Below are positions 1 through 64,000 of a DNA stretch of 64,000 bases, in pieces. A model generated the notes under the pieces. That model saw nothing but the letters and a program-made list of their open reading frames with translations, was not told the origin of the DNA and did no database searches. The position numbers and the translations under genes are program-made. This DNA is from Octopus vulgaris (taxonomy: Eukaryota). Location: contig OX597814.1 of NCBI GenBank assembly GCA_951406725.2, forward strand, positions 81,592,001 through 81,656,000, given 5' to 3'. Each line of letters starts with the position of its first letter. Within the stretch, counting starts at the first letter, position 1.

Positions 1-2119
1 ACTTGAAAAGATAACAGTTATAAGCAGTACATCATGTTCAACATGAACTATGCTAGATCAACACTGCCACAAACCCCAAATTATAAACTTAGCAAAGCAA
101 TACCCTTCCATGGCAGCACACATTTACCATTTTCACAATGAAATTTATTCTTTAAAAAGAAGAACACTTCAACAGCATGTCATGCAGTTTTAAGAAGCAC
201 AAAATGACCAACCACTTTCAAATATGAAAACATTATTAACACTTCAGCACAGAAACTAAATCTGGTTCTTGTCCAAACCAACAGTTGAAATTGGAATAAT
301 ACAATGTAAAAACCATTTACACGCCCATCAAATCCGAAAGTAGTAATACTTCTTACAAATCCTCTTTCTTATTTTTAATACATACTTAAAACAGGTTTGC
401 TGTTCAACTGTAAGTCGAAATCTTTGACCGTGAGTATACTTAAGTGCTCCGTCGAATTTATAACGGTTGGCAAACTGTTTTTGAACCTCCTGTGGGGACA
501 CATGTTGCTGTGGCTATTTTGTGATTACATTTGTTTGCTTGCGGTGGACAGGAGTGGTCTTCGCACTGTGATCAAGTATTAGGTTTTGCTGAGTAGACAG
601 ACAGTGGTTATGATATTGGCCGAGAATAGTCAGGTGGAGTCTCCGGTTTCTAGAGCACTTGTAATTCCTATTCGTGAAATGAACGTGTAAGTGGCTGGGT
701 ATTCCACAGACACATGTACCCATAACACAATTCTCAGGCCAAATGAGTATATAACACAATATAACAAGGTTTAACTTCTTTCCAGAGAAAAGAAACCGAA
801 CTAGAAGGGGCGAAAGATAAAGTTAACTTCGACAGGATTTGAACTCGGACTGCAGCGAGTTGGAACGAATACAGCAGGTCGTTCTGACACTAACTACTGT
901 CAATTCGCAGCCTTAGTATGTATTTTGGATTCATGACAATGAAAACGGTCAAAACGGATCTACAGTGTGGCGTACTAGATGCACCGTTCGTTTATTTCTT
1001 TTAATGTAAAGTGCTAATACGTGATTCATTTCTCTAATTGCTCATTTGAAATTTCGGTAGTTTAAACACTGGGACAGAAAAGTGAATGTTGGACTATACA
1101 GAAAATATGCTGTACCACAGTAACTAGTTCACTGTCATTAATTGAGCAATTAGCAACTCAATAGATTTGTACAAATAGTATGATAACGGCAAACAGATTT
1201 AACATACCAGTAATAGACACAGAAATGAATTTATATACCTACTCCCCAGAAAGTTACCACAATTTCGTACTAGACACAAAACACAAGAACTACAAGAGAG
1301 GAAGAGATTGAGACGGAATGTTGCCACGCTCTAGACAGACATTAGTAGCCTGTCCCAACTAAGAGTGCGCGAGTGTGATAAAGCCTAAAATTAAAACTGC
1401 TAATAGTAAATTACTATAGGTTTACAATTAGTGTGTAACAGGACAGAAGTCGAAGCGTGCGTAATAGAAATGATGCTGAGTTCAGAGAGAGAGAAAGTAT
1501 TAAAAGATAGGCTTTGAAAGTTTACAACAAATACGTATTTTAATACGGATAAGAACTAAATACAACATCCTTTTCGAAGTAATTCAAGTGGAAAAATCCA
1601 ATCTTTGCAGAAGTATGGACGTTTGTTTTAAATCAATAATAAATTTTTATCGAATCAGAATAGATGAATGAAAAAAAAAATACTGCATATATGTTATATA
1701 AAATAACCATTAAGACGACGGATCACAAATCTTTGCGGCAAACAAGTATTCCATGTGACTGGTAGAATAAATGAAATAGCGGGAAACATTAACCGAATAA
1801 GGAAATTTGCAACAGCTGACAAAAAACATAAACAAAAAAACGAGTGACAAAAATGTGTGGGAGGGTTTTTCAATAAATTCCTTTTTTATCGTCCTTAAAC
1901 AATAAGCTAACTTTGTCGGGAAAACAAGTTAAGTTAGTTAACTGAATCAGTTCGGTATTTTCGTTTTTCCGACACTGCTCCTTGGATGGATGGAAAGTTA
2001 GTACTCAAAACACAGCTCTCATAATTTGGATTTTAAAAAAGGGGTTTCGGGGGGTAAAAAAGGAAGTCCTGCCACCAGATTTTCCAAGGATGATATGAAC
2101 AGATTTAATATGGAAAAAA

Positions 2120-2184
2120 TTCTGAATAAGGAGTGTCACTGATACAACTGATACTTTTGTATCAGTAACACTCCTTATTCAGAA
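2120..2184. repeat. 28-bp-stem hairpin
   Basis: TTCTGAATAAGGAGTGTCACTGATACAA / TTGTATCAGTAACACTCCTTATTCAGAA, one mismatch, 9-nt loop. Confidence 0.9.
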
Positions 2185-3740
2185 CTATATACAAGTATCA
2201 ATGAATCAAAACGCAACTTTTTTTCTTTTTGATTTTTTCAATTGTGTTCTGTTTTGTCCAATTTTCTAATTTAATTTTGTAAAACGGTAAACACTGTGAA
2301 GGCAACTAATAATGTTAACGTTAAGTTCGACAAAAAAAATAGAGAAAAGGACAAATTACTATCATGCAAATAAAACGATCTGCATTTATGAGGGCACATT
2401 TTTGGCGACGCTAAAATAGAATCAGAATTTTAAAGAAAATATTCCAAACAAGTCATTTCCTCGTCTGATTTTTATCATACTGTATATATACGAAGTAATA
2501 TAACATTCTACGTACATTAATTCTATTATTTATATTAGTATTAACTGTTCAAGCACGCGAATAACTGAATTCATACCCCCAGCCCTCAAAAAATATAAGA
2601 CATGCCTTAGCTACTGATAGTTAAATATTGTTTTAATGACAGTAAACGAAATATAAAGTGACATAATTATGTATTATCATTTCTGTCTGATTCAATGTCT
2701 GCTGAAACCAATACTTATGACTAAGAACTCCACCTCTCTCTTCTCTAAATCTGACCGCGTAGCTGAATGTTGTCGCAGTTTTATGATAAAGCAATTATTA
2801 CATTAGCTGCAATATATACGTGCACATATTTAACTAATATATTAAGTTTGTGTCAGTATAAATTCTCCTGACAGCCAGCCTTTATAACTCCATATGGAAG
2901 CGGTGCTAAAGTAGAACATGAAAATCCACATGGCACGTGTTAAGCGGTACAAATGAACATAAAAGAGAGAAAAATCGTATGGTTTTCCAGGAATGACAGT
3001 TTCATTTCTTTGATACGTCATTTAATAATTATCACACTGTTAAATACTCCCATTTTCTATATGGTAAGATGTCAAAGTGAAACCTTGCAAATTCGTGCTT
3101 GTGTAAAAAGAATGTAAAGTTATAAGAAAGACATCACGCCCTATGCTTTTGCTTGCTTGCGATTTCCACGAAACAAGTTAGTCTGAGCATAAAATATCGA
3201 AAGAAAAAAAAAGATAGCTATAGACAATATTATAGAACTATTACAATTTTAATATATCGTTGAACAAATATTAGAAACGTTGGTTTTATGGTAAAAACCT
3301 GTTCAATTCAAAATGTGAGAAAGAAATATTACATAGTCACATCCTAACGTTTACATAAGTGAGGAGAGGAATTTTTCTAGGAGAACGTAGCATTGAGATC
3401 TTATCGATTCTACAAAATTTATTACTCAAGCGCTGCATATCTCAGTAATTATTTTTTTTAATATTCTCATTAATGTCCTAATTATTTATCATAATTAACG
3501 ATATCAGACGAAGCAAAAGCTAGACTTGTCAAACCATATTTTAGACAGAAAACCGGATACATTAAAACTTCTGTCTGTAGAAAAAATATTTTCAATCATT
3601 TTCATAAATGACAATCTGAAAGAATTATTCTTCATTAACGAACGAGCGGCTTACATGTTATGCATGTGAGTGTGTAACATATTTCAGCGCACATGCCAGA
3701 ACATCAAGTTATATACAAGTAAAACAATGAATTAACATAC

Positions 3741-3774
3741 CTAAAGTGTTCTCCTCCTTGTATTTAAATTTCAT
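3741..3774 (-). CDS. GABARAPL2: ATG8-family (GABARAPL2/GATE-16-like) coding exon 1; rest of gene beyond left window edge
   Basis: Reverse complement ATGAAATTTAAATACAAGGAGGAGAACACTTTAG|gtatgt = MKFKYKEENTL(E/D), the ATG8 N-terminus. A 34-nt phase-1 first exon matches vertebrate GABARAPL2 as I recall it. No exon 2 (…KIRxKYPDRxP) found in 1-3740. Confidence 0.8.
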
Positions 3775-3849
3775 GTCGATAAAATTTAAGTTGTAACTTG
3801 ATTGCTTCTCACTTAGCTTTAGTTATTCTTTTTAACTCCGTTCGGATTG

Positions 3850-3970
3850 AGTAACGTGATCTACGAAGATTTGTAAGACAACTAAACAGAAACACCGTAC
3901 GTAGTGTGACAACTCATGAGGAACAAGATTGGTTAAACGTATTGATTTATCTACACCAATGTTTACTTCC
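3850..3970 (-). promoter_or_regulatory. Putative GABARAPL2 promoter/5' region
   Basis: Locally CpG-richer stretch just upstream of the ATG with CCAAT boxes (ATTGG 3928-3932, CCAAT 3956-3960), TGTTTAC (3960-3966) and ACTTCC (3965-3970). Confidence 0.45.
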
Positions 3971-6900
3971 TATGTGATGGTCATGAACGCCTAGTGTTTT
4001 CATTTAAATGTCATTGACATCCGATTTTCTGATTGTCACCACTTTATTTCTTTCTGTCTCCAAATGTGTGTGTGTGTACGTACGTGTGTATATATATATA
4101 ATGTGCATGTCACACTCTCATTCTATAGACCCCTCACACTTATTTTCTCCTACTACTACACTATCCCTCACGCTATAGTTTGATGTTTTATATATATAAA
4201 TATATATATTGTCGCTCTTCCTTCCCCTTCTCGTTCATTTATTACTCTTTCTCCATTTATTAACCCAATCACGTTATATTTTACTCTCTTCTTACTTCAC
4301 ACGCTTTATTCTTTTCTCTTAGTCCTATTTTATTTCTTCGACTTATATCTATTACTCTTTTTCTCTCTTAACGCTTCAAACAAGCATCTCTCTATCTCCC
4401 TATATCTATGTGTGTATGCGTGTGTCTTTCCCTCTCTATACATTTTTACACTCTCTTTTCTCTATACAGTCTTAGCTTAATTACGCCTCTCCGTTCCTTT
4501 ATCCCACCTCTTCTCATTATTCCTCCTTTTCCTCCTCCCAGCTCTTATATTCTATCCTCTCTCTATCTTCTCTTTTGGTAAGTCTTTGCTTTCTCTTTCA
4601 CTCCACCCACTAATACGTCACTTATCACTCATATTGTTCTCTTTACGTTGTCCCGCCAAAATTCTGACTCAGCTCACGTTATCTCTTTATTAAAAAACAC
4701 CTGGTGATTTAGTTTTATAAGTATGTGCGCAATAAATTCTTGGTGTAAATAGTGCTATAAAATACTTTCATATAGTGTTATATGTAGTTTTTTAAAGATA
4801 TGCTGCAGAAAGAAAGAAATTCGTTATATGGATCTGAAAGCTGGACACTTTCGAAGAGCAATAGAATGCAGGCTCAATGGAATATACAAGACAAGGAAGG
4901 TAAAGAACGTTTCTTGGGAGCAATATTTACTGAACAGCATATATGAAAATACACCATTCGTAAGAGAAACGGTCAAACAACGCGGGCTTCACTTCGTGAA
5001 CCACTGTTAGCTAAGACAGATGAAAATGAACATCAAACTTACTATGAGAACCAATACATAGTAAAAGAAGAAAGGCAGACCTTGTCGAACATTTGTGCAA
5101 CAGTTGCTGGAGGACACAAACCTTAAAAAATCACTGGAGATGTTCATGGAAGCGTGGAAATGAGTAGTCAGTGGGGGTCTGAGTGCGTTCGACACGTTGT
5201 TATACCGGTATTTTCTTTCGTAAAAAATTTCGACAAGAATGTAGTTATAGAGAAACTCCTCTACGCGAGCACACAACTTACTAGAAATGACAGCTAAATC
5301 TGCCTCATGTCAAACATCTTTAAAAGGGAAGGGCATGCTAGATACGCTATGTCAGCGAAAAAAGTTATGATGTTCACGACTAAAATATTTTTGATCATAG
5401 GTCTGCCTATCAGAGCTGATCTTGGGCTAAATAACAACATTAAACGTCACTAATAAACTTATAAACAATAGAATCTGGGAAAACTACTGATGGTCCGTGT
5501 TGGTAATTAGTAATGCAAATCATTCATGAAGTTCATAAATATTTTGCCTTGGTAAAAAAGAGAAGTCTTCAGTTAAGGAGAGAACCTTTCTTCAGAGGCC
5601 TTCTTTTGAAGTCATAGTCTTATAAGTTTATATTTTATTACATTTATGCTCTTCTAAGTCTGACTCATGAGTAAATGTTATAAACTGTAACGGATAAAAA
5701 CACCTTTTTCTTCAACTTATGTTAATGACTTCGGAAAAACGTCAATCTCTTTCCAACAACGAGTTCTCGTAACTCTAGACGTCTCTTTAGGCGTAGGCGT
5801 GGTTGTGCTAAAGAATACGGTTTTCGGCGTAACAAAAACCCTAAAACTAATCCTAACCACCGGGTGAACGTATTCTTTACATTCGCCAAGAAGCTTGCTT
5901 CCCAACCACGTGGTCTATAGTTCGGTTTCACTGAGTGGCAACTCAAGCAAAGTGTGTTCTCCTGTAGCCTAGGACTGACCAAATCCTTGTGACTGGTTTT
6001 GGTTGACGGACAGCATATAACTCTTTTCAGGGCCTTTGAGGCTAGTGGGAGGAGTGATACAAGCTAGTCCTCAGAGCAGAAGCCTGGCTCAAATCAAGAA
6101 CAATCAGCTGTGAGCAAAGTGTCTACAGGTTCTCCAAAACCAGTGATAGTTGACAGCTACAGGAGGGAATTCAAGAAGTTGTAAGTGTGAGGTTGTGGTA
6201 GAAAAGGTAAACAATATATATATAATGGAGGGAGAAAAGATGAATGAGTAAGGGGAATCTGAGTAGAGGTGGCATAAGACCAACCAACTCACCAAAATAG
6301 AGGTCACTAGTAGAGATAGAAGAAGTAGCGTGATGTGACAGCATATTTGTGGGGCAGAAATTAAAGTGCTAGTAAACAACTTCATAGCAATCAGTGTTGT
6401 GATCTAGGATATTTGTATGTATATTAGTTACACTGTCATTTATATGAAACCCATACTCTATTGTGTGTTTCGTTTGAATTGCTACTTTAGAATAGAAAAG
6501 TTCATGACTGAAGGCAGCAACTTCACTTCAAAAATTTATGAGTGTTTCAAGTTGAAGAAGCAGATGTGCATGAATAACATCAGCTATTGTGTATTGGTAT
6601 AGATATGGAATGACTTAAAAAGTGCTATGTGCTTATAGGAGAAGTTACTCATAGAAGAAAACACTGAAAAATGTAAAGTTCCTACAGCTTTGCCTTTGAC
6701 CCACACTAATCTGTTTATGCAACTGTACCTTTATCTGTGATTTTTTTTGGTATAGTTTTTATCCACCAGCTTTCCTACCTCTATCTGCCCAATATTTTTT
6801 TTTGTCATCATAGTTGTGTCTCTTTATTTTGTTAGTTGATGTTTTAAACTTATCTATCTTCCTATCTAACTTTCTTACCCTTCTCCTTCTTCCCCTTGCC

Positions 6901-7253
6901 TCATTGTTTATATATTTCACTACATATTGGCAAAAACCAGTGTTCTTTGAATGAAGGCCACCAAGTCACAAATGTTCTTTTGTCATTCTACTCTTGCTAT
7001 CAGAAATACAGTGAACCAATGATTGGGCCATTGGAAACCAATAACCAATGATGCTATTGCTCCCTCATTGAGATGTGAAAAACCGTGAGTAAATGATAGA
7101 ATATCTAATACAACTTAAAAGTGTACTTATACACTCTTGCCTTTAACAGGGAGTGGTTAAAAATGTTTAATTTAATGACACTACCTCCATAAGCTCATGA
7201 AAAGTAAGCTAAAAATGTGATCTTATTTACTTCCTTAACTGTAAATTACTTCA

Positions 7254-7461
7254 CCCTTTAGCATTCACATTATTCTATCAAAAGTAATGCTTATTTATTC
7301 AGATTGTTTTGTAGTAGTTTGTAGCTTTGAGATTTTAATGAGGTAACTTTTAATTTTTAGAGTGATATGGTAAGGTTGGTGTAAGAGACCTGATCTGGCC
7401 ATTTTGAACATATAACAGGTACTATATTTGGCCAGATATGGCTAGTTTAAATGCTAAAGTG
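7254..7461 (+). mobile_element. piggyBac-type MITE
   Basis: CCCTTTAGCATT…AATGCTAAAGTG|TTAA; internal sequence homologous to 32606-32826. Confidence 0.75.
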
Positions 7462-8179
7462 TTAAGCAAAGTCCCCATGTCAGTTAAAACCTTTTCAACC
7501 TTGAACACTTTCAAGCCAATGATTCATAGAAGTTTCACTGTGAATCAACAGATTTACTGCAAATCTATTCCAAGTAAATGGACTGTATTTTATTTGTGTC
7601 AAAAATGATAAAAGTTTCTAAATGATTAATCTGAAGATATAGATGTGTTATTGACACTAAACTCATTTAGATGTCATTACTAGTTTCATTGAAAAAAAAA
7701 ATGAACTGACGTTAGATCAATAATACCTAGTAAGTTTAATATTTGGAGGTTTTACACAATAACAGTACCAAAAATAATAATAACATGTGCGTGTGTGTGT
7801 ACGCACGTAAAAAGCTACAAGTGCCATCACAAATAAAATAAAGTATTCAATAAACGTAGTTGGGTGGAATATTTAATGTGATGATGTAGTTGTAGTTAAT
7901 CTACTTATCCAATGTCTTGTAGTTTCATATCTGTTGTAAATTACTTTGCATATATCCATCATCAGTTGGATTTCATAACTTAGAATGTCCATGAAGTATG
8001 AAATAAATTTTTGCAATTTCATCTTCCATTTACACATTAACTTGTAGTCTTTAGTGCACAGTGCCTAGGGAAAAGACAGAGTAGTCAAAGCTGTAATGCA
8101 TTTCCTCATAGGTTTTCTCAATCATAGTTGACCTAGGATTAAATAATAACTATTCTTCTTATTATTATTATTATGGCCA

Positions 8180-8414
8180 GGCAGCAACAAAGTCTACCCA
8201 CCACACTTCTTGGTCCACCATCACTGCTTCCAGGTTCTAGATACATTCCAGGCCAGTGTCTGCAATCAAGTTATTGACGTGTGATGACGTTTGCCTTTTC
8301 TTACATCACCATGAAGTGAGTTCCACAAGACTAATTTGGATACTTCTAGTCCACAGTGGTGCACGCAGTGACCAGATTGTTGCAGCTGTCATTGCCTGAT
8401 CTTCTCACTAACTA
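8180..8414 (-). mobile_element. RTE-type LINE 3' remnant
   Basis: Minus-strand VSEKIRQ*QLQQSGHCVHH…VSKLVLWNSLHG…VNNLIADTGL…LEAVMVD resembles RTE ORF2 C-termini. Confidence 0.65.
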
Positions 8415-8655
8415 GTCTTATTTCTTTACTACCCACAAGGGGCTAAACACAGAGGGGACAAACAAGGACAGACAAAGGGATTTAAGTCGCTTACATCGAT
8501 CCCAGTGCGTAATTGGTACTTAATTTATCGACCCTGAAAGGATGAAAGGTAAAGTCGACCTCGGTGGAATTTGAACTCAGAATGTAACGACAGACAAAAT
8601 ACTGCTAAGCATTTCACCTGGCGTGCTAACATTTCTGCCAGCTCGCCACCGTAAA
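8415..8655 (-). mobile_element. tRNA-derived SINE (family A) with 11-bp TSD
   Basis: GGCGAGCTGGCAGAA head and GAGTTCAAATTCC B-box on the minus strand; CTCACTAACTA direct repeat at 8404-8414 and 8656-8666. Confidence 0.85.
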
Positions 8656-9297
8656 CTCACTAACTATTCTTATTATCTACAATTTTTGTTCATTGAAGAA
8701 CACCACCCATAAAAAGTCTCACCTTCTTTCTTGCATGAATACCTCAATATTGGTGAGGTCAACTTGTGTATTGGCTCAAAATTAGTGAGGTCAATAAGGT
8801 GGCACACTGGTAGAATTGTTAGCATGCTGGACAAGATGCTTAGTGGTATTTCATCTGTATATTCTGAGTTGAAATTCCATCAAGGTTGACTTTCATTTCA
8901 TCTTTTCGGGGTTGATAAAATAAGTACTAATTGAGTACTGGGATTGGTGTAATTGAGTCAATCACCTCCTCCAAACTTGCTGGCCTTGTTCCAAAATTGA
9001 AAACCAATATTAATGCTGTCTACATCTCATATACACTGTATGGTTCTATTAGAGTGAGCTACAATGAAAAATGAGTTAAAATTACCTACAGATCCTTGAT
9101 ATGCAAGAATGTTGTTGTGAGAGTCGGTTAGGTATGTATACATGGGGGAGGAATCAAAGTGCTTGATCCCCCTGCTCCCTTCTCTTTTATGTAACAGATG
9201 CCCTTTTTGTGAAAATTCAAATGCATGAAAAGATAGAATACATTATTATGATTTGTTTCCTTACCTTCTGGCTCCACTTCTCCTAAGTCAATATATA

Positions 9298-9695
9298 GGC
9301 ACAGTGTGACTGTGTGATAAAGATGTTTGCTTCCCAACCACATGGTTCTGGGTTCAGTCCCACTGCACAGCACCTTGGGCAAGTGTCTTCTACTGTGTCC
9401 TTGGGCCAACCAAAGCCTTTGAGTGGGTTTGGTAGACAGAAACTCAAACAAGCCCTATCATGTGTTTGTGTGTGTGTGTGTGTGTATGTGTGTTTCCCCA
9501 CCATCACTTGACAACTGATGTTGCTGTATTTACATCCCTGTAACTTAGCAGCTCAGCAAAAGAGACTGATAGAATAAGTACCTGACTTTAAAAAAAATAA
9601 GTACTAGGGTTGATTCTTTTGATTAAAATTCTTCAAGGTAGTGCCCCAGCATGGCCACAGTTTAATGACTGAAACAAGTAAAAGATAAAAGATAT
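9298..9695 (+). mobile_element. tRNA-derived SINE (family B), full length
   Basis: GCTTCCCAACCACATGGTTC.GGGTTCAGTCCCACTG head, internal (GT)n, GACTGAAACAAGTAAAAGA tail. Other copies at 5790-6010, 25430-25710(-), 44660-45072(-), 49710-49960(-), 55150-55295, 57160-57360(-), 57650-58050(-) and 58250-58395(-). Confidence 0.85.
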
Positions 9696-10299
9696 AAAAG
9701 TAAACACTAAAAGAATTATGATATAACATGGATTTTTTATATTTTTTGTTTTTAATTTTTAAAAGTTATACAATTTTCATTAAAAGTGAACAAACAACTC
9801 TTGAATATCTATGATAAAATTATGTACTTTTTCCACATAAATAACAATTACATTAGATCTTTCTGATCCTCACCTCTCACTCTCTCAACATGTTTGACTT
9901 TATGTCTGTTACAAATTACCAACTAGGAATAAGAAAGATTTGACTTCTGAGTCTCTTGTCATTAACAAAGAAAGCCAGTTTCTGAAATACACGTAACAAG
10001 CCTATTTGAATAGATTTATTTTTCCCGTTAAAAGCACCCAACACACACTGTAAAGTTGTTGGCATTAGGAAGGGCATCCAACTGTAGGAACGATGCCAAA
10101 TCAGACTGGAACCTGGTGCAGTTTCCCGGTTTGCCAGCTCTAGTCAAACCATCTAACCTATGCTGACATGGAAAACAGATGTTGAAGAAGAAGAAGAAGA
10201 AGAAGAAGAAGAATTGTCTTGGTAATAAATAAAATATAGCTTTTCCAACACTACCAATACTTCAAAATGCATTTAATCCACTGAGAACAGACTGAGTAT

Positions 10300-11280
10300 C
10301 TGATATATTGAAGATAAACAAACTGTATTATAAATAGTGTTGGGAAAATATATCAATGTTTAGGAAATTGAGAAAAAATTCATTTTCTGAAGGTAATCGG
10401 AATAATAAGATGGAGTAATTTTAAGAAGACCTTGAGAAAAAGCTTTGAAGTACCAAATAAAGCAAAAAAGTCAGAGAAATAAAGAAATATTATTCACACT
10501 AGTTGACAATTTTATATTTAGCTCAACAAGGACTACCATTATGAGCTATGGTTAAAAGACAAACAATTATAAATAGAAGTGAGCACCTTGAACAAGTCCA
10601 ATTGTTGGCTAGATATGACAATTGCTGTATGTATTGTGTATTGCATATAAAGAGAAATCACAGGTGATAACGTTCTCAAACTGTATTTAGAATAATATAA
10701 TCAAGTCTTTATATGTATATAAGAAAATCAATATTAAATAAGGTAGCAACAGTATATTCTTTTCTTATGACTGAAGCTACAGATGTCTCCCACACTGAAC
10801 AGGTTGCTATGTGCCTATGTCATGTGTCTGATTATAAAATCAAAGTGCATTCATAGAAATGTGTGAGATAATATCTCCAACAAGGGAAGAGCTGCAATGA
10901 ATGGTCCCATCTTTAGTTCAAAAAGAAATGGCATACAGATAGAAAACATGACAAGTCAGGACTATAATGGAATTGCTAACATGAGTGCATTGTACAAAGG
11001 GCTTCAGTGAAGTTTTCTTTTTTTCTTTTTCGTACAAAGAAAAGGCTCTGTATGTTCACTCCCATGCACACTGCTAGAATGTTATGCTTATAGAGAATAC
11101 AAAATCAAGCAGCTCTATTGCCTCATTCTTAAATATAGAAGAAAAGTTATACAGTTATTCCAATGTCAAGTAAGCAGTATTTTTATTTATACAGATTCAG
11201 CACTATCTACCCTCTGTCCCATGTTCAAGAAGTGGAACTGGAAAAGTTTCCTGATGCAAAACGGACCTTAAAGAAGATGC
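10300..11280 (+). mobile_element. Decayed hAT transposase (ZMYM1-like)
   Basis: Cross-frame motifs YSFLM(D)EATDVSHTEQVAMCL, ENMTSQDYNGIANMSA..KGLQ, KALYVHSHAH..N, ASFLNIEEKLY. Confidence 0.75.
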
Positions 11281-11379
11281 TTACAATGATGAATAGGAGG
11301 GAGCTGATGACCAAGCCTTGGTGAACATCTAGCTGTACACTAACTTCATCACTGTACTCATGGTTAACTCTTACCTTAC

Positions 11380-12420
11380 TAACAGCATCCCTGTATATGA
11401 CCTGTGCTGCTTTCAGAAGTCATTCGTCTATCCCCAAGCTTCCTCAGAAGAGACCACCACATAAGGTCAGGTTTCATCCAGATCAACAAATACCATAGAT
11501 TTGATCCATCACCCTCTGTAGATGATCCAGTAAGAACTTCCAGTTGTTTTCTATGCCATATGTCACTGTCTCTTTCTCCTTCTCTTCAATGGTTTAGTTA
11601 AGAACATCTTTAACTTTCTGCCCATTTGAAGAATCTTTGAACTTCCATAACCTCCTTTTCCATATCGGTTTGTGTTTCTGGATCCTTCTAACCACTAACC
11701 TATGTTGAATTGTACATTTTTCACCTGGAGAGGACTTTGCATTCATGAGCATCCACCTGTCCTTGTTTATGGTGGAAATGAAGTCAATCTGGCAAGTGAG
11801 CCCACCAGATTGATAAGTGATCAAATAGATGGCAGGTTTCCTGCAGTTGGTATTGCAAATCAGTAAGTCATTTATATCACAAAACTCCAGCATGCCATGA
11901 AATCCATTCACGTACTCCCCAAGACCACTGAAGTCCCCTGCCATAATGAGAACATCATTGTCTTTCATCGATGACATAGTCCACAGAAGGGATTCATAGA
12001 AATGGTGCTTCTGAACATCTGCAAGTCTTACATGTGAAATATATGCAGGGATAAATGACACTGTTACATTAAACAAGACTATTTTTTGCTTAACAATTCT
12101 ATCACACACCCTGACTACCTCAGTCACCTTATCCATTTATTTCTCTGCAAGAAGAATACCTATACCACCTAATCCATCACTGCTGCTCACCCAGAAATAT
12201 TGGTATCTATGTTCCTTACTCACAAACAGTCTAGCTGAAGCTCCCCTCCTTTGTACCTCTTTCACACAGCTTCACACCTCTGCTCAAACATCTCAACAAT
12301 CTCACCAGACCCACCTTTCATTGTGCCAACATTGATTGTGGCAGCTCTGAGTTTGTGGACCTGGGAAGCCTGGAAGAGTAGTTGGGAGAGCAGGTATCAG
12401 ATCCTTGAGCTTTGTGGAAG
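11380..12420 (-). mobile_element. RTE-type LINE 5' part (APE endonuclease remnant)
   Basis: TINVGTMKG…GVGILLAEK.MDKVTEVVRV.DRI, IMAGDF, LLICNT, QIDFI, TIQHRLVV motifs. Confidence 0.85.
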
Positions 12421-12949
12421 TGCAAAATCTAAATATTTTCTGTAATTTATTTAGTTGGAATGAAATGGTTTTGATTATAAGTCTGCTAGGGTTGACTTCG
12501 TTTTCAACCCTTTGATATTGATTAAATAAGAATCAGTAATATACCAAGATTAATCGGCTACATATAGCAAGCTTAGCTACATGTCTAGTCAAAAGAATCA
12601 AGAAAGTGATGGACAATTGATGCAAAAGGTCTGATTTCAAGCAGAGTCATCAATGAACCGTGTAGCTTTGACTATTACTAAAATAATTATTATGTACAAA
12701 GTGCGTAGTAATGCACTTAATACATTATTCCTACTAAGTGTATAGTAATGAAATTACAGTATACTTAGTACATGTTATTAATAATTATATTGTGAAGAAT
12801 ATAATAAATTGAATATTGGGACCTGTGCATGTTGTAACTGAGCTAGATCTATCACTGGATATGTAAATTAAATGATTTTTGGTTGCGACAAAACAACTAG
12901 AATATGAGTTTAGTGGTGGTTTGTATTGGCAAAAATTGGCTTAATATAC

Positions 12950-13255
12950 TGGCACTCCATCAGTTACAATGATGAGGGTTACAGTTGATCTGATCAACAG
13001 AACAGCCTGCTTGTGAAATTAATATGCAAGTGGCTGAGCACTCCACAGACATGTGTACTCTTAATGTAGTTCCCAGAAAGATTCAGAGTGACACAGAGTG
13101 TGATAAGGCTGGCCCTTTGAAATACTGGTACTACTCATTTTTGCCAGCTGAGTGGACTGGAGCAATATGAAATAGAGTGTCATGCTCAAGGACAAATTGC
13201 ACTGCTGGGAATTGAACTCAGAAATACCCTAACCACTAAACCACATACCTTCACT
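12950..13255 (-). mobile_element. tRNA-derived SINE (family D)
   Basis: GCCAGCTGAGTGGACTGGAGCAA…GCTCAAGGACA…GGAATTGAACTC…CCCTAACCACTA; related copy at 43860-44095. Confidence 0.75.
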
Positions 13256-13856
13256 GGCTTAATGTGTTTTTTTTTAATGGAGAATGTTGAAGTGCCATGA
13301 GGAGAATTGAATTTTGATATTTTAAGTGAGGCCTTATAACTAGCATTGTGCATTTGTTTAACTTCATTTTATGGCTGGATCTCTTGTTTAGTGTCAAAAA
13401 CCCATGTAAATAGAATTAGAGGAGTACCTATTTTTCAAGTTAACTGATAGCTGAGTTTGAACACAGACCCTTTGCATCAGTTGCCTCACTCTTCAACCTT
13501 CCAGTGCTATATTGATTTCTTTATCAAGGCATGACTCTATAACTTTACCCTGGTGAGTCATATAGTCAACTGAACCAACCTTGTTATATTATTGATACTT
13601 GTTTCATCAACAGTTGAGAGAGAGATGTAAAACGACGTCAAGTCTAGCAGAATTCAAACTCAGATTATAAATGAATGATGCTAAACTCTATAGCTCATTG
13701 AACATCTCTCAATTGCTTAGTTGAACTTGATTGATGAAAGCTTCAGAAAACATGAAATTGTGATTGTTGAACTTCTTATCACATACTGCTGTTAACCTGT
13801 GAGGTCTTCTCAGAAAGATTAAGTACATTTAATAGATTATTATTATTATTATTATT

Positions 13857-14770
13857 AAGGTGGCAAGCTGACAGAATTGTTAGCATGTTGGATGAAATGC
13901 TTAACAGCATTTCGTTTGTCTTTATGTTCTGGGTTCAAATTCTGAAGAGGTCAATTCTGTCTTTCATTCTTTCAGAGCCGATAAATTAAGTACCAGTGAA
14001 ACACTAAGGTCAATGTAATTGACTAGTCCCCTCCCACCAAATTTCATTCCTTGTGCCTATAGTAGAAAGGATTATTACAACTACTGCTACTACTACTACT
14101 ACTACTACTACTACTAAGGCAGTGAGCTGGCAGAATTGTTAGCATGCCGGGCAAAATGTTTAGTAACATTTTGTCTGTCTTTACATTCTGAGTTTACCTT
14201 TCATCCTTTCAGGGTCAATAAAACAAGTACCAGTTAAGCACTAGGATCGATGTAATCAACTTACTCCTTACCCCGAAATTGCTGGCCTTGTGCCACAATT
14301 TGAAACCATTATTATTATTATTATCATCATCATTATTATTTTTATTATTTTATTATTATTGTTATTATTATTATTAATATTAATATTAATTCTGGTTCTA
14401 AAGCAGTGACAGACTCATTACTGAATCATACAAAATGGTTTGTGGCATTTATTCAAGCTCTTTACATTTTGAGTAAAAATTCTACTGAGGTTGACTTTGT
14501 TTTTCATCCTTTCAAAGTTGATAAAATAAGCACCACTTGAACACTGGGGTTAATGTAATTGACTTGCCCCTCTGCACCTAAAACTGCTGGCTTTGTGCTA
14601 AACTTAAAAAGAATTACTCTTTCTGGCTCTAAGGTGATGAGCTAGCAGAATTGTTAGCACATCAGATAAAATGCTTAGCAGTAGTTCTTTATGGTCTGAG
14701 TTCAAATACCACTGAGGTCAACTTTACTTCACACTATTTTAGGGTTGTTAAAATTACCATAAAAACCCAT
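13857..14770 (+). mobile_element. Cluster of four head-to-tail family A SINEs
   Basis: Repeated AAGG..G.GAGCTGGCAGAATTGTTAGCA…GAGTTCAAAT…CTTTCATCCTTTC…AAGTACCAG units separated by (TTA)/(CTA) tails. Other copies near 770-915(-), 8797-9010, 15965-16230, 20757-20875(-), 29046-29260, 40882-41095, 50491-50930 and 54255-54430. Confidence 0.85.
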
Positions 14771-14899
14771 GTAATTTATGCACTTTTTTTCTCAAAAATA
14801 AAAATAAACTTTAGTGAGTACATAAATTACATGAGTAGATTGGTTCCAGAGTTATTTTGATTTTTTTTTTTTGTTGAGAAAGAAGTACGAAACATAAAC

Positions 14900-15400
14900 A
14901 TTCATACCAGAAGTTGACTCATTCAATGTCAGAATAGGTTTTTTCAGAAAAAATTGTGGCTTAAATAAAATGAAGTTGACTTTTATTTATGCTGGATGGT
15001 ATAATGCTTACTTTCTCTGTATAAATTTACTAAAACCGTTAAATGGTTAGCTTCTTTTTGAAGTCTGACATTTGTGCTGGTAAACATGATCTTGGTCATA
15101 TTTTACATTGCTTGCAGTTTCTATCTATTGCAATGGAGCACCATTAACATACATAGTGATATGGATATTCCTCACTGAAAAAAATGTAATGATATGGATA
15201 ATCATGATTGTATGTTTTAATTTTTGTCTGTTTATTACTATGCGCAGTTTTAAGTTTGTCGTACTGTTTACACCAATTTCAAACATTGGCTTCATTAACA
15301 TTAAAATACTTTCTGGTAGCTTTATTGTCATGTTCAAATGCGTATTCAACATATTCAATTTCTTCTTGGCAGTAAATGATTAATAAGTTCTGCCCATACT
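14900..15400 (-). mobile_element. pogo-like transposase N-terminal (BrkDBD-like HTH) remnant
   Basis: SFTAKKKL…VEYAFEHDNKATRKYFNVNEANV*NWCKQYDKL on the minus strand. Confidence 0.6.
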
Positions 15401-16319
15401 GACAATAATGATAATGACAAATTTTTGAGTTTGCTTAACATTTTATAAGTGTGAAAGGAATTAAAATTTTGATACTCCGTATCAAAGGTTCCCACAAGAA
15501 TAGGTGGGAAAGAATTCTGTTTACATAATCAGTTTGATTGGTCACCTTCCTCTGTCAGTTGAGTAAAGTGTCATCCAAGCTGATGTTTATTGGTAACTAA
15601 ACTTAATTTGCAACACCTGTGCATATTTATCAGCTTTGTTTTTGTTGGTAATGCTTATCAACAACTTTTCCTGTGATTGTGATTTGAGAAGACATACAGC
15701 AATATGCTAAAGATCGGACATAATCTCTTGTGGGCAAGAAATGTAAATAAAGTTCATTATAAACAACACTAACATTTTGTAATTTAATAGCTTTCAATGT
15801 GATACCTGTTAAACAGAAATTATTTTTCTTTATTGAAAATTTAATAAAATCTAATCATAAGTGAGTGAAATTATGCTAAATACAACTAAATTGAAAATCT
15901 ATTTCTCCTGACTATATTGGCAATTCAGAAAACTTTTGGGTGTGAATTTTACATAAGTAGAAGCCAAAGTCGATTTAGCCTTTCATCCTTTCAGAGTCGA
16001 TAAATTAAGTACCAGTTGTGTACTGGGGTTGATCTACTCAACCAGACCCTCCCCTAAATTTTAGGCCTTGTGCCTAGAATAGAAAAGAAAATAAGTACCA
16101 GTTGAACACTGGGGTTGATGTAATTAACTTACTCCCTCACCTAAAATTACTGACCTTGTGCCAAAATTTGAAACTAATATTAATTATGTGGTGAGCTGGT
16201 AGAATTGTTAGCATGCTGGACAAAATGCTCTCTATCCTTTAATAAGTACATTTAGCACAAATTCTGTCAGACAACATGAGTATAAACAAATGTATTGAAA
16301 CATATCTGGAAATCAATTA

Positions 16320-18762
16320 GTTTAATTATCTAGAGCTTCTAAATATACGATGTTTTGAGTGTGTCCTTTAATTGGTGAATCACTGAAAAGATTTTGGGGA
16401 CTTCCAACTCATAAACATCCTACATATAATTGCCCACGAGAGAAGCAAAGTGAAGTCCAACAACCTTGAGAGACTATCTTTGAGATTTATTGACATAGTG
16501 AAGCTTAGTGTCACTGGGAACTAGAACCATTTAGATTCAAAGGGGAGGTCATATGGGATTAATGGGATCCATGGAATGAAGACATCCTTAACCTTATAGT
16601 TCCCAGTCGTAATTGTTGCCTCTAGGACATGGGGTCGCATTGCTTTCACCACCAGTCTGGGGCCATTGCACAGACGAGGTGGATCTAGATTCCTGAGCAG
16701 TATGATTGGGGGCCCCCTTTTTAAGTGTTAAGTGGTGAGGTGGCTTCCCAGTTGGCTGTAGAGAGTTCAGGAGCTCAGTTGGCAAAACTACAGCCTGGTC
16801 TTGATCAATGACAGTGTCAAAGGATTTGAAAGTCTGTTCTTATCCTGGCAACAGCTGCAAGAGATTCCAATTGATTTTGTCGATAGCATCATTGCGTGGA
16901 ACTAATATGACTCACAGAGCCATTGACTGTTGCTAAAGTTTTCCACAATGTTTGGGAGCAAATGCGTTATGATATCATTGACAGTTCGTACCATCTCACC
17001 ACAGGGTAGCTGGTGTTGCTGCATTTCATTGACATGCAGAAGTTGCCCATTCCCTATCTTCAGAAGCTGGCAGCTTGGCAGTTTGTTGACCAAATAATTG
17101 GGCTCTCATGTTAACTGTCAGGTGCAGTTTAGTCACTTGCCTTCACAGTTAGGATTACTTGAGACAGGCCTTTAGTTCATCTACTTTTGTACCTTTTGGG
17201 ATCACAGGAAGGGTTTGTCTGAAATCCCCAGCCAAAACTACAGTGACCCCACCCATGAGAATGTCCCTCCCTCTCAAATCTCTTAGGCTACGGTCAACAG
17301 CCTCAAGTGTTCCACGATGAGACATGGTGCATTCATCCCAGACAATCAAGTGCGTCTGCTGCAAGACCTTGGCCTTTGTTGATGTCTTAGAAATGTTGCA
17401 AATTGGAGTCTGCGTCCTAAATTCAAGGGAATCTTGAAAGTAGAATGAGCTGTTCATTCACCTGTCGAGAGAGTAGTTGCTATTCCAGAAGACGCTACTG
17501 TCAAAGCAATACACCCATCTATACGGGCTTTTGCTAACAAAAGGTTAATCATAAACATCTTGCCAGTACCCACCAGGAGCATCCAAAAAGAACAGGCCAC
17601 TCTTTTCCTCCTGAGTCATTGGAATGATGCAATTGTAAGCTGTCCGTTGTTCAGTCAAAAGCTATGGCTCATTCTCTGTCACATACTCATAGAGATTATT
17701 CATGTTATAGGATGTCTCCCTTAAAATTTCCTGGTCTTTTCTGGGCTGTTCCCTTATTGGATCTGGCAAGCCATACTCTTGCAAAGGTTTTCCTCCAAGC
17801 TGAAAAAAACTTTGTCTTCAAGAAGAAGTAGAACCTCATTCTTGATAGTCTCAGTCAGCTGGATTCCAAGATCTTCATTTTGCTCCTGCAATCTGTACAC
17901 CAATGTCTTCACAGAAAGATTCCCGATAATTCTCCCGCAGCTGGTGAGGGCTAGAAATGCCGCAAGCCTGAAGCATAATGGCGAAGGGATTTCGCATCTG
18001 AAATACAGAACAGGAAACAACTGCCTCGTCCAGAATCACATTCCAATGACTGTTTTCTCCCACACGCTCTTACGTAACTATATACCTTACACAAAAAGAA
18101 AGCTGGAAAAGAATATAAAAAAATGAAAGTAGAAATTCTTTTTTATCTGAAATCATCACAACTGTAATGATATATGCATACGTGTGTGTGTGTGTGTGTA
18201 AATAGCTGGTTACTTAGTTACTACATTAACACTGACAAAGTGAAAGTGTTAATAAGTCGAGTTGTGCCAAGAATAATCACATGGGATTTAAATGTGAAAT
18301 ATCAAGTGTTAATAAGGCGACTTGTTCCAAAAATGTCCAAAATATGTATTGAAAAATCAATTAATTCATTCAATTAATTGAGAAAAAGGTATTTATCTCC
18401 TTATGAAATTTTTTTGTCATATGAAAGTAACTTTAGAAATTTTTTGTATCAGAAATCATCACAACTGTAATTATGGTTACTTAGTTACTACACAAGAACA
18501 CCAAGTACAGGAAGTTGAAACTTAGTTACTACGTCAGGACACCAAACACAGGAAGTTGACATTGACAGAACAATTTTAAGACGTAAATCTTTATATATAA
18601 AACAATATTATTTATTTTCAATAAAAAAGATAAATCAAGACCATATTATTCTTTCCAAGGTCAAATTATTCATGTGCCCCAAGTATGGTACAGATTGATC
18701 CAGAGATTTGAGTGTGCATAGAGGACACACACACAGACAACATATTTTATATATATAGAAGA
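16320..18762 (-). mobile_element. Internally deleted Helitron: 5' terminus plus decayed PIF1 helicase
   Basis: 5' A|TCTTCTATATATATAAAA…GTCTGTGTGTG at 18762. Helicase motifs FFLDA…GTGK, IVWDECTM, MGGVTVVLAGDFRQTLPVIP, PPHHLTLK, NIVYLEAL* with many frameshifts. No 3' hairpin/CTAG seen. Confidence 0.9.
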
Positions 18763-18889
18763 TATGTATGTGTGTATGTATGTATATGTGTGTGTATGTA
18801 TATGTATACATAAGTATATGTATATACATACATATATATATATACATATATGCATATATATACATACATATATGCATATATACATATAT

Positions 18890-18920
<31 letters not shown>

Positions 18921-18960
18921 CACACACACATATATATATATATCTATGTATGTATATATA
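18760..18960. repeat. Compound (TA)/(CA)/(TG) microsatellite; similar tracts at 22270-22400, 23050-23200, 23685-23880, 24370-24560, 36930-36982, 41340-41425 and 52145-52185
   Basis: Direct inspection; these tracts generate the [12 protein letters not shown] ORFs in the ORF track. Confidence 0.95.
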
Positions 18961-19096
18961 TTGGTATGTATGTATTTTAAAAGGTTGTAATGCAAATTTG
19001 TCCTTTAATTGGAGTAATTTCCAAAAAAAATTCTAATGTTCCTTCATACTTTACTTTGAATATAGTGGCGCAAATTAGTGTAGTATGAAAAGTTAT

Positions 19097-19363
19097 ATAG
19101 ATATATTAAGTATATGATTTAACTTAACAAACAGAGTTCCACAAATTCATTCATATTTTACATCAATGGAGGAGACTGAATGTTAATATAGATGATAATT
19201 TTATTATTCATGTAGCTATATGATCGTTTCATAGAGAAAGGCAATAAATTCATTTTAAGAATCTGAGTTTTCAAATATAACATCTAATCTCCATTGACGT
19301 AAAATATGAATGAATTTGTTGAACTCTGTTTAATAAGTTAAATCATGTACTTAATATTATCTA

Positions 19364-19364
<1 letters not shown>
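19097..19364. repeat. MITE-like inverted repeat (about 75-bp arms)
   Basis: TATTAAGTATATGATTTAACTTA…CAATGGAG / CTCCATTGA…TAAGTTAAATCATGTACTTAATA. Confidence 0.85.
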
Positions 19365-19401
<37 letters not shown>

Positions 19402-19439
19402 CATACACACACATATATATATATAAAGAAGGGTTTATA

Positions 19440-19545
19440 AGAATTGCGTGAGAGCTACAATGCTCTATGGGAGAGAGAGATGACAATTTTGAGAAGGACC
19501 AAGAAAGAGCAATGGTGAGAGAAATGTGTGGAGTGAAGCTGTTCA
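19440..19545 (+). mobile_element. RTE RT C-terminal fragment
   Basis: CVRATMLYG…ILRRT.RAMVREMCGVKL. Confidence 0.55.
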
Positions 19546-19624
19546 GCAATGGTGTTGTCAAGATATTGCTTTGCAGCAGTCTTGAATTGAAGAACTGTGA
19601 AGGCACAACTATAAGGTAGGACAT

Positions 19625-20445
19625 TTGTTTTTTAGGGGGTGGGGGTTTGTTGTTTGTTGTCCATTTTTTTTTCGAACAAGAAATCCCCACTGGATTCAGG
19701 GACATTGTCTGCCTATAGTTGTGCCAAGTGTCTCACTTAGTTTTGAGAAGAGTGCTGTTTGGGGGACGTATCATGCCTCCAAAAATTATGAAATTTTTGT
19801 GAAAAAATTTTCTGAATTTTTTACCAATTTGTGGTGGATATTTTTTGAAGCTGTGCCCCTGTTCACTTTTGGAGTACCTTTTGGCCAGGAGTACCGGTTG
19901 GCCGGAATTGTGTGTTGCCATGTTTTGAACTGTCTTCCTTCTTTTTTTTTTTCTCTTCTTTGTCTTTCTGCTCATCTTTGTCTTCCTTTGAACTGTTTTT
20001 TGACTTTGTTTGGACTTTTGTTGTTTTTTTTAACTGTTTCCTGAACTTTTTCTTCAAAGCATGGTGAAGAAATTGAACACTGTGTTAGAGTGGGAAATCA
20101 TCCCACCCAAGCAATGACTAAAAAACTTAGAGAAAAGAACAGTGGTGTTGAGGACTTATTCTAAGTCACTTGACACCATCGCTGTGTTTCCTAAGACAGA
20201 TATAGAAAAAGAGTCAGCAGAGTATCTGCCAACCATTAAGTTTATTTCCATGGGTGTTAAATATGCAACGGTGTGGTTGCTATTTGACACTCCTGAGGTG
20301 GCTCGCAAATTTGCAAGCCAGCTTGTAGAAGGGCAAGAGATTCTATTTCTTCCCACATATTGTGGGAAGAAATTAATAAGAGCTTGGATCTGCGGGCTGC
20401 CAACAGACATTGAACTGGAATGGCTAGAGGACACTATCTGTTAAA
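19625..20445 (+). mobile_element. Probable L1/Tx1-type LINE 5' UTR plus ORF1 N-terminal remnant
   Basis: T-rich leader, then ATG 20061 MVKKLNTVLEWEIIPPKQ*…VVLRTYS…LLFDTPEVA…FLPTYCGKK..RAWICGLP (RRM-like ORF1 pattern). Family assignment is tentative. Confidence 0.5.
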
Positions 20446-20934
20446 GATCTGGTATTTCCAGAATTTTTGAAAATGGCTGGTTGCAGGTACCCAGTGATAC
20501 TTGAGGGATGCCCCCACCCCAAGTGTCACCTGAAATATAACTACATTGCTTTGGCAAAATTGAAAAAAGTTGGTTGCCTTAATTTTGGGACACCCTGTAT
20601 ATATATGTGTGTGTGGGAGTGTAGTCAGAGATTGAAAATGTGAGCATAATCCAAGTTTTCTTTTTTTCTATTACTGGCTCTTTTCACTCTTTTTTTTTCT
20701 TCTTTCCTCTCTCCTTTGTCTCTCCCTGAATTTTCCTCTACTACTTATTTTACTAACCTGGAAAGGGTGAAAGGCAAAGTCTATAAGCTTATCTACCTTG
20801 GTGATATTTGAACTCAGAAAAAATACTACTAATCATTTCACCCGATACTCTAATGAATCTGTCAGCTTACTGGCCTAATAATAGTAAAGATAGTTTCAAA
20901 TTTTGGCATTGAAATAAGCTGTGGAAAGACATAC

Positions 20935-21455
20935 CTCACAAACACAGCCTATACACATTCACCATCCAGAAATCATTGCAGGTGGTGCAACCTTAGCACA
21001 TCAGAAGCCACAACTGGCCTAAGCTGCCATGTAGAGGGTGCTGACAGCAGACTGACCATCTGACCATTGGAATGTGTCCCTTCCACAAGAAAATAAATAA
21101 AACACTCCAGCCTGATCAAGCAGTGACTAGGACAGGGTACAACAGTCAGGCAACAAATGGTGATATAGGCATTCACCAAATCTGCCAGGCCTTTCAGGGG
21201 CAGCTTTCTCTCTGCCCATTTCTCTGACTGGCCACCCTGTTCAGCACTTTGCCCCAGTTCTTATCCACCCAGAGGTCAGGACTGAACCAGACCCTGAGCA
21301 GTTTAACTGGTCCATTACTTCAGTGTAACAATGCCATCTGATGGTATTGGCCTGCCTCTCCAGCCACAAGCCAACTGACTTGTCAGCATTGATCTTTGCT
21401 CCTGCAATTCACTCATATTACAATGGTGCTGACCATCTCCACTTCAGAGGCATAC
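20935..21455 (-). mobile_element. L1/Tx1-type LINE RT C-terminal remnant
   Basis: GAKIN..KSVGL.L…NGPVKLLRVWFSPDLWVDKNW…LTVVPCP…LRLHHL, spread over frameshifts. Confidence 0.75.
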
Positions 21456-22399
21456 ATCAACAATAAAAACAACAACAACATCAACAACAGCAATATCAAC
21501 TTCAACAACAGCAATGATAACAACATGGAATCTCACAAAAACCTACAATAACCAAAACTAAAACTGTTAAAAGAAAATAATTTAAGCCCTACATAATAAT
21601 ATTAATAATAATAATGTAACTTATATGTGGGCACTTAAACTAATACACATGTTTATTTAATATTCAACTTATTAAACATGCTGTTGGAATTTCCAAAATA
21701 CAGGTATTGTGAAAGCATCATAGCTCAGGTAACCAGTTGGTATTTCCATGAAATTTGCCTTTGATCAAGAAGAGGGTCGGAGAGTAAAAGAGAGTAAAAG
21801 AGAGGAAAAAGAGAAATGGAGATACTGTTAATTATATTATTAAGCATATTGTACACTTAACATATATTATATCTAATAACATATATCATGATAATCTTGT
21901 ACTGTAAAAAAGAAGTGGATTGCGTTTGTCTGTTCATCATAATATCAATGAGAGGAAGGGAAAGAAGAGGAGGAATCAAAATATACACCACAATGTATTT
22001 TTAGAAGGGGAGGAGAAAAGTTGTTGTTGAAAGTAAAAGAGAAATGCAAAGAAAGAGAGAGAGAGAGTGTGTGTGTGTGATAGATAGATAAATAGATAGA
22101 TATGTTGGTAGTTAGGTAGTATTGTCACCATAGTAATTAACAAGTTTTGATTTAAAAAAGGAACTTCGAACTGCAAGTTTGTGAATACAACACAGCACAC
22201 TTAAAAAAAGAGACTATATGTGTGTGTGTATATATATGTAAGTTATCTATTGTAATGTGATATAATAGTTTCGTTTTAATACTTTCACTTTGTATATATG
22301 TGTATATATATATATATATAACAATTTAATAAATAAAAAATATGCATACATACATACATATATGTACATACCTACATCTATATGTATATATACATGCAT

Positions 22400-23050
22400 A
22401 TATGAGTACAGGACACCACAAATAAACGTAGAACACAACGAGAAACGAAAACATAGAAACAAAACAAGGAAATGGACTTTTAACAACGAAAAAACAGAGT
22501 ACAAGATAAACAACAGAGGGAATATTCCCCTTCTTCAGCTGCCCCTGTTTCGATAGGTAAGTATATATATATGTATTTGTGTATGTATATATGTGTGTGT
22601 GTATGTATATATGTGTATATATGTATATATATATATATTTCCTAAAGACAAGACGTGATTTTTGCCTGTCTCTTCTCAAAGCTCGTTTCTCCAGCATTCA
22701 CCACTTCACCATGTTATGGCTCAACAGCCCTCACCATTTATTTTTACTGTTTTGTTCTTACTGTCCTGTTTTTGTTACCACTTTAACCATCTGCAAAAAA
22801 TCCCAAATTTTATTTAATTTGCTTTGCAGGAAGGACTGTTTTAATGAAGTCATGTCTTGTCCCTAACTTCAAAACGCAGAGTAGATAAAACAAGGGACAA
22901 CTGATGAAGGGAATGTTCTTTATGTTGCCTGTCTCATTTCTCTATTTGTTTCTTTTGTTGTTCAAAAAAAGTGTTTTCCATGTTTTCGTTTTTTATGTTC
23001 TCGTTTCTCATTTTGTTCATGTTTTTTTTGACGTCCTGTACCCATATATG
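22400..23050. repeat. Two divergent copies of one interspersed repeat in inverted orientation
   Basis: GTACAGGAC…GAGAAACGA…TTCCCCTTCTTCAG (22407-22540) versus the reverse complement of 22900-23045. Confidence 0.65.
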
Positions 23051-23681
23051 CATGTATATATACATATGCATGTAGGCATGTACATATGTATGTGTATATA
23101 TACATATATATATAAATATATATATATATTATTTATATATATATATATATTATTTATATTATTATTATAATTATTATTTTATATGTGTGTGTGTGTGTGT
23201 GTGTAGCAAGATATAAGAAGTTATGCAACCATTTAAGGAATAGATGTATCCGTAGGCACTCCTGGTGTATTACCTCACTATGTATACTCCTAGTTATAAG
23301 GTATACAGTAGTAGGTAATTTAAAGTTAAAACCATGCCTTAATATATAGAGAGAAGATAAGAAATGGAGTAATAATTAACAATGAGAATTGGAGCATTGG
23401 TGTTAAGAAGTCATTGTTAAATATATGTATATATATATAAGAATTTTTTGCATAATGAGATAAAAAAAAAACCAAGGCTGTATAAATATTAGAGCATTTA
23501 TTTATACAGCCTTGGTTTTTTGTTTCATTACGCAAAAAATTCTTATATACACACCCTGATATAGAACCAACGTTGAAACATTTATTCGCAATATAACCGA
23601 ATCTGGAACTTCACTATGGTCTGTCTATAGCACTTATTCAGCATTACCTAACACCTTTGCGTCTCAATTACACCATTATCT

Positions 23682-23715
<34 letters not shown>

Positions 23716-23889
23716 TATATATATATGTATATTTACATATAGATATATACACACACATATATATATACATAGATATGTATACATATATACTGATATAAAC
23801 ACATATTTATACATATATATATATATGCATTCCTATGTACACATATGTACATATAGACAGACAGACACACACACACACACACTCATGCA

Positions 23890-24369
23890 TGGATGGCAAA
23901 CAAAAGTATGGAGTGGAGTGAAAGCATTTGAAGAAGCCAGGATAACGCATGCAAAACTCGAGAGATTTAAGGAAGAATGTTACGATCGAGAAGGTGAATC
24001 ACAATGACCTTTTTGCGTGCACAGTTTGTGACAGACCATGCTTTTGTTTTGCTGGGCTCAAATCTCATTTGCAAACCCATGGAAAATGAACCTCCATCAA
24101 TTATTCTGCCTATATATCTGTGCACACCTTTCCATGCAATGTATGCCATAAGGTCTACAAATCTAACGGAGGCCTCAAAAGACATTTTAAGATTCACAAA
24201 GATCAGAACTTATCTGCAGCTCTTGGTGGTCCAAATCAGATATATAATCTATGTGGGCGTCCTTTCAAAACACTGTCTGGTTTAAAAAGCCATATCAGAT
24301 GCCATGATAGTTTTAAGGTGTCGTCACTGGAGGTGGTCAAATTCTGCCTAAGGAGTAGACAACCACCAT
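23890..24369 (+). mobile_element. RTE-like LINE 3' end with three C2H2 zinc fingers
   Basis: WQTKVWSGVKAFEEAR then CTVC..H..H, CNVC..HFKIH and (Y)NLC..HIRCH; flanked by (CA)/(TA) microsatellites. Confidence 0.75.
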
Positions 24370-24382
24370 ATATGTGTGTGTG

Positions 24383-24415
<33 letters not shown>

Positions 24416-25177
24416 ATGTATATATATATGTGTATATATATGTATATATATGTGTGCATATATATATGTATGTATACATACATATATATATGTGTGTGCA
24501 TATATATATGTATGTATACAAACATATATATATGTGTGTGCATATATATATATATATGTGTACATCCAGCTGTAGAAACATTGCCAGATAAGACCGGAGC
24601 CTGGTGCAGCCTTCTGGCTTCCCAGATCCCCGGTCGAACCGTCCAACCCATGCTAGCATGGAGAACGGACGTTAAACGATGATGATGATGATGATATATA
24701 TATATATATATATAATATAATATAAATTAGAGATAAAACCACTATTATGCAACTCAAACAATGATAGGCATAAACCAAAACATAAATAACAAATAATATA
24801 TATTTTTAATAAAACATACAACTTATAACTAGAGTATAAAAATGAATGATCAATATATAATATAACAAGTAAAAAAAACTATGTACGTTTCATGGCTATA
24901 ATTAAATTGAAATAAATTCGATTTAAAATTATAGTCAATCTTCAGGTTAATGATAATAGTTAAATATAAGCAAATAGAGTTAAACGATATTTATTTGAAA
25001 AATAAATAAAATAGTAATTTTTCTTATTGAAGAAAAAAACTCCACTGACTAAATTAGAAACTTAAAACATTAGGATTATTTCCTACAACACATTTATTAT
25101 GTTAAATATTTAATTTTAATGTAAAAAAATAGATAGAAATATGTATTTATCTTTGAAGATATAATTTGGCTTTAAAA

Positions 25178-25368
25178 ATACAGACAAGTTTGCCACACCT
25201 TTTTGGACACTCAAAGCATAAAAGAATAAAATACTAGAACGAATACCATGAGATAATTTGTCTAAAATTCTAACAAGATTTTAGACAAAATATCTCATGG
25301 TATTCATTCTAATATTTTATTCTTTTATGCTTTGAGTGTCCAAAAAGGTGTGGCAAACTTGTCTGTAT
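25178..25368. repeat. Near-perfect 191-bp palindrome (about 91-bp arms, 3 mismatches)
   Basis: ATACAGACAAGTTTGCCACACC…TTGTCTAAAAT / ATTTTAGACAA…GGTGTGGCAAACTTGTCTGTAT. Confidence 0.95.
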
Positions 25369-27029
25369 CTGACAAGATGGCATCTTGAAAGGAGGCAACA
25401 GGAAATCACACCTGAATTTCTTTTTGCTTTGTCTTTTACTTGTTTCAGTCATTAGACTGTAGCCATGCTGGGGCACTACATGAAAGATTCAGTTTCTTTT
25501 GACGAGCTGCTAAGTAGTAGGGATATAAACAAACCCATATGGTTGTTAGTGAAGGGGGACAAACACAAATATACACAACAAACACCCAAAACAGGCTTCT
25601 ACACAGTTTCCATTGACCAAATTCACTTATGTGTTGGCCGGGGGTTAAAGTAGAAAACACATGGCTGCAAAGTTAGCTTCTTAACCAAACAGCTATGCCT
25701 ATGCCTGCATGAATAGTCATACCAGTGTCTATACAATTATACCTGCCCACAAAAATTGTATGATAATTACATAGTATTTATCAAGGAAATCATCAGAGGA
25801 TCATTTGTTGATATAATAATGCAGAAAGAAAACACATGCCTAAATTGCTGCACAGTGGGATTGAAGCAATAACCATATGATTGAGAAGTCAACTTCTTAA
25901 AAGGTAGTCATATTTCAATTTATTTAAGTTATAATTTCAGTATTTAAGAAAAAGAAAACAAAGACAAATTTTATGAGCTGAAGTATCTTTTATTTGATCA
26001 GTCAACTTGGTAGAAATAGCAGCCAAAAATATCTTTCAAATACACTTTGATGTCTCAAAAGTAAAATAAATATGGGAAAAAACATTGGGTAATGTGGTTC
26101 TTGATCATAGATCTGCTTGATCTGGAGCTACGCAGCAACAATTGCAATCTTCCAACTCATTTAACATCTGCCTTCCATGCTGGCATAGGTGGGACAAATT
26201 ATTTATTATTATTTACAAATGGCATGGGTGTGTGAATAAAAATGTCAAACTGTTACTTCCTGAGTAGGAGCTGATATCAATGAAACACAGCATGGTTAAG
26301 TGGTTAAAAAGTTAACTTCACAATCATGAGGTTATGGGTTTGACCCCACTATGTGACATCAAGGGTAAATGTCATTTATCATAGTCTTGAGGTGACCCAA
26401 GCCTTGTGAGTGAAATTGGGAAGATAGAAACTGTGTGAAAGCCTGTCAGGTAGACTGTACCAGTAATTTAACATGTTTCAACATTTCATAGTCATACTGA
26501 TTCTAACTGAGAATTATGTCAAGAGTATATGTATCTGTGGAATACTCAGCCACTTAAATGCTAATTCAATGAGTAGGCCATTCTGTTTGGTCAAACAACT
26601 ACATGCTAATTGTTGAAATTAATGGAGAATTATTACCTGATGTCAGCTGTACAAGTTTCACCGTCTTTGGGTACTTAATTTGTTTCAGATTTTGTAGGGA
26701 AGAATTCTAGTCAGGAGAGGAACTCCAAACTGGAAAAAAATATACTCCATATATTATCAGCAATTAACATCTGTTTTCCATGCTGGCATGGGTTGGAGGG
26801 TTTGACAAAGAGCTGATAAGGCTGGAAGCTGCACCAGGCTCCCTTGTCTGTTTTGGCATGGTTTCTACAGCTTGATGCCCTTCCTAATGCCAACTACTTT
26901 ACAGAGTGTACTGGGTGCATTTTATGTAGCACCAGCACACACACAGGAGTGTATGTGTGTGTATGTAAATCTCGATTTTCTATCTTTCTGATTTTTTAGT
27001 AAATTAAATATATTAAATAAGGCACTGCA

Positions 27030-27560
27030 AGATGAACAAAAGATTCTCATCAGCAAAATGCTCAGGTTTTGAGAAATAACCACTCTCACTTCACACATTT
27101 CAATAAATATGATTCATCACAAAATGTCTTACAATTAATCCCAGAACACCTCTCCAGCTCTAAGCAACAAATTCGTTGATCTGAAGCAAATGAGCTTCCT
27201 TTCTTGGATTTCTCAACCCTTTCTCTTTAACTGACAAAATAATGACTGCCTGGCTAAAATGGAGTTTGACTAAATTGACAAGCTAATGGACATAACAAAT
27301 GATGACAGGATGAAACTGATCCTTGCTTTAAAACAACACTTCATGTGGATGGAACCCTAAAATGATGGCAAATATAACAAATGAGCTACAAAGGCCCAAC
27401 AAATGTTTCTGACCTTTCCAGTGGCATAACTTAGTTAGATATGTCTTTAATGCTGTAATGGATACATTGACTAAAAAAGGAGGATGTCTAAACATTTGTT
27501 AATCATGGAGATCTTTGAGCAAAACTAACTGGATTTGTTTCATGATTTTCTAGTTTAGTT
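27030..27560 (+). mobile_element. hAT (Buster/Charlie-type) C-terminal dimerisation-domain remnant
   Basis: MFLTFPVA*LVRYVFNAVMDTLTKKGGCLNI…GDL*AKLT resembles LPFPTSYLVE.GFSAV..LTKKRNRL.I..GDLRLKLT. Confidence 0.6.
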
Positions 27561-28264
27561 ATTCTGTGTGCAGACAAAAGTTGGCATCAAATTAAATGGA
27601 AGTTTTGTGCTGCAAGGATTTCAGTACTTCAATATTTTTTTCTTTGGGTGATAAAAATGCACTTTTGACTTGGCATGTAAACACACTCATTACTCTCTCG
27701 GAGTAGTTGGCATTAGGAAGGGCATCTAGCCATGCCAAATCAGACTGGAGTCTGGTGTAGCCTTCCAGTTTGCCAGCCCTGGTCAAACTGTCTAACCCAT
27801 GCCAGTATGGACAATGGACGTTAAATGATGATGATGATGATGATGATAGTTGAATATTAAATAACATAGAAATTTTATGATCCGCTGAAATAAGGATTTT
27901 TTTTCCCCATTTAATAAAAGAATTAATTTTCTTTATCAAAGTTTCAATTATTACTACCAAAAAAAGTGTAGTGGTAAAAAAAATTATCGGATGGCAATTC
28001 AAGACAGGGAGAAAATGATAAAATCTGAGATTAGAAAAGGAATGTGGCCAGGGACTCTGAAAATCTCTAACCTAGTCACTTGAATGCCATAATCTCATTT
28101 TATAACCACTATTTTGTCCACTTAGTTGAAACAGACATAAAACACACATAAATATACTCCACTACATTGATCCCAAATTCTCTGCTGGATTGCTGTATAA
28201 ATCTAGCACATCTGACATAGAAATTGAGTGTTAAAAGTTATGGCAGTAGATTTATGTCTTTCAT

Positions 28265-28342
28265 TTACAGACATAAGATCTTATTTCGAGAGTTTTCAAA
28301 AACTTCCAACATGCTTTCCAGATCTTGTTCAGCATCCAAAAC
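28265..28342 (-). CDS. TK2: TK2 exon 10, terminal (VLDAEQDLESMLEVFENSRNKILCL*)
   Basis: poly-T ctag| acceptor, TAA stop at 28265-28267; aligns with human [23 protein letters not shown]. The ten exons sum to 735 nt in one open frame. Confidence 0.93.
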   Translation of the reverse strand, partial: VLDAEQDLESMLEVFENSRNKILCL

Positions 28343-28569
28343 CTAGAAAAAAAAAATGAAGAAATATTTGTATTAATTGAAAACTGAAAAGTAAAGAAAG
28401 TTTATACAATAGGAAAAAACAATATAAACAGGTGTCTGAGTGAATGCATATATAAATGTGTGTGATTGTGGTAACCCAGTATGACTGCAATCCAATGCAT
28501 GAAAAAAGTAAAAACAATTCACAGGATTATGTACACAGACACAGACACACACACACACAACATACGTAC

Positions 28570-28647
28570 CAGGACTTCTGCATGTTTTTCATAACAACCA
28601 TGTATGAGCCACTCTTCTTGTCGTTCATGTAAAGATTGGAGATATTC
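28570..28647 (-). CDS. TK2: TK2 exon 9 (EYLQSLHERQEEWLIHGCYEKHAEVL)
   Basis: catttctag| acceptor, |gtacgt donor, 78 nt; EYL..LH...EEWL motif. Confidence 0.93.
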
Positions 28648-29696
28648 CTAGAAATGAATTTATAAATAAAAGATTAAGACACAAAAGTAAAAATATATAG
28701 ATGTTAAATATGCATTGCAGAAACAGAATTGTCATAAATAAAAGGTTCTTCAGATTAATTTTTCAGAGAACTACTAAAAAGGTTACCTTTTCTTCACCTG
28801 GTTTTCCCCCAAAGTTAGGAATGTTTAAATTAATTTGTATGACTATCCCTTTCTGTAAAGGAAAATGGTCTTTGACTAAAGAGTTGGTTGCTTAACCTGC
28901 AAGAATTATCAACCAAGTATATCGCTGCGTTCTATCCCCTCTTTTGCTCTTTTCTAATGAGTTGTAGTGCAATTGAACACTGTATACAATAAGTTCATTA
29001 TTGCTATTACTACTATTAACTTAATTGTCAATTATATTTACTATTAAGGTGATGAGCTGGCAGAATCATTAGCATACCAGGCAAAATGCTTAGCAGTATT
29101 TCATCCAACTTTATGTTCTGAGTTCAAATTCTGCCAAGGTTGATTTTGCCTTTCACTATTATGGAGTCAATAAAATAAGTATTAGTTGAGTATTGAGATT
29201 GATAGTAATTGATTTACCCCCACCTCCAAAATTGCTAGCCTTGTGCTAGAATTTGAAATCAATTATCTTTACTATTCCATTGACCTGTACTACAATTCCT
29301 GGGCCAGTCAAACAGTATATATGTTGGTTCAGGTGACATTACATGTAGGGGAACAACTAAAAAGATAATATCCCTGCTATGGACAATAAAATAAAATTTT
29401 AAAATCCACTCCTGGGAATGAATAAAGGGTTCAGTTAAAAATTCGGGGAACATTACTAAATTATGAAACATCTAAAAGTGGCTGGGACATACAACTGCTA
29501 AAATATTGTGACTGACTATAACAACCAAGATGAGAACACTACTCCAAATATGTCCATGTGTAAGAATAGAATCATCTTCTGCTAATATTAGTAAAACAGA
29601 TAGAGATTTTAAAGTGCCAATCAGCCTATCAGTCAGAATCAGAAGTGACACAAATAATAAAAAATGAAAACATATTACTGAAATAAAATTACAAAC

Positions 29697-29776
29697 CAAA
29701 GTTATATTTAGTTCCTCTTTTCTATTTCGTTTCTTAATTCTTTCAAGTGCTGTTTCTGGATGGCATCTAAGATAAA
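29697..29776 (-). CDS. TK2: TK2 exon 8, lid region (IYLRCHPETALERIKKRNRKEELNITL)
   Basis: gctattccag| acceptor, |gtttgt donor, 80 nt; YLR..PE...R..KR.R.EE lid motif. Confidence 0.95.
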
Positions 29777-30779
29777 CTGGAATAGCAAAAATGTTTAATA
29801 AAATTAAATGTTAAATACTGTAATAAACTAAAATTCTATGCAGAGTTTTTTTAAACTATTCTCACTACATTAACTATGGTAACAATGACTTTACTACAGG
29901 TCAGAGTTAGTTCACTGCAAACTAAAATATTGCCTTTCAAATCTGTTTTTCAATACAAAGGGGAAATGGTAAGATTGCAGGATTTGAATTTTAGAAAAAA
30001 AAACAAAACACCAGAGTAATGGACCAAATATCTTTATAACTCTAGGTTTTGATTTCAAAATCCAACTGAGGTCAACTTTGGTTTTTTACTCCTCTTATCA
30101 CACAAGACAAAATCAATATTGGTTGATGCAATCAACAGTAACACAGTATCTTTAACAGTTAACATGTAGTTATGCCAATGAATGGGCAGGGACAAGGTAG
30201 ATAAAGTAGAGCTCTAACCAAAACACTTTTGAGCATCTATTTTGCAGTTCTTCATTTGAGATGATTGGATTCCATCTTTCTTTACTCCAGTGTCAATAAA
30301 ACCAACTACTTATCATGTACTGGAGTTGAATCAACCAATACACCCACCCACCCATCAAATATGTGGCCTTGTCTCCAACTAAGAAATCATTATTAATTTC
30401 TCCACATGAAAGGAGGAAGAGGAGGAGGTTGTTATCATCATCATCATCATCATTTAATATTCACTTTTACATGCCTACATGGGTCAAGCAGAGTATATTT
30501 GAGGCAGATTTTATACAGCTGGATACCCTTCCTATCACCAACCCTCACCTGTTTCCAAGCAAGCTAATATTTCCCCATGGCCAGACATATTTTTCCAGAA
30601 TATTGGGAAAGAATGACACTGCTTGTATGACAGTGACACTCATTTACAACAACTATCACACAATGCCAAGACAAGGATACATGTACATGCATGCAATCAA
30701 ACTATTATATATATATATATATATATAAATGTAACAAGGATGTCCAGATATCAATAAATTACAGCCATTTAAAGCAGCT

Positions 30780-31455
30780 CCATTTAATTGATCAATGAAA
30801 ACATTACATCAATTTGAAAGAAACTGCTCTCCTCAGTTGTAGATGACCATATAGATTTCCAACAAAAAGGATAAACCATTTTTAACAAATTTATATCAAC
30901 ACTAAAAACCAAAATAATTACATTGTTTCCTTATGTTATATTTGTGGCAGAATCTGCCACCTACTGGATATAGCAAACATACATTTCTAAATACCAATAA
31001 AGGAGATGTAAACCACAATGGAAAGCAACAAGTACAGCCAAACTGTGATAGTAGAAATGATTATGATATAGCTAACATGGTAACACTGTCAGAAAATGAA
31101 GTCAGAACTGCCATATATACAAATAAATATAAATGCTCATGCAGAGAGAAATCAAAATGCCCACTGACGAACCTCTGTATGAGTACAAATCTTGAGCATA
31201 AATGTACTGTGCACACAAGGGGAAGATCATATGTTTACATTGGGCAAATGGCCAATTGATTTAAGAATCATTATTGCAACAATGTTGCCAGCTTGAAGAG
31301 AATCAATAAGAGACATTTAACATCTTTGGCTGATTTTGTGTGGCAACTGAAGGAAGATAAAATTAAGCATAGCATAACTTGTCCATAGTATGGCACGTAA
31401 AACTATACAATATCATTTCCAGGAGATGCCATCTCTGCTCCAAGGAATCCCTGTC
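30780..31455 (+). mobile_element. Penelope-like GIY-YIG remnant
   Basis: CSCREKSKCPL..LC…VYIGQ…F…TSLADFVWQLKE…RRCHLCSKE. Confidence 0.8.
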
Positions 31456-31732
31456 TATGCATGTAATTGGGAAGCAAGCTTCTTACTTCACGGTCATGCC
31501 TGAGCTATGTTTCACTACATATCTTTATGTTTCAAGCTAAAAATTTTACCAGTTTTTATTTTGTCTACTAGCTCAACATAGTCAGTTCACAAGTATTAGA
31601 AACATACAGAGATCAGTGCAACAGAATATATTCAATTCCCTAGAAATTTGTGATCATGTACCAAGTTATAAATCAGATACAATTAATTCTGTCAAAAGAT
31701 TATAAGATCAGTACAAAAATATAATAACTTAC

Positions 31733-31821
31733 TAATTTGATCAACATGAAAGTCAAGATGGTTGGTAGCCCAGTTAAACCACTCAGTTAAAACTTCATAG
31801 TCCACACTTGGCATTAAACCA
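31733..31821 (-). CDS. TK2: TK2 exon 7 (GLMPSVDYEVLTEWFNWATNHLDFHVDQI)
   Basis: ctttctgacag| acceptor, |gtaagt donor, 89 nt; matches human GKMPEVDYVVLSEWFDW; visible within ORF 31692..31880. Confidence 0.95.
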
Positions 31822-32605
31822 CTGTCAGAAAGAGAATTAACAAACATGAAACACAGCACAATGGTAACATTAAATAACAAGTTATTGTACTTATTGGTTT
31901 TACAGTGGTATTTGAATGGATTATTTCATATTCTTACTGATTAGCCTCATCCTTCATCAAGCAAATCTGATATTCTAGCCTTTATCACCCATCTTTTTCA
32001 ATGACAAAATCAAATGTGTGGTTCCTATTCCAAGATGGCAGAGTGTGATCTGATGGTAATTTGACTGTTATTCATAGAAGAATGAGCAACCACAAAGAGT
32101 ATTGCCTCATTCTCATTGTTGATGCTTAAAATGACAATAGGGTGTCTGGATCAGTAAAGCATTAAGTTGAATGACATACAAAAATCAATTTTTAATTCTA
32201 CACAAGTTGATTTTGTCTATCTTCCTTCCAGGATCAATACAATAAGTATGAGATAGGTTTGTTAAAGCTGGTCAAACCACTACCTTACACATCTACAACA
32301 TCATAACACTGTGAGAAATAATTATTCATTGTCGTTCTTAAAGTGGAGGAATGACATAAACACTTCAACAACACAGGACCAAATGCTGTGCAGCTTTTAG
32401 TTTCTATCCTCCATTGTGGTTGTACTTGATTTCAGTCTTCATATATTAATAACATAAGTACTAGTAATATACTGAGCTCAACTGAACTGCAGTAGGTTCA
32501 ATTTATATAAATTTATTCTTCAGCTGGGACTGATCAAAGAATAAATTTAATGTAAATGTAGACATTGGATACATAAGGTCTGGAAAAGAAAAAGGTGAGC
32601 TTTAA

Positions 32606-32826
32606 CCCTTTGGTGTTCGCATTATTCTACCAAAATTAATGCTTTTTCATCCACATTGTCTTGAACTAATCATGCATTATCTTGTAGCTTTGAGATTTCG
32701 ATGAGGTAGCTGTTAATTTTTAAAACGATATTGTAGGGTTGGTGTGAGAGACCAGATCTGGCCATTTTGAACATAAAACAGGCAGAATACTTTTGGCCAG
32801 ATATGGCCGGTTTAAATGCTAAAGGG
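32606..32826 (+). mobile_element. piggyBac-type MITE (TTAA|CCCT…AGGG|TTAA)
   Basis: TTAA target duplication with CCCTTT/AAAGGG termini; homologous copies at 7254-7461 and 34977-35197. Confidence 0.8.
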
Positions 32827-33149
32827 TTAAACCCACCACATCATTCATAAAGTGATTAGTAAGAGATATACATTCAAGTACCTTCATAAACCACAATTTT
32901 TTTTCACTATTTATCAAAATATCCCACCCATTTTATGTTCACATTTACATTTAATATTAGAGAAATGTAGGTGTAAGCTGAAAAAAAGTGTAGAGAGCTG
33001 AATCAAATCTTTATTATATTTAGTTTCATACTTCAATGCTCTGAGTTTAAACCTTGTTATAATTAGGTCTGTCTTTCATTCTGCCAAGATCAATAAAACA
33101 AATACTCATTATAAAATAGAATTCATTCCCAAGAAATGTAACTTTTTCG

Positions 33150-33770
33150 ACTGATAACTGTCAATCTATTGCACCCAGTTCAAACATCTCAAAATGCAGT
33201 GAAGACAGTTGCAAACAAACTCCTTCATAATTTTGAATCTTTCTCTCTCTCTTTCTTTCTCTCTCTCACTTTTCACTGAACATCAGTATGGTTTCTGTAG
33301 TATCAAAGTAAGTGAAACTTGCTCTCGTTTGTCATATATCAGTAAGAATTTCAGTAAAAGTGGGAAAAGCAAATTACATTAGCAAAGCATCAAGCCATGT
33401 CTAGCATAAGAACTTTGTAGATAAGCTGTCTACCTATGGGCTTTATAAATCACACACCTCTTCAATCGGAAGTTTCCTAACAGATCACTCAGTTGCCACT
33501 GTCAGGGTTTACTCTGAAATATTCTGTCCCTTCTGGTGTACCCCAGAGTTCAGTTATATTGCCATTAGTTTTCTTTCTGTAAATTGACAACTCATTCGAT
33601 CTTTCTTCTAATCACATACATACACATGCAGCTGATTTCACCTGTCATTTCTTTCTCAGTTTGTACAAAAGATTTAATCCATAATCGACCTCCTCATCTC
33701 ATATCTTGTTCACAGTGTTTCCAGAATAATGTAAACCCATGATTCTTCAACAGAATACTTCAACACAAAT
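33150..33770 (+). mobile_element. Highly decayed LINE (CR1/Jockey-group) RT fragment
   Basis: HQYGFC, ISKA….HK…KLSTYG, SFL, SGVPQSS remnants. Confidence 0.55.
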
Positions 33771-34140
33771 ACACAATTATGACACATACAAGGGAAAATG
33801 TCTTGCATTACATCCTCCATGCTTATAACCAAACAGCTAAAGCTTTCAGATTTACTTTAAATGACAATCCTTAGAATCTTTGATAATCTTTTAAAGCAAT
33901 TTTACATATACAATATTGCCAAAACTATAAATAAACCTGGTTCCTTCGGGGATGGCAAAAATATTTCAGCTTGATCAGTTGGTAACCTTCTCCACAAAAG
34001 CAAGGTGCAACTCACAAGAAAGTTCTGTAACTGAACTCAACTATCTTACACAGCAATCAAAAGAAAACCATTTGACAAGCTTATTCAAACAGATGAGGAT
34101 AAAAAAAGGGTTTCAAAGTAGAAAATGTTGCATGAACTAC

Positions 34141-34214
34141 CTTTTGTACAAATTCTCTACAAAAACATATTTTGCACTATAAATAGACCTCTCCATCATT
34201 TGTACTGGTTTGGC
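34141..34214 (-). CDS. TK2: TK2 exon 6 (AKPVQMMERSIYSAKYVFVENLYKS)
   Basis: ttttccag| acceptor, |gtagtt donor, 74 nt; catalytic ERS motif. Confidence 0.96.
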
Positions 34215-34768
34215 CTGGAAAAAAAAATAGATGAATTACTTAGAAATGAAAATCTAAGTAATATATATAAAAAAAAAAACGTTTGCACAAAGAGCTTAGT
34301 TTAGCAAATATGCTTCAATTTTGTGGACAGATTTTAATCAGCAAAATAAAAGTGATTAATATTTATCTCTTGTACAGGTGCAAAAGACAATGGCAAGTTT
34401 TATCATCAGAGGTATACATCAATGAAAGGTATAACCAATGAGTGATCAAACTTTCTGACTATTCGTTAGATAATGAAGTAGATAGTTTTTGTAAACCAGG
34501 TGACTAAATCCAGTTGTAGCTAGAGGAACAGAGAAGTGAAAGATATTCAAGGTGGAAATGTTTCTGCTTGTTTCCTTCCACATCTTTCTTTGTCTTCCTG
34601 ATACTGAAAGTTAAGCATGAATGGTAAGGACAAGTGGTGTCTCAGGACTGGAAGGAAACAATTACATGACAGTTAGCAAGGTAGGTTATTAAAAACTATG
34701 TAACTTAAATATTAAGTTTGGCATCAAAAACTTGCAGCAAGTGTGAAGCATATTTAGTATTTACTTAC

Positions 34769-34858
34769 AGATTTACTCATATGATTTTGTAGCATTGTGA
34801 GTTGGACATAAGACTGGAAAGTAAATCCCCAACGATAAGGGTCCTTGTACATCAGATC
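34769..34858 (-). CDS. TK2: TK2 exon 5 (DLMYKDPYRWGFTFQSYVQLTMLQNHMSKS)
   Basis: tcttttcag| acceptor, |gtaagt donor, 90 nt; conserved LMY..RW..FQ.YVQLTM substrate-binding helix. Confidence 0.96.
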
Positions 34859-34976
34859 CTGAAAAGATGAGAATAAGAAATTACAAAATACTGCAAGTTA
34901 TAAATGACTAAGTTATTTGGATGCCTGCCTACCTACTACCACAAGTTCATGGCAAATGCATTGGACACTCCTTTAA

Positions 34977-35197
34977 CTCTTTAACATTTAAGCCAGCTAT
35001 GTCCAGCCTTAATATTCTACTTGTTTTATGTTTAAATCAGCCAAATTTGGCCTATCACATGTATCCTACTATGTCATTCTAAAAAGTAAACAATGATGAC
35101 ATCAAAATCTTGAATCTACAATATAAACCATAATTAATTGAAAACAATGTGACTAAATAAGCATTACATGTGGCAGAGTAATCTGAATGCTAAAGGG
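34977..35197 (-). mobile_element. piggyBac-type MITE, inverted relative to the 32606 copy
   Basis: Its reverse complement aligns along the full length with 32606-32826; TTAA flanks. Confidence 0.75.
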
Positions 35198-35586
35198 TTA
35201 ATAAACCCAGTTCATCTTGCCATAATTAGACATCTTGAAGTGAAAACACTTTAGTTCAGAAGCAGTATAAAGTAGCTTTCATTAGCCTGGAGTTCTGAAC
35301 TTAAACTGTTCCAATAGGTATAACATGAGCCAAATATGCACCCTGTTGAAAAGGGGAAATGTCCCCCCCCCACCCCAACCCAGTCATTTTGTACAGATGA
35401 AATAAGAAGCTAAAACTGAAATATTTTAACACATAAGCTGCAAATGATGAAAAGTAGGTGGGGAAAGAAAAGAAATAATTTTTTTAAAATCCAATAAAAA
35501 GTAGAAAAGGAATTTAAAATTATGGATATATTCATTTTCTCTCAAAGAAGTGTTTCACACCAAAATGTATAATTTTCAACATATAT

Positions 35587-35814
35587 GGCCCAGTGGTTAG
35601 GGCAGCGGACTTGCGGTCGGAGGATCGCGGTTTCGATTCCCAGACCGGGCGTTGTGTGTGTTTATTGAGCGAAAACACCTAAAAGCTCCACGAGGCTCCG
35701 GCAGGGGATGGTGGTGATCCCTGCTGTACTCTTTCACCACTCTAAAAGGCGGTGCTTCAGCATGGCCGCAGTCAAATGACTGAAACAAGTACAAAAAAAA
35801 AAAAAAAAAAAAAA
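35587..35814 (+). mobile_element. Young tRNA-derived SINE with poly(A) tail
   Basis: A-box TGGCCCAGTGG, B-box GGTTTCGATTCC, CpGs retained, family-B-type 3' end and a run of about 22 A. Confidence 0.8.
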
Positions 35815-36129
35815 TATCACTTCAAAAGACACTAAAATATTCCTTTATTCTTTTTTTTGCTTTCCTCATTCTCACTGCATACTTTTTAATGCTCACTACA
35901 TTAAATGTATTAATACAGACATATTTATAGTTAAAGCTAAGGCAGCTGTCTATATCTGACTATAAGAGTACAAGAATACTTGCTCCATCAATATGGAAGT
36001 TCTTCAGATGCAACTTCTTCAGAGAACTGCAATAAATTTATTGTGCTACATATTACAGTCATTTGTCTATGTAAACATTATTTTATTATTACTTTTCAGT
36101 GGCTTAGTTCTACATACAGTATCGGAATC

Positions 36130-36578
36130 AAATTCAATGACTGGCATCCGTGCTAGTGAGCGCTAAGAGCACCATCCGAGCGTGATCGTTGCCACAGCAG
36201 CTAACTGGCTTCTGTGCCAGTGGAACATAAAAAGCACCATTTGAGTGTGACTGTTATCAGTATCACCTTACTGGCACGAGAAAAAACATTCGTGCAAGGT
36301 CATTGCCAGTGCTGCTGGACTGACTCCTGTGCAGGTGGTACATAAAAAACACCATTTGAGTGTGGCCGTTGCCAGTACCACCTGACTGGCCTCATGCCGG
36401 TGGCATGTAAAAGCACCCACTATACTCTTGGAGTGGTTGGTATTAGGAAGGGCATCCAGCTGTAGAAACTGCCAGAAAGATTGGAGCCTGGTACAGCCAT
36501 CTGGTTTGCCAGTCCTCAGTCAAATCGTCCAACCCATGCTAGCATGGAAAGCGGACGTTAAACGATGATGATGATGAA
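36130..36578 (-). mobile_element. RTE-tail-type non-autonomous retroelement (family C) ending in (GAT)n
   Basis: GGAAGGGCATCCAGCTGTAGAAAC…CATGCTAGCATGGAAAGCGGACGTTAAACGATGATG with ~60-bp internal tandem units. Strand is given relative to the 42450 copy. Other copies at 10030-10190, 24565-24695, 26760-26935, 27670-27845, 39970-40140, 42450-42795, 46160-46400 and 56715-57150. Confidence 0.75.
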
Positions 36579-36924
36579 GTAGGGAGGTAGTCACCTTCAA
36601 ATCAGAGGCCCTAATGCTTGGAAGAGTGTAGTCTCCACCAAAGGTACATAAAATTATGTGGTGATACACCAAACAAGATTTAACTCTACCACCCAATATA
36701 CCTCTGTTCACTATACTTGTTGGCTGTTGATATTTGTTGCCAGTGAATGCACACTAACAAGAAATCTCTTCACAGTAGAATTTAAAATATTTATTGTAGA
36801 AAATTATCTTTTGTAAATAAAAGGAATGTTCAAGGAATAATACAACTATGTTTTTACAGAAATATTTTTTTTATGGTTATCTGAAAATTCACAGTCAAAG
36901 TAATGAAAAAGTTTGGACATATCC

Positions 36925-36985
<61 letters not shown>

Positions 36986-37146
36986 TTTTGCTTGTTTCAG
37001 AGGCTGTGGCTGTACTGAGGTATCACCATTCATATATATATATATTGTTCATATATGTCAAAATGGATATTAATTTGACTAGATTTTCTTGAAATAAAAA
37101 ACTTTCAAAGAAAAGTAAAGATATTGGTTAAAAGTTTAAACTTTAC

Positions 37147-37200
37147 CAGCATATTATGACCATTTACATTCTGCCATTTCTTGACAGCTTCAGAGATAAT
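37147..37200 (-). CDS. TK2: TK2 exon 4 (IISEAVKKWQNVNGHNML)
   Basis: ttttttag| acceptor, |gtaaag donor, 54 nt; aligns with human VLTEPVSKWRNVRGHNPL. Confidence 0.93.
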
Positions 37201-37346
37201 CTAAAAAAATAAATAAGAATAAAAAAGGATTTTTAAAAATCTAAAATTCCTTTTGTACACAAAAGTGTACAATATGTGTGTGTGAAGTGATACACACACA
37301 GAATTAATATGTAAATATTCCTATATATGTATATACTACACACACA

Positions 37347-38586
37347 CATGGGTTGGACAAAATAATGGAAACACCTAGCATCATAGCATAATAATTTTGA
37401 AATATCCATAAAACCATCAAATGCTTGTTTATTTTTATGTTTTTTGATTTACTATTAGTGTTGCTTAATATGTTTTGCTAAAATTGCTGTTTCTTTTCCG
37501 ATATCATCAGAAAAAGGTAAATAAAATTCATTAAAATGACAGATCTATCAAACTTTCAAAGAGGTCAAATTGTTGGTGCTTGTATGGCAGGTGCTAGCAT
37601 AAAAAAAAAACAGCTGCAATGTTTGGTGTATCAAGAAGTACTTTCTTGAAAGTAATGACAGCCTTTGAGAAAGAGGGAAAAACCTCCTTGTCAAAACAAA
37701 ACTCTAGAGGAAAACCAAAACTTTCAGATACTCTTAGGCGAATTGTTAGAAAGGATCACAAAAGTACAGCTCCCAAAATTACTGCAGAGCTTAATGACCA
37801 CCTCAAGAACCCAGTTTCCACAAAAGCTATTTGCTGGGAGTTGCACAAAGCTGGATTTCAGAGGAGGGCTGAAATCAGAAAACCACAACTTTCAAAAACA
37901 AAAGTTGCAAAGCATTTAGAGTAGAGTAAAAACCTATGGAATTGGTCCCTAGAGCAGTGGGAAAATTTTCTTTTCTTGGACGAGTCATCCTTTACCTTAT
38001 TTCTGACCACCGGCCGCGTATACATGTGGAGACAGCCAAAAGAAGCATTTGACCCTGACTGTCTTCTTTCAAATGTTAAACACGGAAGATGATCTGGGGA
38101 GGTTATATCTAGGAAATCCGCTGGCCCAGTGGTTACCTTACATGGCAGAATTAACAGTCAAGACTATTTAAACATTTTATCTGATCAAATTCCTCCTATG
38201 GTTGCAGAACTGCTTCTGGAGGGAAACGCAATCTTTCAGGATGATAATGCACCAATTCACACAGCTAAAGTTATTACTGAATGGCATGAGGTACATTCTC
38301 GTGAAGTTAAACATCTTACCTGGCCACCACATTCCCCAGATCTCAATATTATTGAACATTTATGGGGCATTTTAGAAAAACAGGTAAGGAGTCGATATCA
38401 TCCGCCAAGAACTGAAGACTGTTTTAGCTGCAGAATGGACAAAAATTCCTTTGGAAGCAAGTCAAACTTTGTACATCTCTATACCTTGTAGAATTCAAGC
38501 TGTAATTACTGCCAAAGGCAGTACTACCCCATATTAAAATAAATTTGTTCAAACTTTTAACATGTTTCCATTATTTTGTCCAACCC

Positions 38587-38589
<3 letters not shown>
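37347..38589 (+). mobile_element. Tc1-family DNA transposon with DD36E spacing, pseudogenised transposase, both TIRs
   Basis: TIR CA(T)GGGTTGGACAAAATAATGGAAACA / TGTTTCCATTATTTTGTCCAACCCCTG|TA. Transposase MTDLSNFQRGQIVG…FLDESSF…FQDDNAPIH…SPDLNIIE. Confidence 0.95.
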
Positions 38590-38626
<37 letters not shown>

Positions 38627-38928
38627 TCTTCTTATCAGAAAAAGAGATGACACAGAAAAAACAATGGTTATGTTATAAACTTCATTAGCTTACAGCTGTT
38701 TCAGCTAAAAGATGCAATGGACTCATAGTTGAGTGCCTGAATACCATCCTTCAGCGTCATTGGAACCTCAAATTTGAAGTTCAATTTATTTGGGAAAGAA
38801 GAATTACATTTTTGCAAAATACAGGGAAGTCATTACCAATGAGATAATCATTACTGATGTATATACAAAAGTGTATGTCCAAAAAGCAATTAGATTTACA
38901 AGTAGAAAATGTAGAAAAAATATATGTA

Positions 38929-39812
38929 CAAGGTCTGATCAATAAGTATCTGGACTGTTGCCATAGTAACAAAGCTAAAGCATGCAAAGTGAAGCTGCTC
39001 AGCAAAAATTGACCTTGAACTCTGTTGTGCATGTGCACTAAGTTTTAATGTTCCAGCTCACTTCGCTGTTTACAGCAGTGCTTGGTGTGTAGTGTGTGAT
39101 CATCACATTGACCAAGACAGAGAAAGTTGTCATGGCAATACCTGCTCAGAGGCCTACACAATGTTGCAGAAAGTGTATAGAGGGGAGTGTATGAGCCACA
39201 CACAAGTGTACAAGTGTTTCAGATGTTTCCAAGATGGCCGAAAAAATGTTGATATTAATGAAATCTCTTGGAGACCCACAACCAGCAGAACTGAGAAAAA
39301 CATCACAGATGAGCATGCAGCTGTGAGGGGAAATCATCAAATCACCATCCAAGAGTTATCAGAGGATGTGCAGATTAGTTACACTTCAGTTCAGTCCATT
39401 ATCACTGAAGATTTGGGTATGAGATGCATGTCTGCCAAGTTTGTGCCAAAACTGCTTTCAGCTAACCAAAAGGACACTCAGGTTTCAGTTGCACAAAATC
39501 TCCTTGATTGTGTCAAGAATGATGAGAACTTTTTGAAAATTTTGCGTAGGCCTCCGAGCAGATATCGCCAAGCTTTTGGCAAAACTTGATGCAAATTCTC
39601 TGCTCAACTTTCAGTCATGGTCAATGCGATGATTACATGCTATACACGTTCCTTCCAAGCACTGCTGTAAACAATGGAAGTGAGCTAGAACATTAAAACT
39701 TAGTGTGCATGCACAGCAAAGTTCAAGGTCAATATGTGCCAAGTAGTTTCACTCTGCATGCTTTAGCATCGTTACTATGGCAATAGTCTGGATACTTATT
39801 GATCAGACAACG
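38929..39812 (+). mobile_element. Non-autonomous mariner with fold-back (5' end duplicated in inverted orientation)
   Basis: TA-flanked TIR CAAGGTCTGATCAATAAGTAT / ATACTTATTGATCAGACAACG. HTH half of the transposase (ORF 39092..39589, SAKFVPKLL). Inverted arms of about 230-270 bp. Confidence 0.92.
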
Positions 39813-40149
39813 TATATATACACACATGCACAAGCACTTGAAAAATGCATGCTCTACACAGACGAACATATACACATTACATAAACACACAGAAAAAAGA
39901 AAAACAATGGAGACAAACCAAGAGCGATCCACACTCATACACACACAGACATATATTCTTCTTGATGCCATGTAAAAAGCACACAGTCCACTCTATAAAG
40001 TGGTTAGTGTTATAAAGGGCATCCAGTTGTAAAAACCATACCAAACAGACAGTGAACCCTGGTGCAGTCTTCTGCCTAGCCAGCTCCTGTCAAACAATAA
40101 ATTCTATGCCAGCATGGAAAATGGACATTAAATGATGATAATATCCTTT

Positions 40150-40735
40150 GTTTTTCACATAACATATCACTTTATTTTATGTCTTCGCAATTTTGTTTAC
40201 AGCTGTTAGTTCATGTCAATTTTAACATGGAGTGCAAAAACGAACACTTTTGCCATATTTTGCTTCTTTATTTCCATAAAGGTAAGAAAGCTGCTGAGGC
40301 TCACAAAGAGATGTGTGAAGTTTATGGTGTTGATTGCTTAATAGAACGCACATATCAGAAATGGTTTTAAAAATTCCGTTCTGGAGATTTTTCACTCAAA
40401 GATGACCAATGTTCTGGTTGACCTACTGAAGTTGATGATGACTGAATCAAAGCCATAATTGAATTTGATTGTCATATAATTGTGCAAGAGATTGCAGAGA
40501 GGTTAAATGTATCACACACAACAATTGAAAATCACTTAAAATGTCTTGGACTCATTAAGAAGCTTGATATTTGGGTTCTATGTAAATTGAAAGAGATTCA
40601 CTTAACACAACAAATCAATATTTGCGATATGCCTCTCAAACACAAGGAAATCAACCATTTTTTGAAACGAATTATCACTGGTAATGAAAAATAAATTGTC
40701 TACAATAACATCAATCAAAACGATCATGGTCCATG
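40150..40735 (+). mobile_element. Mariner transposase 5' remnant
   Basis: MECKNEHFCHILLLYFHKGKKAAEA…KFRSGDFSL…KKLDIWV…FLKRIITGNEK*IVY from ATG 40227; multiple stops. Confidence 0.9.
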
Positions 40736-41352
40736 TGTGTAGTAAAACAGAGTGATCTGCTTTAATGATGTATATCAAATCGCAACCAACAATTCAGTAA
40801 AACAAATAGTTGTCACTGCCCTCCTCCTCCTCCTCATTGTCTTCATCATCATCATGACGGTTATTATTATTATTATTTCATAAGGTGTCAAGTTGGCAGA
40901 ATTGTTAGCACACCGAGCAAAATGCTTAGCGATATTTCATCATCTTTACATTCTGAGTTAAAATACAGTTGAGGTCAACTTTGCCTTTCAATCCCTTCAG
41001 GGTCAATAAACAAGTACCAGTTGAGGACTGGGGTTGATGTAATTGACTATCCCCCTCCCCAAAATTTCAAGCCTTGTGTCTACAGCAGAAAGGACTATTA
41101 TTATTATTTCAATGTCTATTTTTCCATGCTTATATTAGTCAGATGAAAGTTCATGGAGGCTGAATGTTTATCTGGTTGCCAATTCTCACTTATTTCCAAG
41201 TGAAGTAACATTTCCCCATATCTATCAAACAACAAACAGCTCAGACATACTCTCATGGAGCATTGTAAACAAAAGACAAAATTTATTCGAGCAGTGTCAC
41301 TTTGTTTACAATCAGTGCACACATGTCAAGACAAGAGGAATACACACACACA

Positions 41353-41399
<47 letters not shown>

Positions 41400-41626
41400 G
41401 CACACATACACACACACACACACATAGAAGGTTTCTTTACATGTATCAAATTTCATTTGTGATGTAACTGGTCAGTCTGTGGCTATGGTAGAGAACACCA
41501 GCCAACAGTGTCCATGCAATGAGAGCAAATTCCAAACCACGTCATTCTGAAGTCAACTTCTCAACCGCACAACTATATTTGTATCAATTAAACAAATTGT
41601 TAGAAATTCTTTATATTCACACATAC

Positions 41627-41701
41627 CTCTATTGTAGGGTCTTTAGCAAAAAAGTTAAGCATTTCTGATTTACCAGCACCAATGTTTCCTTCAACACAGA
41701 T
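41627..41701 (-). CDS. TK2: TK2 exon 3 with P-loop (ICVEGNIGAGKSEMLNFFAKDPTIE)
   Basis: cattttcacag| acceptor, |gtatgt donor, 75 nt; deoxynucleoside-kinase P-loop EGNIGAGKS. Confidence 0.95.
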
Positions 41702-44700
41702 CTGTGAAAATGTTGAATAAAAAAAAAAAAAAAAACATTATTCATTATGTACGGTTACTGTTTACATCTCATTCAGAGACTTATTATTAATTTATATATT
41801 ATTTTTGTTTAGTTGTAAGTATTTTTCCACGTTTTTATGGATCAGAGATCCTTTGCAGAAAGCAATTCTTGTTTATAATTGAGAGGTCGTCCAACCACAC
41901 AACCTCCAAATAAGAGTGGTAGTTTGTCAGGCAGGTAAACTGGATCAAGCAGACGTTTCAAGTAGAGCTGTACATTGGTATAGATGCAGACTACCACTTA
42001 CTTCCTTGGATCCAATTGTTTCACTGTGATACTCTGTATATAATTTATCTGGATTTAATTTTTGTGCTGAGAACATTTACCAGTGGGACTAGAGAATCGA
42101 TGTAAATTGACAGTTGCCTCCCTTGTTAATTGCACGATTACATTTTTTTAAATCTTTTAAAGGAAATAATTGAAAGTTGGAGAAAAAATAAAAAAAGGAT
42201 CAGAATGATGCCAACTGAGAAAAATATAAGTGAAGATGCATCATCATCATCGTCATCGTCGTCATCATCATCATCGTTTAACATCCGCCTTTCGTGCTTG
42301 CATGGGTGGAACAAACATAGTTAATGTAATGAACTAGTAAATAATGTAAAATTACACAAGTAATGAAGAGAAAAAGTAATAAACTTAGAACAAATTTATA
42401 TCAGAGAAAATGAAAGAACAATAACTGCTTGATTATTTATATGGCCATTTAATCATCAACATCGTTTAACGCCCGTTTTCCATGCTGGTATGGGTTGAAC
42501 GGTTCGACTAGAATCTGGGAAGCCAGGAGGCTGCATCAAGCTCCAATCTGATCTGGCAGTGTTTCTACGGCTGGATGCCCTTCCTAACGCCAACCACTCC
42601 ATGAGTGTAATGGAAGCTTTTATGTGCCAGAGGAGGCTGGCATCAACCCGTTTGGATGGGGCTTTTGCATGTCACCAGCACGGGAGCCAGTCAAGGCGGC
42701 GCAGGCATCAGCCACAATTGGATGGCGCTTTTTACGTGCCACTAGCACAGGTGGCCAGTCGGGGCGATGAGTCTGGCACTGACCACATTTAGATGGTGAG
42801 TCATTACAATATACAAGAAACATACAGCTACATTGAGTTGTTTGTTTATTTGTACACACATTGTCATTTGTTGACGCAATAACATATTCTCTGGTTCCAC
42901 AGGTCATTGTGTGTTAGTAATCCAGTTTCATCTCGGTTACTACTAGAGAAAGACAAAATAAAAGAAACAAAGATACACAGAAATAATGCAAATTCTATGT
43001 TTGCACACACAGTGAGAAATTTTTGCTCCTCAGCCACTCAGGGGCCAGCCAAAAGAGGTTGACTGATATTTGCTTGTGTTTTTATAACTTGCTGGTAACT
43101 GAATTAGGTCAGCTAGAACAACAGAGTTCTTTCCTTATACTAGTTCTGATTGAGGAATGACTCAAGAAAGATCAAGGTCAGTACATTCCCATTAGTCTCT
43201 GAGTGCAAAAAGTTAAAACAAGAGACTGAGGATTTATTTGACAACATATAAAAATGTAGATTTGGTTTCAAATCCCAACTTAAACTTAATGATTAATTCT
43301 GAGTGACAATGATTTCAAAGTTACACATAAAGCTAGCCATTTTGAGGGGAGGAGGGATTAGCCAAAAACCATTGTCTCCACTACTTGACCAGTACAATAT
43401 TTTATCAATCAGATAGATGAAAGGCTAAATTGACCTCTGCAGGATTTGAATTCAAGGTGTAAACAGTCTGGACAAATACTGCAAAGCAATTCTGACTTTC
43501 TGATAATTCTGGCAGCTCACCAACAATTTAAATCAATAAAAATTAGTTAATGCCAAGGGAAATATTATTGGCTCCATCTAAATATGCAATCAACTTAGCC
43601 ATTTATACATTTGCCTGCAGTTTAACCTTAATCCTAACCCAGACCAAATAATTTCAAGGTATAGACTACAGATAAGTGAATGCAATATGTACTTTTGCAA
43701 TATGGTATGATATGATCTGAGGGAGATTTGATTGCTTTTTCTAGCAATCTGAGAAACCACATAAAGATTCACTGCCTCACAGAGACAGAAAATGATGAAT
43801 GTAATAATTTTCTGCTCTCTCAAACACAACACCAAACTTTCAGGAGTAAAGTTCCTTCCTGAGTTATATAAACTCATAGGGCCAGTCTCCCAGTTTCCAT
43901 GGCATATATTCCCCACCTGGACGGGAAGCCAGTTTGCTACACGATTACTCACTTTTGCCAGCTGAGTGGACTGGAGCAATGTGAAATAAAGTGCTTTGCT
44001 CAAGAACACAACACATCGCCCAGTCCAGGAATTGAAACCACAATCTTACGAGCATGAGTCCAACACCCTAACCACTAAGCCAAATGCCTGCACCAGTAAT
44101 AATAAACCGGTATCATTTATACTAATGTACAGGTACTTGTATTTCATCTAATTATTTATGTAAATTTAATATTTACTGGATTTAGAATGTGTTGACCAAA
44201 GTAGTTACCCTTTGTTCAAAAAATATCAGTAATCCATAAAAATATTGGGGGAAACGAAATTTCCGGAAAATCGCTGGTGTACTTGTATTGGTATGTCCCA
44301 ATATGTATCTCTTCGCCAGACTACCATTTTGTTTCTTTTGTTTCTTTTTTATTTTGAGAACCCTTATAATAGACTACTACTCACATAAAACTCTCACATG
44401 ACCACAGTCATAAATATAGCAGATGCCATAGCAAAATGAAAGTATTTTATTAAATTTACTGTTATCGAAGTGATAATCAAGAATATTCTTAAATATATTT
44501 CTTTACTACCCACAAGGGGCCAACTAGTCACTTATATCTCAAGGAAGTGACTAAAATCATATCAGGAGTTGCTTCCCATGCTTACCAGACTAATCAAATA
44601 TTAAGCAGTGTGTTCCTCATTGAATATACATTTCTAATAGGCTTTTGAGACTATTTTTATCTTATACTTTACTTGTTTCAGCCATTAGTCTGCGGCCATG

Positions 44701-45239
44701 ATGGGGCACGGCCTTAAAGGATTTTTAGTCGAATGAATGGGCCCTAGTACTTATTTATTTATCTATTTTTCCTTTCGTGAAGTCTGGTACCTATTCTATT
44801 GGTTTCTTTTGCCAAACCATTAAGTTACAGGGATGGTAACACACTAACCCTGGTTATCAAGCGGTGGTGGTGGAACAGAGACGAAGGCACACACACACAT
44901 ACACACACACACACATACACACACACACATACAATGGGCTTCTTTCAGTTTCCGTCAAATAAATCCACTCACAAGGCTTTGGTCAGCCCGACGCTATAGT
45001 AGAAGACACTTGCTCAAGGTGCCACACAGTGGGACTGAACCCAGAACCATGTGGTTGGGAAGCAAGCTTCTTTATTTCATAAAATTGGCTATGCAGCCTT
45101 ACAAAGATGAAGAAGCTGCAGGCTGGATAAAGACATAATGATAATGGAATGAAAAAAATGGTTGGTGGGAGGAGCAGACAATGCCTGCCAATTGTCGCTT
45201 CTCACAAACGTTGTTCTTTTTTTTTCCAATAAAACAAAA

Positions 45240-45838
45240 TGAGGTATTGAACCTCTTACCTTAGTTCAAAGAATGGATGCAATCACCCTTACAAATTGAG
45301 GCACTGAGCCTCTTACCAAAAATACAAATTCAAATTGAGACACTAAGGCCTCTTACCTTTCCTCCCCAACCAGGCTGTATGCCTCCCGCAGGCAATCCTG
45401 CAGTTCCAAGTCGGAGCTCCAAAAAGCAAACCTATATTGGTTCTTTGGAAAGGAGTCCATCACTCTGAACATATCAAGTTCTTCTTAATATGGCCAGATT
45501 CCAGGCACAGGTGACACTTGATGGGGGGGGGGGGGCATCTCTCAAGTATCACTGGGTATTGCAACCAGCCATTTTCAGAAAATCTAGAAATACCAGATCT
45601 TTAGTGACTTATTGGGACCACAGGGTCAAAATCGCTTTTGACCCCACCCAATCAGCCAATCAGGGTTCGCATTAGGCAAGAAGTTGAAAATTCTTTTGGC
45701 CCATGACACTCCATGGACCCTAAGTAAGGCTTGTGCAAAATTTGAATGAAATCAGTTGGGCAGTTCTCGAGTTTTAGTGATGCAGACAGACAGACAGACA
45801 GACACACATTCTCTGTTTTATATATATATATATATACA
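45240..45838 (-). mobile_element. Non-autonomous Helitron-like element
   Basis: Minus-strand 5' TATATATAAAACAGAGAATGTGTGTCTGTCTGTCTG plus a CAAAATTTGAATGAAATCAGTT block, resembling non-autonomous Helitron 5' ends. Confidence 0.5.
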
Positions 45839-46769
45839 GATTATTTTCACTTTTCAAATATTGCTTTATTTAATTTTATTTGAAGGTAATAAATATTTTC
45901 TTTTTGAAAATTAGTATTCATTTCATCATTTTATATAATCAGTAAGAAATTTGATAAAAGTTAAATTATAGTTATAGAATGTATGCCATATTTCTTGATA
46001 TTACCCATGGTGACAAAGGTATACTTCCAAAGTCATCTGTCATAGGATAAAAAACACTTCAGTACATCAAATATATTACATGAGAAAACCTGTAGTGTGG
46101 AAAATTAATGTAAAACTGTGGGCAAAATTTTTCACTCCTATATTCAATGCACCTTCGACAGTGACATGTGTGCTGGTGATGCGTAAAAGCATCTGTTCTA
46201 GTGATACATTAATGGCATTCATGCTGGTGACATGTTAATATCACCCAGTACATTCTACAGTGGTTAGTGTTAGGAAGGACATCCTGCCATAGAAGCCAAG
46301 CCCAACCAAACTGAAGCCTGGTGCAACTCTGGTTCACCAGTTCCAGTCAATCTACCTAACGCATGCCAACATGGAAAACGAATGCTAAATAATGACAACA
46401 ACAACAAATAACTTTTAGATGCTGAAGAGTTATGGATGTCATTTGTCTCACAAATGATGACACAACTATAATGAAAGAGACATACACCAATAGCCTTGCC
46501 AAACTGGAGTGACTGAAGAATTTTTCACCATGATGAGGACTTCAAAATATGGAATAAGAGATGGCTGAAGTAATTGAAACAATGTAAAAGTCAAATTACT
46601 GGGAGAAATCTATAGGCTTTTTACCTACAGATGAATGCATTTAATTAAGGAAAGTAAGCCATTATATATTTATCAGGAAAAAAAATATCACATTTCTTTT
46701 ATAATTAGTAATTGCTGCTTAATCCCAGGTCAACCAGCTTCTCAAAGGAATATGTGGAGCTTGCTATCA

Positions 46770-47240
46770 GATTTCAAAATCCACTCTACAAATCATAAGT
46801 AGGTTCACATAACTTTGCAGTACCCTCTCAAAAAACTCATCCATGTAAATGAAGTTAGCAGTAAAACAATGCCAGTTTTGCTGTTGATAAGCTTTGCAAG
46901 AACATTTGAACAGAAAGGGTCTCAGCCCTCTGAACCATGTTGAATGTCTACAGTGCCACTGTTCTGTCAACTTTGCTATATGCTAGTGATATATGGAGTG
47001 TTGACAGCAAGTAGACCATTCCATCTTAAGTGTCTGAGAACAATGCTGCATAGTCATTGGTATGAAAATATCTCAGACACCAAAATCTTTAATTACACAG
47101 TATTGTTTAGCATTCACACTAACTTATGCAGACCTTGGCTTTACTGGTTTGATCACATTACCAGAATGGACAACAAATGCTTTCCAAAATATCTTTTCTA
47201 CAGTTAACAAGAGAAGGGACTAAGAAATTCTAGAGCTGCT
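46770..47240 (+). mobile_element. RTE LINE RT C-terminal remnant
   Basis: NVYSATVLSTLLYASDIW…FHLKCLRTML…WFDHITRMDNKCFPKYLFYS. Confidence 0.75.
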
Positions 47241-47385
47241 AGCACATAATGATGTAGCTCTAACTATGAATGTCCAATGTGTAAGAGAACATTTTAAGGT
47301 GTATTGAGTCTTCAAACCCATAAGTGATATCATATAAGACACTGGAGTAAAATCATTATTATTGTATTCTTTGATGTATACTTAC

Positions 47386-47426
47386 AGATATCTTCTTCAT
47401 ACTGGAATGTTGGTGGCTTTGAAAAT
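47386..47426 (-). CDS. TK2: TK2 exon 2 (NFQSHQHSSMKKIS)
   Basis: ttcttaattctcag| acceptor, |gtaagt donor, 41 nt, phase 1->0. Gives KKISICVEGNIG, like human TK2 KKSVICVEGNIA. Confidence 0.8.
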
Positions 47427-47529
47427 CTGAGAATTAAGAAATTAAAAAGTTAAGTATAGCTGAATAAATGAATAAGTTTAAAGTATAGTTTCCTTTACAA
47501 TAATCGAGGTATTTAAAATGTCATTTTGT

Positions 47530-48025
47530 ATAATAATAATAATAATAATGAAATTATTGTATACAGTGCTCAGGTGCACCACAACTTGTCAGAAAGTGCA
47601 TATAAAGTACATGCAGTAATGTAAAAATGTCTGGAAAGCGAACAATGTATGAGTCAGACACATGCTTGTGTGTGTAAGGAGGGGAGAAAATCAGGTGTAG
47701 TGTTGGTGAATCTCAGAAAGCGTGGAAGTTTTGAAGGATGCAGTGCTCCGACAACTAACAACTGATGCCGGCAGTTTGTCCCATGCTTCAGCAACTCTCA
47801 GCGTGAAAAAATGTTTCCTGAAGTCATGGGAGCTGTGCTGTTTTCTGACTTTGTAAATATGTCCATGGGTGTTAGATGGGTGGAGTTTGAAAAGGTGCTC
47901 AGAGTTATTGTTTGTACGATGGTTGATAATTTTATGGGTGTCTGCCAAGTCAGCTGCCAGACGTCGGAGTTTCAATGTGTCCATGCCCAGGGAAGTAAGG
48001 CGTTCAGGATATGGCAAATGCCTGA
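47530..48025 (-). mobile_element. CR1/L2-type LINE 3' end with (TTA)n tail
   Basis: YPERLTSLGMDTLKLRRLAADL…THGHIYKV…RKHFFTLRVAEAWDKLP, then a 3' UTR ending in TTATTA repeats. Confidence 0.85.
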
Positions 48026-48159
48026 TTCATTTTAAGTTTGAAAAGGGCCACAATATATCAATCATCATTATTTTACATCTGTATTTCTATACATACACAT
48101 GTGGAACAGATTTACATCTGTATTTCTATACATACACAGGTAGAACAGATTTTTCCAGC

Positions 48160-49530
48160 ATAGCATCTGTGATCCTTTAATATCTTCTTTGTGAGGCTCA
48201 ACTTCTTGAGATGAGCCTACACTGCTTTTTCCCCATGTCTTCTTCTTCCAAAGGTTTCCCCTACTTGGATCACTTGGCACTTCTTTATTCACCTATTATC
48301 CTTCATACACATCATGTGTTCATACCAGCACACTCTCCTCTCTCATACACGTCTCATCTAATTCTTCTTATACCCAGTTTTTTTCGGTTCATTCACTAAC
48401 ATAGCATCACACATCCAGTGGAGTATGCTGGCCTATTTTTCTTTCTATCTTTCACATTCAATGCCTATATTTTACTACCACACAATATTGCACATTATAC
48501 ACAAGCATTGTATACAATCTGCTTTTCACTCAGTGATAAAATCTCTTTGTCACCATAAGAGGTAGTATCTTGCTGAACATTCTCTACACTGTTCTTGCTG
48601 CCTTTGCTTTCAGAATACCGACATCCAAAGCTAATTCAGTCATCTAGGGAAGAAAGCAGTCAATAATATCTTGGGATCCTCGAAACACTTCAAAGCATTT
48701 ATTTCATTGGTGGCTGTGCATCTGCAACACACGAAGTTCCTCTCCACCAAATTGTCTGTGATCCTACTGCACCTCTTGTGCACCCAAAATTTGCACTGTA
48801 CTGAATCTCTACCTACTCCTTTTCTGCACATCAAGTACTGCCAGTATCAGATGGCTGTAGAGTCTTGTTTTTTGAGGGGTTTTTTTTAATATGAATAAAA
48901 GCTTTTGTCTCTGCTAGATTTAAGAACTTTCAACTTTAGGCTTTTTTTTTTGCATTTCTAATTTCTTTAATTCTTTCAACAGGTTCAGCTATAAGAACTA
49001 GGTCATAGGCAAACAAATGTTTCCACAGACAACCAGTCAAACTCCTCTGTTACTTCCTGGAGGGCATAATAAACAGAAGGCAGAGAACCAAACCTTTATG
49101 GACACCAACCAGCATATCACATTCCTTGCAGAACAGAACACAGCACCTTATCAAGTACTTCTCACAAATCATCAAATGCTTGGTTTAGTTGCTTGCTCTT
49201 TACTAAAAACTTCTGTAGTTTCTCTATAGGAAAAGGTGATACCCTCTCCTGACACAACTCTGAACCAATGTTCTTCATAATTAGTTGTGCTGTAACTCTT
49301 TCTGCCACATTCATAGACTGATCTATCAGTTTGATGCCTCTGTAATTTCTTCTTCCTAGAGCATGTACCCTTGTAGCAGTTAGTAAGGACACTGTTCTGC
49401 CAGTCACTGGGAATGAATACTTGCTGTACTACTTGACGGAAGAGTGCATTCTATTTCCTTAGATATTTTCAGCATCTTATCAACTGTCTTCTGTAATCTG
49501 AGTGCTTTCTCTGCCTTCACAGCATAAATC
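48160..49530 (-). mobile_element. RTE-type LINE RT remnant
   Basis: RNYRGIKLIDQSMNVAERV; CRKGVG..SVQC..WVHKRCS cysteine-rich insert; many lesions. Confidence 0.8.
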
Positions 49531-50044
49531 TTTTGGGTATCAACCCATCTGAAATTGTCTCTAACTCAATAAAACAAAACCTAGAGTTTTGAACAGATCA
49601 TATTTAAATCAAAATCTTCAAAAATAGATTTATGTAAGATTTTTGTTAAGATCCAAGCACTGAATTGTTGATAATACTGTTTATTTGACCAAATTCCTGC
49701 TTATTTTCATGTTTGGTACTTATTCTATCAATCACTTTTTACCAAACTAGTAATTTACAGGGTTGTAAACAAACCAACATCGATTATCAAGCAGTGATGA
49801 GCAACAAACACAAGCACACATATATACAATGGGCTTCCACAGTTTCCATCTATCAAATTTACTCAAAAGGTATTGATTAACCTGGAGCATGGAAGACATT
49901 TCCCAAGTGGAACTGAACCCAAAACCCTGTTGCAACAAAGTGTACTTAACCACACACAATGTATGTGTGTTACATACATTGTTACAAGGGTACACATCTC
50001 TCTAAGTAGAGAAACTTACTTCTTGACTATTTTCAGGTGAAGCC

Positions 50045-50240
50045 ATGGTGCTGTGGACGATAGAGCATCGCATTTGCCTATAACAGTTACATGAAGAATA
50101 ACAAGTTTGTCACAGCAGCTCAGCATGAGTTTCAGCACCACTTCAACATTCACCAAAAGCAATAACACAATCTTATATTGGGTGAACGCATTTTGTACAC
50201 AAGGTACACTAATGAATAGGAAACTGGTAGGGGTAGTGAA
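50045..50240 (+). mobile_element. DUF4817-type (Tc1/mariner-related) transposase N-terminal remnant
   Basis: MVLWTIEHR…YNSYMKNNKFVTAAQHEFQHHFNI…NNTILYWVNAF across frameshifts. Confidence 0.6.
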
Positions 50241-51379
50241 GAAGACATTTGTTCAAAATGCCACACAATGGGACTAAACTTGAAATCACATGGTTGCAAA
50301 GTGAGCTTCTTAATCACACAGCCATGCCTGCAATTCTTAAATGACACAAGGAAATTTCTAGGGATCCTTTTGCATGAAGGATATATATGTAAGTTAAACA
50401 GCAACACAAATGCGCATGCATACACACACATATGTGTGTATGATGTATTAATAGAGTCATTAGAACACCAGGAAAATTATTCATTAAGCTAAGGCAGTGA
50501 GCTAGCAGAATCGTTAGCACACTAGGAAAAATGTTTAGTGGCATTTCATTCATCTTTACATCCTGAGTTCAAATTCCACCAAGGTTGACTTTGCTTTTAA
50601 TTTTTTCAAGGTCAAAAAAAAAAATAATAAGTACCAGTTGAGCACTGGGGCTGGTGTAATCAACTTAATCTCTCCCACAAAACTACAGGCCTTGTGTCAA
50701 AATTTGAAATCAATATTATTCACTATGCTAAGGTAGTGAGCTGGCAGAATTGTTAGCATGCTAGGAAAAATGCTTAGTGGCATTTCATATTTTTATCTTC
50801 TGAGTTCAACTTGCCTTTTTCCTTTCAGGGTTGATGAAGTAAGTATCAGTTGGACACTGAGATAGATATAATCGACTTACCCCTCTCCTGAAAGTGCTGG
50901 CCTTATGCCAAAATTTGAAACCAATATTATTTTTCAAGTTAACAAATTACTTTGGTGCAAATAGTGAAATCTTGAATACTTATCATTGAGAGTTCAATTT
51001 ACAAAATTACTCCTCCCACAAAAGTGCTGGTCTTGTGCCAAAACTTGAAACTAATGTTATTTATTAATCTGTCTGCATATTGAGTTGAAATCTTACCTGG
51101 GTCAGGTTGCTTTTAATCCTTTCAGAGTCAAACTACCTGATACTTTGGCACCATATGGTTAGATTGGCTGAATTGTTAGGGATTCAGGCAAGATGCCTTA
51201 CTGCATATGTTTCAAGTGTAACAACTAAGGCAAATCAAAAATGGTGCTGGGAAGAGTCATGAAGTAAGTTTCCCCATTTGGAGAGACATCAATAAAATTT
51301 TATACAAATACCTTTCAAAAAGCATAGATTATGATTACAAAGAAATTTGTAGGCAAACATTTTTGCAAGGGTGCCAGGG

Positions 51380-52143
51380 GAGGAGTTTCTGAAGAACAGT
51401 TTTGGATCAGACAGCCCATTTAAGTTGGAATTTCTGTTTTGATGGGGATTTTTCCCACTATTTTTTCACTACAGCTTTCAAAATGATCCAAAAATTTTTG
51501 TAGTTAGGGTTAGGGTTAGGAAAAAAAGCAAAAATGAAGAAGGTTGGGGGGGGGGGGGCGAAATTTCAAAATGCCGATTTTTGGTAATTTTCCGGAATCT
51601 CCATATCCGAAAACGAGGGTTTTGGGGGGAAAAAAAGGAGGGGGGAGTGGAAGGAAGTCTTTCCAATGTGCCTCCCATCATTCTGAAAACTGGAAAAGGT
51701 TCCCGTCAAAATTCCTACGTATGTGGGCCGTCTGATCAGAAGCTCCTCCTCCGCCACCTAACAAAAAAGTGGTCTAATCGTAATCTATGCCGTTTGAAAG
51801 TTATTTGTATAAAATTTCATTGAAAGATACCCATTCTCCGGAAAGTAACGAGGGGGAAAAAGTCGTGTCCTGTGAATTTTCCGAAACCACTCCTACCACC
51901 TCCTCGGATAAATATTTTGCAGCAAATCTCTACATACATTCAATTTACCGATCTAAGCGATATTTGTTAAAAATTTCGTTAAAAAGTATCCATTTATCTG
52001 GAAATTATGAGGCAACAAAGACGGTGAGGTACACATCTGTAGTTATGCCCAATACTCCGCCCCCAATGATGATGCACCTAAGGGTGTTCCATAGATGAGA
52101 TTAAGGGAAAAAAAGTTCGGACTGTCCGTATTTCAAATCTGAG

Positions 52144-52186
<43 letters not shown>

Positions 52187-52187
52187 T
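51380..52187 (-). mobile_element. Young CpG-rich non-autonomous element (Helitron/HINE-like) with a short (TTAGGG)n internal repeat
   Basis: Unusually CpG-rich block with gttagggttagggttagg near 51503-51520, ending at (TA)n-GA (minus-strand TC(TA)n start). Confidence 0.4.
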
Positions 52188-52199
52188 ATATATAAAGGA

Positions 52200-53729
52200 G
52201 CTCCTTTAGAAACGCACCTCTCCAAGAAAATGAAATGCAATTATAAAAAAAAAGTTATGAAAATATATACAAAATAAATTATGTATGCAAAAAATTAGAA
52301 AGATTCATCCATTTTTAAATATTTCATACTAAATATAAAACAAACAGAAAACGGGCACTGGTGAATATAAACAAACATGATGGACGGATACAAGGGTAGG
52401 TAATTTACTTTTACCAGTCAAGTAATTATTAACGATTCTAGGAGCCCGACAATATCCTTTGAAAATCCTTGATTGTTTTTAATCAGATTTTTTTCTTACT
52501 GTGCACACTTGTTAGGGTTAGGTGGTGTGCACTCGCTTTACCTTCACCCATTCTATGATGTTGTGATATACGACAGAAATAATTATAAAACAATAGAGTA
52601 AATATGTCTAAGACGTATGCAAGTTTTGTTATTTTTATTTTCGCTTTCAGTCTACAGAGGAAATGAACATACTAGCACCATAGCCCGGCGTTATCAGGGT
52701 ATATACGAAACTTTGTTGATAAGCATCTATGGATGTCCGAATAGTTCGTTGGTCTGAAGTTTCGGCAGATCGGATCATGGCTTTGTAAGCGGCGTCAGCA
52801 GCTTGGCGGGCTCTCTTCTGTTGAGGTGTTTCGGCAGATCGAGCCATGGCTGTGTTTGCGGCGTTAGCAGCTTGGCGAGCTCTCCTCTGTTGTGGTGTTT
52901 TGGCAGATCGAGCCATGGCTTTGTTTGCGGCGTCAGCAGCTTGGCGAGTTCTCCTCTGCTGTGGGGTTTCGACAGATCGTGTCCTGGCGGTGCTAGCGGC
53001 GTTAGCCGCATTCCGAATGGCCCTTTGTTCGGGGTTCTCGCGAGCTCTGCGGATGGCAGCACAAAGAGAAGCCCGCATGTTTTGGCTGAACCGTTGCTCT
53101 TTCGTCAACCTCGAGCGGAGGGAAGATCTGTACGCTGCGGCCCTTGCAAGTCGGGTAGAACGGTCGCTAGTAGTTTCAGATGCCTGAGCAGCGGCAGAAC
53201 GGGAAGCATTTTTCGAGAGGCGCCAGGCGGTTTCCTCGTGGGTCTCGCGTGCCCTTCTAGCCCTAGCAGCCGATGCCTTGGCCGTCCGAGGGCTGAGGAG
53301 GGTCCTTCTCTTCTTGGGTGGAATTTTGGTGGATAGCAATGTGTTTGGCAAAGGTGTAATAAAAAGGAACACGTGGGGTAAGTATCCCAAAATGTATTAA
53401 AATGTACAAAAACGGGAAAAAAGCGGGTCAGAGTGAGGGTACAACCTGACAGACACACAGACAGACAAACTGTCTTTTATATAGAGAGAGATAACTCACT
53501 ATTTGGCCCCTCGTATCTTTAATAATATGACTGGTAAAAGCAAATTACCTCCCCTTGTATCGCCCAATATGTTTGTTTATATTCGCGAGTGCCCATTTTC
53601 CGTTGTTTTATTTTTTAGTATAAAATATTTAAAAATGGATGAATCATTTATTTTATATATATTTTCCATTTTCATAACTTTTATAAAATGGCATTTCTTT
53701 TTCTTGGAGAGGTGCGTTTCTAAAGAAGC
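52200..53729. mobile_element. Long-TIR (foldback/Mutator-like) non-autonomous element hosting the Helitron
   Basis: About 230-250-bp inverted arms, 52200-52447 and 53505-53729 (CTTTAGAAACGCACCTCTCCAAGAAAA … TTTTCTTGGAGAGGTGCGTTTCTAAAG). Confidence 0.8.
52672..53491 (-). mobile_element. Complete non-autonomous Helitron (820 bp) carrying the STPR-repeat N-terminus of a RepHel protein
   Basis: Minus-strand 5' end A|TCTCTCTCTATATAAAA at 53491. 3' imperfect hairpin CCCTGATAACGCCGGG followed by CTAG|T at 52672, giving an A|T insertion site. Internal ORF with 23-aa ETPQQR..RQAA.AA..AMARSA repeats. Confidence 0.88.
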
Positions 53730-54732
53730 GTCAATTTCCGTGAGCATAAATCCTTAAAAATGTTTTAGCCCGAAGGCCGCGGCCATGCTGGGCACCACCG
53801 CTGACAAAACTTCGATTTAAATTTTCTGAAAAATTCCAAAAAATAAAAGTTATATGGTGTGCGTCAAGACGTGCATAGTTAAAATCTTTTCTTTTTTTTA
53901 AATTCAAATATACTACAATCATTATCATATCGAAATATACTAGTAACTCCATCAGATTAGTCTTATGTAAGCAACCAATCATTGAAATCTTGTGTAACCT
54001 TTTTACAGAGCTATGCTGAATCAAACAAGACTCTTTACACAGTTACATATTTTGAATATACAAAAATTATTATTTGTTTCTTTGAAAAAATTTACGATGT
54101 TCGTGATATTATATATATATAGTTTACTATCTCATTTTGAACTTATGGCTGTAATTCGAAAAAGGACCACCGACACAGATCCGAGCCATAAGATCGAACC
54201 CGGATAAAAGCGGTTGCGCACTTTTCTTAACCACAGACATACATACTTTACAGAGGTAAGCGGAATGCTTAGCGGCATTTCGTCTGTCTTTATGTTCTGA
54301 GTTCAAATTCCGCCGAGGTCGACTTCGCCTTTCATCCATTCGAGGTCGATAAATTAAGTACCAGTTGCGTACTGGGTCGTTCTAATCGACTGGCCCCCTC
54401 CTCCAAAACTTCGGGCTTTGGGTAGAAAAGAATTTGTCACCGTAATATGAAACCTCACCACTCGTTTCCTTTTAATTACAGCAGTAGCGTGCGATGATAT
54501 ACATATTTGGCTGTTATATCTAGCAGGTCGAACGACACGCAAGAGTCTCTCTCGTTCGTACATGTTATTTTATATTTTCAACAAAAACAAGTGGTTAATA
54601 TTAAATTTAAACTTAATATTAACCGAACAAATTATAATGCATATTATCTACTGACGATATTTCTTTTTTTTTTTTTTTTTCTTTAATTTCAAAAATATAC
54701 ACGAATGGAAATAGTGAAAATATATTGCTTAC

Positions 54733-54808
54733 TCCTGATGTATCCAGAGCGCAAAATTTTCGCTGATCGCAAATACAAGCGACAAGCTGAGATATGTTTT
54801 GCAAACAT
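54733..54808 (-). CDS. TK2: TK2 exon 1: mitochondrial targeting presequence MFAKHISACRLYLRSAKILRSGYIR
   Basis: ATG at 54808, 76 nt, donor a|gtaagc (phase 1). Arg/Ser/Leu-rich with no acidic residues; splices in frame to the exon at 47386-47426. Confidence 0.75.
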
Positions 54809-54899
54809 TATTTATGCTTAATATGTTACTGCTTGTGCTAATGTTGTTATTTCTCTCTTAAATACAATGTTGAATAAATAAAATGAAAGAAAATTCCAT

Positions 54900-54965
54900 A
54901 TTCCAGTCGAACAGCTCCACGATATTCAAAATCTAAAATAGTCAACACGTCACTTCCTGTTTGTG
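54900..54965 (-). promoter_or_regulatory. Putative TK2 core promoter with ETS-CRE composite site
   Basis: ACGTCACTTCCTGT at 54947-54960 (reverse complement ACAGGAAGTGACGT), about 140 bp upstream of the TK2 ATG. Confidence 0.5.
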
Positions 54966-55359
54966 CTAATAACAGATGCCGAAAGGTCAAGAGATTTGTT
55001 TTCCCTAGTTTCGAAGATTTCAGGATACAGTATCTTAAGTTTCAGTCAGGTTAAGCTTGCAGTGGAAATGAAAGCTCCTTTATATATATATATATATGAA
55101 GCAAAAATGAAAGTAATTGAAATATGAAAAAAAAAAATAAGACATCCCTGCGTAGTAAGCTTATTTCCCAATCATGTGGTTTCGGGTTCACTCCATCTGC
55201 GTGGTACCTTAGGCAAGTATCTTTTAATACATCCCTGGGCTGATCAAAGTCTTGAGAGTGGATTTGGCTGACGGACACTGAAAGTAGACCGTTGTGTCTA
55301 TCTATTTATCTATCTATCTATCTATCTATTTGCATACATATAAATAAATAAATTAATTA

Positions 55360-55958
55360 AAGATGGAGATGGAAATAGCACAGAAGTAAGCCTAAAACAT
55401 TTCAATTTAAGAGGGAAATTAATATAAATGATTCTAAAAATTGCATAAAGAAAATATTTTCACTTTGACCGGCAGATTTAAAATATAATTTCTTTGGAAC
55501 TAAACGCTTTTAAACTTCGTATACTGGTAGAATATGTTACATAAAACATCTTTTTCTCTTGGCTTTCATGAGAAAATTCTGTAGTTTGTAAGCTATTTGT
55601 TGTTAAATTTCTTGCATTTCGGCAATTTCATCCAATCAATGACGTCTATTGAGGTGAATACAATTACTGCTGTTGTTTGTCAACAGTTTTGATGGATTTC
55701 ATCTTATCAAATAGCAGTAAAAACTTATAAAAATTTGAAAAACAGTTTATCTCCAGTCTGGGAGTCAAGAGAAGACTTCAACAAAAAATCTCCAGACATG
55801 TTCTTGACTCCCAAATTTTTATGGATATTTGATAAGATGAGATTCATTGAAACCGGTAATATTTTATTTATATAATTTTTAAAATCATTTTTATTAAATT
55901 TCTTCTTAAATTGAAATGTCTCAGACTTACTTCTGTGTTATTTTTACCTTCATCTTTT
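55360..55958. repeat. Foldback element (about 100-bp outer arms, inner inverted repeat) interrupted by another repeat
   Basis: ACAGAAGTAAGCCTAAAACATTTCAATTTAAG / CTTAAATTGAAATGTCTCAGACTTACTTCTGT; inner CATCTTATCAAATA…GGGAGTCAAGA / TCTTGACTCCC…TATTTGATAAGATG. Confidence 0.7.
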
Positions 55959-56031
55959 ATATATAAAAATTTGAGTTTTATAGTACTTTAAATTTTTTTT
56001 CAACTATATATATACAGTTGAAAAAAGATTA

Positions 56032-56655
56032 GAGATTGGGACCGATACGATAATAAGGGAATTTTTTAGAAATTTCTGTCGGCTTACTTCGAGACAAATG
56101 CATATAGTGATAAATTATATGGTTATGGACGATTTGTCTATTTTTGGCGTTAGAATTTTTTCTTTTTGCCCTTGTTTATAAGTTGTTTATAAATTTAACC
56201 TTTAAAGGTATTTTTTAATATGCTGGCCATTGATAGAATTTTTTCCGAAAAATTTTATCCTATATTAGATGTAAAATGAATAGTGTTCACTTCCGGACTC
56301 TCTCACTCTATGAGAGCTTTCAGTCCGATCGCATGTGTCTCGAGGTGTGCTGGAGAATTTCTATTTTGGATATATTTAGGATACTTAAGTGTGCTCATAA
56401 CTTAGTGTTTGCTTCTTCCATGGGTATAGGTAAGTATTTTATTTATTTCAGCGTATTTATCGCTGACGAGGAGAAAATTCTTATGAATTAACTCTGAAAT
56501 TGGGACCGATACAATAATAACGGAATTTTTAGAAATTTCTATCGGCTTGCTTTCGAGACGCGTGCTTATAGTGATGAATTATATGGTTATTGACGATTTG
56601 TTTATTTTCGGCATATTTGGCATTGGAATTTTTTCTTTTGCCCTTGTTTATAAGT

Positions 56656-56658
<3 letters not shown>
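56032..56658 (+). repeat. Partial tandem direct repeat with 464-bp period (retrozyme/pLTR-like)
   Basis: 56032-56186 is homologous to 56496-56658 (GA.ATTGGGACCGATAC.ATAATAA…GCCCTTGTTTATAAGTTGT). Confidence 0.85.
56457..56517 (+). ncRNA. Type I hammerhead ribozyme motif
   Basis: Stem I TTATCG - CTGACGA - stem II GGAG…CTCT - GAAA - stem III (A)TTG ggac CGAT - A (cleavage) - stem I' CAATAA (CGATAA in the sister copy). Confidence 0.7.
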
Positions 56659-56696
<38 letters not shown>

Positions 56697-57611
56697 ATAT
56701 ATACACATATATATCATCATCGTTTAACGTCTGCTTTCGGTTGGATGATTTGATTGAGGACTGGCAAACCAGATGGCTGCACCAGGCTCCAATCTGATCT
56801 GCCAGAGTTTCTACAGCTGGATATCCTTCCTAAAGTCAACCACTCCGAGAGTGTAGAGGGTGCTTTTACGTTCCACCAGCACAACGACCAGTCAGGCGGT
56901 ACTAGCAACAGCCATGCTCAAATGGTGTTTTTTTACATGCAAACTGCACAGGAGCCAGTCCAACGACCTCGCTCGAATGGTTTTTCACATGTCACTGGCA
57001 CAAGTGCCAGTAAGGCGACGCTGGTAATGATCACATTCGAATGGTATGGCACAGAAGCTAGTTAGCTGCTCTGGCAACGATCGCGCTTGGATGATGCTCT
57101 TAGCACCACACTAGCACAGATGCCAGACATCGAATTTGATTTCGATTTCATATATATATACCTTTTGTTTCAGTCGTTTGAATGTGGCCATGCTGGGGCA
57201 CCGCCTTGGAGGGTTTTGGTCAGACAAATCGACCCCAGGACTAAATTTTTTAAGCCTAGAACTTATTCTATCATTGCTTTTGCCAAACCGCTATGTTATG
57301 GTGAGGTAAGCATGCCAACACTGGTTGCCAAGTGGTGGTGGGGGACAATCATAAATGCACACGGGTTTGTTTTCCTGCCACTTGATTAAGATGATAAAGA
57401 TTACAAATAAAATAATCATTTCTCTTTTTAAGAAAACACACAAAAAAAATCACGTCAAAAATGCTTACACTTCAAAGAGTTGTCATCTGTCCTTTTTGCT
57501 TTCTTTTTTCTCCCCTTAATCATTTATACAACTTTTGGAGTGCCATGGACTTGAAAGATAAAAATTCTCCCTATATTTTTATGAGATATTTATGAACCAC
57601 AGGTTCTCTTT

Positions 57612-57654
<43 letters not shown>

Positions 57655-59427
57655 ACTTGTTTCAGTCATTTGACTCCTGCCATGCTGGAGCACTGCCTTT
57701 AGTCGAGCAAATTAACCCCAGGACTTATTCTGTGGAACCTAGTACTTATTCTATTGGTCTCTTTTGTCGAACCACTAAGTTACAGGGATGTAAACACACC
57801 ACCATCGGTTGTCAAGTGATGTTGGGGGACAAACACAGACACACAAACAAACACACAGACACACACACACAGACACATATATATAGATATACGACAGGCT
57901 TCTTTCAGTTTCCGTCTACCAAATTCACTCACAAGTCTTTGATCGGCCCGAGGCTATAGTAGAAGACACTTGCCCAAGGTGCCACACAGTGGAAATGAAC
58001 CCAGAACCATGTGGTTGGTAAGCAAGCTACTTACCACACAGCCACTCCTGTGATACTTGATTTTTTTTTTTAAGGGGAAAATTACTATTTTATTTAAAAC
58101 TAGCAATTCACCCTGCTTTACCTGGGTGTTATAACCTACAGCCACACTGTATTATCTGTTCCTTTCTTATGGGCAGAATTGGCACATGAAGAGTATGAAG
58201 CAAACAACTATTCTTTATAAACATGTTTTTTGGTCATTTTCTGATGAACAACACTGAAGTATCCATCTACCAAATTCAGTCACAAGTCTGTGGTTGGCCT
58301 AGGGCTATAATAGAAAGCACTTGCCCAAGGTACCATGCAGAGGGACTGAACAAGTGGTTGGGAAGCAAGCTTCTCAACCACACAGTCATTCTTGCACTTA
58401 ATATCTCTGAGGGTGTGTGTGTGTGTGTGTTTACATTTGTTGTTAAATCAAGTACTGTATCCCACTATGTCTCAAAGTTAGCAGTTCATCAAGCAGAAAT
58501 CTATAAAATAAATGCCAGATTGAAATACGTACTGAGGTCAATATGATCAATAAAATTTTTGAAGGTGAACCCCATCATGGCGACAGTGGAAAGTCTAAAC
58601 CCAGTAAAATAATAATTAAAGACTTAATGGGTTCAAATTTAAGGTAATGGATTACTAACCACAAGGTAATGCATTCAAAACTTCATATTGAACTTCCACT
58701 CTATACGATAACACTATATGTATATCTCAGTCTACTTGACTTTGTAATTTGAAGTTGAATGGTTAGCAGTAAGAAAGATGTCCAGATTTCTTTAAAAATT
58801 ATTGAGTAAAATATTCTGAGAAAAAGTTCTTTTGTCACCATAACAAAACACACACACATACACAGGTGTCTTTGTGGTAACTTGAGTTACTACAAATAGC
58901 AGCCAAATCTCTCTTAAAACACACTCTTTCATCAAAAGGAAAACACAGATTTACAGGATTTCTGGAAAAAAAAAAGTATGTATGGGTCTGCTACATTAGA
59001 GGCAACTCTAGGCTAGACAAAACACAAACAAACATACTTCATATTGAAAGATTATCTACTAAATAATACTAATAGAGTTGATGGTATATCTTTGAAGTTT
59101 CATTCCCTGGTGAAACTCCAGGTATTTTAAACATTTTCTCATTATGCTCTATGTAAGACAAAAATTGTTCTGGCAGAGTTGCCTCCCTTAGCTAAAAGAC
59201 CGTAAAATTATGTGACCCGACCTCATTTTCAAGGTTACTTTTTGTAAAAATGAGTTGTGCAAAAAACGTACTTTATTTGGTAACCAAAAGATTACTGAAT
59301 CTTTTGATACCTTATACATCAAAATCGGCAACTTAGTTTTCGAATCCATAGGGAACACACACACACACTCACACCCCATGCTTGCGTACACACACACACA
59401 AACACACATTATATAAGACAAAATATT

Positions 59428-59910
59428 ACTGTATTTTCTGGTGTATAAGCTGCTATTTTTTACCTGGGAAATTTAGTGTGTGGCTTATAGAAAGATGTGC
59501 CTATTGTGTATTTTTTATAAGTTTCAGGAGGAAAATAATTTGTATATGATGATCAAATGATTCCACTGATTTTTTTCAGAGAAAAGGTTGATCACTGAAC
59601 AACGTGAAAGACTACTGCTACAGTACATTGGTGCCTGGAAGAAAACAAAGCATATTTGTTTTGTTTTACCTTCATGTTTTGATAATGTTATTTTTAATCA
59701 AATAAAGACTTTTGCATTGACGAAATGTGTTTGTTGTTGATTATAGTAAGATAAAATCATAACAATAACGATACATCTCATAGTTATAACATAAGGTATT
59801 TTGAAACTACATACACGTCAACAACAAAAAAGCTAGCTTTTAAATACCAGTGTGCTTTAAACACTGGTGCGCTTTATGTGTGGATAAAACCAAAATTTCC
59901 CCCAATGTGA
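59428..59910. mobile_element. pogo/Tigger-type non-autonomous element remnant
   Basis: TACTGTATTTTCTGGTGTATAAG terminus and GTGCGCTTTA-type subterminal repeats, resembling pogo-class ends. Confidence 0.45.
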
Positions 59911-59934
59911 GGCAATTATTGAAATCTATTAAAA

Positions 59935-60809
59935 ATTCTCCTCTATGGCAGAATTTCATCTAATACAGATTAAGCCAAAACATCAGGACAACAGCAGATC
60001 AAAGGAAATTTGCAGCATGGCTCTTGCATCTTGGCAACGGAACATATGCAGCTCCAGAAGATCCTAATCTTGCAGTTGATGACATATAAGGGTCTCAGAT
60101 TTCATGCGTTGATGGCTCTCTGGTGGATGATATCTTCAGCAATAGATCTGAGGAACAAAGAAAAAGCAGAGTAATTCTTTCACCAAAGAACTCAGACTGC
60201 CTCCTGATCAATGAAGAAGTTTTGAGACAACTTCCAGGTGACTGCCGCACCTATTATAGTACAGATAAAGTTTTGACAGATGATCCTGCTAAGGCTGAGC
60301 GCTATCCTCTTGTATTTCTAAATGTTTTGACACCATCAGTAATACCTCCTCATAAATTGAGTTTAAGACCTGGCTCAATAGTAATGCTTCTTCATAACAT
60401 TTCTACCCAAAATGGACTCTGCTGTGGTACAAGACTGGAAGTGGTAGCCATGCATCAACATTCAATCAAGGCTTCCTTGATTAGCGGCTCACTAATTGGC
60501 AGATGTGTCCTCATCCCCAGAATAAAGCTGGTTCCAAGCGACCCTAACTTGCCATTCACCTTGGAGAGAACCCAGTTTCTTGTCCGTTTGTCATATGCCA
60601 TGACTATTAACAAATCACAGGGGCAGACATTTGAGAAGGTGGGATTGCTCTTACCTCAGCCACTGTTCAGTCATGTGCTGTTGTATGTGGCATACTCTAG
60701 AGCTCGCAAACTCTCAGATGTAAGGGTTAAGGTGGTGGAGACAGACAGACAAGGAAGAAGAGAGTGAACCGTTATTAAGAACATTGTCTGCAGAGAGGTA
60801 CTGACTTGA
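59935..60809 (+). mobile_element. Helitron PIF1-type helicase C-terminal remnant
   Basis: FAAWLLHLGNG, ILSPKN, PPHKLSL, GTRL, IPRI, RTQF.VRLSYAMTINKSQGQT, LYVAYSR, NIVCREVL motifs; contains stops and a frameshift. Confidence 0.92.
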
Positions 60810-60877
60810 AGGAGAGGAGTGTTTTCAGAAATTCTGGAGACCCTTGCAGGCATTAGGTATGTTGTTGGTTTATATGT

Positions 60878-60912
<35 letters not shown>

Positions 60913-60913
60913 G

Positions 60914-63774
60914 TTTTGGCAGCGGAAACAATTATTTCTCGACAAATATGCTACAAATTACGGTAAAGACACCAGAACTCCGAGAAATAGCATTAAAAGT
61001 GGACAACCTCACCAACGCAACATACACCAGAACACGTGGCAACATGAACACCCGTTTCACCACGAATCGAAGACGAACTACGGTAAGAACTCTTCCCATT
61101 TTGTATGCAAACACCCTAATGCACACAACATGAACAAAAAGCACAAACAAAATAGATATTGTTTTGAACAGACCATTAGCAGTAGAAATAACAGGAGATC
61201 ATTTTCAAGACCTCAACAGAGATTACCCACAAGAAACTGGACAAAAAACCGATCTAGATCTAGAAGTAAACCCAGATCATTTCTCCAGGTGGTTAAAAAC
61301 AATGCTAACAAGAAATTGAAAAGTAGCATACATAATACCAAAAACAAGACAGAAAACATAACGAAACCAAGTAAAGTACCACAACCAAAACGCAAAATTC
61401 ATCAAGCAAACATCAACAGGAATATAAATCATAACCAGAAAAAAATCCATTTTTTTACGTCAGGACAACAAACACCGGAGAAAGAAAAAATCCAAGAAAA
61501 AATCCAAGAGGAAACATACCCCAAACAACTGAACGTATAGATCCTAAAATAATTAATTTATCAAAAAGAGATCTTGACAATGATGAAATCCAACTTCTGT
61601 TAAAAGGACTGAAATTCACACCTACACCAACAGCCAACCACCAAGAATTAAAGGAGGATATCCAAAAATTCTGTCGAAAATTACGACTTGTAGAATTCTT
61701 CGCTAACAAAAGTAATGAGATTGATGAATCCCTAGTAAGGAATAAATCAAATTTCACCCCACCAAAAGGAAGAAATAACTACCTTGACCAATACATTGAT
61801 ATCCTGTCTAAATTTCCCCTTAGACGCAATACCAATGTTAGGCCAAACATTAGCAAATCAGAGATGTCTGCATGTAAACGTATACAAAACGATCAAACAA
61901 TAATAATTAAACAAGCAGATAAAGGTGGTGCAATTGTTATTATGGATACCGAATACTATAAGGATTTGGTTGAAGACCAACTGAAGGATACAACCTTCTA
62001 TTGTGAAATACCCGCAAATATAGACCACCACATCATGAAAAAGATCAACAACCTGATTTCAACACACCACAACTCACTTACGGATAATGAAAAAGACTAC
62101 ATCACCAATTTTGAACCAAAACCCAGCAACTTCTACGGCTTACCAAAAATACACAAATCAAAAAACATTCAACAGGCAGTAAAAGAACAAGAAAGTGAGT
62201 ACATAAAATTATTACATCCAAAAGACCTAAAACTTAGACCTATTATAGCTGGTCCAGCATGCCCTACACACCGTCTAAGCAATTTTATTGACATTGTTTT
62301 GAAACCACTATGTACTTACATACCAAGTTTCATCAGGGATGACATCGACTTCCTGTCCCATCTTCCCAAAACAACAGAAACAAATTCAGTTTTACTAAGT
62401 TTTGATGTGGTAAGCCTCTACACCAATATTCCACACGATTTAGGAATAAAGGCGATTAAATACTGGTTAGAAAAACATAGAGAAGTGATTCCCAGCAGAT
62501 TCACAGTGCCATTTATATTAGACACAGTCAAACTTATTCTAGAAAATAACACATTCTTCTTCAATGGAAAGAATTACATCCAAATTAGAGGCACGGCGAT
62601 GGGAACGAGGTTTGCTCCCGTTTACGCCAACTCTGTAATGGGATACTTAGAAGAACAACTCTACCAAGAGGTGGAGGTAAACTATGGCACTGGATTTAGA
62701 AAGTATATTGAAAAGGCATGGAAGAGATACCTAGACGACTGTTTCATAATCTGGACAGAATCTCTAAATACTCTGGAAGAGTTCAATATCCTCCTGAACA
62801 ACCTACACCCATCTCTCAAATTTACAAAGGAGATGAGTAGTACCAAATTACCATTCCTGGATATAATGGTAATTAAAAAAGACACCACCATCACCACAGA
62901 TATATACTATAAACACACAGACACACATCAATACCTAAATTTTAAGTCGTGCCATCCACCACATACAAAACGTAACATCCCATACTGCCTAGCCAGAAGA
63001 ATTTGTACTATTGTAGAAGATGCAAATATCAGGAACAAACGCCTAATAGAACTAAGAAAATTTTTGCTCAAACAAAAATACCCATCTCTACTTATAGAAA
63101 ATGGCATACAGCGGGCTATAAAAATACCTATACAACAACTTAGGACAACCCAAGGAAGAGGAAAACAAGAACAAGTCATACCATTCATAGTGACACACAA
63201 CCCATGTCACCAGAATATCTTCAACATTGCCAAAGCAAACCTACCAATCATTGCCCAAAGTAATGAATTAAAAGACATAATCAAGGATCGAGCTATGGTG
63301 CTTAGTAAAAGACAGCCTAAAAACTTGAAAACATTACTAACAAAGGCAAAATTTGACCTCAGCAACAAAGACCAAACATTCACGGTATCTAAATGCAATG
63401 ATAGCCGATGTGGCACATGCCAATTCATACATACCGGTCAATATATAAACACAAAAACCGGGAAAATATTCACAAACGCGAATATGAACTGCAAAAGCAG
63501 AAATTTAATTTACTGCATCAAATGCCCAAATTGTGAAGAAATATATGTAGGTCAGACGGGAAACGCACTATTAGAACGCTCACGTGTACACCGGCAACAG
63601 ATTAGAGACCCAGAGGTCCGTCAGATACCTTTGAGTAACCACCTAGCAACATGTGGTCGGAAAATATATATAATATTTCCATTCTACAAATTACACAGCC
63701 CAAGTGAAATCGAGAGGAAAATCAGAGAAAAGAATTTTATTGATAAATTCGAACCCAAGCTAAATAAGCAATAA
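60914..63774 (+). mobile_element. Penelope-like retroelement (RT + GIY-YIG), 5'-truncated, near-intact
   Basis: ADKGGAIVIMD, FYGLPKIHK, RPII, FDVVSLYTNIP, GTAMG, RYLDD, LPFLD, C-x4-C-x2-C and IYC..YVGQTG (GIY-YIG) motifs. Begins right after a (TA)n tract; upstream basic ORF 60914-61540. Confidence 0.95.
61435..63774 (+). CDS. Penelope-like reverse transcriptase/GIY-YIG endonuclease; frame open from 61435, first ATG at 61864
   Basis: ORF-track 636-aa ORF. The same frame has no stop back to 61435 and contains the PLE N-terminal motif IINLS…LLKGLKFTPTP…FCRKLRL. Confidence 0.9.
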   Translation, partial: PEKNPFFYVRTTNTGERKNPRKNPRGNIPQTTERIDPKIINLSKRDLDNDEIQLLLKGLKFTPTPTANHQELKEDIQKFCRKLRLVEFFANKSNEIDESLVRNKSNFTPPKGRNNYLDQYIDILSKFPLRRNTNVRPNISKSEMSACKRIQNDQTIIIKQADKGGAIVIMDTEYYKDLVEDQLKDTTFYCEIPANIDHHIMKKINNLISTHHNSLTDNEKDYITNFEPKPSNFYGLPKIHKSKNIQQAVKEQESEYIKLLHPKDLKLRPIIAGPACPTHRLSNFIDIVLKPLCTYIPSFIRDDIDFLSHLPKTTETNSVLLSFDVVSLYTNIPHDLGIKAIKYWLEKHREVIPSRFTVPFILDTVKLILENNTFFFNGKNYIQIRGTAMGTRFAPVYANSVMGYLEEQLYQEVEVNYGTGFRKYIEKAWKRYLDDCFIIWTESLNTLEEFNILLNNLHPSLKFTKEMSSTKLPFLDIMVIKKDTTITTDIYYKHTDTHQYLNFKSCHPPHTKRNIPYCLARRICTIVEDANIRNKRLIELRKFLLKQKYPSLLIENGIQRAIKIPIQQLRTTQGRGKQEQVIPFIVTHNPCHQNIFNIAKANLPIIAQSNELKDIIKDRAMVLSKRQPKNLKTLLTKAKFDLSNKDQTFTVSKCNDSRCGTCQFIHTGQYINTKTGKIFTNANMNCKSRNLIYCIKCPNCEEIYVGQTGNALLERSRVHRQQIRDPEVRQIPLSNHLATCGRKIYIIFPFYKLHSPSEIERKIREKNFIDKFEPKLNKQ

Positions 63775-64000
63775 TAATAATACTTAGAGGTATTACTTCC
63801 ACTGCTACGACCATGACCACTAACAACAACAACAATACTAAAGGTGATCAAGACGAAGATAGCAGGAAAATTATCTTATTTAGGGTTAAAAGTTCTATTG
63901 CCACCACCATCACCACTAGCAACAATAATTAAGGTGCTGACAATGATGATGATGACAATTGAAATATAAAAATATAAAAATCTCTGACAAAGGATATTTA

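Follow-up and report, generated by a model that had tools for sequence, protein, structure and literature searches.

A non-autonomous Helitron with an STPR array in intron 1 of a TK2-like gene of Octopus vulgaris, and its probable origin by internal deletion

The window, a stretch of 64,000 nucleotides of Octopus vulgaris DNA, contains a deoxynucleoside-kinase gene of the TK2/dNK group on its minus strand (Table 1). Exon 1 of this gene ends at 54733 and is followed by GTAAG. Its basic leader is probably a mitochondrial presequence, which makes the label 'TK2-like' reasonable. An 820-bp Helitron lies on the same strand between exon 1 (54733-54995) and the kinase exons (29.7-41.7 kb), as stated in an earlier note on this DNA, which had placed it sense to TK2 in intron 1.

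Table 1. Features in and around the Helitron, and contigs covering it (positions in the window).
Feature	Positions	Strand	Remarks
TK2-like exon 1	54733..54995	-	ATG 54808; 25-codon basic leader; phase-1 GT donor 54732
Downstream deoxynucleoside-kinase (TK2/dNK group) exons	29700..41701	-	best PDB match Drosophila dNK
Left arm of older 248-bp inverted repeat around the Helitron	52200..52446	+	79% identity between arms
Right arm of 248-bp inverted repeat	53505..53729	-	13 bp from Helitron 5′ end
Non-autonomous Helitron (HLE1-type)	52672..53491	-	820 bp, between A and T
5′ terminus	53445..53491	-	TC, TATATAAAA, (CTGT)n microsatellite
ATT in place of the transposase start codon	53322..53324	-	element nt 168; Met in relatives
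PPKKRR	53304..53321	-	putative NLS; start of RepHel
STPR units 1-7	52764..53246	-	23 aa each
Partial STPR unit 8	52737..52763	-	
69-bp DNA tandem repeat	52759..53006		3.6 copies, 85% matches
First in-frame ATG	53076..53078	-	gives 143 aa with units 4-8
3′ terminus	52672..52705	-	degenerate 16-nt palindrome (52699-52684), then CTAG; unstable hairpin
Flank	52634..52649	-	TGA closing the frame (52649-52647); AATAAA (52639-52634)
Contig, run X1	52620..53462		one 843-nt contig, 1 difference
Contig, run X6	52622..53462		one 841-nt contig, 3 differences
Contig, run X9	52675..53462		
Contigs, run X12	52578..52756 and 52730..53395		overlapping

The inverted repeat around the Helitron forms a foldback or MITE-like element, about 710 bp long, in which the Helitron lies. 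A contig from one sequencing run (X12), with 19 differences over 52512-52663, suggests other copies of this foldback element, and its two arms could pair in the pre-mRNA. The Helitron has an observed-to-expected CpG ratio of 0.96; its flanks have 0.90 and 1.44, and the gene body 0.22. According to one study, 5mC in octopus is placed on gene bodies, frequently leaves the start region free and is not a mark of transposons (PMC9476566). Because the flanks are equally CpG-rich and methylation does not lie on transposons, CpG content is uninformative about age; it was rejected as a clock, and the youth of the element cannot be argued from it, as had been done. In human cells, the transposon Helraiser is reported to insert preferentially near promoters and CpG islands (PMC4778049), which fits the insertion site found here.

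On the minus strand, the element begins with A^TCTCTC at 53491 (the caret marks the boundary), reading A^TCTCTCTCTATATAAAA, and ends with CTAG^T at 52672; the flanks read ...GTTA and TATG.... A 5′ TC, a 3′ CTRR and an A-T target characterize the HLE1 group in the HELIANO study (PMC11417382), and HLE1 derivatives share these three features and the absence of Rep and helicase with the present copy. The T-T target and short terminal inverted repeats of HLE2 (Helentron) elements were not found at these ends. The terminal motifs are common when taken alone (ATC 13.8 per kb, CTAGT 0.6 per kb), and the boundaries were drawn from motifs together with homology. The head TATATAAAA..(CTGT)n, in contrast, has only three occurrences in the window, including one that precedes a PIF1 remnant. 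The element has a G+C content of 53%, against 35% for the window. A 3′ hairpin had also been claimed, but the palindrome is not stable: it folds at -1.4 kcal/mol, no better than shuffled sequence (z=+0.91, with 164 of 200 shuffles equally good; z from +0.35 to +0.91 across foldings), and its pairing is limited to the outer CCC/GGG. This CCC..GGG remnant lies 12 nt from the 3′ end, and the HLE1 hairpin about 11 nt before the end; unlike the latter, the palindrome here does not fold and is either a decayed hairpin or none.

Further copies were absent from the 64-kb window, where a 21-nt pattern of the 3′ end matched only the element itself. The same pattern gave no match in viral contigs, a 28-nt pattern of the 5′ end gave none in metagenome contigs, and a protein query against metagenome contigs gave 346 pattern matches with none confirmed; these collections are not expected to include the host and are uninformative.

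A stop-free frame of 249 codons runs from 53396 to 52650 on the minus strand. It is open throughout the element and ends at a TGA in the flank; in 1000 base shuffles, no frame reached 241 codons, its length inside the element. The seven full 23-aa units and the partial eighth are present in this frame exactly as first listed, and an ATT does stand at 53324-53322 in place of the ATG before PPKKRR. The description of the array as 69-bp tandem repeats is borne out by the 3.6 copies in its later part, but the DNA of units 1-3 has only 28-47% identity to the other units.

The identity of the array was established by profile search. The Pfam family STPRs (PF21107) matched the frame with E=2.6e-14 and 53.8 bits, against a curated cut-off of 27, and was the only family there, in line with the reported lack of Rep and helicase; the other four frames across the element gave no Pfam family above cut-off. 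The only sequence match in the PDB, found with phmmer, was silkworm FMBP-1 (E=2.5e-5). The 23-aa period is strict. Glu1 occurs in six of the eight units, Thr/Ser2 in seven and Arg9 in seven, and these are given as the three most conserved STPR residues in an earlier study (PMC4856987). Unit 3 lacks Glu1, as it does in relatives, and unit 6 has Lys in its place.

An AlphaFold model (mean pLDDT 89, pTM 0.39) predicts helices spaced 23 residues apart, in keeping with the zig-zag of tandem helices and short linkers of STPR domains. Among 48,161 chains, the first in rank was DNA-bound FMBP-1 (5d23_A; Z 7.7, next 6.0; 0.9 A over 64 residues). For helical repeats, a Z below 8 is a modest score, and the FMBP-1 structure may have been part of what the model learned. 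A Foldseek search of the model against the PDB gave no match at E<=0.001. The array and the STPR of Bombyx mori FMBP-1 (PDB 5D23/5D2Q/5D2S) share the 23-aa period and Glu1/Thr2/Arg9 in most units. In contrast, the array has 7.5 units where FMBP-1 has four, and Leu10, Tyr16 and Arg20 are mostly missing from it. It is also transposon-borne, has no host gene structure and, going by sequence and model, is a putative DNA binder; the target of STPR domains is the major groove of AT-rich DNA.

A phmmer search with the frame found 97 related proteins, of which 56 contain STPRs and seven Helitron_like_N. The start MP(P/R)(K/R) is present in 18 of the 97 and RepHel N-terminal motifs, by regular expression, in 19, with both in 10. 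Eight chosen relatives are colinear with the frame at 96-135 bits; the best of 100 shuffled queries reached 55 bits. Five of these eight align query residue 3 to subject residue 2, so the ATT occupies the position of their Met. The closest named relatives are cuttlefish proteins, and with one relative (P0020) as query, 39 proteins were found, 34 of them from Acanthosepion pharaonis and several labelled Helitron helicase-like. The RepHel fragments of Acanthosepion (Sepia) pharaonis (P0019, P0020, P0098; unnamed P0003, P0004, P0029) have a colinear N-terminus with 40-45% identity, an MPPK(K/R/W)R start and the same atypical third unit, which is common to the relatives and thus ancestral. They run on into a Cys motif and Helitron_like_N, whereas the octopus frame extends no further than unit 8 and lacks an ATG. 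A word-index protein search found no protein near the length of the frame and, at longer length, one mosquito STPR protein but no full-length parent RepHel.

The presence of STPRs at RepHel N-termini, mentioned in the earlier note, thus agrees with the domain content of these relatives and with HELIANO, which names STPRs as one of 20 domains that Helitron-like elements carry stably and finds it nearly always in HLE1 (PMC11417382). STPR in Helitrons is therefore already published. HELIANO places STPRs among domains encoded in an open reading frame separate from RepHel (PMC11417382), whereas the predicted relatives have the array and RepHel N-terminal motifs in one chain. Two gene predictions, P0002 (2069 aa) and P0008 (1905 aa), combine STPRs, DUF6570, Helitron_like_N and PIF1 in one protein; they also have OTU or endonuclease, i.e. 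are of HLE2 type, which differs from the near-exclusive HLE1 association and the separate reading frame given by HELIANO. HELIANO, as preprint and paper, was the only literature found to join STPRs and RepHel. The excerpts of a Xenopus Helitron study describe transcription-factor peaks at the 5′ end and in those passages do not mention STPR (PMC12001565).

Since the frame is colinear with RepHel N-termini from the first residue, the array is not cargo. Capture of a host STPR gene was rejected; the match to RepHel sets in 168 nt from the 5′ TC. Nor is the array a module 'spread' by the family, as had been proposed. It appears instead to be the first approximately 210 codons of the element's own transposase, retained where an autonomous HLE1 has STPR upstream of a RepHel core. 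The element is non-autonomous, as had been recognized, with both ends present and homology to proteins that run into Helitron_like_N. The description 'complete mini-Helitron' stands for the two ends, but the interior appears to be deleted, with about 35-45 nt of the 3′ terminus left.

The element was also found in assembled sequencing runs. Twenty of 24 listed runs, from eight studies with three organism labels, contain 79-92% of its 77 sampled words; four further same-study runs contain none. Four of these 20 runs (X1, X6, X9 and X12), chosen for containing the element, were aligned to 52200-55070. None of the element-containing runs is recorded as RNA, and X1 was guessed to be DNA yet carries spliced exon 1. 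In three of the four (X1, X6 and X9), the exon-1 contig ends its match exactly at the donor and continues into sequence from outside 52200-55070; these runs therefore behave as RNA. The X1 and X6 contigs are unbroken from the array into the 3′ flank of this locus and end 14 and 12 nt beyond an AATAAA that lies 33 nt past the 3′ end of the element. These ends hint, weakly, that the element has a polyadenylated RNA of its own, ending near the flank AATAAA; its strand, start and level lie outside the contig data. The X12 contigs likewise pass the 3′ junction, and X9 stops at 52675 with eight unmatched letters. Bins 52776-53351 have one contig per run, bins 52392-52487 are uncovered in all four runs, bins 53928-54215 are uncovered in three, and exon 1 is uncovered in X12. 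Since contigs show presence only, depth does not rank the parts of a gene and the runs were preselected, neither the blanks nor the depths were taken to prove that the transcript is separate or the copy number low.

The same AATAAA and contig ends would suit an alternative terminal exon of TK2, by which the element, on the same strand as the gene and with an acceptor-like TGTCAG^G at 53445, would receive exon 1 by a splice into it or just upstream and yield a truncated TK2 isoform. However, the exon-1 contigs of X1 and X9 continue unbroken past the donor with about 1,100 nt of sequence that lies outside the region, and the element contigs of X1, X6 and X9 reach 53462, upstream of that acceptor. 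No splice from exon 1 to the element occurs among the 15 joints shown, of 22 in the four runs. Of 87 AG acceptors, only three would bring exon 1 into frame with the STPR array; these three lie inside the array and have weak pyrimidine tracts. The three best-looking acceptors are out of that frame. Exonisation into TK2, suggested earlier, thus found no support in these runs, and a terminal exon is considered very unlikely.

It is equally doubtful that the contigs come from many near-identical copies of a young non-autonomous family that disperses the STPR module. Both termini are present, and the eight unmatched letters of the X9 contig could be another flank. The first 30-65 nt at the 5′ end are matched by many short contigs, so that this head is common to other sequences too. 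Yet the single contigs of X1 and X6 run into the 3′ flank of this very locus with no difference in the flank, CpG richness is common to the flanks, the hairpin is degenerate and the ATG is lost.

Window and contigs differ at four positions, and each difference changes the amino acid (S>P, V>A, T>A, W>L). Such an outcome has P=0.22 if neutral and 0.009 at omega 0.2, figures from a small sample without a matched DNA run. At 53224, the C of the window is an A in all four runs, giving Leu, the residue of the relatives, in place of Trp; this difference may be a private allele or an assembly error. A-to-I editing has a 5′ neighbour preference. It was considered unlikely as the source of the variants, since each A has a 5′ G neighbour. 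Units 5-7 gave an omega of about 0.5 (six synonymous and eight non-synonymous changes; p=0.16), which is not significant. Several of their variant bases are common to unit 4, and for this reason unit divergence was rejected as a clock. Only in a young copy would the 217-codon frame be expected to be intact, without stop or frameshift: its simulated survival is 0.26-0.62 at 2% divergence and falls to 0.03-0.33 at 5% and to 0.001-0.12 at 10%. A burst of Helitrons in Octopus vulgaris was dated at a distance of 0.09 in one study (PMC13282606).

An intact frame, implausible under neutrality at 8-10% divergence, invites the reading that the locus is a fixed, transcribed deletion derivative whose frame is translated, from the AUU (approximately 225 aa) or from the internal AUG at 53078 (143 aa). 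The resulting NLS-STPR protein would bind Helitron ends or AT-rich DNA and act as a dominant-negative repressor, or as a nascent, domesticated host factor. The precedent is KP of the Drosophila P family, a 207-aa protein of which 199 residues are identical to the start of the transposase and which represses transposition (PMC4938643). As here, an internal deletion left both ends and about 200 N-terminal codons including the DNA-binding region. KP, however, belongs to an unrelated transposon class, is translated, widespread and a proven repressor, whereas the octopus element lacks an ATG; the analogy would be one of anatomy only. The native start codon that KP keeps is an ATT in the window, with no variant listed in the four runs. 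This ATT has A at -3, and the first AUG of the RNA, at 53209 and thus ahead of the in-frame one, is out of frame. The modelled array appears to keep STPR geometry, the N-terminus of Helraiser is described as needed for DNA binding (PMC4778049), and the array is covered by contigs in all four runs, which, like the 20 of 24, had been found by the element's own words. All four variants being non-synonymous, the Glu1>Lys change in unit 6 and the stop borrowed from the flank speak against constraint on a protein, and translation of this kind is judged unlikely.

The locus is best explained, with a probability of about 0.7, as an internal-deletion derivative that was mobilised in trans and is now in decay, found in RNA yet yielding no useful protein. 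Its ancestor would have been an autonomous cephalopod Helitron whose RepHel started with an NLS and an STPR array. One large internal deletion would have joined the 5′ end and the first approximately 210 codons to about 35-45 nt of the 3′ end. The derivative would then have been copied in trans into an A-T site within the older foldback element in TK2 intron 1. Thereafter, the start codon was presumably lost and the terminator hairpin decayed; the ATT, the Lys in unit 6 and the unstable hairpin are the marks of decay. The element possibly makes its own polyadenylated RNA, ending at the flank AATAAA, and its frame is most likely an unselected relic, untranslated from the original start. Several points weigh against this explanation. 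The frame would be unlikely to stay open in an old copy, Arg9 is kept in most units, the model superposes on DNA-bound FMBP-1, and omega in units 5-7 is below 1, though not significantly so. In addition, the variants come without a matched DNA run, that at 53224 is perhaps an assembly error, and no autonomous parent from the same genome was seen.

Elsewhere in the window, a second, decayed Helitron at 16700-18762 (-) has a TC..TATATAAAA..TGTCTGT 5′ end at 18762, followed by a broken PIF1 (PF05970, E=1.3e-23 at 17158-17457). A C-terminal PIF1 fragment, open for 225 codons, lies at 60090-60764 (+), and a Helitron-like 5′ head without a known body lies at 45824 (-). An apparently intact Penelope-like element occupies 61435-63774 (+), with a 779-codon frame containing reverse transcriptase and GIY-YIG. 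Remnants of Tc1/mariner transposases are found within the kinase gene at 37598-38491 and 38993-39589 (+). Near the start of TK2 are two inverted-repeat pairs (51289-51337 / 51775-51823, 90% over 49 nt; 55356-55458 / 55858-55960, 83% over 103 nt), as well as a direct repeat of 170 bp (56032-56197 / 56496-56669, 84%). An open frame at 24090-24572 (+) has two C2H2 zinc fingers and runs into a TA microsatellite.

On the most likely reading, the element adds one to the known non-autonomous Helitrons and is a clear example of an STPR array that belongs to the N-terminus of RepHel in a cephalopod lineage and was not captured as cargo. If its frame were translated and constrained, it would be a protein-level Helitron self-repressor like KP of the P element, or would indicate a route from transposases to FMBP-1, ZNF821 and other STPR transcription factors.

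Follow-up and report, generated by a model that had tools for sequence, protein, structure and literature searches.

The window, i.e., the whole 64,000-nucleotide stretch of Octopus vulgaris DNA that was analysed, carries a short hammerhead-bearing repeat flanked by sequences of Penelope-like elements (PLEs). The features referred to below are the following:

55356..56009, + strand: 5'-truncated, inverted 3'-end fragment of another PLE family (79–86% identity to the 3' ends of loci L192 and L194)
55991..56030, no strand assigned: flanking DNA next to the 5' junction of the retrozyme, with a short fold-back centred on (TA)5 (from the sequence)
56032..56658, + strand: whole retrozyme copy, about 1.35 units, 5'-truncated, with its 3' end at the family end site A (alignment to the 475-nt subfamily consensus)
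56032..56059, + strand: upstream half-hammerhead with GAGA for GAAA, stem III, site A56047 and the 3' strand of stem I (21 bits with the RNA model against 94 for the full hammerhead)
56048..56511, + strand: one unit from cut site to cut site, 464 nt (475 nt in the consensus; a 9-nt and a 2-nt deletion)
56186..56280, + strand: optional ~84-nt tail between end sites A (~56186) and B (~56270) (positions converted from alignment blocks)
56450..56523, + strand: complete type I hammerhead with an extended stem II; cleavage is predicted after A56511 (second stem I pair lost through G56513A)
56657..56714, no strand assigned: (TA)n microsatellite at the 3' end of the window copy, the likely target (from the sequence)
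60914..63774, + strand: young neighbouring PLE with a truncated ORF1 and an intact 779-aa RT/GIY-YIG frame (RT and GIY-YIG domains); its 3' UTR runs ~450 nt past the window

The sequence-only reading had described a hammerhead at 56457–56517, and each of its motifs was found in the sequence: TTATCG at 56457–62, CTGACGA at 56463–69, GGAG at 56470–73 and CTCT at 56492–95, with stem II extended by AATTC/GAATT at 56476–80/56485–89, followed by GAAA at 56496–99, ATTG-ggac-CGAT at 56499–56510, A56511 and CAATAA at 56512–17. The 464-nt duplication was recovered as well (56032–56197 against 56496–56669, 83.5% identity over 176 columns, E 3e-47, offset 464), together with the equivalent upstream site A56047 followed by CGATAA. 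Aligned to the 475-nt consensus, the copy extends from consensus position 459 to position 148 of the next-but-one unit and differs from it by 27 substitutions.

The upstream repeat has neither the CUGANGA strand nor stem II, and A56034G turns its GAAA into GAGA; it is not a ribozyme by itself. The description of the unit as delimited by hammerheads therefore holds for the family and fails for the window copy, in which a single complete hammerhead follows half of one. The release of a 464-nt monomer from this copy is not supported: there is one full hammerhead, its active fold lies 7.2 kcal/mol above the minimum-energy fold, and 464 nt is the deleted form of the 475-nt unit. The same energy gap is 0.6 kcal/mol in the near-consensus copies L040 and L042 and ranges from 0.3 to 15.9 over 28 aligned rows. 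Two consecutive complete hammerheads, the mark of an "active" copy in Li et al., are present in other members such as L122–L124, L126 and L226 and absent from the window copy, which lowers its status as an active copy but not its membership of the family. It should be noted that Rfam failed to detect the hammerhead, both in the window and in three better members of the family, the extended stem II being the likely reason. A strict stem scan of the window was also empty, because it demands three pairs at the base of stem I and G56513A breaks these. The window copy is likely a worn, ordinary dead insertion, a 1.35-lap product with one full, damaged hammerhead.

Exact pattern matches were counted throughout the 2.8-Gb genome with reversed patterns as the control. 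The 3' half of the hammerhead gave 2,376 matches, a further family pattern 1,841, a looser core pattern 625 and the 35-nt core 88, and each reversed control gave 0. The copies are scattered over at least 25 contigs. A single-copy unit, which would have spoken against the sequence-only reading, was thus not what we found, and its claim of a multi-copy, non-coding, hammerhead-bearing retrozyme family agrees with these counts. A hammerhead family with more than 2,000 copies can evidently escape Rfam.

The unit is 459–503 nt long across the family. In the window's subfamily it closes on itself at 475 nt (33% GC); a younger subfamily has a 503-nt unit, ~82% identical to and colinear with that of the window. 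The clustering of those segments, out of 195 distinct ones, that measure at least 300 nt yielded, with seven small clusters left out, six subfamilies of 6–55 members each that lie 3.3–5.6% from their own consensus, the six consensuses being 83–97% alike. The tandem members include the dimers L122–L126 and a 3.9-unit arm on contig C55. The longest ATG frame in seven consensus units did not exceed 68 aa, and tblastx of the units against the Penelope loci found nothing. On these grounds a coding role of the unit was rejected, in line with the earlier statement that no credible protein homology lies in it.

Twelve core positions (C3, U4, G5, A6, G8, A9, G12, A13, A14, A15.1, U16.1 and A17) were fixed in the six subfamily consensuses, and the free N7 was C, U or A. 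Compensatory changes were observed in stem I (G-C/A-U; U-A/U-G/C-G), stem II (G-U/A-U/G-C; A-U/G-C) and stem III (U-G/C-G/U-A). The sequence-only reading had made its case depend on the CUGANGA/GAAA core and on compensatory pairing in the family consensus; the core proved invariant and all three stems covary. Pairing was also scored in 28 hand-picked related copies (26 distinct), some of them found by core patterns. In the 26 distinct rows, 90.7% of the cells pair, compared with 27–41% for slid partners; three of five pairing measures beat all 500 shuffles and the other two did not (311 and 489 of 500). Given this relatedness and this mode of selection, the subfamily consensus series is the better covariation evidence. 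RNAalifold recovered the three-way junction unaided. We conclude that the hammerhead fold has been kept by selection across the six subfamilies.

In the predicted circular fold of the whole unit, 65% of the nucleotides are paired; comparison with 40 shuffles gave z values of −8.9 and −7.3, and the window unit scored −5.9. Among the pairs outside the ribozyme, 32 variant pair types break and 21 keep the pairing (p 0.02–0.03), suggesting a modest conservation of structure there. The predicted cut site itself carries A17G in 9 of 154 family copies. An excess of A>G on the sense strand was seen among the variants common to two arms or repeats (38 versus 17 T>C; 64 versus 51 among unshared variants). 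Its pooled ratio is 1.68, and per column it is not significant (p 0.065); it could reflect structure selection or RNA editing.

The insertion anatomy was examined in 76 mapped insertions, from which duplicate fetches were dropped and in which two likely segmental-duplicate pairs were kept. Sixty-five of them end either at site A (~+147 from the cut site) or at site B (~+231), which are ~84 nt apart. Of these 65, 57 run into (TA)4+, as against 2 of the other 11 and a background of 3.7%; in such (TA)n a target-site duplication longer than 4 bp cannot be read. An inverted arm adjoins the 5' junction in 32 of the 76 insertions, and of the 23 inverted insertions in which each arm terminates at one of these sites, 22 have one arm at A and the other at B. 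Partial tandems, inverted arms and a tail often present at one end only have been described for PLEs in the accessible parts of Craig et al. (PMC8557442) and Arkhipova et al. (PMC3846280), and the PLE tail lies between two internal RT start sites (Frangieh et al., PMC11167929). The neighbouring PLE family likewise shows two ends ~35 nt apart and (TA)n flanks. The match of the A/B ends, the one-arm tail, the inverted arms and the (TA)n to these PLE marks is the main support for PLE machinery as the mover, and mobilisation by a PLE enzyme, as suggested earlier for this element, is most likely.

The same data bear on a DNA-level origin, in which a satellite or minisatellite would have grown from an old PLE end by unequal crossover with the hammerhead as a passive remnant. 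Two locus pairs, L009/L010 and L018/L027, do look like segmental duplicates, and local tandem amplification is proposed for retrozyme arrays in the accessible text of Li et al. However, the copies occupy at least 25 contigs, mostly hold fewer than two units and are individually truncated at the 5' end and inverted, with the 3' end at a fixed site, and the ribozyme covaries between subfamilies. We regard this origin as highly improbable; the fixed ends together with the covariation have largely refuted it.

Meanwhile, the neighbouring PLE is Neptune-like by its CX4CxxC linker, which is tied to Neptune/Nematis and to microsatellite targeting in the accessible part of Craig et al. (PMC8557442). 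As it begins 1,426 nt into a 4,271-nt unit, its upstream repeat is missing and ORF1 has lost its first part. Over 660 nt, its 3' UTR does not differ from the family consensus, and all 150 scored copies of its family (of 17,449 candidates) are identical in the queried 124 aa; elements like it are thus common in the genome. As the retrozyme copy carries its 27 differences, the PLE must have landed long after it. The blastn comparison of the unit with this PLE revealed no shared sequence (best E 0.065). The earlier proposal of a near-intact nearby element as a candidate mobiliser is not borne out as far as a special role is concerned, since that element is 5'-truncated, much younger than the retrozyme copy and shares no sequence with it. 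Its family, or an ancestor, is still one candidate among several for the donor of the enzyme.

Among the sampled PLE families, namely the neighbour family, 30 GIY-YIG loci and 10 PLE terminal segments, no terminal sequence shared between the unit and an autonomous partner was found. Of the 30 loci, L203 contains a separate retrozyme insertion and L219 matches over 31 nt; nothing else was found in them. The 10 terminal segments, some of which (e.g., L200, L198 and L207) are cut nearer the hammerhead than the true end, gave a lowest p of 0.16 against shuffles; a likeness of site B to the end of one PLE family was rejected on this test, which is a weak one. PLE ends from three different families have retrozyme copies directly next to them, which indicates a common TA target rather than a single partner. 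In the window, the retrozyme lies at the TA end of the PLE fragment 55356–56009, behind the short fold-back; this fragment has a tail on its direct arm only and a minimal hammerhead-like motif with a UUGAUAA core at 55824–55863.

These searches also weigh on the reading of the unit as the pLTR of an autonomous PLE, with the copies as 5'-truncated stumps and partial tandems. The ends, inversions and target are as in PLE stumps, and 24 of 57 Xenopus retrozyme families are homologous to known elements, nearly all of them PLE termini, according to the consulted part of the Li et al. preprint. Nevertheless, what lies upstream of a unit is another unit, an inverted arm or an unrelated flank, never an ORF end, and an RT/GIY-YIG ORF joined upstream of the repeat was not found in the loci searched. 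PLE protein matches occurred at 4 of these loci, and the two inspected (L052 and L159) were separate insertions. When loci were chosen by the tail motif, 30 of 30 proved to be members of the non-coding family; the unit leads back to its own start with no coding sequence in between, and the retrozyme RNA model detected nothing in 33 PLE loci except the separate retrozyme copy in L203. A pLTR origin is accordingly improbable in our judgement.

The hammerheads of the PLEs themselves deviate from the canonical type. Of the copies read from the neighbouring PLE family (L062–L091; L031:1272–1316, just beyond the window), 29 of 29 have a minimal hammerhead in which the core is CCGAAGA (U4C) and stem III is palindromic. 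Minimal hammerhead-like motifs predicted in L198, L200, L207, L208, L210, L212 and L213, as well as that of the window fragment, have U at position 3 and A at position 8, so that the 3–8 pair would be kept; two of these motifs have GCAA for GAAA and one has an AUGAAUA core. No C3U/G8A hammerheads were found in the literature search.

To return to the retrozyme copies, they run through the cut site intact in 190 of 194 segments. Only 4 of the 194 start within 3 nt of it (2.9 expected from a uniform spread), so that 5' ends do not accumulate there, and two cut sites are crossed in 7 of the 76 insertions. From the few starts and the double crossings, we conclude that a cleaved linear monomer is not the usual template. 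A single case looks different: in L104, both arms of the inverted insertion start exactly at the cut site, as from a cleaved linear monomer.

Rare variants common to both repeats of one insertion were observed in 20 of 149 cases (~3.5 expected) and in 13 of 43 segments; the first version of the test gave 0 of 5,000 permutations. In the insertions exceeding one unit, no variants specific to the 5' or the 3' unit position were found. A fixed two-unit master was rejected (shared variants 25 versus 32 of 1,071 and 48 versus 41 of 1,053) in a test that kept one duplicate pair, L106/L107. The cut-site junction is clean, with 0 and 1 deletions at the two flanking positions in 61 copies. The longest of the 194 segments measures 890 nt, and a further search added only two longer arms. 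As the ribozyme has been kept by selection and the copies cross its site intact, a template cut and re-ligated into a circle, such as the coral, mussel and axolotl retrozymes form (PMC7229834), is the simplest account and, we infer, the one that fits best. The same intact crossing could also come from multimers that stay uncleaved, from jumps between templates or from gene conversion at a later time.

The long arm on contig C55 (54 kb; L237:4440–7065) comprises 3.9 units, in which 503-nt and 473/474-nt units alternate, plus an inverted arm. Its shorter units share one 28-nt deletion, and the variants are mosaic. Such an alternating array needs a multi-unit template, either a dimer circle or a linear multimer, as one monomer circle is insufficient; it is possibly the product of a dimer circle.

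The same array suits the view that the family and the PLE machinery are as described here but the template is a linear uncleaved multimer, or a series of linear monomers between which the enzyme jumps; in that case the hammerhead would act elsewhere, e.g., in trimming read-through RNA, and circles would be a by-product or absent. For an Anolis PLE, uncleaved RNA is inserted, hammerhead mutants still insert, and uncleaved RNA was the main template in vitro (PMC11167929). In addition, a 249-nt contig of run X1, whose status as RNA is guessed, matches the window locus with 1 difference over 56285–56533 and spans the cut site; family contigs occur in four runs, three of them presumed to be RNA and the fourth of unknown kind, and they are uninformative on ends, strand, level and circles. 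On the other side, copies made from a linear template cannot be longer than that template, but long arrays are seldom seen; the junction at the cut site is clean; rare variants are common to the two repeats, and position-specific ones are absent; and a canonical, compensated hammerhead has been kept, whereas the autonomous PLEs of this genome carry minimal variant ones. We consider a linear template unlikely, though a more serious competitor than the two readings discussed above.

The window thus probably holds a decayed copy of a non-LTR retrozyme that is likely to have been inserted by a PLE enzyme copying a circular RNA. The proposed course of events begins at a source locus with two complete hammerheads, such as exist in the genome, which would be transcribed. 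The hammerheads, whose fold covaries, would cut out a 459–503-nt monomer, and this would be ligated into a circle that is predicted to be highly paired, as described for other retrozymes in the accessible part of PMC7229834. A PLE RT/GIY-YIG protein would then nick (TA)n and start reverse transcription at ~+147 or ~+231, where the copies end. In keeping with the pattern of the copies, the enzyme would proceed back across the re-ligated cut site, on occasion completing more than one lap, leave the template at any position and often add an inverted arm starting at the other site. Several points weaken this account: an uncleaved multimeric transcript would also give copies crossing the cut site, the C55 array cannot come from one monomer circle, the conservation of structure outside the ribozyme is modest, and among the sampled PLE families we found no autonomous one sharing the unit sequence, unlike the situation of many Xenopus retrozymes in the consulted part of Li et al.

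A further-reaching version, which we put forward tentatively, is that circular ribozyme RNAs form a long-lived lineage that is parasitic on PLE enzymes through its structure only and has no sequence kinship with any PLE end, that its thousands of copies record rolling-circle reverse transcription from two fixed start sites on monomer and occasionally dimer circles, and that the host PLEs have drifted to non-canonical cores. If true, the circle-templated step that has been proposed for animal retrozymes would gain direct evidence from a genome.

By sequence criteria, the family is an animal non-LTR retrozyme. As in the accessible account of these elements (Cervera and de la Pena 2020, PMC7229834), it has a low-GC, non-coding unit with one canonical type I hammerhead, thousands of copies and a highly self-paired predicted circle, and it coexists with autonomous PLEs bearing minimal hammerheads. 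The octopus unit (459–503 nt) exceeds the 150–450 bp quoted there, its insertions mostly hold fewer than two units compared with arrays of up to 62-mers, and its stem II continues through an internal loop into a second helix, a form that Rfam misses. Fixed 3' ends, one-sided tails, inversions and (TA)n targeting were not found described in the consulted part of that paper. Cleavage and circles were demonstrated there for the coral, mussel and axolotl retrozymes, whereas in the octopus family both are predicted.

The Xenopus retrozymes (Li, Clavereau, Pollet 2026, bioRxiv 10.64898/2026.07.22.740005), as far as the consulted part of the preprint goes, are similar in the PLE machinery as the mover, in a length range (51–972 bp) that includes the octopus unit and in their many monomer-like derivatives. 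Their PLE link rests on co-occurrence and pLTR homology, and local tandem growth is favoured; in the octopus, where homology to a pLTR was not found, the link comes from insertion anatomy, and the individual copies look like products of independent reverse transcription. One of nine predicted Xenopus dimers was cleaved in vitro. With PLEs, as covered by the consulted parts of PMC8557442, PMC3846280 and PMC11167929, the family shares two internal RT starts downstream of the hammerhead, a one-arm tail, an inverted 5' arm, an AT-rich or (TA)n target and copies that cross the hammerhead uncut. It differs from them in a unit without an ORF, a tail of ~84 nt instead of 30–40 and a full-size canonical hammerhead instead of a minimal one.

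In a literature search that left subscription papers and repeat libraries largely outside, no such family was found described in cephalopods. With Repbase and Dfam outside the comparison, it may already be catalogued under a repeat name. The retrozyme class and its PLE link are already in print, and the insertion marks were not found in the consulted parts of the retrozyme texts. So far, the genomic return route of animal retrozymes has been a proposal, with the PLE link drawn from co-occurrence and homology and the circular template a model. The octopus family offers testable predictions for it: two RNA start sites, a (TA)n target, young two-hammerhead sources and, within this genome, PLEs whose RT/GIY-YIG frames are intact.

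Several other repeats lie in the window. At 57165–58374, short interspersed repeats occur as two pairs, with a spacing of ~485 nt in one and ~350 nt in the other; these and the other repeats near the retrozyme we take to be octopus-SINE-like, and no tRNA was found within 55000–58000. STPR repeats and a Pif1 helicase fragment were noted at 52647–53396 (− strand) and 60090–60767 (+ strand), and these pieces are presumably Helitron-like. The frames at 38993–39589 (+ strand) and 11594–12136 (− strand) are, we assume, like a mariner transposase and a LINE endonuclease fragment. Parts of the window stretch also occur in sequence runs under four organism labels, and its presence in relatives is likely.
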